A stretch of 37,247 nucleotides of DNA from NCBI GenBank assembly GCA_964249105.1, contig CAXUBB010000001.1:1-37247 (forward strand), written 5' to 3'. The DNA is from an uncultured Bryobacteraceae bacterium (GTDB taxonomy: Bacteria > Acidobacteriota > Terriglobia > Bryobacterales > Bryobacteraceae). The position numbers and the translations under genes were made by a program. Each line of letters opens with the position of its first letter. The stretch's first letter is position 1. Under the pieces are notes generated by a model. That model made no database searches. It was not told the origin of the DNA and saw nothing but the letters and a program-made list of their open reading frames with translations. Shown here one piece after another: positions 1 to 37,247 of this stretch.

Positions 1-1064
1 AGAGCGCTCTTCACAATCCGCTGCGCATTGTGGCCATCGGGGGCGGAACTGGATTGTCCACGCTGCTCTCCGGCCTAAAAAAGCACGCGCCGGGCGCGCA
101 GGATCGCCTGGAGCAGGGCCAGCCCAATCTCGAAATTACAGCCGTTGTGACCGTAACCGACGACGGCGGCAGTTCGGGCAGGCTGCGGCGCGACTTCGAT
201 ATCCTTCCTCCGGGCGATATCCGCAATTGCATGACCGCTCTTTCGGAAGACACGGACCTGCTTTCGCACTTGTTTCAGTACCGGTTCGCCAGCGGCCGCG
301 GCTTAAAAGGGCACAGCTTCGGCAATCTGTTTCTGACTGCCATGCACCAGATTACCGGTGATTTTGCCCATGCCGTCAAGCTATCGTCCGAAATTCTCGC
401 CATACGAGGCCGGATCTATCCGGCTACTTCGGCCAACGTCGTTCTGGAAGCAACGCTTGAGGACAACACAACGGTGCGCGGCGAAAGCAAGATCAGCAAG
501 AGCCGCCGACCGATTCGCTCCATACGTTTGCGCCCGAGTCGCTGCAATCCGCTGCCGGAAGTTATTGAGGCCATTGAGAAGGCGGATGTGATCACGCTTG
601 GCCCTGGGTCGCTCTACACGAGCGTCATTCCGAACCTGCTGGTAAATGGGATTGCGGAGGCCATTGAGAAATCCGCGGCTCTGAAAGTTTACTTTGTGAA
701 TTTAATGTGGCAGCCCGGCGAAACTATTAACTTTGCGGCCTCGCACCACTTGCGAGCTCTTAACCAGCACGCGCGGCGTAAGATCGTTGATTGCGTTGTG
801 CTGAACAGCAAAACGATTCCACCGAGCCTTCGGAAGAAATATGCCCGGGCTCATGTTCAGCCGGTCGAAAACGATTTTGACGTTCTCTCCGACATGGGCG
901 TAAAGGTTGTGGCCGCCGATCTGGTAGGAAGCATTGAATTGAAACAAAAAATCCGGCATAGCCCATCGGCTCTCGCCGAAGTTGTGATGGATCTGGCTCA
1001 CCGCTCGCGAGCGCACCAGGTTAGAACTAATGCGCTGACCGCGCAACGAAAAAAGTTGAAATGA
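1..1064 (+). CDS. YvcK/CofD-like (UPF0052, gluconeogenesis factor family) protein, 5'-partial at window edge
   Basis: The frame is open from nt 3 (SALHNPLRIVAIGGGTGLSTLLSGLK...), so the GTG at 30 is probably internal. It has the N-terminal GGGTG loop and the ~340-aa layout typical of the family. The stop TGA at 1062-1064 overlaps the glmU ATG (ATGA). Confidence 0.75.
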   Translation, partial: SALHNPLRIVAIGGGTGLSTLLSGLKKHAPGAQDRLEQGQPNLEITAVVTVTDDGGSSGRLRRDFDILPPGDIRNCMTALSEDTDLLSHLFQYRFASGRGLKGHSFGNLFLTAMHQITGDFAHAVKLSSEILAIRGRIYPATSANVVLEATLEDNTTVRGESKISKSRRPIRSIRLRPSRCNPLPEVIEAIEKADVITLGPGSLYTSVIPNLLVNGIAEAIEKSAALKVYFVNLMWQPGETINFAASHHLRALNQHARRKIVDCVVLNSKTIPPSLRKKYARAHVQPVENDFDVLSDMGVKVVAADLVGSIELKQKIRHSPSALAEVVMDLAHRSRAHQVRTNALTAQRKKLK

Positions 1065-2452
1065 CAGAGAATATACGGGTCGTGATCCTGGCCGCTGGGC
1101 TGGGCACGCGAATGCGGTCGAAAATGGCCAAGGTTTTGCATGAGGCAGGAGGAGATACGCTCCTGAATCACGTTATCCGCGCGGCGTTGCACGTTGCCCC
1201 AGCCGAAAATATCGTGGCGGTGATTGGACATCAAGCCGAACAGGTTCGGGAAAGCGTAAAAGTTCAGGGCATCCGTTTTGCCGAACAGAAAGAGCAAAAA
1301 GGAACCGGACACGCTGTTCTGTGCGCGCGGGAAGCGGTTGGCACGGAAGACGGCAAATTACTGGTTTTGAATGGTGATGGTCCCCTGCTGCGCCCTGGGA
1401 CGCTGCAAGCTCTCCTCCAGACAAGTAGCCGCTCGGAAGGCGGCGGCATTGTTACTACCGAGATAGCCGACCCTACTGGCTACGGCCGTATTGTGCGTGA
1501 TGCGGAGGGCACTGTGGCGGTCATTGTCGAACAAAAGGTAGCCACTCCGGAGCAATTGCAGATCCGTGAAGTGAACCCCGGCGTGTACTGCTTTAATGCG
1601 AGTCTTTTCTGGCAGTATATCGAGCAGATTACGCCGGATAATCCGGCGAATGAATACTACCTCACCGACATGATCGAGATCATGAGAAAACACGGCTATG
1701 CAATATCGCCGCTTCTGGTGAAGGATGAAACCGAACTGCTAGGAATTAACACTCGCGTCGAACTGGCCGTTGCCGATAAGATCCTGCGCGGGCGCAAGAT
1801 CCATGAGCTAATGCTCTCTGGAGTAACGGTACGGAGTCCGGAAACGGTCACCGTTGATGTAGATGTCGAAGTGGGCCAGGATTCTCTCATCGAATCAAAT
1901 GTACAGCTTCGTGGACGGACGAAAGCCGGCGCCAACTGCCGTATCGGTACAGGCTCTATTCTGCGCGACTGCGAGCTTGCCGATGACGTGACGATCTTGC
2001 CGTATGTCGTAGCGGACTTCGCCAAAGTGGGACGCGGCGCTTCAATCGGTCCGTTTTCGCGCCTGCGTCTGAGCGCGGAGGCAGATGAGGATACCCATAT
2101 CGGGAACTTTGTGGAGTTGAAGAAGACAAAGCTTGGTAAGGGTTCTAAGGCCAGTCACCTGGCTTATTTGGGCGATGCCGTGATCGGGCCGGGCGCTAAT
2201 ATCGGCGCTGGAACGATTACGTGCAATTACGACGGCGTGCATAAACACCAAACCACGATTGGCGAGGGAGCCTTTATTGGCAGCAATTCAACGTTGGTCG
2301 CGCCATTGACGGTTTCGGACGGCTCTTACGTAGCTGCCGGTTCTACCATTACCAAGAACGTCGAAGCGGATGCGCTGGCTATTGGACGCGCTTACCAGGT
2401 TGACAAACCGGGCTGGGCCAAGAAGCGCCGCGCTGAAAAGAAAAAGTCGTAA
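1061..2452 (+). CDS. glmU: Bifunctional UDP-N-acetylglucosamine pyrophosphorylase / glucosamine-1-phosphate N-acetyltransferase
   Basis: 463 aa. It has the N-terminal VVILAAGLGTRMRS nucleotidyltransferase motif and C-terminal hexapeptide-repeat beta-helix (IGPGANIGAGTITCNYDG...). Length and architecture match GlmU. Confidence 0.9.
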   Translation: MTENIRVVILAAGLGTRMRSKMAKVLHEAGGDTLLNHVIRAALHVAPAENIVAVIGHQAEQVRESVKVQGIRFAEQKEQKGTGHAVLCAREAVGTEDGKLLVLNGDGPLLRPGTLQALLQTSSRSEGGGIVTTEIADPTGYGRIVRDAEGTVAVIVEQKVATPEQLQIREVNPGVYCFNASLFWQYIEQITPDNPANEYYLTDMIEIMRKHGYAISPLLVKDETELLGINTRVELAVADKILRGRKIHELMLSGVTVRSPETVTVDVDVEVGQDSLIESNVQLRGRTKAGANCRIGTGSILRDCELADDVTILPYVVADFAKVGRGASIGPFSRLRLSAEADEDTHIGNFVELKKTKLGKGSKASHLAYLGDAVIGPGANIGAGTITCNYDGVHKHQTTIGEGAFIGSNSTLVAPLTVSDGSYVAAGSTITKNVEADALAIGRAYQVDKPGWAKKRRAEKKKS

Positions 2453-2477
2453 CCGGTTGTTTTGTTAGCGGCTCCGT

Positions 2478-3359
2478 CTAAAATACCGTGCTTGGGTGGT
2501 AGAGGTTGGGGAGTTTGAGTTCTCCCATGGCGATTAACTCGCCGGACCGGGAAAGCGCCCTCACTGTGGGGGTGCCAGGGGTGATCACAAAGGGCGAGGT
2601 GCGGAAACTACGGCCTTGGCGAATCTGCGTTTCCGTTTGAAGGTTGAAGTGCTCCGCCGGAAGATGCGGCAGCAGGTTCCCCAGCGGAAGAATGGCGTCC
2701 GTTAATTTACCAGTACGCGCCCAGTCGTTAAGCGTGTCCAGGGTCAGCGCGTTTTCCACGCGCATCGCCCCTACAGCTGTACGCCGCAAGGCGCTTAGTA
2801 CCGCTCCACATCCTAAGAAGCGTCCCAGATCGTGTGCAATGCTCCGAATGTAAGTTCCAGCCGTGCAAGTAATTACCAATCGGACCTTTTCGCGGGCAAT
2901 TTGCCGAATTTCCAGCCATTTGACTTCGACTTCGACCGGCTTCAATTCAAATTCAACGTTCTTTCGATGGAGCTTGTAAGCCGGGACACCGCCAATCTTC
3001 TTAGCCGAAACCGGAGGCGGCATTTGCAGAAATTTACCGACAAACTGTCGTAGCGCCAGTTCGACCGTCTGAGAAAGATCAGGAATGGAAACTCCGGTAG
3101 GCGCAACCTGCCCCTCTATGTCGTATGTGTCTGATACCAGGCCCAGCGTGATCTCGGCTTCGTAAGTCTTTTCATCCGCAGCGAAATAAGGCGCCAGGCG
3201 AGTCGCCGTTCCCGTGAGCAGCAGCAGCAAACCGGTCGCCATCGGATCCAGCGTGCCCAGATGTCCGACACGCTTCGTATTCGCCATTTTGCGCCAGCGG
3301 TTCACGATATCGTGGCTGGTACATCCGCCCGGTTTGTCAATCAGAAGAAGACCGTTCAT
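2478..3359 (-). CDS. truB: tRNA pseudouridine(55) synthase
   Basis: MNGLLLIDKPGGCTSHDIV...GHLGTLDPMATGLLLLL carries the catalytic-Asp motif. I place the start at the ATG at 3357-3359 (Met77 of the 369-aa track ORF). The upstream 76 aa are low-quality and overlap the divergent ABC gene. Confidence 0.9.
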   Translation of the reverse strand: MNGLLLIDKPGGCTSHDIVNRWRKMANTKRVGHLGTLDPMATGLLLLLTGTATRLAPYFAADEKTYEAEITLGLVSDTYDIEGQVAPTGVSIPDLSQTVELALRQFVGKFLQMPPPVSAKKIGGVPAYKLHRKNVEFELKPVEVEVKWLEIRQIAREKVRLVITCTAGTYIRSIAHDLGRFLGCGAVLSALRRTAVGAMRVENALTLDTLNDWARTGKLTDAILPLGNLLPHLPAEHFNLQTETQIRQGRSFRTSPFVITPGTPTVRALSRSGELIAMGELKLPNLYHPSTVF

Positions 3360-3392
3360 GGTCAAGGCTAAGCTAGTAAGGAGGCGATCGAT

Positions 3393-5231
3393 TTGGAAGA
3401 AGAAGTACTCGGCAAAGCTTACGATTCGAGCTTGATGCGGCGGCTCCTCACTTACATGAGGCCCTACAAGCTGATCGTCGGCTTCTCTCTCATTCTCCTG
3501 CTGTTCGATTCCCTTCTCCAGATTATCGGGCCGCTTCTCACCAAGATGGCGGTAGACCGTTACCTGGTTCCCACCCACGGACCACAAACATTCACCTGGC
3601 TTAACGGCTGGCTATCGCATGACCCGTGGACGGGCCTCACCCAGTTAGCTGGACTCTATCTAGTAGTCGTGGTTTTCGGATTTATTTTTGATTTCGGCCA
3701 AACCTACCTGATGCAGTGGACAGGTCAACGAGCCATGTATGACTTGCGCCGCCAGCTTATGGCGCATCTGCAAACGCTTGACATTGCCTATTACGACAAA
3801 CATCCCGTTGGACGCTTGATTACGCGCGTTACGACGGATGTTGATGTGCTGAACGATTTATTCGCATCGGGTCTGGTCACAATTGTCGGTGATCTCCTGA
3901 TGCTGTCGTTTGTGCTGATCGCCATGTTCCAGCTCAGTCCGGGCATGACGGGACTCATGCTGGCCGTCATGCCTATTGTCGTGCTGGTTACGGTACAGTT
4001 CCGGCGCACGGCTTCGCAAAGTTACCGCCGCATCCGCATCGCGGTTGCCAAGATCAACGCTTATCTTCAGGAGCACGTTGCCGGTATCGCGGTTTTACAG
4101 TTGTTTAATCGCGAGGCCCGCAGCAAGGAAGAATTCGATAAGGTGAATCGCGACCACATGCTGGCGTTTAAGGATTCGATTACCGCCTATGGCTGGTTCT
4201 ACCCGGTAGTGGAGTTTCTTGGGATGCTGGCGCTTGCGCTGTTGCTGGCTTATGGCGGGTGGCGGATTCGAGGCGGAGCGCTGACCTTAGGCGTCCTGGT
4301 TGCCTTTTTTCAATATGGCTTGCGATTCTTCCGGCCCATCCAGGACTTGAGCGAGAAATACAACATCTTGCAAGGCGCCATGGCCGCTTCCGAGCGCATC
4401 TTCAAATTGCTGGATGTTCAGCCTGCCATCGTCAGTCCTGACCATCCGGCAACCGCTCCGATGGCTAAGCTTGACATCGAATTTGATCACGTCTGGTTTG
4501 CTTATAACGACGAGGATTGGGTATTGCGCGACGTGTCATTCCGGATCGCTCCCGGCGAAACTGTTGCCGTAGTCGGGCACACCGGCGCTGGCAAAACGAC
4601 TCTGACAAGCCTGCTGCTGCGCTTCTATGATGTGCAGCGCGGAGCCATTCGGATCGGCGGCAGGGATGTCCGTCACTTTGAACTGGCGAAACTCCGTCGG
4701 CTCTTCGGCGTCGTTTTGCAGGACCCTTATCTTTTTACTGGAACTCTCGACTCGAACATTCGTCTGGGTACGGAGGCGATCTCCGAGGACGAGGTGCAAC
4801 GCGCGGCAAAGCAAGTAAATCTTCTGGACTTTGTTGAAGAGCTGCCCGATAAATTCGAAACGCCGGTCCGGGAACGCGGCAATGGCTTTTCGACCGGCCA
4901 AAAACAATTGATCAGCTTCGCCCGAGCGCTGGCTCACAATCCGCAGCTCTTAATTTTGGACGAGGCGACGTCCAGCGTGGATACGGAGACCGAACTCAGG
5001 GTACGAGAGGCGCTATCACGTTTAGTATCGAACCGAACCTCCCTGATTATTGCGCACCGCCTCTCCACCATCCAGAACGCTCATCGCATTATCGTCATGC
5101 ACAAGGGGCAATTACGAGAGATCGGCACCCATCAAGAACTATTAGCGAAACGCGGTATTTACTGGAAGCTCTATCAATTGCAGTATAAGGAGCAGGAAAT
5201 TGAGCGCAGGGAAGAACTCGCGCCCCGGTAA
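3393..5231 (+). CDS. ABC exporter, fused transmembrane + ATP-binding protein (type I exporter, MsbA/multidrug-like)
   Basis: 612 aa with an N-terminal 6-TM region. Motifs: Walker A GHTGAGKTT, signature FSTGQKQLISFARAL, Walker B LLILDEATSSVD, H-loop IIAHRLSTI. Starts at TTG, and the GKAYDSSLMRRLLTYMRPYK N-terminus is typical of the family. Confidence 0.85.
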   Translation: MEEEVLGKAYDSSLMRRLLTYMRPYKLIVGFSLILLLFDSLLQIIGPLLTKMAVDRYLVPTHGPQTFTWLNGWLSHDPWTGLTQLAGLYLVVVVFGFIFDFGQTYLMQWTGQRAMYDLRRQLMAHLQTLDIAYYDKHPVGRLITRVTTDVDVLNDLFASGLVTIVGDLLMLSFVLIAMFQLSPGMTGLMLAVMPIVVLVTVQFRRTASQSYRRIRIAVAKINAYLQEHVAGIAVLQLFNREARSKEEFDKVNRDHMLAFKDSITAYGWFYPVVEFLGMLALALLLAYGGWRIRGGALTLGVLVAFFQYGLRFFRPIQDLSEKYNILQGAMAASERIFKLLDVQPAIVSPDHPATAPMAKLDIEFDHVWFAYNDEDWVLRDVSFRIAPGETVAVVGHTGAGKTTLTSLLLRFYDVQRGAIRIGGRDVRHFELAKLRRLFGVVLQDPYLFTGTLDSNIRLGTEAISEDEVQRAAKQVNLLDFVEELPDKFETPVRERGNGFSTGQKQLISFARALAHNPQLLILDEATSSVDTETELRVREALSRLVSNRTSLIIAHRLSTIQNAHRIIVMHKGQLREIGTHQELLAKRGIYWKLYQLQYKEQEIERREELAPR

Positions 5232-6624
5232 CTGCAAGGCAGCGAAACCACCAAACGTTCTGGTTCGCTCGGTTGGCGGCCTAAGAGTACGCTACAAGCT
5301 CGCGATTTTACATAACATTTTCTTTGGAGTTCTCACCGTCTCGGTTTACCTTTCAGTGATTCCGCTTCTATCTGGACATTTGGAGGCCACCAGGGAGCGC
5401 GAGTTTCGCATGTATGCGCAGATGTTCTCCTCAGGTCTCCTCAAGGAATACCAGTCAGAAGCTGATTCCAGCATCTACGAATTGCGAGCGGGGACTGCCG
5501 CCGGTCTACATCTACCGGCCGAGGGCCAAGACTTTCTTCGTCAGCATTCGCAAGCGGTCTGGCGGCAGAACAGCGAATCCTTGTATCGCCTCAGCAAACT
5601 GCCGGATCAATTTATCCGCTTGAGTCTGGCTCCAGAGTTTTATGACGCCACTTTACGCCGCGCCCGCTGGAGCCTCCTAGTGGTTCTCGGAACGATTTAT
5701 CTTCTATCCATCGCGGTTCTTGAGTTCATCGTCATGCCGCAGTATGTGTATCAGCCTCTCACGCTCATGCTGGACGCCGATGCGGCCACCCAGAGCGACG
5801 ACCGCCACCATGAAATGATTGATGAGCGCTTTATCATGAACGATGAAATTGGACAGATTATGCGCTCCCGGAACGCGACCGTTGCTCAGTTGCGGCAACA
5901 AGAAGATCATTTAGCGGGCGCTCTTCAGAAGCTCGAAGAACAAGACCGGCTGGTCAGCCTGGGCCTTCTCAGCACGAGCGTGGCGCATGAATTGAACACT
6001 CCTCTCGCCGTGTTGGGCGGTTCAATTGAAAAACTGATTGAAACGAAACAGGACGCGTTAACGCAAGAACGGCTCGCCCGTATGTTACGGGTAACGCAAC
6101 GACTCAGGAAGATCAGCGAGGGATTGGTCGATTTCGCGCGCGTCCGCAGGGAGGAAGCGGAGAGTATCTCTCTTCGGCCGTTGATCGATGAAAGCTGGAA
6201 CCTGGTTGCCATTGATGAAAAAGCGGCGATGGTGAGCTTTGTTAATAGCGTTAACGCCGAGCACGTTGTGGTGGGTAACGCTGACCGCCTGGTTCAGGTA
6301 TTTGTCAACCTTCTGCGCAACGCGCTGATCGCCGTGACAAACGGAGGTGAAATCCGGGTGGAATCAAAACGCCAGTTCAAAGGCGGCGGCAACTGGATCT
6401 GCTGCGCTATCCTAGACAACGGCCCCGGCATTCCGGCGCATGTGCTAAGCCATGTCTTTGAAGCTTTTGTCACGACACGTCTGGACGCACGCGGCACCGG
6501 TCTGGGCTTGACCGTGGCTGAAGGGATCGTTACGCAACACGGCGGGACCATTACGGCCTCTAATCGCGCGGGCGGCGGCGCGGCTCTTGAAGTAATGCTA
6601 CCCGCAGCGGTCCACTTGCCATGA
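5200..6624 (+). CDS. Membrane-bound sensor histidine kinase (2 TM, ~115-aa periplasmic loop, HisKA + HATPase_c)
   Basis: H-box SVAHELNTPLAVL, N-box NLLRNALIAV, G1 DNGPGIP, G2 GTGLGLTVAEGIV. The TTG start at 5200 is preceded by AAGGAG and is the only in-frame start upstream of TM1. It overlaps the ABC gene by 32 nt. Confidence 0.85.
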   Translation: MSAGKNSRPGNCKAAKPPNVLVRSVGGLRVRYKLAILHNIFFGVLTVSVYLSVIPLLSGHLEATREREFRMYAQMFSSGLLKEYQSEADSSIYELRAGTAAGLHLPAEGQDFLRQHSQAVWRQNSESLYRLSKLPDQFIRLSLAPEFYDATLRRARWSLLVVLGTIYLLSIAVLEFIVMPQYVYQPLTLMLDADAATQSDDRHHEMIDERFIMNDEIGQIMRSRNATVAQLRQQEDHLAGALQKLEEQDRLVSLGLLSTSVAHELNTPLAVLGGSIEKLIETKQDALTQERLARMLRVTQRLRKISEGLVDFARVRREEAESISLRPLIDESWNLVAIDEKAAMVSFVNSVNAEHVVVGNADRLVQVFVNLLRNALIAVTNGGEIRVESKRQFKGGGNWICCAILDNGPGIPAHVLSHVFEAFVTTRLDARGTGLGLTVAEGIVTQHGGTITASNRAGGGAALEVMLPAAVHLP

Positions 6625-7247
6625 CGGAAGAACAGATTGACGCAGGTCTGGTTGACGTTGCCGTCCTTGACGACGATCTTGATTTTCGCAACTACATCGA
6701 GGATCTCCTGCGGGATGAGGGTAAGTATTCCATCCGCTCGTTCGGGCATCCTGATGAGTTGTTCGCTTCGGCTCAGAGTAAAGTGCCGGACATTGTGCTC
6801 CTGGATATGAAAATGGGCACCGCGAGTGGAGAGGCGGTGGTGGAGGAGTTACTCTCTTCCTGGCCGGACCTGTGCATCATTGTAGTGACCGGCTACCCGT
6901 CGCTTGAAAACATGCGAGCGACTTTCAAGCTGCGCGTCTTCGATTATTTAGCAAAGCCCTTCTCGTTAAGTCAACTGCGCCAAACCTTATCGAATGCGAT
7001 CGAGGAGTACGGTTTAGGATTTACGCCGCAAGAACGGCTTCGCAGGCGGCTGGGCCATAGCGTTAAACTGATGCGGGTTCAGCGCGATTGGTCATTGAAG
7101 GATATGGCGGCGGCAACCAAGCTCAGTGTGTCTCAAATCAGTTCCATCGAACGAGGAACCAATCTTCCCAGCATTGAAAGTTTTCTTGCCATCTGCCGCG
7201 CTTTCGATCGCAAGCCGTCAGAGGTACTAGCCGATATCGACTTCTAG
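6621..7247 (+). CDS. Response regulator, REC domain fused to an XRE/Cro-C1-type HTH output domain
   Basis: REC signatures are VLDDDLD, DIVLLDMKM, VVTGYPS and YLAKPF. The C-terminus LMRVQRDWSLKDMAAATKLSVSQISSIERGTNLPSIESFLAICRAF is a classic HTH_XRE. The ATG overlaps the kinase stop (ATGA). Confidence 0.8.
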   Translation: MTEEQIDAGLVDVAVLDDDLDFRNYIEDLLRDEGKYSIRSFGHPDELFASAQSKVPDIVLLDMKMGTASGEAVVEELLSSWPDLCIIVVTGYPSLENMRATFKLRVFDYLAKPFSLSQLRQTLSNAIEEYGLGFTPQERLRRRLGHSVKLMRVQRDWSLKDMAAATKLSVSQISSIERGTNLPSIESFLAICRAFDRKPSEVLADIDF

Positions 7248-7303
7248 CGTCTTGGCATGAGATTGCTTCCGTTCCGGGCCTCTGCCAAACTGTAAATGTC
7301 CGA

Positions 7304-8071
7304 ATGCTCCGAATTTGTGTGTTTCTGTGCCGCTTAGCGACACTACTGCTGGTAACAAGCTTTTTCACTTCAGCCCAGGATTCCCCTAAATCTTCCAAAT
7401 TTCCGTTTCCAGAGAAGCTGACTTATCGAGTGGAATGGCGCTTGGTCACGGCGGGATCAGCAACGGTTGATCTATCGCGGGCAGGGTCGGACACCTGGCA
7501 GACCAACTTGGATATCCAAAGCGCCGGCCTGGTCACACGGCTGTACAAAGTTCTCGACACTTACCGCCTGACGAGCGATTCCAAGTTCTGCGCCTCCCAA
7601 TCGGTTCTGGACGCGCAGGAGGGTAAGCGGCATACCATTACGCAGTTGACTTTTGAAGCAAACCGGCGAGTTGTACGCTACGATGAGCGCGATCTGGTGA
7701 AAAGCTCGAATAACCAGAAAATGCTGGACGTTCCGCCTTGCACGCACGAAATTGTGGGAGCGCTGGCGGCCTTGAGAACGGCCAATGTCGAGCCCGGCAA
7801 GTCAGCGACCTTTCCGATCACTGACGGAAAGAAAGTGGTCAATGCCAAGATCGAGGCGCAAGGGAAGGAAAGCCTTTCTTTGAACGGTAAGACGTACCAA
7901 ACCATTCGGTATGAGGCTTTTCTGTTCGATAACGTGCTCTACAAGCGTAGGGGACGCCTCTTTATCTGGATCAGCGAGGACGCCAGTCGCATTCCGGTAC
8001 AGTTCAAATTGCAGCTTGGCTTCCCGATTGGAAACGTCACCGTCGAGCTGGAAAAGCAGCAAAGATCGTAA
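7304..8071 (+). CDS. Secreted DUF3108-like protein
   Basis: Signal peptide MLRICVFLCRLATLLLVTSFFTSAQ. The LTYRVEWRLVTAGSATV opening and ~250-aa beta-rich body resemble DUF3108 as I remember it. No HMM was run. Confidence 0.55.
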   Translation: MLRICVFLCRLATLLLVTSFFTSAQDSPKSSKFPFPEKLTYRVEWRLVTAGSATVDLSRAGSDTWQTNLDIQSAGLVTRLYKVLDTYRLTSDSKFCASQSVLDAQEGKRHTITQLTFEANRRVVRYDERDLVKSSNNQKMLDVPPCTHEIVGALAALRTANVEPGKSATFPITDGKKVVNAKIEAQGKESLSLNGKTYQTIRYEAFLFDNVLYKRRGRLFIWISEDASRIPVQFKLQLGFPIGNVTVELEKQQRS

Positions 8072-8108
8072 CTGGACCACCCGCAACTTCCGCGCTCCGC
8101 GATGCGTC

Positions 8109-9407
8109 ATGATAGGAAATATGAAGTTCCGTCTCAGCCTGCTCGTGTTGTGCTTTGTTTTTGCCTTGCAGGCGCAGATGCAGATGAATGTTGAGCAGGT
8201 GGCGGATTTCATCCGCTCTGAACTGGCCCTTCGCCAGCATTCCGATAAACAGATTGCCGCTTACATTAAGAAAATTAAATTAAGCGAAAAGCTGACAGAT
8301 AAAACCATTTTGGATCTTCAAGCGCAAGGAGCAGGGCCGAAAACCGTACAGGCCCTGCAAGAATTGCACGACCAAACGGCCAGTCTGAAACCGCCGACGC
8401 ACGATTCTACTTACTCGCCCGCCACGGTTCCGGATGCACCGCTGACAAGCAACGCGGCAACGGCACAGCTATCAGTGAAAGCTGTTCCCATTCCGCCTCC
8501 TGACTCCGTCCGTCAGCAGAAGATACTGGACCAGATGAAGCAGTATGCTCTCTCCTACACTCAGAACCTGCCGAATTTTATCTGTGTTGAAGTGATGCGC
8601 CGTTATCTCGATCCGAACTCCGGGGACCACTATCGGAGCCTTGGTAATATTCTGGCCAAAGTGAGCTACAACCAAGGCCGGGAGAATTATAAGGTCTACT
8701 CGGTAAATGGGCAGTACTCGGAGGTTTCCTTGGAACAAGCCGCATCAACGGGCGGGGCCGTCTCAAATGGCGAGTTCGGGAGCATGATGCGCGAGATTTT
8801 CGAGGATAAGAGAGAGGCCCAGTTTGGCTGGGAGAAATGGACCACCTTACGCGGCCGCCGCATGGCCGTATTCAACTACTTCATTGATAGCAGCCATTCC
8901 GACTACTCGATCGAGTATGGTTCCGGCGCCGCCGAGCAGCACATTATCACCGCCTACAAGGGTTTGGTTTATGCGGACGAGAGCACAGGGGAAATTTCGC
9001 GCATTAAGTTTGTCGCCGTGGACATTCCCCGTAGCTTTCCGGTCAGCGCCGTGACCGAAATCCTTGATTATGACCTGGTGGATATTAACGGTCAGCAGTA
9101 TGTGTGTCCCTTAATGGCCAAGCTTTATATGACGGCGGGCCGCGACAAAACAAAGAACGAGATCGAGTTCCGGAGCTATCGCAAGTTCGGCACGGAAAGC
9201 AATATCACATACGATCTGAATCCCACCGCGCCGCCGCCGGAGCCCCTGCCGCCCAGCAAAACGGAAGAACAGCCGATTACCGCATCCACCGCCGCGTCCG
9301 CAAAACCAGCGCAGGTTGACACGCAAAAAAGCAGCAAACCAGCTTCCGGTTCGAACGCTAATCCTTGGACTTTGCCGAGCGCTCCCCCACCGCCGCCTCC
9401 GCAATAG
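8109..9407 (+). CDS. Secreted protein of unknown function with Pro-rich C-terminal tail
   Basis: The ATG at 8109 (or 8121) gives the signal peptide MIGNMKFRLSLLVLCFVFALQAQ. The C-terminal ~70 aa are low-complexity P/S/A/T-rich and end in PPPPPPQ. The track ORF start at 7911 overlaps the preceding gene and was not used. Confidence 0.6.
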   Translation: MIGNMKFRLSLLVLCFVFALQAQMQMNVEQVADFIRSELALRQHSDKQIAAYIKKIKLSEKLTDKTILDLQAQGAGPKTVQALQELHDQTASLKPPTHDSTYSPATVPDAPLTSNAATAQLSVKAVPIPPPDSVRQQKILDQMKQYALSYTQNLPNFICVEVMRRYLDPNSGDHYRSLGNILAKVSYNQGRENYKVYSVNGQYSEVSLEQAASTGGAVSNGEFGSMMREIFEDKREAQFGWEKWTTLRGRRMAVFNYFIDSSHSDYSIEYGSGAAEQHIITAYKGLVYADESTGEISRIKFVAVDIPRSFPVSAVTEILDYDLVDINGQQYVCPLMAKLYMTAGRDKTKNEIEFRSYRKFGTESNITYDLNPTAPPPEPLPPSKTEEQPITASTAASAKPAQVDTQKSSKPASGSNANPWTLPSAPPPPPPQ

Positions 9408-10617
9408 CAGCGCAAGTTAAGGCGAGCGCTTCCGAGCGGTTCGCCTGGTTAACGGCAATCACTTGCGCGTTAGGAGCGTGCGGACGCCAGCGCGAGAACA
9501 TCCGCTCGCACGCATAGCCCGCAAACGCAGACACCAGCGGAACGCCCGCTGCTGCGGCTACATGCTGACCAACAGAGTCATACCCCACGTAAAGGTCACT
9601 GCCCACAATGTGGCCGGCAAACCCGGCATAACTTCCGTTATAAACGTGCAGCAGCGGTGAGTTCAGCCGCCGCGCTAAATCGTCGATACGAACAGCTTCT
9701 TCTCCGCCAGCTCCCCGATCAACGATTACTTTTTGCCCACTTTGAAGCAGATAAGCGAGAACGCCCAGTTCGAACTCATCACCCACGCGCTTTTCGGAGT
9801 TTTCACCCACACCCCAACTCACTGCAACATCGGCAATCTTCGGCCCTCGAACAGGAGCAACATAGGGCTTTGTGCCGCTCATAAAAAATGACTCACTGAG
9901 CCACGCCGAAATCAGTTCTGAGAGCGATAACGTCGAGGACCCGCCGAATGCCCGACTTTCAAAGAAATAGTATCTGGCGTCGTCGCAAACAGGAATCAAA
10001 CCTAGCTGCGTCAATCGGGAATCAGGATCAATGACAATTGTGCCCGGCTCATCGACGACGCTGTGAAGTTCGATGACGGCTAGCAGCCGGTCTTTCAGAA
10101 GGCCGCTCCTGCTATAAGTTACTGGAATTGAGGTAATTTGCGCATCACCGGCAAACAACTCAGCGTTTTTGGCCGGCCCGACCAGGCAAACCTCCGCCTG
10201 CGGAAATCGTTGTTTCATGGCCGCCAGCGCAACGCTCGTCACAGCGACATCCGCGCCCAAGGTCACACGGGAAAGAACAAATACGCGCCTAATATCGCCG
10301 CCGGGAAAGCGATGAACCTGGCTTACTCTCCGGTAACGCCCCAGCAAGTCCTCGGCATTATAATCCGGGATGGCACGGGCAATCACCCGGGTAAAAAGCC
10401 GGACGTAAATCTCGCATAATGAAGGCTCGAACAGATCGGCAAGGCGCTCGATGATAATCGAAAACAAGGCCCGCGTGGCGGCCGCCGCTACCAGTTCGTC
10501 CGTTTCATCCAAGGCCCGCTCCACGAGAGCGTCCAAAGCGCGATTGGACCAGGTGCCGTAGGTCAGGCAATCGTCAATGATTTCCCGCGCTAGTTCAACC
10601 GCCGATATATTTGCCAA
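9358..10617 (-). CDS. Glycosyltransferase family 9 (heptosyltransferase)-like protein with ~100-aa N-terminal extension
   Basis: [37 protein letters not shown] and the C-terminal [27 protein letters not shown] resemble the two conserved GT9 segments. This is from pattern memory only. The 3' end overlaps the convergent upstream gene by 50 nt. Confidence 0.5.
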
Positions 10618-11470
10618 TCAAAAGTCCCAATCTGTCCTTCGCTGCCGGGGGAATTGCCGCACGGTCTGTCAGAATCGAATGTTTTAAGGCAGAAGCGCAT
10701 TTACAGGTTCTCTCCGCCGGGAGCCGGCCGACAACATGCCGAACCAGTTGACAAGCATTGGCTGCGTTCTTTTTCAACACCTCGACGATCTGGTCTACCG
10801 TAACCGCGTCGTGCTCTTCATGCCAGCAATCGTAATCCGTTACCATCGCCATCGTGACATAGCAAAGCTCGGCCTCGCGAGCCAGCTTTGCTTCCTGCAA
10901 ATTTGTCATACCGATCACATCCATACCCCAACTGCGGTAGAGATTCGATTCCGCGCGCGTTGAAAAAGCCGGACCTTCCATGCACAGATACGTGCCGCCT
11001 ACCTTGCTGCTGATACCGATCTCCTGGGCCGACTGATGAGCGATCTCCGCCAGTTGGGGGCACACCGGATCAGCAAAGCTGATGTGCGCTACCACGCCGT
11101 CGCCAAAAAATGTCGAGATTCGTCCGCGAGTGCGATCAAAGAACTGATCGGGAATCACGAAATCCAGCGGTTTGTGTTCCTCTTTCAAAGACCCCACCGC
11201 GCTTAGAGATAGAATCTGCTCGACTCCGAGACTTTTCATGCCATAGATGTTGGCGCGAAAATTCAACTCCGAAGGGGAAAGGCGATGTCCGCGGCCATGT
11301 CTTGCCAAAAAAGCGACATCAACCCCTTCCAATTGCCCCATAATATATGCGTCGGAAGGATCTCCGAATGGAGTAGTGAGCGTTACCTCCTCATACGCTT
11401 CAAAACCGGGCATGGCATACAAACCGCTGCCGCCAATGATTCCCACCTTTGCTTTACGTTCCAAACTCAC
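10595..11470 (-). CDS. mtnP: S-methyl-5'-thioadenosine phosphorylase
   Basis: [12 protein letters not shown]-terminus, [32 protein letters not shown] block, 291 aa. Confidence 0.85.
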
Positions 11471-11483
11471 TTCCTTGTCTTCC

Positions 11484-11891
11484 TTATTTCTGAATCAGTT
11501 CCAATAAGACTCCGCCGGTCGAACCAGGATGAACAAATACATAAGTGTGCCCTCCTGCTCCCCGGCGCGGCTCGTTCAACAACCGGCATCCCTGCTCTTT
11601 CAAACGTCCTGCTACCACAGCCAGATTATCCACACGCAGGGCAATATGGTGCAAGCCCGGTCCGCGCTTCTCAAGAAAACGAGCGATTACCGATTCGCTG
11701 TCTGTTGCCTGGAGCAACTCGATTCTTGAATTTGACTCAGCACTCCCAACCGGCAGCATCGCCGCCTGGACTCGCTCCGTTTCTATTGTCTCTATGGCGA
11801 TCACAGAAAGGCCAAGCGTTTCCCGATAGAAATGTAAAGCGTCTTCCAGGCCACGTACCGCAATTCCAATATGATCGATTTCAAAATTCAT
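11484..11891 (-). CDS. mce: Methylmalonyl-CoA epimerase (VOC/glyoxalase fold)
   Basis: 135 aa. IDHIGIAV...[11 protein letters not shown]...[17 protein letters not shown] is the typical epimerase pattern. It lies near meaB. Confidence 0.8.
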
Positions 11892-11907
11892 AGTCTTGTC
11901 GCACCCC

Positions 11908-11924
11908 TTACTAAAGTTTAGTAA
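11908..11924. promoter_or_regulatory. Perfect 8-1-8 palindrome TTACTAAAgTTTAGTAA upstream of the epimerase start, a candidate operator
   Basis: Read directly from the sequence. It lies 17-33 nt upstream of the ATG at 11891, inside an AT-rich 550-bp spacer. No cognate regulator is identified. Confidence 0.3.
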
Positions 11925-12085
11925 TAGGATAAATCCTTAGGAATCAAATACATAGTAATATCTACTAACCCGCAGATTTAACCGAGTGATTCTCTTCCCC
12001 CACACTGGCCCTTGCGTTAGAACTTCTTGATTTTACGATGTCAGGAATTTTTTTAGCATTGGACTTTAGATTGCAAGGCTTTTAA

Positions 12086-12343
12086 GTGAACACTAAAGAT
12101 ATGGCCGCTACCAGTCCAGCAATCTCTTATTTCATACAAAGTCCAGCTACTTGCTCACCTGTAGAGGAGCTTTCTATCACTTCTCGTTCCGCTGACGAAC
12201 TTTGCGATGAACTCTTGGGGCATATGTTAGATTGCGATCTTTGCTTGAACAGGAACGAGCATACCTGCTCGGCTTACACGAGCTATCAGAATCACATTGC
12301 TCTCGCTGGGCGTCCTCAAAGGGGAGTAGTGTTTGCTTTCTAA
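12086..12343 (+). CDS. Hypothetical small Cys-rich ORF (85 aa) in an AT-rich spacer; may not be coding
   Basis: This is the only ORF in the 11,892-12,438 spacer. It contains H46-x3-C50-x2-C53 (GHMLDCDLC), the zinc anti-sigma type motif. There is no adjacent sigma factor, no clear RBS, and the composition is atypical. Confidence 0.2.
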   Translation: MNTKDMAATSPAISYFIQSPATCSPVEELSITSRSADELCDELLGHMLDCDLCLNRNEHTCSAYTSYQNHIALAGRPQRGVVFAF

Positions 12344-12438
12344 CATAGGCATTATCCTAAACAATTAACGCATTAACCATTTGGTTAGTTAATGGAGGTT
12401 ATGTAATTGCCCTTGACCATGCGCGGTCGGTTTTGCTT

Positions 12439-13371
12439 TTATCGTAGACTTGCCCTAAGCACATCGAGCGCCTGATAAGGATCTTCCTTTTTGTTGGCTA
12501 CTTGCTGCGCGTGATTGCTCAATAAACTCTCTGACAACTCAGAATCCAAGCGTTCCCGCAACAGTTCGCGCAGCCGAATAGTCCATGTTTCTGCCTGTGC
12601 ATTCTTCCGGCTACGTTTCCTGGAAACGTCCGTAACCACCGACCAAAGCTCTTCGATGCCGGTACCGCTGTTAGCTACCACGCGCCGCACAGGAGCAGCG
12701 TTTTCCCGCTCAGAGGCGCTGCCAAGGCTTTGCATGGCCCGGATTTCCTGCTCCAGTCGCTCCGCTCCCGCCAAGTCCGCTTTATTAATGGCAAACAGGT
12801 CGGCAATCTCCAGAATACCGGCTTTGAGAGCCTGCACATCGTCGCCCAGTCCCGGTACCAGCACCACGACGGTGACATCCGCCAGTTGCGCGATGGCAAT
12901 CTCATCTTGGCCGACGCCCACAGTTTCAATCAAAACAACGTTACGGCCGGCAGCATCCAGCAGAAGCGCCAGTTCCAGCGTGCCCCGGGTGATGCCGCCG
13001 AGTTGTCCTCGGGTCGCCACGGACCGGATAAATACGCCCTCGTCACGGTAATGATCTCCCATGCGTATTCGGTCACCTAAGATCGCGCCCCCCGAAAAAG
13101 GACTGCTCGGATCCACCGCAATCACACCCACGGTTTTACCTTGGAGCCGTAGAACCTTGATGAGCTGATCGACGAGCGTGCTCTTCCCTGCTCCGGGCGG
13201 ACCTGTGATGCCGACCGTTACGGCTCGACCCGTACGAGGAAAGAGTGAAGCAATCAGCGCCCGTCCCTCCACCGTTTGCCTTTCGATCAGGGTGGCGGCA
13301 CGCGCCAAGGCCCGGAGATCTCCCCCGAGAATCGATTGCGCCCATTGTTCCGTCTTCGAAGCCGCAGTCAA
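12439..13371 (-). CDS. meaB: Methylmalonyl-CoA mutase-associated G-protein chaperone (ArgK/MeaB)
   Basis: P-loop GITGPPGAGKSTL, NKAD specificity motif, 310 aa. The TTG start lies 1 nt after the acyl-CoA dehydrogenase stop. Confidence 0.85.
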   Translation of the reverse strand: MTAASKTEQWAQSILGGDLRALARAATLIERQTVEGRALIASLFPRTGRAVTVGITGPPGAGKSTLVDQLIKVLRLQGKTVGVIAVDPSSPFSGGAILGDRIRMGDHYRDEGVFIRSVATRGQLGGITRGTLELALLLDAAGRNVVLIETVGVGQDEIAIAQLADVTVVVLVPGLGDDVQALKAGILEIADLFAINKADLAGAERLEQEIRAMQSLGSASERENAAPVRRVVANSGTGIEELWSVVTDVSRKRSRKNAQAETWTIRLRELLRERLDSELSESLLSNHAQQVANKKEDPYQALDVLRASLR

Positions 13372-13372
13372 C

Positions 13373-14515
13373 TTACTCTTTTAGCAATTGCCGCGCGATG
13401 ACCAAACGCTGGATCTCGCTTGTTCCTTCGCCGATTGTGCAAAGTTTCACGTCACGGTAGAACTTTTCCACCGGATAGTCCTTGATGAAACCGTAACCGC
13501 CGTGGATCTGAAGCGCCTGGTCGGCTACAGAAACCGCCATCTCGGAAGCAAAAAGCTTTGCCATGGCCGATTCCCTGGTGACGCGCTTACCGGCATCTTT
13601 CCGCGCACCCGAGCAGTAAGTGAGCCAACGTGCCGCCTCAATCGAAGTAGCCATATTCGCCAGTTTGTCCTGAATCGCCTGAAACTCCGAAATGAAGCGC
13701 CCAAACTGTTTCCGTTGTTTCGAGTATTTCAAAGCCTGTTCGAAAGCGCCCTGTGCGATGCCAATCGAAAGCGCCGCAATGGAGATCCTACCACCATCCA
13801 AAATTCGCAAGCTATCGACAAAGCCTTCACCGGCTTTTCCCAATAACTGCGACTGCGGCAGACGGCAATTTTAAAATAGAACCTCGCCCGTGGCGCTGGC
13901 CCGCATGCCGAGCTTATTTTCCTTCTTGCCGACCCGGTACCCTGGCGTGTCCTTTTCCAAAATGAAAGCTGAAATTCCGTGTTGCGACGCGGAACGGTCC
14001 GTCACGGCCATTGCTACGCAGACATCGGCATAATGCGCGTTGGTGGTAAACGTTTTACCGCCATTCAAAATCCAGTGGTCGTCATTCAGGACCGCCGTGG
14101 AACGCGTTCCCGCCGCATCTGAACCCGCTTCGGGCTCCGTCAACGACCAGCAGCCAATCCACTCGCCGGTCGCCAGCTTCGGAATATATTTCTTGCGCTG
14201 CTCCTCATTGCCCGCCAGATAAATATGATTCGTACACAACGAATTATGCGCCGCGACAATTAAAGCGACGCTTGGGTCTACCCTCGCCAGTTCTTCAATG
14301 ATGATGGAGTATTCAATATAGCCATACCCGGCGCCGCCGAGTTCTTCTGGAAAGATAGCCCCCAACAAGCCCATCTCGCCAGCCTTTTTGATCACGTCCA
14401 GCGGAAATGTTTGGTTTTCATCCCACTCCAGAACGTGCGGACCCATTTCTGCTTCCGCAAAGTCGCGGATCGCTTTACGGAGCTGGTTTTGCTCCGGCGT
14501 AAATTCAAAATCCAT
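13373..14515 (-). pseudogene. Acyl-CoA dehydrogenase interrupted by one in-frame TAA (13871-13873)
   Basis: The two track ORFs (214 aa and 156 aa) share one frame and read ...[45 protein letters not shown]... The total of 380 codons matches a normal ACAD. The stop sits where homologs have Glu/Asp (ELIFEDCRVP type). The catalytic-Glu region IGEGTSEIQ lies downstream of the stop. Confidence 0.8.
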
Positions 14516-14607
14516 AGTTATTACAAAGTGCGTCCCGGTTAGGCCCGCATTTACAAGTAGACCATTTCAATTATTGTTATTCTCACCTGGAACCCGACAG
14601 TCGTATA

Positions 14608-15780
14608 GTGATGTCGAACATGACTGTTTTGAAACCCTCGTCGGCAAGCGATCTGGCAATGGCCCTTCGTGATGCGTCAGAGTCCGCGCGAACGATTAAT
14701 GTTTTCGGTAATCGCTCAAAACGGCTCATGGCAGGTCCTGTTCTTCCCGCCGATGTGAATATTGCAACTACAGGCTTAAACCAAGTATTACAGTACGAGC
14801 GTAACGATCTGACCATCAGTGTAGAAGCGGGTTTGTCCTTCGCGCAACTACAGGAACTTCTGCATCGCAATAGACAAATGATTGCCCTTGATCCTCCCTT
14901 TTTCGCGGAATCAACCGTGGGAGGCGTGCTCGCCGCGAACTGTAGCGGCTCCATGCGGCGGCGGTACGGCACGGCGCGCGACCTGGTAATTGGAATGACG
15001 TTCGCCACGCCTGAAGGAAAGCTCATCAAAACCGGAGGCATGGTGGTCAAGAACGTCGCCGGGCTGGATATGGGTAAGTTATTGATCGGCAGCTTCGGAA
15101 CCCTAGCGGTCATCACCAGCGTCAATTTCCGCGTGCATTCCCTGCCTGAAGCAACGCAAACTTTTCTCTTTTCCGCGCCTAAACTCGATGAGATTATTGA
15201 AAAGCGCAGAAAGATTTTGCAGGGGCCTCTCAGACCAATGGCAATGGACTTGTTATCCGAACCGATAGCGGTTCGCTTTGGCAGGAACGGGTGGCTGCTG
15301 GCGATCAGAGCAGGCGGCACCAGTGCGGTTCTCCAACGCTATGCACGTGAACTGGAAGGAGCAGATATCCTGGAAGAAGAAAACGAGACTGCCTTCTGGA
15401 AGCAAATTACTGAATTCACGCCTGAGTTTTTGAATAATCAACCGAGTGGCGTGGTGTTGCGTATCGGAACCCGTCTGAGCGATTCCTCTCTGCTGCTCAA
15501 ACTGCTCCCGGTTCCGAGCATCTCACGCAGCGCTTCCGGAACAACCTACCTTTACCTGAGTTCCTGGCAGGCTGCCGCCCCCATCTGGAACGCAGCCAAA
15601 GAGCATAATTGGAGCGCCGTTGTTGAGTTTGCGCCGGACGAGATCCGGTTGGCAAATGAACTATGGCTGTCGGCGCGGTCACTTCCCGAGGCAAGCGGTT
15701 TTAGCATAATGGAGAAGATAAAACAAATGTTCGATCCTGATAAACTTCTGAACCGGTCGCGACTCTATGGCAGGATCTGA
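14608..15780 (+). CDS. glcE: FAD-binding (PCMH-type) oxidoreductase, glycolate oxidase subunit GlcE-like
   Basis: The FAD_binding_4-like core is GGVLAANCSGSMRRRYGTARDLVIGMTFATPEGKLIKTGGMVVKNVAGLDMGKLLIGSFGTLAVIT. It overlaps the following glcF by 14 nt. Start is GTG 14608 or ATG 14611. Confidence 0.75.
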   Translation: MMSNMTVLKPSSASDLAMALRDASESARTINVFGNRSKRLMAGPVLPADVNIATTGLNQVLQYERNDLTISVEAGLSFAQLQELLHRNRQMIALDPPFFAESTVGGVLAANCSGSMRRRYGTARDLVIGMTFATPEGKLIKTGGMVVKNVAGLDMGKLLIGSFGTLAVITSVNFRVHSLPEATQTFLFSAPKLDEIIEKRRKILQGPLRPMAMDLLSEPIAVRFGRNGWLLAIRAGGTSAVLQRYARELEGADILEEENETAFWKQITEFTPEFLNNQPSGVVLRIGTRLSDSSLLLKLLPVPSISRSASGTTYLYLSSWQAAAPIWNAAKEHNWSAVVEFAPDEIRLANELWLSARSLPEASGFSIMEKIKQMFDPDKLLNRSRLYGRI

Positions 15781-17125
15781 GCTGTTGGAAATTAAAACCG
15801 AGCCAGGCGGAGGGCCCAGCCAAGCAGACCTCGACAAGTGCGTGCATTGCGGTTTATGCCTGAATGCGTGTCCGACCTATCGCGAACTGGGCATTGAATT
15901 AGATTCGCCCCGCGGCCGTATTTATCAGATGAACGAGGTGGTAAATGGCGCGCCTATTACCGATTCGTACATCGAGCACCTGGACTGCTGCTTGGCGTGC
16001 CGCGGCTGTGAAACGGCTTGTCCGTCCGGTGTCCCTTATGGGCGGATGATTGAGGCAGCGCGAGCCCAAATTGAGGCTTCCCGCAAGCAAAGCTCCATCG
16101 CGCATGCGATGAAGAAGTTTATGTTTGAAAGCCTGCTGCAATCGCGTGCTGGGTTGCAAATCGCAGGCGGAGCATTGTTTGCCTATCAGTCATCGGGGTT
16201 GCAACGGCTGGTACGCGCTACCGGCATACTGAAGCCGTTCGGGAGACTCGCCCAGATCGAGGCGCTTGCGCCCCATGCCGAAGCGCCTTTTTTCTTTTCC
16301 AAATTGGGAAAAACTTTTCCGGCTATTGGTGAACGTCGATACCGGGTTGCTTTCCTGGCAGGGTGCGTTGCCAATGTCGCCTTCGCGCGGCTAAACGAAG
16401 CCACAGTTCGAGTGCTTCAACACAACGGCTGTGAAGTGGTTCTGCCCGGCTCGCAAGGCTGCTGTGGCGCGCTGCACGTTCATTCCGGACTATATGTCGA
16501 AGCAGAAGCTTTGGCGCGCGTGAATATAGATGCTGTCGAGACGAGTAATTTCGACGCCATTATCACCAACGCGGCAGGGTGCGGCTCCACTTTGAAAGAG
16601 TATGACGAGTTGCTGAAGCATGATGGCGCGTATCGCGAGAGAGCCAAGAAATTTGTAGCGCGCATGAAGGATGTCACAGAGTTTCTCGCCTCTCTTGAAC
16701 TGAACCGGAACATGGGTCCGCTTGACACGGTTGTTACTTATCAAGATTCGTGCCATCTTGCGCATGGGCAAAAAATCAAAGTTGCGCCTCGCAAACTGCT
16801 GAAGGCTATTCCTGGTTTAACTTTTCGTGAAATGCCGATGGCTGATCTTTGCTGCGGCAGCGCCGGGATCTACAACATCGTGCAAAATCAGATGGCAATG
16901 AAGATTTTAGAGCACAAGATGGCTTCTGTTGCGGCCACGAAGGCATCGCTGATTGTAACCGCCAACCCCGGCTGCATGCTGCAATTAGCGGCAGGAGCGA
17001 GGCTTTATGGAAACGGGCAGCGAGTGGCGCATGTCGTGGAGGTGTTGGACGAAGCGTATGCGCAATTCGACATGACTTCCTCTACCCAGTTGAGAGCGAA
17101 AGAGTCAATCCAAAACCTCGGTTGA
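15767..17125 (+). CDS. glcF: Glycolate oxidase iron-sulfur subunit (2x 4Fe-4S motif + two CCG domains)
   Basis: CVHCGLCLNACP and CLACRGCETACP ferredoxin motifs, with GCCGALH and LCCGSAG CCG-domain motifs. 452 aa. Confidence 0.85.
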   Translation: MAGSELLEIKTEPGGGPSQADLDKCVHCGLCLNACPTYRELGIELDSPRGRIYQMNEVVNGAPITDSYIEHLDCCLACRGCETACPSGVPYGRMIEAARAQIEASRKQSSIAHAMKKFMFESLLQSRAGLQIAGGALFAYQSSGLQRLVRATGILKPFGRLAQIEALAPHAEAPFFFSKLGKTFPAIGERRYRVAFLAGCVANVAFARLNEATVRVLQHNGCEVVLPGSQGCCGALHVHSGLYVEAEALARVNIDAVETSNFDAIITNAAGCGSTLKEYDELLKHDGAYRERAKKFVARMKDVTEFLASLELNRNMGPLDTVVTYQDSCHLAHGQKIKVAPRKLLKAIPGLTFREMPMADLCCGSAGIYNIVQNQMAMKILEHKMASVAATKASLIVTANPGCMLQLAAGARLYGNGQRVAHVVEVLDEAYAQFDMTSSTQLRAKESIQNLG

Positions 17126-18021
17126 TAACGGGACAGAAATCCAAGATGACCACCATATTTCGTCGCCATCAAGCGAAGTGATGGGTTTTGCTGAAACGCC
17201 TGATGGCGGAAGATCTCGAAAGGAACTAGTGGGTCATCCTCAGCGGTAATCACGAGGGTCGGCACGCAAATCGCATCCAAATAATTGGTTGCTGATTGGG
17301 TGGCATAATAATTGGCCGCAGTACCGAATCCAAACAACGGCGCCGTGTAGCGGTCGTCAAACTGCCAAATTGTTTTGACGGCATGCAGACCGTCAGAACG
17401 ATACAGATGGGGAGCTAAACGGCTTTTCCGCTCAATGCGTTTACGGAGTCGGTCAAGGAAACGGCGGGCATAGAAAATATTGGATCGCTTATCGATGGCC
17501 CGCACGCAAGCGGCAAGATCAATGGGCGGCGATACCGCGCAAACACCTTGCAAAAGTTGCGTTTCACCCAGTTCGCCAGCCAGTTTCAGGACAACGTTGC
17601 CGCCTAGCGAAAAACCAACAGCGAAGACAGGTTGCCGCCAGCAATCTTTGATGGCTTGCAGTACAACATGAGTGTCGCTTGTGAGACCGGAGTGATACAT
17701 GGTCTCACAGAGATCCTCGGTTCCACCACAGGTTCGCAAATTGAGCCGATGGACACCAAATCCTCGCTCCAGCGCCGTTTGGGAAAAACTTCTTATGTAG
17801 CCAGCTTCAGCAGAACCTTCCAGGCCATGCAGGAAGGCAATCTGCCCGCGAGGAGCAGCGGACGGCTGCTGCTGCAAGGAAACAACCGTTGTCTGACTAT
17901 CTATTTTGTACAGTTTTCGCGTAACTGGATACTGCTGCTCATCCAGAGTTCGCCGCCAGAAGTTTCCTGCAACGGTCAATAGATGTGGATTTCGAAGTAA
18001 AGGTATGAAATCCGGGCGCAA
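17005..18021 (-). CDS. Alpha/beta-fold hydrolase (YheT/ABHD1-3-like)
   Basis: FLHGLEGS oxyanion region and GFSLGGN nucleophile elbow. The N-terminus FIPLLRNPHLLTV is typical of the family. TTG start. The C-terminal ~40 codons overlap the convergent glcF 3' end. Confidence 0.75.
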   Translation of the reverse strand: MRPDFIPLLRNPHLLTVAGNFWRRTLDEQQYPVTRKLYKIDSQTTVVSLQQQPSAAPRGQIAFLHGLEGSAEAGYIRSFSQTALERGFGVHRLNLRTCGGTEDLCETMYHSGLTSDTHVVLQAIKDCWRQPVFAVGFSLGGNVVLKLAGELGETQLLQGVCAVSPPIDLAACVRAIDKRSNIFYARRFLDRLRKRIERKSRLAPHLYRSDGLHAVKTIWQFDDRYTAPLFGFGTAANYYATQSATNYLDAICVPTLVITAEDDPLVPFEIFRHQAFQQNPSLRLMATKYGGHLGFLSRYQPRFWIDSFALNWVEEVMSNCAYASSNTSTTCATRCPFP

Positions 18022-18072
18022 GTCCGATTGTAGCGGGCCTGTATCTTCGATATATTGCAGCCCGGATCTGCT

Positions 18073-18861
18073 TTATTGTGATGCTTCGCTTTTTCTGCTC
18101 AAGTCTTCTGACAGGATAATGGCCTCGGCCAGGTCGCGCATGGGCCGCCGCAAACGCCGGCTTTCGTTACGTAATCGCAAATATGCTTCTTCTTCGGTCA
18201 AACTATGCCGATGCTGCAGAATACCCTTGGCCCGCTCAACAATCTTGCGCGTTTCCAATTGGCGGCGCATTTCGGCAGTTTCTTCCTGCAGTCGAAGATT
18301 CTCTTCGGCCAGAACAGATTTTGAGATGGCTCCGCCCATCTGCTCACCGACGAACGTCAACAAGGAAATTTCGTCAGGGCTGTGGAAATAAGGCTCACGG
18401 TGATGCACGTTGATAACGCCGATCACCTCGCCGCCACTCACCAGAGGAACAGAAAGAAAAGCTTCGTAAGTGTCTTCCACGAGCGCTTGAAAGCGTTTAA
18501 ACCGGCGGTCAGAAGAAGCGTTTTCCGGCAGAGCCACCACGGAATGATGCTCAACTACCCATCCGGTAACACCCTCGCCCACTTTCAGGCGAATGTTTCC
18601 AAGATCAACCTGATGAGGCACTTGCGACGCACGAAGGACAATTTCGTTGGTCTCGCGTTCGATCAGATAAACGAGACAAGCGTCACACTGTGTCACTTGA
18701 ACGGTTAATCCTACAATCTCGCCGAGCATTTCATCAAGGGAAAGCTCTGAACTGACTATATTGCTGATTCGATGTAGGAGCGTGACCTGAGAGGTCGGCG
18801 GCTCTAACAGAGTTGCTGTCGCCATACTCGACTGTAGAACATAGCTGCACTGATTCACCAA
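18073..18861 (-). CDS. GAF + ANTAR domain RNA-binding antitermination regulator
   Basis: A central GAF-like region is followed by the ANTAR helix pattern LETRKIVERAKGILQHRHSLTEEEAYLRLRNESRRLRRPMRDLAEAII. An alternative start is Met13 at 18825. Confidence 0.8.
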   Translation of the reverse strand: MVNQCSYVLQSSMATATLLEPPTSQVTLLHRISNIVSSELSLDEMLGEIVGLTVQVTQCDACLVYLIERETNEIVLRASQVPHQVDLGNIRLKVGEGVTGWVVEHHSVVALPENASSDRRFKRFQALVEDTYEAFLSVPLVSGGEVIGVINVHHREPYFHSPDEISLLTFVGEQMGGAISKSVLAEENLRLQEETAEMRRQLETRKIVERAKGILQHRHSLTEEEAYLRLRNESRRLRRPMRDLAEAIILSEDLSRKSEASQ

Positions 18862-18954
18862 TCAAAATTATTGATATCGATCATTGAACGGCAAGTCTCC
18901 TGTTTTCAAACGCTTGACGAAGAAACAACAATGTAACACCCCGCTGGAGAGGCG

Positions 18955-20124
18955 CTATATACGGATGAGCTGCTCTTGTTCGGCTCCCGTAACTTTGGCA
19001 AAGTCATGGCCAACGAAGACGTTCACCTCAGAGCGAATCCCAAAATTCGGCAAATAGATTCCAGGTTCAATTGAAAAGCAGGTATTTGCAATAATCCGAC
19101 GCTCATCGTGGGATTCCAAGTTGTCCATGTTCGCCCCGGCACCATGTACTTCAGTACCGATGTTATGGCCAGTACGATGGAAAAAAAAGTCGCCGTAGTT
19201 ATGAGAGGTGATGTACTCGCGTGCGACATCATCCACCTCCCAGCCTGCCGTAGGCTGACGAGCTTCCATCCTAGCCGATACAAATTCACAGGCTTTCTTG
19301 CGGGCATCCCGGACAATTCCAAATAAAGTTTGAACCTCTTCAGGAATTGTTTCTCCGCAAAAACCCGTCCATGTCACGTCGTAGTAAACCGCATGATGTT
19401 TATCTTGTTTCGCCCAAAGGTCAATCAGGACAACATCATTCTGCCGAATTTCGCTGTTCTTTTCAATCGTCGGCTCATAGTGTGGATCTGAGGCGTTCGC
19501 ATTCGTCGCGACAATCGGTCCGTGATTCGTCGTTAAATTATGTTGACCAAACCGCTGAAGGATAAACTGCTGCACGTCATACTCGGTAACCCGTGTTTTT
19601 GACCGAAGGCGCTCCCCAATCAAAGCAAAGGCCTCACTGCGAATTTGATCCACTAACCTTCCAGCTTGCCAGTGGGAATCAAACTGTTCCTGAGTCCAGC
19701 ATGCTTCAAACTCCTGAACGAGATCAGCGGAGCTAACTACATCTACTCTGCACTGCCGCACCAGTTCAAGCGTGCCTCCGTCAACCAGGGAAATGTACGG
19801 AATAGCGCAGTTCGGCGAGTACTGCATTGCGATGCGTTGGCTGCCGGAAAGGATTTCTTGTAATTTGCTTTGCTGATCCGGCCAACTGACATAACTGTCT
19901 TTACGACCTGGCAAAGTGTCGAGAGCGCCGCTTTCGATGCGATGGACAAGCTTTCTTGGAATGCCCTGTGCTGGGATAAAAAAATACCAGCGCCTTGTGG
20001 CTCCGATCTCATCTGGTAGTTGCAGAATCCGATAGGCGAGTGGATCTCGCCGGTGGTGATCGAAAAAAAGCCATCCGTCCAGTTGATGTTCGGAGAGGGC
20101 TGCTTGTATGCGCTCAACAATCAT
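18955..20124 (-). CDS. M24-family metallopeptidase (Xaa-Pro aminopeptidase/creatinase-like)
   Basis: Metal-ligand blocks DLWAK.., HRTGHNIG, FSIEPGIY and EVNV. 389 aa. Overlaps the upstream symporter gene by 11 nt. Confidence 0.85.
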   Translation of the reverse strand: MIVERIQAALSEHQLDGWLFFDHHRRDPLAYRILQLPDEIGATRRWYFFIPAQGIPRKLVHRIESGALDTLPGRKDSYVSWPDQQSKLQEILSGSQRIAMQYSPNCAIPYISLVDGGTLELVRQCRVDVVSSADLVQEFEACWTQEQFDSHWQAGRLVDQIRSEAFALIGERLRSKTRVTEYDVQQFILQRFGQHNLTTNHGPIVATNANASDPHYEPTIEKNSEIRQNDVVLIDLWAKQDKHHAVYYDVTWTGFCGETIPEEVQTLFGIVRDARKKACEFVSARMEARQPTAGWEVDDVAREYITSHNYGDFFFHRTGHNIGTEVHGAGANMDNLESHDERRIIANTCFSIEPGIYLPNFGIRSEVNVFVGHDFAKVTGAEQEQLIRI

Positions 20125-21547
20125 TGTTGACGATTGTAACGGTCTGAGCCGCTGTCGGCCGAACAGGAGAAGTTGCTAAGCTTACCAGAATTAAGCTTGC
20201 CACGGAAACAAATAGGGCCGGATAAATGGCGTCAACACTATCTACATAGCCATGAACCCAGCTCGGTCCATGCTGCTGTACGATTTGCCAAGCGACCGTA
20301 ACCACTGTTCCAAAGAAGATGGATGTAATTGCGCCGGGTGTTGTCGCTCGTTGCCAGAAGAATACTGCTAAGACTGCGGGGGTAACGGCCGCCCCATAAA
20401 CAGTGTAAGCGTACAAGGATGCCTTCAGCACGGATTCAAACTGCGTAGCTTGCAGAACAGCGAAAATACCGAGTAAAACGACAATGAATCTGGATACAAT
20501 CAGAGTTTTCTTCTGGCTTGTATTTTTGTCAATAAAGCGCTCATAAACATCATGAATCAGATTAGTAGCGGGAGAAAACAGATAGTTATTAGCCGTCGAT
20601 ATTACTTTTGCAAAAACACCTCCCAGCAGAATGGCCCCCAACCAAGAGGGCAGAGCGGTCTTAGCAGTTAATGGAATGATTTCGCGGGGACGATCGGTGT
20701 GCAGTTTTGCGCTGGCTATGACGGCAAGCATAATCAGCAAGGTTTCGAGGGTTACCGTCCCAACGATCCAACCAATTACGGATTTGCGCGCATCGCTCTC
20801 GGAGCGAGCCGAAAAAAACTTTTGATACATCCCCTGATTCCCAATGAGCAGAAGCATGGTGGGCAACATGAGTCCAATTGCCCCGGAAAGTGAGTAGTTG
20901 CCAAGCGGTTGAAAGTGCGTTTTGGGAAGCGCCTGGTGAACAACGGCCCATCCTCCTGTTCGAGAAAGCAAAATTGGCACGGCAACAATAACTGTTACCG
21001 TAACCAAAGAACCAATGAATAAATCGAGATAAGCAATCGAAGCCATACCTGCCGCAGCGGTAAAGAAGATTACGAAGCCTGCCAGGATGTAAAGACCTGT
21101 TGTCCTGTCAATCTGCGGAAAGATGAGGTGGAGGATGTCGCCTCCGCCGATGAATTGATAGCTAGTGATGATGGTATAAGAAATAACAATAGCAATGGTC
21201 GCGAGCACTCGCGCGACTGAGTTATACCGCGCTTCAAGCAGATCTGGAACCGTAAACTGCGCAAACTGCCGGGCGCGCCCCGCAATCAGACTGATCAGAA
21301 GAAGTCCTATCCATCCTCCCAGGGGCTGCCATAATGCAACGAAACCGTTTCTATAGGCATTTTCGGCTCCCGCCAGCAGACTTCCGGCACCGATCCAGGA
21401 CGAAAGAAGCGTAAACACTAAAACAGGCCAACTGAGTGATCTTCCGGCAACCAGAAAATCAGTTTTGTTCTTCACCTGCGCAGCTTTGAACAGCGTAATG
21501 CTGACAAGCAGCACAACTAGCAGTGAAACAGTCACAGCGTAGATCAT
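20114..21547 (-). CDS. Sodium:solute symporter (SSS) family transporter
   Basis: 477 aa, about 13 TM helices, with the GRSLSWPVLVFTLLSSWIGAGSLLAGAENAY signature region. Confidence 0.85.
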   Translation of the reverse strand: MIYAVTVSLLVVLLVSITLFKAAQVKNKTDFLVAGRSLSWPVLVFTLLSSWIGAGSLLAGAENAYRNGFVALWQPLGGWIGLLLISLIAGRARQFAQFTVPDLLEARYNSVARVLATIAIVISYTIITSYQFIGGGDILHLIFPQIDRTTGLYILAGFVIFFTAAAGMASIAYLDLFIGSLVTVTVIVAVPILLSRTGGWAVVHQALPKTHFQPLGNYSLSGAIGLMLPTMLLLIGNQGMYQKFFSARSESDARKSVIGWIVGTVTLETLLIMLAVIASAKLHTDRPREIIPLTAKTALPSWLGAILLGGVFAKVISTANNYLFSPATNLIHDVYERFIDKNTSQKKTLIVSRFIVVLLGIFAVLQATQFESVLKASLYAYTVYGAAVTPAVLAVFFWQRATTPGAITSIFFGTVVTVAWQIVQQHGPSWVHGYVDSVDAIYPALFVSVASLILVSLATSPVRPTAAQTVTIVNNDC

Positions 21548-21585
21548 TACGGGACTATCTTAAAGCAGATCGGATCGACACACGG

Positions 21586-24500
21586 CTAAAGCCGAATAGT
21601 AACGGTTAAATCCCGGCCAGGGATCAGCGCCCCTGCTGCGGTGCCTGATAGCGTCAGCGAAACATTCATCGTGATAGCACCCTCTACCTGTAACGGCGGT
21701 AAGCTCACGCCGTTGAGAAGGGTGGAATTGCTTGAATCGGACGGAATCGCAAGGCTGCAATATTCAACGCCGTTTTGCAGGAGCTGAATTGCTGTGTCAT
21801 AGCCTGAAGCTGCCTGGTTCAGGCCGGCCCGGACATCTCTCACGGCATGTGAAGACTCAATTACCAGCGGTGGTGCGGCATTTTGCTGTGTTCCCAAATA
21901 CCCGCTGACCTGCAATGAAAATTGACCGCCTGAGAGAGTGCGTAGCCCCCCATCGTTAGTTTGTGTAAAACAGACTTGCTGTGCTTGGCTATTGCCGAAA
22001 GCGTTGGTTACAAAAAACTCAGCCGCGCTGACGCGAGCATCGGGCAAGCTAAAGGTATGTAGGAAATTAATAGAAGCTCGATTTTCAAAGAATCCCGATG
22101 CAAACGGGACAATAATGACTTTTGTATCTAGTTGCAAAACTGGCGCGCCTGCGGAATGATTTATTGCAGGGGAGCCGTAAGCGCCTCGTACGACTGACAG
22201 TTTTTTGGTGGAAGTGTCAATCGAGACGATACCCATCACTTCAGTATCGATTTGGATAAAATCACCTGTCTGCGCTGCTGGAAGCGAATTGACCTGGATA
22301 GTAGCGGTAGTCGAATCAAGCCCTGCGGCGAGCACACACGAACTCGCATTCGCTAATTCATTCCAGTAGAAAAGTTGAAGAGTACCGCTTGCAACGGAAG
22401 CAATATTTGCCAGATTGCTAAAGCCGACTTGAGAAATAACAAGGTTCCCGCCTCCTGGAGCATCGAGCGAGAAAGCAGGAATGGCAGGAACTCCAAAATC
22501 AGCTTGCCCTTTTCCAAGTGCTAGGCGTGTCAACGGACAAAGGTCCGGGACACCTTCCTGGTTGTAAACGTTAGCTGCCCTACCGGATATTTGTATGACT
22601 GTACCTGCTTGATATGCAATTTCAAACTGGACAGGGCTTACAGGAGATACTGCGGCAAATCTCCATGATGGTTCGCAAACGACAAATTCGCTTGTAAGAT
22701 CGGGCAGAACCGACCAAGGTGATGCGACGGTTAATGTTGAACTATTGTTGTTTGAAATCAAGCGCTCTTGACCAGCCCCGGAGCCCTCGATAATTCGCAC
22801 CACCTTACCGGCATATGCTAGATTGGTCGCACCCATGTCAAGGCAGCTCAGGGTATTCGAAGACGCACCTGTAGCCTGTAATAGTGAGGAATACTCAAAC
22901 CGGTAGTACAGGTTAACGTGATCAAAGCTCGCGTCTGGAGGACCTATCGGTAAATTAAGTAAGCCGTTATCAGTGAAATTTGAGCTAATTGGCAGTCCTG
23001 TGCCGATACAGTACAGCATTTGCGGGCTGATGCCACGGTACACATTAAACGAACTTGCATAAGCAGGCAAACTGATCTCCGCGATGGTCACACAATTTGT
23101 GTTGGTTCCCACTGGCACCACTGCCGGAACAGTAAAAGAGAGCGGGCCTTCCTGATTGGCTCCATCCACCGCGCTCACAGCGTAATAGTAGGTGCTTCCT
23201 CCAGCTAAGGAACCGCCGGTAGTCTGGAACTGTGCTGCTAAGCTAAGCAGCGGTATGTTGGTTGTTGTCGCACTCGGCTTTCGCGGTTGAGCAAAATTGA
23301 CGGTTATTTTGTCTGTGGCTGTTCCATCATTGAGAGTCTGAATAGATTCTTCCGTCTTGAAATCGAAGTATTCAAAGCCCCCGTTTGAGCTGTTATGCGC
23401 AATTAAACCAATTAGTGGACGGGGAGTACCTACTTGAGATCCCGGCTGCCTGCCTGCTCCAGCTAATATAGAGGGATCATCACTATACCAGTCGTCATTG
23501 TGAACTTGGGCCAACACAGTAACGGCTTGGAAGTTTAGAGACGGTGAGAGCTTGACAACCCGAAATGGCACGCGCTCGAATCCCTCTTTGAGGTATGTAA
23601 GCGCAATAATGTCTCCCGGACGTACCTTTAGAGCTCGAAAGCTTGTCTGAAACTCAACAAATAAGTTACCTTTTGTTGATTTATCCAATTGTCGGAGAAG
23701 TACTCGCGTAGCTTGATTAAAATTTGATATCCCAATTGCCGTTGACTGACTACTAATCTCATACCCAATCAGTGCTGAATCTTCGGAATCGGCGATTGAG
23801 AGACTATCCTGTTGGTACTCGTTTGTCTTATCTTGGAACTCAACACTCAACCGGTTTGAGGTTTCGGCGACTGTACGTGATAAGAGCCGCACCGAAGAGC
23901 TTCCGTCCGAGTTCCGCATAATACCCGAAAATGGCGCTGAAGCATCGCTAAATTCATAAGCTGGCCACCCTCCCGCTAGGGGAATGGTGCTATTCCCGCC
24001 ATCAGGCAGCGCTGATTGTTGTGCGGCTAATGTCGTTTCAGGCAACAACTCAAGCAAGCCGTTCGCACCGTAACGCAGCATCAGACTTGAGGCGGTCCGA
24101 ATACCGCGGACCACAGCAGCTACACTCTGTCGTTTCGTCAGAATCAAGTTGCACTCGTAACGGGGAACTTGGATTATGTTTCCATTGAAATCTGTCGTGT
24201 TGATGACGGCGCTGCAAAAAGCTGCGGACGAGGCAAATGAGGCAACATTCAAGTCGGCCAGAGTCCACCCACAGCGGTTTAGAATATCTAACAACACCCA
24301 AGCAGGATTATTCGAGTATTCAGTCCCTTGTAAACTTGCATTGGCGTCGTAGACATTCACTTGCATGCCTTGCAGCAGCACTTCCACGTTCGGCAAAGCA
24401 CTACCACTGCTAATTCTGTTTGGAACCACAACAGCCAGAACTGTCAGGCTCCCATATGGGTCCCCAAGCGGGTTTCCATTCGCATCTGAAAAGTCTAAAT

Positions 24501-25527
24501 TGAAGTTGCCTGTTCGGGTGCCCGTCGTAATAATGTTGTACCAGCCCGTGCTGGTCATATCTGTGCCAGCAGACGCTTGCGGAATTTCGATATCGTTTAC
24601 GACGACCTTCAAAATGTTTGTGATCGGTCCCAACCCAGTCAGCACTTCCATATGGGTCAAATTTCCATCATTTCTGGCAAAAATAACTGGTGATTTGAGC
24701 CATCCAGCCCCATATACCACGGGAACTGAATCGTTGTATTTGGCAGAGTTACTCAGCAATGGCGATAAGTGAGTAGCTTTATCACCAGACGTTCTAACGT
24801 TAACTACCGAGGGGACAAATTCAAAACCGCCGAAACGCCGGGTTAAATTTCCTGATGCATCTTTATTAAACATTCCGCGCTGTTCGCAATTCAAGCGTGA
24901 CTTGTCGCAGCTTGTAAAAACCTGGCCGGAGCCGAAATTACCAACTCCTCCCGCCACATCAGGCGAGTATCCGCATCGGTAGAATCGCGAGAATATCCCG
25001 TTTGATCCGCCATCCTTAGCTTCTTGCCGCTGATCAGGACTGCTAGGAAAGTTCCAAGGACAGGTACGCTGGATGCGCACATCGGGCAAGGAGATACGTT
25101 GTAAGCTGAGTTTATTCAGAAAGCTGATTGTAAAAAGGTTTTCGGTAATCTCATCGGGATCTCCGGCAATCCCTCGGAACAACACCGTGCTTTCAGTCGT
25201 TGTCAATCGGCTAGGAAGATCCGCGAATGCAAAGTAGACCGTCAGTTGTGAACCCTTGAAGCCAATTGCTGCATTGAGCTCGGAGAGTGCCGAGTCAGCA
25301 TTGGCTAAGGTGATAGATAATTGAGATACGCCGTCCATCGCGTCGTCGCTGGACAACTGCAAGTCGAACAGATTATGCTTTACAACTCTTGCTGCATAGA
25401 TCTGCGAATTGAGAATGGCGTTGTGCGAACACCATCGCTCCACATCGCCGGAAGGCAGAGTGCACTCAAAAAACAGCAATGGAGTATCTGTTTCTGCTTG
25501 CTGTTTCGCTTGGTTGATGGTTAGCAT
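21586..25527 (-). CDS. Tail tip / central fibre protein, apparent fusion of a lambda gpL-like domain and a gpJ-like host-specificity protein
   Basis: 1313 aa. The first ~240 aa resemble lambda gpL: LLFFECTL..., then C156/C185/C207/C214 in RTCPWNF..YRCGYSPD..SCDKSRLNCEQRG..RRFGGFEF. Compare gpL CTWTYRGDECGYSG..DKCSKCLSGC..NFGGF, recalled from memory. Residues ~405-421 SNNPAWVLLDILNRCGW match the gpJ-family motif (lambda J SNNMAWCLWDMLTH). FN3-like segments follow downstream. Confidence 0.7.
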   Translation of the reverse strand: MLTINQAKQQAETDTPLLFFECTLPSGDVERWCSHNAILNSQIYAARVVKHNLFDLQLSSDDAMDGVSQLSITLANADSALSELNAAIGFKGSQLTVYFAFADLPSRLTTTESTVLFRGIAGDPDEITENLFTISFLNKLSLQRISLPDVRIQRTCPWNFPSSPDQRQEAKDGGSNGIFSRFYRCGYSPDVAGGVGNFGSGQVFTSCDKSRLNCEQRGMFNKDASGNLTRRFGGFEFVPSVVNVRTSGDKATHLSPLLSNSAKYNDSVPVVYGAGWLKSPVIFARNDGNLTHMEVLTGLGPITNILKVVVNDIEIPQASAGTDMTSTGWYNIITTGTRTGNFNLDFSDANGNPLGDPYGSLTVLAVVVPNRISSGSALPNVEVLLQGMQVNVYDANASLQGTEYSNNPAWVLLDILNRCGWTLADLNVASFASSAAFCSAVINTTDFNGNIIQVPRYECNLILTKRQSVAAVVRGIRTASSLMLRYGANGLLELLPETTLAAQQSALPDGGNSTIPLAGGWPAYEFSDASAPFSGIMRNSDGSSSVRLLSRTVAETSNRLSVEFQDKTNEYQQDSLSIADSEDSALIGYEISSQSTAIGISNFNQATRVLLRQLDKSTKGNLFVEFQTSFRALKVRPGDIIALTYLKEGFERVPFRVVKLSPSLNFQAVTVLAQVHNDDWYSDDPSILAGAGRQPGSQVGTPRPLIGLIAHNSSNGGFEYFDFKTEESIQTLNDGTATDKITVNFAQPRKPSATTTNIPLLSLAAQFQTTGGSLAGGSTYYYAVSAVDGANQEGPLSFTVPAVVPVGTNTNCVTIAEISLPAYASSFNVYRGISPQMLYCIGTGLPISSNFTDNGLLNLPIGPPDASFDHVNLYYRFEYSSLLQATGASSNTLSCLDMGATNLAYAGKVVRIIEGSGAGQERLISNNNSSTLTVASPWSVLPDLTSEFVVCEPSWRFAAVSPVSPVQFEIAYQAGTVIQISGRAANVYNQEGVPDLCPLTRLALGKGQADFGVPAIPAFSLDAPGGGNLVISQVGFSNLANIASVASGTLQLFYWNELANASSCVLAAGLDSTTATIQVNSLPAAQTGDFIQIDTEVMGIVSIDTSTKKLSVVRGAYGSPAINHSAGAPVLQLDTKVIIVPFASGFFENRASINFLHTFSLPDARVSAAEFFVTNAFGNSQAQQVCFTQTNDGGLRTLSGGQFSLQVSGYLGTQQNAAPPLVIESSHAVRDVRAGLNQAASGYDTAIQLLQNGVEYCSLAIPSDSSNSTLLNGVSLPPLQVEGAITMNVSLTLSGTAAGALIPGRDLTVTIRL

Positions 25528-25537
25528 GATTGTCGTC

Positions 25538-26335
25538 CTAGGCTGCTGCCTCGATACTTACGGTTGTGGCGTATGAGTTAACGTCTTCTGCGATGATCTG
25601 GAGCTGTTCAATGGCCCAGTAAGCGTTTGCATATACTCCACCGGCGGTGGTAGTGGGCAGGTAGCGCGAGGGAGAGATCTGAGACTCTAACTGCATTCCG
25701 AAGACATTTGCTTGTGCTCCGGCCTCCAGGCTAAGGCCCACAGCTATAGTAGACCCGCCATCACTCAGCCGACTGCTCAAAATCAACCGGTTCCAGCCTG
25801 AAGTCAAAATCATCTGCTTTGATTGCTGAGAATTTGGACCGCGTTGAAATACCGTAATAGGAGTTTGTTGAGTAGCTGCTGCATATAAAGAGAAGCAATA
25901 CTGGTAATTAGCTGGAACTTCCAGCACTTGCAATAATTCCTGTGCACTCTGCCCATTGTTAGTAATGCTTTGGGCCGCTGTGCCGCCGAGCGGATCAATT
26001 ATACCCGCCCGAATCTGTAAAGAGCTCGCTTTCTGCCAAGATGCAGTTGTTAGGTCCGTGCTCGACACCAACATGTTTCCGGTTGGGTCAATAAAAGTAA
26101 ATGCACTTAAAGGACCTTTGCAAGCTGTAAAATGCGATTGCAAAGACTGAACGTCAGTAAGCGACAAGTTAGCATATTCTAATTGCCACAGTGTACGCTT
26201 CGCTCCGGAATCTGCCAGCAGAATCATGTTGCCGTCCGATAGAATGTTTTTAATCGTGCGTGTAATCCTCGTTTTGCGTAGCGGATATTGTGCTAAAGCG
26301 CCACTGGTAAGTTGCGGGTAGAAAAGGTTAGCCAT
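25538..26335 (-). CDS. gpM-like tail tip protein paralog with ~170-aa C-terminal extension
   Basis: The N-terminal ~90 aa align by eye with the adjacent 119-aa protein (YPQLTSGALAQYP..DG..W..L....L...F....G....F.F.DP.GN). The extension is beta-rich. Confidence 0.55.
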   Translation of the reverse strand: MANLFYPQLTSGALAQYPLRKTRITRTIKNILSDGNMILLADSGAKRTLWQLEYANLSLTDVQSLQSHFTACKGPLSAFTFIDPTGNMLVSSTDLTTASWQKASSLQIRAGIIDPLGGTAAQSITNNGQSAQELLQVLEVPANYQYCFSLYAAATQQTPITVFQRGPNSQQSKQMILTSGWNRLILSSRLSDGGSTIAVGLSLEAGAQANVFGMQLESQISPSRYLPTTTAGGVYANAYWAIEQLQIIAEDVNSYATTVSIEAAA

Positions 26336-26687
26336 TCGTTTCGATCACCCACAAAGTACTGGAGCCGTTATCGACTCCAACGAAATCATTTGCCATGCTT
26401 GCAACGCCTAGCCTGCAATTCGGCACATTCTGATTACTGAAAGGGTCTGGAAATTCAAAAAGCGAGTATTCACCCTGTTGCTCCAGGAAAAAAGCCTCAA
26501 GCTGATTCATCTCTGACTCGTTCAGTAGCTGAAGGTGAACTTGCCAGCGCCGATATTGCCGCCCTTGATTCAAAAAGCGCTGGTCGGAACCGTCCAAGAA
26601 TCGCATTACTTGTACGCTCTGGCCCAACACAACACTGATTGGGTACTGCGTCACAGCGCCGGAACTGAGAGGAGGGAACGTAAGCAT
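26328..26687 (-). CDS. Minor tail protein, lambda gpM-like
   Basis: 119 aa. RFLDGSDQRF...LEAFFLEQQGEYSLFEFPDP compares with lambda gpM RFGDGYSQRA...LESFLEEHGGWKSFLWTPP (from memory). It sits directly after the tape-measure position. The ATG abuts the upstream stop (TAGATG). Confidence 0.6.
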   Translation of the reverse strand: MLTFPPLSSGAVTQYPISVVLGQSVQVMRFLDGSDQRFLNQGRQYRRWQVHLQLLNESEMNQLEAFFLEQQGEYSLFEFPDPFSNQNVPNCRLGVASMANDFVGVDNGSSTLWVIETNG

Positions 26688-27272
26688 CTAAATCTCCGCG
26701 ATCACGTCATTTAAGCTGGATGAGGTCAAAAGTGCGTTCTTGACAGCCTGCACGATTTCAGATTGCTTGTATACTGGCTCTTGTGCTGGCGCATTTTGGG
26801 AAGCCCCTCGGGAGTTGACGCTTGCCGAAAGCCCTCCAGAAGTTACAAACATTGTTTGCTGCTGAGAGTCGGGAAGCGCAAATCGCACTAGCGGCGCCTC
26901 GCTCTTTCCGCCACCATCAAATAAATTAGTTAGGCCCGAGATTAGAGAATTAATTCCTGATTCCAGAAGATTTCCTCCAATCAGGCTGGCCGCACCGTCA
27001 GAGGCAGTCTTTATTAAGCTTGTCCACTCATTATTTGTGCTAGACGAAGAGCGCGATTTCACGCCAGCGTTGGACGGTGAACCAAACTGAATGCCTTTAA
27101 CAGTAGACACGTTGTTGCTTGAGAGTCTCTTCAAATCTGTTGCAGCACTGATCTTTGTAGTCTGTCGAACTGCTGCGTGTATTTGAGTGACCAAGTTCGC
27201 TGGCGTAAACGCATTATTTGATTTCTGGCTCCCAACCAAATTGCCAGTCGTTGATTTTCTAAGTTTTGCCAT
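26688..27272 (-). CDS. Putative tape measure protein, unusually short (194 aa)
   Basis: The call rests on position, immediately after the G/GT chaperone pair and before the gpM-like gene. It has a strong RBS (GGAGGAG) and a Gly/Ser/Leu-rich segment GGNLLESGINSLISGLTNLF. No family motif was recognised. Confidence 0.45.
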   Translation of the reverse strand: MAKLRKSTTGNLVGSQKSNNAFTPANLVTQIHAAVRQTTKISAATDLKRLSSNNVSTVKGIQFGSPSNAGVKSRSSSSTNNEWTSLIKTASDGAASLIGGNLLESGINSLISGLTNLFDGGGKSEAPLVRFALPDSQQQTMFVTSGGLSASVNSRGASQNAPAQEPVYKQSEIVQAVKNALLTSSSLNDVIAEI

Positions 27273-27983
27273 TTTGCTCCTCCGTCCGCCACACTTCGTC
27301 CAAAATCAGGAGAGCATCGGCGGTTTTTGCATCTACCCACCAAGGAAATCCGCCTCCGAATTGCTTCCACCATCGGAAGTGCTGGAGAAATGTTTTGCTT
27401 TGTGCCGAGATGATTGATTTCGGACACTGAAGTGATACTGTGTCCTTGCGAGCCCAGACCACTCTTTTATTGATCGGCCCTGATTTGTCCATCCATGCAC
27501 AATTGCGCACAGCCACCAATCCGCTTGATCGGCAAGTCTCGCATTCCCACGCGGCTGGTGAGGAAAACTGAAAATGGAATGCGATTAGGAGTTTTTTCTT
27601 TCTTCGTCGGAAAGCTCAAGCTCCGCCCGGACAGCCGAGATAATTTCGTCACAGAGCACTTCTGGGCCTTTTTCGATCAAAAGCTCGGCTGAGGCCTTTT
27701 CCCCATCAATGGCTAATCCCTCAACAACCACAAGGCCCCATTCAAGGTACAGTTTACGAACTAGCAGATCCGCCAAGTGCGCCTCGTTTTTTTCCAGTGC
27801 GTCGCCTGCCTTCAAGAATTCGTACCTTGAACTCAGGAGTTGTATGCGCTCTACCAGCTCAATTCGTTGAGCGAGTGACATCTTCCGTACCGCATACCGA
27901 ATGCCTTTGTACGTATCGCTATTCCGCCAAACAACACTGGAGTACTCAGCTTGTTTATGCAAAGGCGATGTAAATTTCGTCAT
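27259..27983 (-). CDS. Tail assembly chaperone frameshift product, gpGT-like (-1 shift at 27591-27597)
   Basis: The -1 frame is open without stops from the slip site through the 86-aa track ORF: ...DEERKN|LLIAFHFQFSSPAAWECETCRSSGLVAVRNCAWMDKSG...EEQNGKT*. It ends 14 nt inside the tape-measure gene. I verified this codon by codon. Confidence 0.6.
27540..27597 (-). other. Programmed -1 ribosomal frameshift signal: slippery heptamer A_AAA_AAC plus downstream stem
   Basis: On the mRNA strand the heptamer is at 27597-27591. After a 7-nt spacer, CGCAUUCC (27583-27576) pairs perfectly with GGAAUGCG (27547-27540) across a 28-nt loop. Confidence 0.55.
27585..27983 (-). CDS. Tail assembly chaperone, gpG-like (zero-frame product)
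   Basis: It lies between the tube and tape-measure positions. It is acidic, ends ...ELELSDEERKNS*, and has a slippery heptamer 3 codons before the stop. The start is probably the ATG at 27981-27983 (AAGGAA upstream); the track start at 28001 is also possible. Confidence 0.65.
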   Translation of the reverse strand: MTKFTSPLHKQAEYSSVVWRNSDTYKGIRYAVRKMSLAQRIELVERIQLLSSRYEFLKAGDALEKNEAHLADLLVRKLYLEWGLVVVEGLAIDGEKASAELLIEKGPEVLCDEIISAVRAELELSDEERKNS

Positions 27984-29124
27984 CAATTGTTCCTTGAGCA
28001 AAATTGTTGTTGAAAGCCCATGCTAACCGCGGCTCGGAGTCAACATAGGCTGGCATTTCTGGTGTAACGTTCGGCATATAGATGCCCATCAGTTGTCCCT
28101 GCTGCTGGCCCAACTGAAGCATGACTGAAATGCAGTTTCTCTGTTTAGCCGCAGCATACAAGGCGCTTGTTTCGGCATCGTCTTGCACGAGGAGGCTGAA
28201 TTCTGAGCTCACCTGTCTCTCACCGGGAACAACCGCTGTGGGAAAGCAGGCCCCAAATTCATGCTGACGAGTCTCAAGATTATTTTTGATCCGAACCTTA
28301 GCGGCTGTGAGTGTAAAGAATTGGCTCGCAGGCTGTCCCAGCCAGACTTGTCCCAGGTGTCCGGGTACGCCCTGGTAATTGAAAGCGCCAATGGTCGGCT
28401 CGACTGGGTAGCTGCTAAGGGCCGCCATTCCCGGCTGAAAGCTGCCTGCATCCAGAATATTTGCAGCAGGTCCGGCGAAAACTAAATCATGATAATCACC
28501 ATTTACGGAAATTTCCAAGCTATCGATTGCCGCGCCAGTAACGACTCTACTGATGGGCGAAGCCGCATCCCAGTAGTCGTAAAGAGTGACGCTGGGCAGA
28601 ATGGTTGATAGGGAATATGTGAGTGTCGGGCAAAGATAGCTACCAACTGCAGGCGCCTGTGAGAACGGCGCATTAATGGTGAGAATCGAAGCATCTGGAA
28701 CACTGATGACAAACCGTATTTCGCCGGCATAAGAAACAGCTGATCCCAAAGACACACCATGAGGACTTGTCGTCTGTATTGTTGTAGGGTTCACCGTGGA
28801 ACTGACCATAAGTCCTGTAGAAATCTTTGGCGGTGCGCCTAGCGCTCCTTGAAATAAGGGACCATAACACGGCTGCCCGGCTCCGCTCCAGGAGGTCAAG
28901 TATGTTCGCACTTGAAAAGCTGTTTTCCGCCTCCCGTTTTGTGATGCGCCTAAAAATGTGCGAGTTCCAGTTTTGTCGAGCCTTCGGCTCTGCTCCATCG
29001 CCTGTTGAGCCTGTAATCGCATTGCGGGAAAGCGGTTAGTAGACGTGATTGCTGCTGCTTGCGCATACGACGATTCGACCGCTGTATAAAAGCGGTTCGC
29101 ATTGGAGGGTATGTAGCGTGGCAT
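27955..29124 (-). CDS. Putative major tail (tube) protein
   Basis: 389 aa, and it is the gene immediately upstream of the G/GT pair, the lambda gpV position. No motif was recognised, so the call rests on synteny only. Confidence 0.45.
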   Translation of the reverse strand: MPRYIPSNANRFYTAVESSYAQAAAITSTNRFPAMRLQAQQAMEQSRRLDKTGTRTFLGASQNGRRKTAFQVRTYLTSWSGAGQPCYGPLFQGALGAPPKISTGLMVSSTVNPTTIQTTSPHGVSLGSAVSYAGEIRFVISVPDASILTINAPFSQAPAVGSYLCPTLTYSLSTILPSVTLYDYWDAASPISRVVTGAAIDSLEISVNGDYHDLVFAGPAANILDAGSFQPGMAALSSYPVEPTIGAFNYQGVPGHLGQVWLGQPASQFFTLTAAKVRIKNNLETRQHEFGACFPTAVVPGERQVSSEFSLLVQDDAETSALYAAAKQRNCISVMLQLGQQQGQLMGIYMPNVTPEMPAYVDSEPRLAWAFNNNFAQGTIDDEIYIAFA

Positions 29125-29133
29125 TTGTAAGAG

Positions 29134-29652
29134 CTAATTCCGGCTGACACTCAGATCGAAAGTGATTCGTGCCAATTGCACAAACCCCAAACCGCCAACT
29201 TTAGGCGATTGAAATTGGACATCATAAACGCCTGGAAAGAAAATCCCATCTCCCCAGTCGCCGATGTTGCTCCGCAAAACGTTAGTTATTGCTTCGACGT
29301 AGAAGTGAATCCATTGATCAACGTCGCTGAGTAGGTTTCCGCTCGTCCATACGTCTGCAACGACGGCCAATCCTCCGGACAATGACATGAATTTTTCTAT
29401 TTGAGTATTTTTAATTCCCGCGCTATAAAGACAAATTCTAGGATAGCTAAATTGGATATCCCGGTCGCCCATGTCCTGCGAAGCGGAGCTAAGTATGATT
29501 TGTGTCGGGTTAATCATCGGCACATTCGCGTTGCAGGAGTTGTTAAGCGCGGTAATCTCCTGCTGCAAAGCTGTTTCTCCAGTCAACAGGTCAAACACTT
29601 TTTGAACTGCAAGTATTGTCAGAGGTGGCATAGCGTTTAACCTCGTTGCCAT
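29134..29652 (-). CDS. Phage structural protein, head-tail joining / tail terminator position
   Basis: 172 aa, between the head genes and the tube gene. It overlaps the upstream ORF by 16 nt. No family was recognised. Confidence 0.4.
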   Translation of the reverse strand: MATRLNAMPPLTILAVQKVFDLLTGETALQQEITALNNSCNANVPMINPTQIILSSASQDMGDRDIQFSYPRICLYSAGIKNTQIEKFMSLSGGLAVVADVWTSGNLLSDVDQWIHFYVEAITNVLRSNIGDWGDGIFFPGVYDVQFQSPKVGGLGFVQLARITFDLSVSRN

Positions 29653-30416
29653 CGCCGGATACAGGCGACGGTCACATCTGGTATCTGTCCGTTTTTCGGG
29701 CTGGCCCCCGAAACGAGACCACTACTTGGCATCTGCCACGGAGATCCGATGACAATTGGGGAACTATTTTGAAGGCTTAAGCCTCCCTGCGACGTGCTGG
29801 CGTAACCATTCCAGCCAGTAGCCGTGATTGGCGCCTGGCTGCTGGCCTCAACCATGCTCACCTGTATGCTTGCGGAACCGTTGAGAATCATTCCGTTAAT
29901 TGGACTCATCGCACTCTCGTTGCCGAGCCGATCCACCCAAGTCACCTGAACAAAGATCGATGAAGCCTGAAATGATCCAGTTCCGTTGGAAATTGCTGGG
30001 AGAGCAGGCTTTGGCAAAGGGTTCAGCACCACCCCAATACCGCTCGCCAAGCATAGTTCACCGACAGCATCAGATTGCTGTTGATATTCGTTCCACTTTC
30101 CCTGAAAGCGAGTATTAAGCTGAACGTTGTACGCCTCTGCATAAACTCGTGCCAGCGAATCAAAACACAACCAACGGAATAGAGTAGGGGTTACGACGAC
30201 CGTTGACAAACCAATTCTTGCTCGGTTGAGCCACTGCGGGTCTGATAATCCTGCTCTCAAGAGATTAAGCATGAGCTTGTCGCTGATCTCATTGGTTGCA
30301 AGCTGTATCTTTGCCTGAACGTCAATACTATGGGTCGATGATACTTGTACGAGAGATCCCTCAAACGGCAAAAGATCATCCAGCGTGACAACGTCCGGAT
30401 CGGTGAAAAGCGCCAT
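29637..30416 (-). CDS. Phage structural protein, head-tail connector position, with beta-rich C-terminal half
   Basis: 259 aa with an AGGAG RBS. The N-terminal third loosely resembles gp6-type connector openings (VTLDDLLPFEGS...). The call is positional. Confidence 0.4.
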   Translation of the reverse strand: MALFTDPDVVTLDDLLPFEGSLVQVSSTHSIDVQAKIQLATNEISDKLMLNLLRAGLSDPQWLNRARIGLSTVVVTPTLFRWLCFDSLARVYAEAYNVQLNTRFQGKWNEYQQQSDAVGELCLASGIGVVLNPLPKPALPAISNGTGSFQASSIFVQVTWVDRLGNESAMSPINGMILNGSASIQVSMVEASSQAPITATGWNGYASTSQGGLSLQNSSPIVIGSPWQMPSSGLVSGASPKNGQIPDVTVACIRRWQRG

Positions 30417-30427
30417 GAGTTCTACTC

Positions 30428-30745
30428 CTACTTTTTGCTGACCGTCTTAGTCGTCTGTAGATCAGAATCGGCTATGATTGCCACTTGTACTCGGCGCGCC
30501 AACTCCGCTTTTTCCGCTACTTTCTTAGCAGCTTCTTGCTGTTGGTGGAAAAGCTCTTTCTGCTCGACGCTCGCAAGAGTTGCTCTTCGTTCGAGAATCA
30601 TCTTGGCGGCTACGAAACGCGGCACTTCGCACACGGTACCGGCTTTCCCGCCGTCTGAGGTCTCAAGACTGACAACCAACGGATGCGGCTCTGTTAAGCT
30701 TTCTTCAATCTCTCGCACTTTTCGAAAGTATTGTTTTACGTCCAC
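30428..30745 (-). CDS. Small phage protein of unknown function (head completion/decoration position)
   Basis: 105 aa. GTG start with an AGGAGA RBS at 5-6 nt spacing. It is the first gene after the coat-gene hairpin. Confidence 0.45.
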   Translation of the reverse strand: MDVKQYFRKVREIEESLTEPHPLVVSLETSDGGKAGTVCEVPRFVAAKMILERRATLASVEQKELFHQQQEAAKKVAEKAELARRVQVAIIADSDLQTTKTVSKK

Positions 30746-30756
30746 AGGTATCTCCT

Positions 30757-30787
30757 AAAATGAAATGGGAGCTGCATCGCAGCCCCC
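30757..30787 (-). terminator. Intrinsic-terminator-like hairpin just after the coat gene
   Basis: The mRNA strand reads GGGGGCUGC-GAU-GCAGCUCCC (9-bp stem with one mismatch) followed by AUUUCAUUUU. It starts about 30 nt after the coat stop. Confidence 0.45.
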
Positions 30788-30819
30788 AGGAAACTACTGA
30801 CACTAACAACTAATAATTA

Positions 30820-31731
30820 TTAGCTATTGACCTGTACGGCAAAGTTGTTCCGGAGAACGCCGCAACCGTAAAGAATGTCTACTGTAAACTGCTGCGATAA
30901 GGTGTTCGGTTGATAGCTCATCACCACTCGAATGCCGAAATTCCCCATTTCGGCATATTCAGCGACAGCTCCCGTGCCCGGTAGCGGTTGGGGAAGACGG
31001 CGCACAACTAACCCGAGGGCATCACGCGTAAACGCAAGATTATGCGTATTAATTGTAGAGGAGCCCGTAGCGGCAACGTACTGTGAACGGAAGATAAAAA
31101 AGTCCTTCATCTTGCCGACATTACCCTCAACCAATGCTTTAAGGCCAGCATCGCCGGATGAGTAGTACTCACTGAAGCGCGGAATTTGACGAATCTGGGA
31201 ATAAGCGTTGGAATCGACCACTAGGTACTTCGGAGCAGTAGCGGGAACTTTTGCGGCAAACAAAGCGGTTTCAGCCATATCGATGGTGCCCTCCGTGATG
31301 GGCGAACCGGCCGAGCCAACAGGCGCATTCGCGGAAAACTGCCCGTACAGGTTGAGAAGATCCCGCTCCACTCTTTCAGCAATGGCGATCACTGCTGGCT
31401 GCATGTATGCCTTCAACAATTCGGGGAAGGCCAACGCCTTGGTAACATCCGGAATCTGAAAAGTCGCTTCAGCATGCGTATTCAAAACAATTTGAGCGTT
31501 TCCCAAGCTCGGGTTCTGGGGGGTAACTGTACCGCCTTCAGCAATGTTGTTCGCAACCAGAACTGGTGGAATCGGCACGTTAACAGTGTCGCCTGCATGC
31601 GCCAGCACAGGTTCATAGTCGCGATTCACTAAATTGCCCATAATGAGATTTCCCATCAGGGCTGGTAAAGCATCGGCAGCGACGAGCTTTACAATTGCAT
31701 TCGCCAGATTGGCGGAAGTAATAGTTGACAT
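30820..31731 (-). CDS. Major capsid protein, P22 coat-like family
   Basis: Start is the ATG at 31729-31731, with AGGAG 6 nt upstream (Met10 of the track ORF). MSTITSANLANAIVKLVAADALPALMGNLIMGNLVNRDYEPVLAHAGDTVNVPIPP resembles the P22_CoatProtein N-terminal pattern, from memory. It follows a scaffold-like gene. Confidence 0.7.
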   Translation of the reverse strand: MSTITSANLANAIVKLVAADALPALMGNLIMGNLVNRDYEPVLAHAGDTVNVPIPPVLVANNIAEGGTVTPQNPSLGNAQIVLNTHAEATFQIPDVTKALAFPELLKAYMQPAVIAIAERVERDLLNLYGQFSANAPVGSAGSPITEGTIDMAETALFAAKVPATAPKYLVVDSNAYSQIRQIPRFSEYYSSGDAGLKALVEGNVGKMKDFFIFRSQYVAATGSSTINTHNLAFTRDALGLVVRRLPQPLPGTGAVAEYAEMGNFGIRVVMSYQPNTLSQQFTVDILYGCGVLRNNFAVQVNS

Positions 31732-31751
31732 AATTCTCCTAAATGATTGGT

Positions 31752-31769
31752 GCGGCAAGTTTCTGCCGC
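31752..31769 (-). other. Small hairpin GCGGCA-N6-UGCCGC in the 114-bp scaffold-coat spacer
   Basis: Read directly from the sequence. It lies 21 nt upstream of the coat ATG region. Its function is unknown. Confidence 0.25.
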
Positions 31770-31845
31770 TCTCTCCTTAAGCCCCTGTGGATTCGCGAGC
31801 TATAGGTGATTAGTGATGACTGATAAGTATTCTGAAAAACAGCTA

Positions 31846-32424
31846 CTACGAGCCGTATACGGATTGCGACGCCAACCGAGAGATTTCTTTCCTGACTTGG
31901 TCAAGCTCCTCTTTACTCATCCCAGGTCTGATTGCATTAAGGTCAATCGGCGCTGGCGTCGAGGTGTTGTTTTTGGCTGTTTGCGCTCCGCTACCGCCAG
32001 CGATCCGTGCTGGCAATAATTCAGGATTTTCTTGCACAAAACCAGCAAGGTATTCCTGCAGCGACTTGTTCTCCATGCCCCGGCCCATTAACCGGCCATC
32101 CTCTGCCCGAACCACGTCGTCCTTTACGGCGCGGAATGCCAGATCGACTTTTGCGACTCCCAGCCGCTGCAGTTCAGCTCGAACTTGTGAACTTCGGTCA
32201 GCCTCCTCCGCCAGCGCACGTGCTTTTCGATTTTCGTCAACCAGTTGATTAAGCCGCAATTCCAGAGACTCCCGTCGTTTGCGCTCATCCTGTAGCTCGG
32301 CTTTGTAGGCAGGTTCGGCTTTCTGCTGTTCACTGCGCACAAACTCACTGATAGCCTGCTTGACAATTTCCTTCACGTCAACGCTGGCAGACGTCTGGTT
32401 TTCAATCGGTTCTTGATATGACAC
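31846..32424 (-). CDS. Scaffolding protein
   Basis: 192 aa, highly charged, with coiled-coil-type sequence (AELQDERKRRESLELRLNQLVDENRKARALAEEADR). It lies between the portal and coat genes. GTG start with a GAGGAG RBS. Confidence 0.6.
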   Translation of the reverse strand: MSYQEPIENQTSASVDVKEIVKQAISEFVRSEQQKAEPAYKAELQDERKRRESLELRLNQLVDENRKARALAEEADRSSQVRAELQRLGVAKVDLAFRAVKDDVVRAEDGRLMGRGMENKSLQEYLAGFVQENPELLPARIAGGSGAQTAKNNTSTPAPIDLNAIRPGMSKEELDQVRKEISRLASQSVYGS

Positions 32425-32440
32425 TCAGCTTTCACTCCTC

Positions 32441-33823
32441 TTAAGCAAACTGCACGTTAATCTCGTGTGTAATTTGATCCTTTGTTTCCTGATTGGCATC
32501 ATCCAGATATTTGGTCGCCAATCGCTGATAAATTTGTCGCTTCAGCGTTGGAGACTCAATCCCTAACTGAAGAAGATTTTTAGCATCTTGTAATTCGGTG
32601 CCAAAATCACTTATGTCTACTTCGTCAAGTCCCGTGACACAAACGGTGGTTTCGTCTTGACGAGCCTTGCAGATCCCGTTTAGTACCTTCCTAATGCAGT
32701 CTTTGATGGTCGTGCCGTAAGCTCGCAGCACTTCCTGAGTAATTACAAAATCCATCTGCTTACTCAAGGCCGACTGTGCATGGCCGCTTACCATCTCTCC
32801 GGACGCTTGTGAAAGATAGCAAACTCGGTAGATCTCTTCTTTCAGCGACTCAAGATTAGTTGCGGCGATTTGATAAACTTTGCCGTCTGGCTCAGTCCAG
32901 CCAAATTTATCTGTTGGCCCGAGTTGAATGTAGTAGCTTTCTCCAACAATCTGGTTCCACTCGCGGTCAGAGTAAATCACGGGCATTGCGAATAGGCCCA
33001 TGGTGATGGCCCAGGCCAGCGCATTTGATTTATTGAAATGTTCGAGCTGAAGATGTGCCGCCTTGTTCGTCAGCCAAAGCCCATCAGTAACTTGCATGGT
33101 GATCAGCGGAACTCGGTTTTCGCGACTATAAGCGTGAGGACCGCTATCGACCAAAGAAATGACACTTTCGCTGCCTTCACGCTCGAACCGCCGATAGATT
33201 TGGAATCCCGAGCGATCGTAGTATCTCCAATAAGTTTCTTCAACAAGATCCGGCGAGTTCACATTCGGTTGACGGCGTATCTTCTGGCGAAGAACAATCC
33301 ACTCATACTCGCCATGCTCGTCAAGACTCCAGTTGATTAGATTTTCGGCTTGATACTGGACCAGGTAAGCGCGTGATAATCCCACTGCATCCTCTTCAGC
33401 TCTGTTGGTGGGAGTCGTCGCAGCGCGCGGAAAGTCAATCAGAATGTGGGTTCGGCCCGCGACAAGCACATCTGTGAAACACTGCCTGAAAAACGTGGCG
33501 AGTCTGGTGCCCTTACGGTCGCAATCATCTAAGAAAGCAGGAAAGAATTTATCACCAGCTTCAAGGAAACCTTGGAATTGGACCGAAGGTTCGCGACGGA
33601 AGAGCGTTGATGCATACCAATCAACAATTGACCCCACATAGTTCTGATAGAACGCACGTTGCAGGCGCTCGCTATAGACATCTAGAGGCTCTTTTTGCCG
33701 CCGCAGCAAATACTCACCGGCTCGGTGTTTGAACTGCAAACCGCCCGCGTACAGATCGCGGTAGGTCCGAAGTGTATGTTGCTGCTTTTTAAAGTCTGGG
33801 TGTTCTCGGTCTATATCAATCAT
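32441..33823 (-). CDS. Portal protein (DUF4055-type, tentative)
   Basis: 460 aa and first gene of the block, directly upstream of scaffold and coat. DVYSERLQRAFYQNYVGSIVDWYASTLFRREP resembles the conserved N-terminal portal segment I associate with DUF4055. This has not been verified. Confidence 0.6.
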   Translation of the reverse strand: MIDIDREHPDFKKQQHTLRTYRDLYAGGLQFKHRAGEYLLRRQKEPLDVYSERLQRAFYQNYVGSIVDWYASTLFRREPSVQFQGFLEAGDKFFPAFLDDCDRKGTRLATFFRQCFTDVLVAGRTHILIDFPRAATTPTNRAEEDAVGLSRAYLVQYQAENLINWSLDEHGEYEWIVLRQKIRRQPNVNSPDLVEETYWRYYDRSGFQIYRRFEREGSESVISLVDSGPHAYSRENRVPLITMQVTDGLWLTNKAAHLQLEHFNKSNALAWAITMGLFAMPVIYSDREWNQIVGESYYIQLGPTDKFGWTEPDGKVYQIAATNLESLKEEIYRVCYLSQASGEMVSGHAQSALSKQMDFVITQEVLRAYGTTIKDCIRKVLNGICKARQDETTVCVTGLDEVDISDFGTELQDAKNLLQLGIESPTLKRQIYQRLATKYLDDANQETKDQITHEINVQFA

Positions 33824-33979
33824 GCAACGCTGCTCTCAACCAACCTTATCCGCTCATGACAGTAACGCCACCCTTCCCGCCCAAGGCGTGAAAGTCAGCT
33901 CATCCTATTGATTACAGAAAAGATAGATTTTTTTAAGCTTTTGTGAACAGGTTCCCGGACTGGATCAGTAAACTGAAGT

Positions 33980-34801
33980 TTGCGGTCAGTCCTAATTCAG
34001 TCTGAGATTAACAATCGAGAAGCTCTCATCGCGGAGCTCTGGGAATACGGCACTGCTGGAATTATCGAAAACTTGGATACCGTACGGGCGTTCTTTGAGA
34101 ATGACGGTTCTCTGCTGCAGATGCTGAATCAGCTAAGTTGCCCGGTACTCGAAGTAACCGACGAAACGAACCAAGCCAGCTTATCCGGATTTTTCCCAAA
34201 CCACGATCCGATATACGCTGGCCAGCGCTTTTTCATTGTGTCTTCTGCCATGAATGATCCAGCACCTCCTGATCGGAAGCGTTTAGTTATAGATGCTAAC
34301 GATGCTTTCGGAAGCGGGAGTCACGAAAGCACCCAGCTCGTCATTCAGGCATTGGAAAAACGTTTGCCGCCAAACGCCATTGTTCTCGATGTGGGATGTG
34401 GCTCCGGTATTTTGTCGGTAGTAGCACAGGAACTAGGCGCGGCTCGGGTTTTTGCTTGCGACATCCACACTGGAGCTGTTCATTCTGCCCGGAAGCACTC
34501 AGTCAAATCGCACTTTTTTGTTGGCAGCATCGACGCCCTCGCTCCTGCTGTCGCTGATGTAGTCATCGTAAATATCAGCGCTAACACGATTGATCTGCTT
34601 ACCCACGAACTTCACCGCATCATAAGGTCGGCTGGTCTGTTGATACTAGCTGGATTCACCATCGACCGAATTCCTGTCAAAATCCACCCTGACACAATTT
34701 TTCAGTTGAATGATTGGCTCTGTTGGCTGTGCCGTCCCGAAGACATATTTTCAGTAGGACCGCAAGCAAATTTGCAACCCTTTCCCGCCCAATGGTGGTG
34801 A
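33980..34801 (+). CDS. prmA: Ribosomal protein L11 methyltransferase
   Basis: IDANDAFGSGSHESTQLVIQALEK...VLDVGCGSGILSVVAQELGAARVFACDI carries the PrmA substrate and SAM motifs. The TTG start is uncertain. Confidence 0.75.
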   Translation: MRSVLIQSEINNREALIAELWEYGTAGIIENLDTVRAFFENDGSLLQMLNQLSCPVLEVTDETNQASLSGFFPNHDPIYAGQRFFIVSSAMNDPAPPDRKRLVIDANDAFGSGSHESTQLVIQALEKRLPPNAIVLDVGCGSGILSVVAQELGAARVFACDIHTGAVHSARKHSVKSHFFVGSIDALAPAVADVVIVNISANTIDLLTHELHRIIRSAGLLILAGFTIDRIPVKIHPDTIFQLNDWLCWLCRPEDIFSVGPQANLQPFPAQWW

Positions 34802-34869
34802 AATCCAAGGCTCTTTCAACTGTTACAGCTAGTATGTAACATTGAGCACGATAGATGTCTCAAACCAGC

Positions 34870-35034
34870 ATGTTACGCAATTCACTATTTCTCGTGATCT
34901 TCTTTGTTCTTCTGATTGTGTGGCTACTGGGTTGGACTGCATTCCACCTGGCAGGCGGTCTCATACATATTATCCTCGTCATTGCAGTAATCTCGTTAGT
35001 CATACATTTCGTTCGGGGACGCAGCTCTGTTTAA
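34870..35034 (+). CDS. Small two-TM membrane protein (lmo0937/DUF5670-like), 54 aa, below the ORF-track cutoff
   Basis: My own translation from the ATG at 34870: MLRNSLFLVIFFVLLIVWLLGWTAFHLAGGLIHIILVIAVISLVIHFVRGRSSV*. It has the typical ..WLLGW....GG.IHILLVIAVI....R pattern. The overlapping 70-aa track ORF (34842-35054) looks non-coding. Confidence 0.65.
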   Translation: MLRNSLFLVIFFVLLIVWLLGWTAFHLAGGLIHIILVIAVISLVIHFVRGRSSV

Positions 35035-35116
35035 AACAAAACTGCGGGCAATAGCGCCCTTAAATTTATAATCCTGATCGCGTTACTACCTCCCTAAAGA
35101 CTGTTCATATTAACCT

Positions 35117-36985
35117 GTGACGATTTCTGATTGGTTGTTATCTGAATTACGTTTACCGAAAGGTGTAAGGAGCGAACCGGAAAAGCATCATTCCTGGTGG
35201 CGTGTAATGTGCCTTACAGGTGTCGACTACTTCTCCACTTTGGGCTACCAGCCTGGTATTGCCTTCTTAGCAGCAGGTGCTCTTTCCCCTCTTGCCACTT
35301 TAATTCTGGTACTGGTGACTTTATTCGGCGCTCTCCCTGTTTACAACCGTGTCGCCGAAGCAAGTCCTAATGGACAGGGAAGTATAGCGATGCTCCAGAA
35401 CTTATTTCCCCAGTGGAGTGGTAAAACCTTCGTTCTAGTGTTGCTCGGGTTTGCAACAACGGACTTCGTAATTACTATTACCCTTTCAGCTGCCGACGCC
35501 GCTGCTCATTTCGTCCAAAATCCGTTCACGCCTGTCTGGATGAAAAACCAACTGGTAATCACGCTTTGTTTACTCGGCCTCCTAGGAACTATTTTCCTCA
35601 AGGGTTTTAAGGAAGCCATTGGAGTCGCTGTTATTTTGGTCGCTTTGTACCTTAGCCTGAACACAATAGTAACGGCTGTCGGGCTTTGGGAAGTCCTGCG
35701 GCACCCGCATGTCTTTCCAGACTGGATGAATTCCCTCTCCACTCATTACAGCAATGCCTTTGTAATGCTAGGCATTTCGCTTGTCCTATTCCCGAAACTG
35801 GCCCTGGGTCTATCGGGATTTGAAACGGGAGTTGCCGTCATGCCGCTAATTGAGGGTACCGACCTGAACGATCGTGTCCGAAACACCCGCAAGCTCCTCG
35901 TTACGGCAGCCTTGATTATGAGCGTTTTCCTGATCGCAACCAGCATCGTCACAACTCTGCTGATTGAGCCGGACAAGTTTAAGGATGGTGGTGAAGCGAA
36001 CGGGCGCGCGCTCGCGTACTTAGCTCATAAGTATCTCGGTAACGCCTTTGGAACCGTTTACGACTTCAGTACGATTCTCATTCTCGCGTTTGCTGGCGCT
36101 TCCGCTATGGCTGGCTTGCTGAATCTTATTCCACGCTATCTCCCGCGTTTTGGCATGGCTCCTGAATGGGCTCGTGCGTCTCGCCCCTTAGTGCTCGTCT
36201 TTCTAGCCATCTCTGTTGTTGTGACAATTCTTTTTCATGCCAACGTTGATGCCCAGGGCGGCGCCTATGCTACGGGTGTTCTCGTCCTGATTACGTCAGC
36301 CGCCATGGCCGTAACTATCGCTATTTGGAACACTCGCCTGCGATGGCCCTTTCTCTTTATCGCGCTAGTTTTCGTATACACAACGATACTGAACATCTAC
36401 GAGCGCCCGGAAGGTCTCAAAATATCCTTCTTCTTTATCATTTCGATTGTGGCAATCTCGCTGATTTCAAGGGCCATGCGCTCCACTGAACTCCGCATTA
36501 CGGGTGTTGACCTGGACTCGAGTGCTCAAGCCATGCTGGCGGAGGACGAAGATCAAGTAATCCGTATTGTTGCCCGTAGAGCAATTAAAGGAACAGAGGA
36601 GGATCTTGATCGCATCGATAAAAGTATTCGCACCGGTCATAATCTTGACCCTAATGAGCGCCTCTACTTTCTCGAGTTGGAACGTGGTGATGCCTCGGAG
36701 TTTGAGGATAGGTTGAAAATAACCGGTGAACATATCGGAAGGCACGACGTTCTACGTGGAAGAAGTCCAGTAGTGGCGAATGCTATTGCTGCGGTGCTCA
36801 TCCATCTGGAGCAAACAACCGGCCACAATCCCCATGCCTACTTCCAATGGACCGAAGGCAATCCTGTTGGCAATCTCTTCCGTTTTCTGTTTCTTGGCGA
36901 GGGCGATGTTGCCCCGCTTACGCACGAGGTTATTCGGCGCGCTATTGCTGACGAAAAGCATCGGCCTTGTATCCACGTCAGCTAA
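35117..36985 (+). CDS. APC-superfamily-like polytopic membrane protein with ~180-aa cytoplasmic C-terminal domain
   Basis: 622 aa, about 12 TM helices, followed by a soluble charged C-terminus. GTG start. The family assignment is approximate. Confidence 0.5.
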
Positions 36986-37006
36986 TTCAGGCAGTTTTAG
37001 CTTTGC

Positions 37007-37247
37007 TCACCCCAAATCCGCCGGTGGGCGCAATAGCTTCACCGGCACCGTGGCATTCCGCCCGTTGCGAACCACTGTTAAAGTCACAACCTCACCGACG
37101 CGTTTCTTCGACACCGCCCGCACCAGCGCGTCGACGGTTGTCTCTACCTCAACAGGATCGCGCCCGCGCACAACGAGGTTGGATCCGAAGCCTTCCGGTC
37201 CAAAAAAGGGATAACTGCCAAGGGACAAGTTCGGATGGTCCTTCGCC
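37007..37247 (-). CDS. 3' fragment of a gene continuing past the window end, possibly a molybdopterin-binding (CinA/MoCF-like) domain protein
   Basis: The frame is open to the window edge (..AKDHPNLSLGSYPFFGPEGFGSNLVVRGRDPVEVETTVDALVRAV...). The GSYPFF...VVRGRDP tail resembles the C-terminus of CinA-like MoCF-domain proteins. The last 30 aa look PDZ-like, so the assignment is ambiguous. Confidence 0.3.
   Translation of the reverse strand, partial: AKDHPNLSLGSYPFFGPEGFGSNLVVRGRDPVEVETTVDALVRAVSKKRVGEVVTLTVVRNGRNATVPVKLLRPPADLG

Follow-up and report, generated by a model that had tools for sequence, protein, structure and literature searches.

A 37,247-nucleotide stretch of DNA from an uncultured Bryobacteraceae bacterium (the window) carries, between cellular genes, a phage head and tail gene cluster with no terminase, which raises the question of whether such a locus is a gene transfer agent (GTA), a defective provirus, a particle put to some other use, or a remnant. 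The reading we favour, and think fairly probable, is that this would be an old phage-derived particle locus of the Bryobacterales, GTA-like in nature, which in lineages lacking the large-terminase gene (terL) would draw its terminase from elsewhere.

The cluster comprises 13 co-directional, undisrupted ORFs on the minus strand (33823-21586 in the ORF listing of the window; Table 1), neighbouring ORFs overlapping by up to 47 nt or lying up to ~90 nt apart, and is flanked by prmA and a sodium:solute symporter (SSS) gene. The remaining genes of the window are cellular only. Surveys of the 37-kb window found no tRNA, no integrase and no direct repeats bracketing the cluster, and replication, repressor and lysis genes were absent from the window and the flanks examined. 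A preliminary description, made from the letters of the window, had listed the 13 intact same-strand head and tail ORFs, the spacer with divergent prmA, the SSS flank, and the lack of integrase, tRNA and flanking repeats, and all of these were borne out. From its gene content, the cluster is predicted to encode a complete head and a short non-contractile tail.

Table 1. Features of the particle cluster and its flanks in the window
Feature	Position	Strand	Basis or remark
prmA	33980-34801		divergent from cluster; adjoins 156-bp spacer
Spacer prmA/portal	33824..33979	-	156 bp; putative cluster promoter region and terL start remnant
Portal, 460 aa	32441..33823	-	phrog_145, 3e-55
Scaffold-like protein, 192 aa	31846..32424	-	between portal and coat; no family match
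Major capsid (coat) protein	30820..31758	-	PF11651 P22_CoatProtein, 6e-14; phrog_283, 2e-41
GC-rich hairpin and T-run, terminator- or attenuator-like	30766..30788	-	directly 3' of coat gene
Head-completion/connector ORF 1, 105 aa	30428..30745	-	position only
Connector ORF 2, 259 aa	29637..30416	-	weak phrog_8040 'head closure' match, 0.019
Connector or tail-terminator ORF 3, 172 aa (165 aa called in relatives)	29134..29652	-	position
Putative major tail (tube) protein, 389 aa	27955..29124	-	directly upstream of G/GT; phrog_290, 7e-10
Tail assembly chaperone G, 138-aa ORF (132 aa called in relatives)	27585..28001	-	position and frameshift arrangement
Slippery heptamer A_AAA_AAC, -1 programmed frameshift	27591..27597	-	read from sequence
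T extension, -1 frame, ~110 codons, giving G-T fusion	27259..27594	-	open frame
Short tape-measure-like protein, 194 aa	26688..27272	-	position only, between GT and distal tail proteins
Distal tail protein, DUF2460, 119 aa	26328..26687	-	PF09343, 4e-8, above cut-off
Second DUF2460-like protein, 265 aa	25538..26335	-	DUF2460 part and GTA head-spike-fibre-like domain
J-like hub/central fibre protein, 1313 aa	21586..25527	-	PF13550, 1.9e-9; phrog_31, 9e-25
SSS symporter	20114-21547		flank of cluster

Family searches matched the portal, the coat, the putative tube protein (phrog_290), the DUF2460 proteins and the J-like protein, whereas six ORFs (the scaffold, the three connector ORFs, G and the tape measure) had no significant family match and are placed by position only; the names 'tube' and 'tape measure' are likewise given from position. 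A low-confidence fold model of the portal (mean pLDDT 55.8) had no Foldseek matches other than phage portals, among which the RcGTA portal ranked only 47-48. The coat ORF spans 312 aa, with its start probably at the ATG at 31731 (the called length in relatives is 303 aa), and coat homologues carry the PF25209 annotation. The P22-type assignment of this protein stands with respect to the PF11651 match, but at ~303 aa it is much shorter than P22 gp5. The cluster contains no prohead protease gene. Profile searches gave no solved relative for connector ORF 2 and a weak match of connector ORF 3 to a DUF3168 protein (E 0.42), and sequence searches gave no solved relative for the tube protein.

In the tail module, the slippery heptamer (27597-27591) lies two codons (6 nt) ahead of the stop codon of G. 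An identical A_AAA_AAC was present in 69 of 69 loci, at a distance of 6-9 nt from the last heptamer codon to the G stop, and in nearly all loci no stop interrupts the T frame between the slip site and the next gene's start (39-85% identity), so the recoding signal noticed in the window is indeed preserved. The two proteins first described as lambda-like gpM and gpM' match DUF2460, the family of RcGTA g12, rather than lambda gpM. The longer one, of 265 aa, has a weak PF09343 match (6e-4, residues 47-89), an above-cut-off match to NF048003 GTA_spike_fiber (2.5e-15, residues 86-231) and a weak profile match to RcGTA Rcc01080 (E 0.013). DUF2460 and GTA_spike_fiber domains are also present in many phages, and GTA_megatron reached only 15.6 bits, its cut-off being 800.

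The same collinear cluster was found at no fewer than 578 loci in species-representative Bryobacterales/Terriglobia genomes. Searching with the portal returned 3283 homologues; the top 120 share 69-100% identity, and every named source among these is an acidobacterial MAG, most having no name. Of the best 80 loci, ~75 have the full set of 13 genes unbroken and in the same order, and split genes occur only in some long-read MFD MAGs, where they look like sequencing frameshifts. The cultured Bryobacterales bacterium KBS 96 also carries the cluster (locus L114). On the 3' side of the J-like gene, SSS, M24 peptidase, GAF-ANTAR and alpha/beta hydrolase genes follow in same-strand order, and these neighbours are the same in nearly all loci with a visible downstream flank, down to 47% J identity; the upstream flank differs between genera. 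The prmA-SSS position is shared by every related population found, among loci that were collected by searching for the cluster itself, a sampling that empty-site relatives would escape. Divergence of the J-like protein tracks that of its neighbours (Mantel r 0.89 for M24 and 0.90 for SSS; p = 0.0005 each).

This constancy bears on the view that the elements are an ordinary temperate phage or provirus group that spreads horizontally and integrates beside the symporter, the window copy being a defective derivative. Regions of this kind are labelled proviruses by geNomad, CheckV and IMG/VR (PMC11924767), and the variable upstream flank would fit such a history. Yet the element measures just 12-17 kb where both ends are seen, the IMG/VR provirus calls of it are mostly ≤17 kb (largest 22.6 kb; those checked begin at terL), and neither the window nor the examined flanks hold integrase, repressor, replication or lysis genes, tRNA or att repeats. 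Distant relatives in real phages do exist, such as the 53.8-kb contig IMGVR_UViG_3300031576_001304, which shares the order terL, portal, scaffold, coat, connectors, tube and G (coat 65% identity). Its terL (44%) and portal (33%) are less similar, further genes lie between its terL and portal and also between its coat and tube, and it carries a DarB-like methylase/GNAT and other phage genes, a real-phage size against a 14-kb chromosomal locus. The J-like protein, moreover, is 1309-1351 aa long in 109 of the 120 best homologues and 62-87% identical over its full length, whereas phage receptor-binding proteins are usually far more variable. With the downstream neighbours nearly constant, divergence following the host flanks and dS saturated between copies that share junctions, we consider the provirus account very improbable.

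Selection on the structural genes was assessed by dN/dS (ω, NG86). Within the terL-less clade, per-gene values were 0.02-0.25 for all 13 genes at dS ~0.6-3, figures that are approximate at saturated dS, though saturation pushes ω upward; synonymous sites were saturated between copies with the same junctions. The coat is the most conserved gene (82-97% identity across loci; ω 0.02-0.05); the other head-module figures are those of the portal (65-100% across >150 loci; 0.03-0.07), the scaffold-like protein (59-92% across all loci; 0.04-0.08), the conserved and collinear connector ORF 1 (0.04-0.10), connector ORF 3 (0.07-0.14) and connector ORF 2 (0.06-0.16). In the tail, the J-like protein gave 0.04-0.05 and the tape-measure-like gene, the least conserved (33-75%), 0.11-0.25.

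Such figures leave little room for a non-functional remnant in slow decay. Both terminal genes have been lost in the window's clade and in others, which counts in its favour, but ω far below 1 for all 13 genes at saturated dS already contradicts that reading, as do the genes intact in ~75 loci, the invariant heptamer and a hairpin with compensatory changes, and we judge it highly improbable. A recent prophage deletion remnant was rejected separately, given the intact genes, low ω, absence of integrase, att and tRNA, and constant insertion site in the relatives found. The earlier opinion that this is not a decaying remnant is thus upheld by synteny, low dN/dS, the invariant frameshift and the lack of mobility, replication or lysis genes nearby. 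Because of the shared synteny, flank-tracking divergence, low dN/dS and invariant frameshift site, the locus is, on comparative grounds, an old, vertically inherited, selected and chromosomally fixed particle locus of the Bryobacterales.

The preliminary description had proposed a terminase-less GTA-like cluster, and the window indeed has no terL-like sequence across its 37 kb (tblastn, E≤10). Lacking a terminase is not, however, the design of the element: 44 of 62 relatives with upstream sequence keep terL in cis, ~24 bp upstream of the portal (phrog_2, 8e-30). In sister loci, terL and then portal diverge from prmA, and no conserved ORF lies upstream of terL. A 14th, N4 gp65-like gene follows the J-like gene in about two thirds of relatives and is absent from the window. 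The terL gene is missing from every locus of the window's clade (clade A) with sequence upstream of the portal, and from the sequenced flanks of L005, L162 and L163 (covering 0.8-10 kb 5' of the portal and ~10 kb 3' of J). The window spacer can be aligned to the one between prmA and terL in the terL-bearing sister loci L009 and L011, both in conserved boxes and at the terL start, where the window has ATAAGG (~33849-33844) and relatives have ATGAGG; the terL start in L011 was separately confirmed. From these alignments, the terminase-less state is evidently derived, a secondary loss in the window's clade, with a clean deletion that kept a putative promoter and start-codon remnant directly upstream of the portal. 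The clade has, by the same comparison, evidently deleted both end genes, terL and the N4 gp65-like gene.

The structural genes remained under purifying selection, unrelaxed, after terL was lost. Concatenated ω was 0.067-0.096 for the clade of the window and 0.069-0.078 for another clade without terL, against 0.054-0.105 for terL-bearing pairs. These values match the 0.06-0.08 reported for Rhodobacterales GTA genes (cited in PMC9254644). Loss or degradation of terL occurred independently at least eight times, with fragments still in situ in L026, L037 and L075; portals without terL have cellular genes or IS transposases beside them, no replacement terminase lies beside terL-less clusters, and no orphan terL was found among the closest TerL homologues. 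This pattern of loss under undiminished constraint is what would be expected had the particle as a whole, or the head and the tail each on its own, been exapted for a packaging-free job, as a bacteriocin-like killer, protein carrier or adhesion device, for which terL would be dispensable. We regard exaptation as unlikely, though it deserves to be taken seriously. Where terL is kept (53 full-length copies), its ω is 0.05-0.13; terL is under strong purifying selection, which means that packaging is important in most lineages. The portal, on which the terminase docks, remains one of the most constrained genes in clades without terL, and tailed-phage heads without terminase and packaging normally neither mature nor join tails. 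There is also precedent for an unlinked terminase, which lies away from the main cluster in the RcGTA-type clusters of Holosporaceae and some Rhodospirillales (PMC9254644). That terL-less lineages, the window's among them, should have no terminase anywhere in the genome, and a complete head-plus-tail particle selected for a non-packaging function, seems to us quite unlikely; if true, such a particle would be a machine of phage origin that is neither a GTA nor a tailocin.

That the cis terL and the distal appendage gene were lost while selection stayed strong, and that a small terminase gene is absent in cis, could also be accounted for by a structural 'helper' module, whose heads and tails would serve a satellite or second prophage with its own terminase. 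A partner element is present in no flank seen, most lineages keep their cis terL under selection, and selection for a parasite's helper would be hard to sustain until dS saturates in hundreds of species, all of which makes this very unlikely.

In the GTA-like reading that we favour, the ancestral and majority form begins with terL and ends with the N4 gp65-like appendage gene. The predicted head comprises portal, scaffold, a P22/HK97-fold coat and three connector proteins, and the predicted tail the tube, G and G-T made by -1 frameshift, a short tape measure, two DUF2460 proteins and the 1313-aa J-like hub/fibre. Particles would still be assembled and would act as GTA-like vehicles for host DNA, with the terminase of terL-less lineages supplied in trans from another locus. 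Against this reading count the absence of any terminase gene from the sequence searched for the window's lineage, since heads normally neither mature nor join tails when it is lacking, the absence of a small terminase, lysis genes and an obvious regulator from the cluster, and the repeated loss of both end genes, which might be taken for gradual erosion inward. The functional definition of a GTA (Lang, Zhaxybayeva and Beatty) also asks for a large terminase, for particles loaded with random host DNA in pieces too short to hold the cluster, and for host-controlled production with release by lysis of part of the population. Two of its properties are found here, namely a chromosomal head and tail cluster without its own replication, integration or regulation genes, and vertical inheritance under purifying selection. 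These comparisons support the view that the locus has evolved in the manner of a domesticated, GTA-like element; a GTA function is what we infer from them.

Among known systems, the RcGTA-type GTAs of Alphaproteobacteria (Rhodogtaviriformidae) are alike in having a ~14-17 kb chromosomally fixed head-tail cluster whose ancestral form starts with terL and portal, no integrase, replication or lysis genes in cis, order-wide vertical inheritance at dN/dS ~0.05-0.1, a short tape measure, a DUF2460 distal tail protein, a Phage-tail_3 hub/fibre and a spike-fibre-like domain, and, in some lineages, terL encoded away from the cluster (PMC9254644). The element described here differs in belonging to another phylum and having an independent head module, with a P22-type/Phage_capsid_4 coat and scaffold rather than an HK97-type coat and prohead protease. 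It also lacks a g1-like small terminase and g14-type peptidase, and many copies add the N4 gp65-like appendage gene. By its head genes, an RcGTA-type GTA was ruled out (PF11651/phrog_283 coat, no NCBIfam GTA head-family match, low portal rank). An F-type tailocin was excluded by the presence of portal, scaffold and coat, the last being the most conserved gene, and a capsid-forming PICI or phage satellite by the absence of integrase, replication/primase and small terminase genes and the presence of a full tail module. BaGTA, VSH-1, Dd1, VTA and PBSX-like defective prophages are similar as host-maintained, non-self-propagating particles encoded in a chromosomal cluster, and no sequence relationship to them was detected. 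In these systems the terminase, and usually the lysis genes, lie in or near the cluster.

The family itself is on record: Demina et al. 2025 (Microbiome 13:79, PMC11924767) reported Bryobacterales-specific 'group (i) proviruses', of which the member IMGVR_UViG_2522125054_000002 (KBS 96) is L114, with terL and all 13 genes in the same order, 34-86% identical to those of the window (coat 86%, portal 65%). By gene order and identity, the window element evidently belongs to this family, as a reduced variant without terL and the 14th gene. The published account describes widespread proviruses and does not include the fixed locus, flank co-divergence, purifying selection, absent phage modules or recurrent terL loss. 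The earlier remark of being aware of no described GTA of this type holds in that no GTA reading is given there, but the family is listed as proviruses.

Expression signals are also preserved. The spacer contains a promoter-like -35/-10 match (TTCACA...TATCTT, 33947-33920). The region directly after the coat gene has a strong predicted fold in 77 of 77 loci (median MFE -24.6 kcal/mol), and the hairpin and T-run were seen in all 18 loci inspected, their stem sequences differing yet remaining complementary, a pattern indicating that the predicted hairpin is conserved through compensatory changes. The conserved GAF-ANTAR gene lies three genes downstream of the cluster.

The cluster is a complete, intact head-plus-tail gene set of 13 co-directional ORFs with short overlaps or gaps, and its recoding and expression signals are retained. 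No tRNA is present in the window, no att-like direct repeats were found bracketing the cluster, and no sequence resembling the large terminase gene terL could be detected in the window even at E ≤ 10, confirming the preliminary description on each of these points. Genes for replication, integration or lysis are absent in cis, and all other tested window genes with a Pfam match are cellular. The portal fold model is of low confidence (mean pLDDT 55.8), with structural matches to phage portals only. For the 389-, 265-, 259- and 172-aa proteins, profile searches for solved relatives gave nothing significant (best match, Rcc01080 of the RcGTA, E = 0.013), and a single-sequence structure model of the 389-aa protein was unusable (pLDDT 29).

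Coordinates in the window of the cluster and associated features, with the basis of each assignment
Feature	Coordinates	Strand	Basis or remark
13-ORF cluster	33823-21586	(-)	
Portal	32441-33823	(-)	phrog_145, 3e-55
Coat protein	30820-31758	(-)	PF11651, 6e-14; phrog_283, 2e-41
389-aa protein			phrog_290, 7e-10; directly upstream of the chaperone pair
119-aa protein			DUF2460, 4e-8
265-aa protein			weak DUF2460 at N-terminus; GTA head-spike-fibre-like domain NF048003, 2.5e-15
1313-aa protein (J-like)			PF13550 and phrog_31
Scaffold, three connector ORFs, tail assembly chaperone G, 194-aa 'tape measure'			by position; no significant family match
Slippery heptamer A_AAA_AAC	27597-27591		in 3' end of G
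Post-coat hairpin	30766-30788	(-)	GC-rich, with T-run
Remnant terL start site	~33849-33844		ATA, out of frame with portal
SSS, M24 peptidase, GAF-ANTAR, alpha/beta hydrolase	17005-21547	(-)	host genes after the cluster
622-aa multi-pass membrane protein	35117-36985	(+)	no Pfam match
Acyl-CoA dehydrogenase	13373-14515	(-)	two ORFs: N+M domains 13871-14515, C domain 13373-13843

The recoding signal noted earlier is real: the G ORF ends ...AGA AAA AAC TCC TAA, placing the slippery heptamer before the stop codon, and the -1 frame beyond it stays open for ~110 codons, as far as the ATG of the next gene. In 69 of 69 loci the heptamer has the same sequence. A strong fold is predicted after the coat gene at the same position in 77 of 77 loci, and in all 18 loci inspected the hairpin is present, with stem sequences that vary while complementarity is kept. 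The hairpin resembles a partial terminator, or a stabiliser of the mRNA, setting the dosage of coat protein. Rfam gave no match in the window at the gathering threshold, nor in 17000-35200 at E ≤ 1; no known RNA element, of the ANTAR type or otherwise, turned up across these ranges.

The flanks are as first described, with a 156-bp spacer and the divergent prmA on the upstream side and, downstream, a sodium:solute symporter gene (SSS) starting 38 nt past the J-like stop codon. Both junctions are identical in arrangement in the closest populations (L162, L163 and L235), where prmA faces the portal on one side and, on the other, SSS, an M24 peptidase, GAF-ANTAR and an alpha/beta hydrolase come after the J-like gene. 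This downstream series is kept, with insertions in some cases, in complete chromosomes and metagenome contigs of relatives as distant as 47% J identity.

A protein search returned 3283 portal homologues, the best 120 of which are 69-100% identical; among these 120, most matches are nameless, all named sources are acidobacterial metagenome-assembled genomes (MAGs), and several lie on Mb-scale contigs. Scanning one genome per species yielded at least 578 loci. The best 80 of these are labelled Bryobacteraceae, Bryobacterales, Terriglobia or 'Acidobacteriaceae' MAGs, with one exception, and in them the 13 genes are collinear, with identities of 78-96% (coat), 65-90% (portal) and 58-88% (J-like). 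The exception, L038 (CBAAAA01), sits on an 11.6-kb contig in a 'Solirubrobacteraceae' bin and is probably bin contamination, not cross-phylum transfer. Cluster genes are full length save in some long-read MFD MAGs; split genes occur only there (L007, L008, L012, L018, L027, L044, L065 and L076), with terL itself split by a frameshift in L018 and L044, and these splits are probably sequencing errors as opposed to pseudogenisation. Two MAGs hold two diverged cluster copies each, CAXTWQ01 (L002 and L011, one copy without terL, the other with it, each adjoining a prmA) and JBJMGL01 (L004 and L041), most simply explained as mixed or contaminated bins and not as paralogues.

Across an entire order the cluster occupies a fixed chromosomal position, and it co-diverges with its host neighbours. 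Between L164 and the window, for example, cluster identities (portal 70%, coat 89%, J 65%) go along with those of the flanking genes (SSS 80%, M24 65%, GAF-ANTAR 88%, hydrolase 66%), and in Mantel tests pairwise J distances are correlated with M24 distances (r = 0.89) and with SSS distances (r = 0.90; p = 0.0005 in each case). Within the window's own clade (the window, L003, L004, L005 and L041), dN/dS (ω) is 0.02-0.25 in each of the 13 genes, with minima in coat, portal and J; dS is ~0.6-3, near or at saturation, where the NG86 method underestimates dS, so the reported ω values are, if anything, too high. Purifying selection is as strong as in known gene transfer agents (GTAs), the values being in line with the 0.06-0.08 of Rhodobacterales GTA genes (cited in PMC9254644). 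The J-like protein measures 1309-1351 aa in 109 of its 120 best homologues, and each of the 120 matches the query at 62-87% identity across at least 94% of its length, unlike phage receptor-binding proteins in an arms race. The preliminary description had raised ω near 1, or a recent deletion remnant, as grounds against the GTA-like candidate; neither applies to the cluster.

The claim that the element lacks a terminase holds for the window and was narrowed by comparison, as it reflects secondary loss in some lineages only. Of the 62 loci whose upstream sequence is long enough, 44 have a 441-aa ORF on the same strand that ends ~24 bp before the portal and encodes a large terminase (PF03237, 1.9e-8; phrog_2, 8e-30); 53 full-length copies show ω of 0.05-0.13. 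Sister loci (L009, L011, L030, L031, L076 and L168) read prmA<-|->terL->portal, while the window's own terL-less clade (clade A) reads prmA<-|->portal, with spacers of 156-179 bp in L002-L005 and up to ~290 bp in other members. The sequence between prmA and terL in L009 and L011 aligns with the window spacer, including -35/-10-like boxes and the terL start codon (separately confirmed; ATGAGG in relatives, ATAAGG in the window), and hence the terL ORF was cleanly deleted, leaving the cluster promoter before the portal. In L003, L004 and L005 the remnant terL ATG lies 27 nt upstream of the portal ATG and in frame, and would add nine residues.

Absence of terL extends to L006, L007, L008, L010 and L012; to L025, L028, L033, L038, L053, L062 and L079; and to L057, L066 and L068, with fragments left in L026, L037 and L075. 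A neighbour-joining tree built from three concatenated cluster proteins scatters the losses over at least eight places. A replacement terminase beside the terL-less portals was considered and rejected, the neighbours being LssY-like, amidohydrolase, TPR, SurA, AsmA and IS transposase genes. IS transposase genes lie directly upstream of the portal at L066:8428-9315 and L079:8760-9761 (DDE_Tnp_1; Mutator family), which suggests IS-mediated deletion of terL in these two lineages. No conserved ORF lies upstream of terL in 48 loci, and since none precedes the cluster, there is no small terminase in cis.

Selection on the structural genes has not been relaxed by the loss of terL in cis: concatenated ω ranges over 0.067-0.096 for the window's clade, 0.069-0.078 for another clade without terL and 0.054-0.105 for terL-bearing pairs. 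This unrelaxed selection, together with purifying selection overall and a fixed position with host co-divergence, contradicts the reading of the locus as a decaying remnant. An ordinary provirus, the label under which the element has been catalogued, is likewise contradicted by the fixed position and host co-divergence, purifying selection and secondary loss of terL. The main rival, a less probable reading, is that the particles serve a DNA-independent function, for which terL would be dispensable; two findings speak against this, namely that terL evolves under selection in the loci that have it and that constraint on the portal remains tight. We favour the GTA-like reading, in which particles would be made from the cluster and would carry host DNA, and terL-less lineages may use a terminase encoded elsewhere in the genome, by analogy with RcGTA-type elements of Holosporaceae and some Rhodospirillales (PMC9254644). 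Among the 120 best TerL homologues, no group is attributable to clade A and the closest are all in cis arrangements, including P0123, the nearest homologue of initially unknown context, which proved to have the prmA|terL|portal arrangement.

The structural set described earlier is intact in its head-tail genes, and the window is also missing a 14th structural gene. In ~45 of the 70 loci where sequence after J is visible, an ORF of 923-973 aa follows within ~20 nt, with the TIM-barrel and N-terminal domains of the N4 gp65-type 'non-contractile tail sheath' (PF23845, 1e-15 to 1e-18; PF23844). Because all of the most distant relatives with a long enough downstream flank carry it, this gene belongs to the ancestral set; it is missing from the window's clade and several others, irrespective of terL state. 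The ancestral element thus comprised terL, the 13 genes and the appendage gene (~16.5 kb), of which the window copy is a reduced 12.2-kb version.

No close cultured or sequenced phage was found among 50,697 phage records (portal ≤29%, coat ≤28% identical). The idea that the coat family is isolated from all else was rejected, as representatives grade continuously from 74% down to ~35% identity. A 53.8-kb uncultured viral contig, IMGVR_UViG_3300031576_001304 (L250/L254/L256), has the same head-tail gene order (identity: terL 44%, portal 33%, coat 65%), and in addition carries further genes for structural proteins as well as DarB-like methylase/GNAT genes. The contig may represent the free-phage lineage that gave rise to the locus, and shows how much the element has been stripped of.

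IMG/VR holds at least 586 'viral' contigs with the cluster's portal, nearly all ≤17 kb, and those checked start at terL. One, IMGVR_UViG_2522125054_000002 from the cultured Bryobacterales bacterium KBS 96 (L114), carries terL and all 13 genes in order and is a member of the 'group (i)' Bryobacterales-specific proviruses of Demina et al. 2025 (PMC11924767), which also takes in regions of Ca. Solibacter usitatus Ellin6076 and Paludibaculum fermentans P105. The window's element belongs to this family, which has therefore been seen before, labelled only as proviruses; the preliminary view, which knew of no described GTA of this kind, is corrected to that extent, and we found no paper in the literature proposing a GTA in Acidobacteriota.

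The cluster resembles RcGTA-type GTAs in genome organisation and evolutionary behaviour, and shares with them some tail-tip domains (DUF2460, Phage-tail_3 and spike-fibre), although DUF2460 and spike-fibre are also found in many phages. Unlike the RcGTA family, its head has a P22-type coat and scaffold and no protease, and in the fold search its portal matches that of the RcGTA only remotely (rank 47-48); the cluster is not a member of that family. The comparative evidence largely bears out the GTA-like reading, amended as to terminase, 14th gene and prior cataloguing, and makes the cluster a strong candidate for a GTA-like viriform lineage that is new and independent. To our knowledge, the GTAs described so far stem from just a handful of independent domestications, most of them alphaproteobacterial, and Acidobacteriota are among the most abundant soil phyla. 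A locus with the evolutionary hallmarks of a GTA, possibly a new GTA lineage, is present in hundreds of Bryobacterales species, and is counted as a provirus by virus-detection pipelines and by the one paper mentioning it (PMC11924767). If particles are made, genes would be exchanged in soil by a major route that has been overlooked, and estimates of soil viromes and lysogeny would contain a systematic false positive. The repeated loss of the cis terminase under unrelaxed selection offers a natural experiment on what the particles are selected for, and cultured carriers (KBS 96, verified here; Ellin6076 and P105 according to PMC11924767) make direct tests feasible.

Several minor observations concern the neighbouring host genes. 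The four genes of the downstream series lie on the same strand after the cluster in almost every relative seen (L162-L166 and many of L169-L248), a few loci lacking SSS or having insertions. The gap after the last cluster gene is 10-160 nt in most relatives with this series, the window has no terminator-like site in the interval from J to SSS, and GAF-ANTAR conservation is 79-94%. The cluster may possibly be co-transcribed with, or regulated by, these genes. The upstream flank differs between genera; the 622-aa membrane protein gene lies near prmA (adjacent or within 4 kb) in clade A, L009, L011 and L076, at 70-93% identity. The acyl-CoA dehydrogenase gene, in two ORFs in the window, is undivided in L162 and L163, where it encodes 380 aa, and the split reflects either a frameshift/pseudogene or an assembly error.
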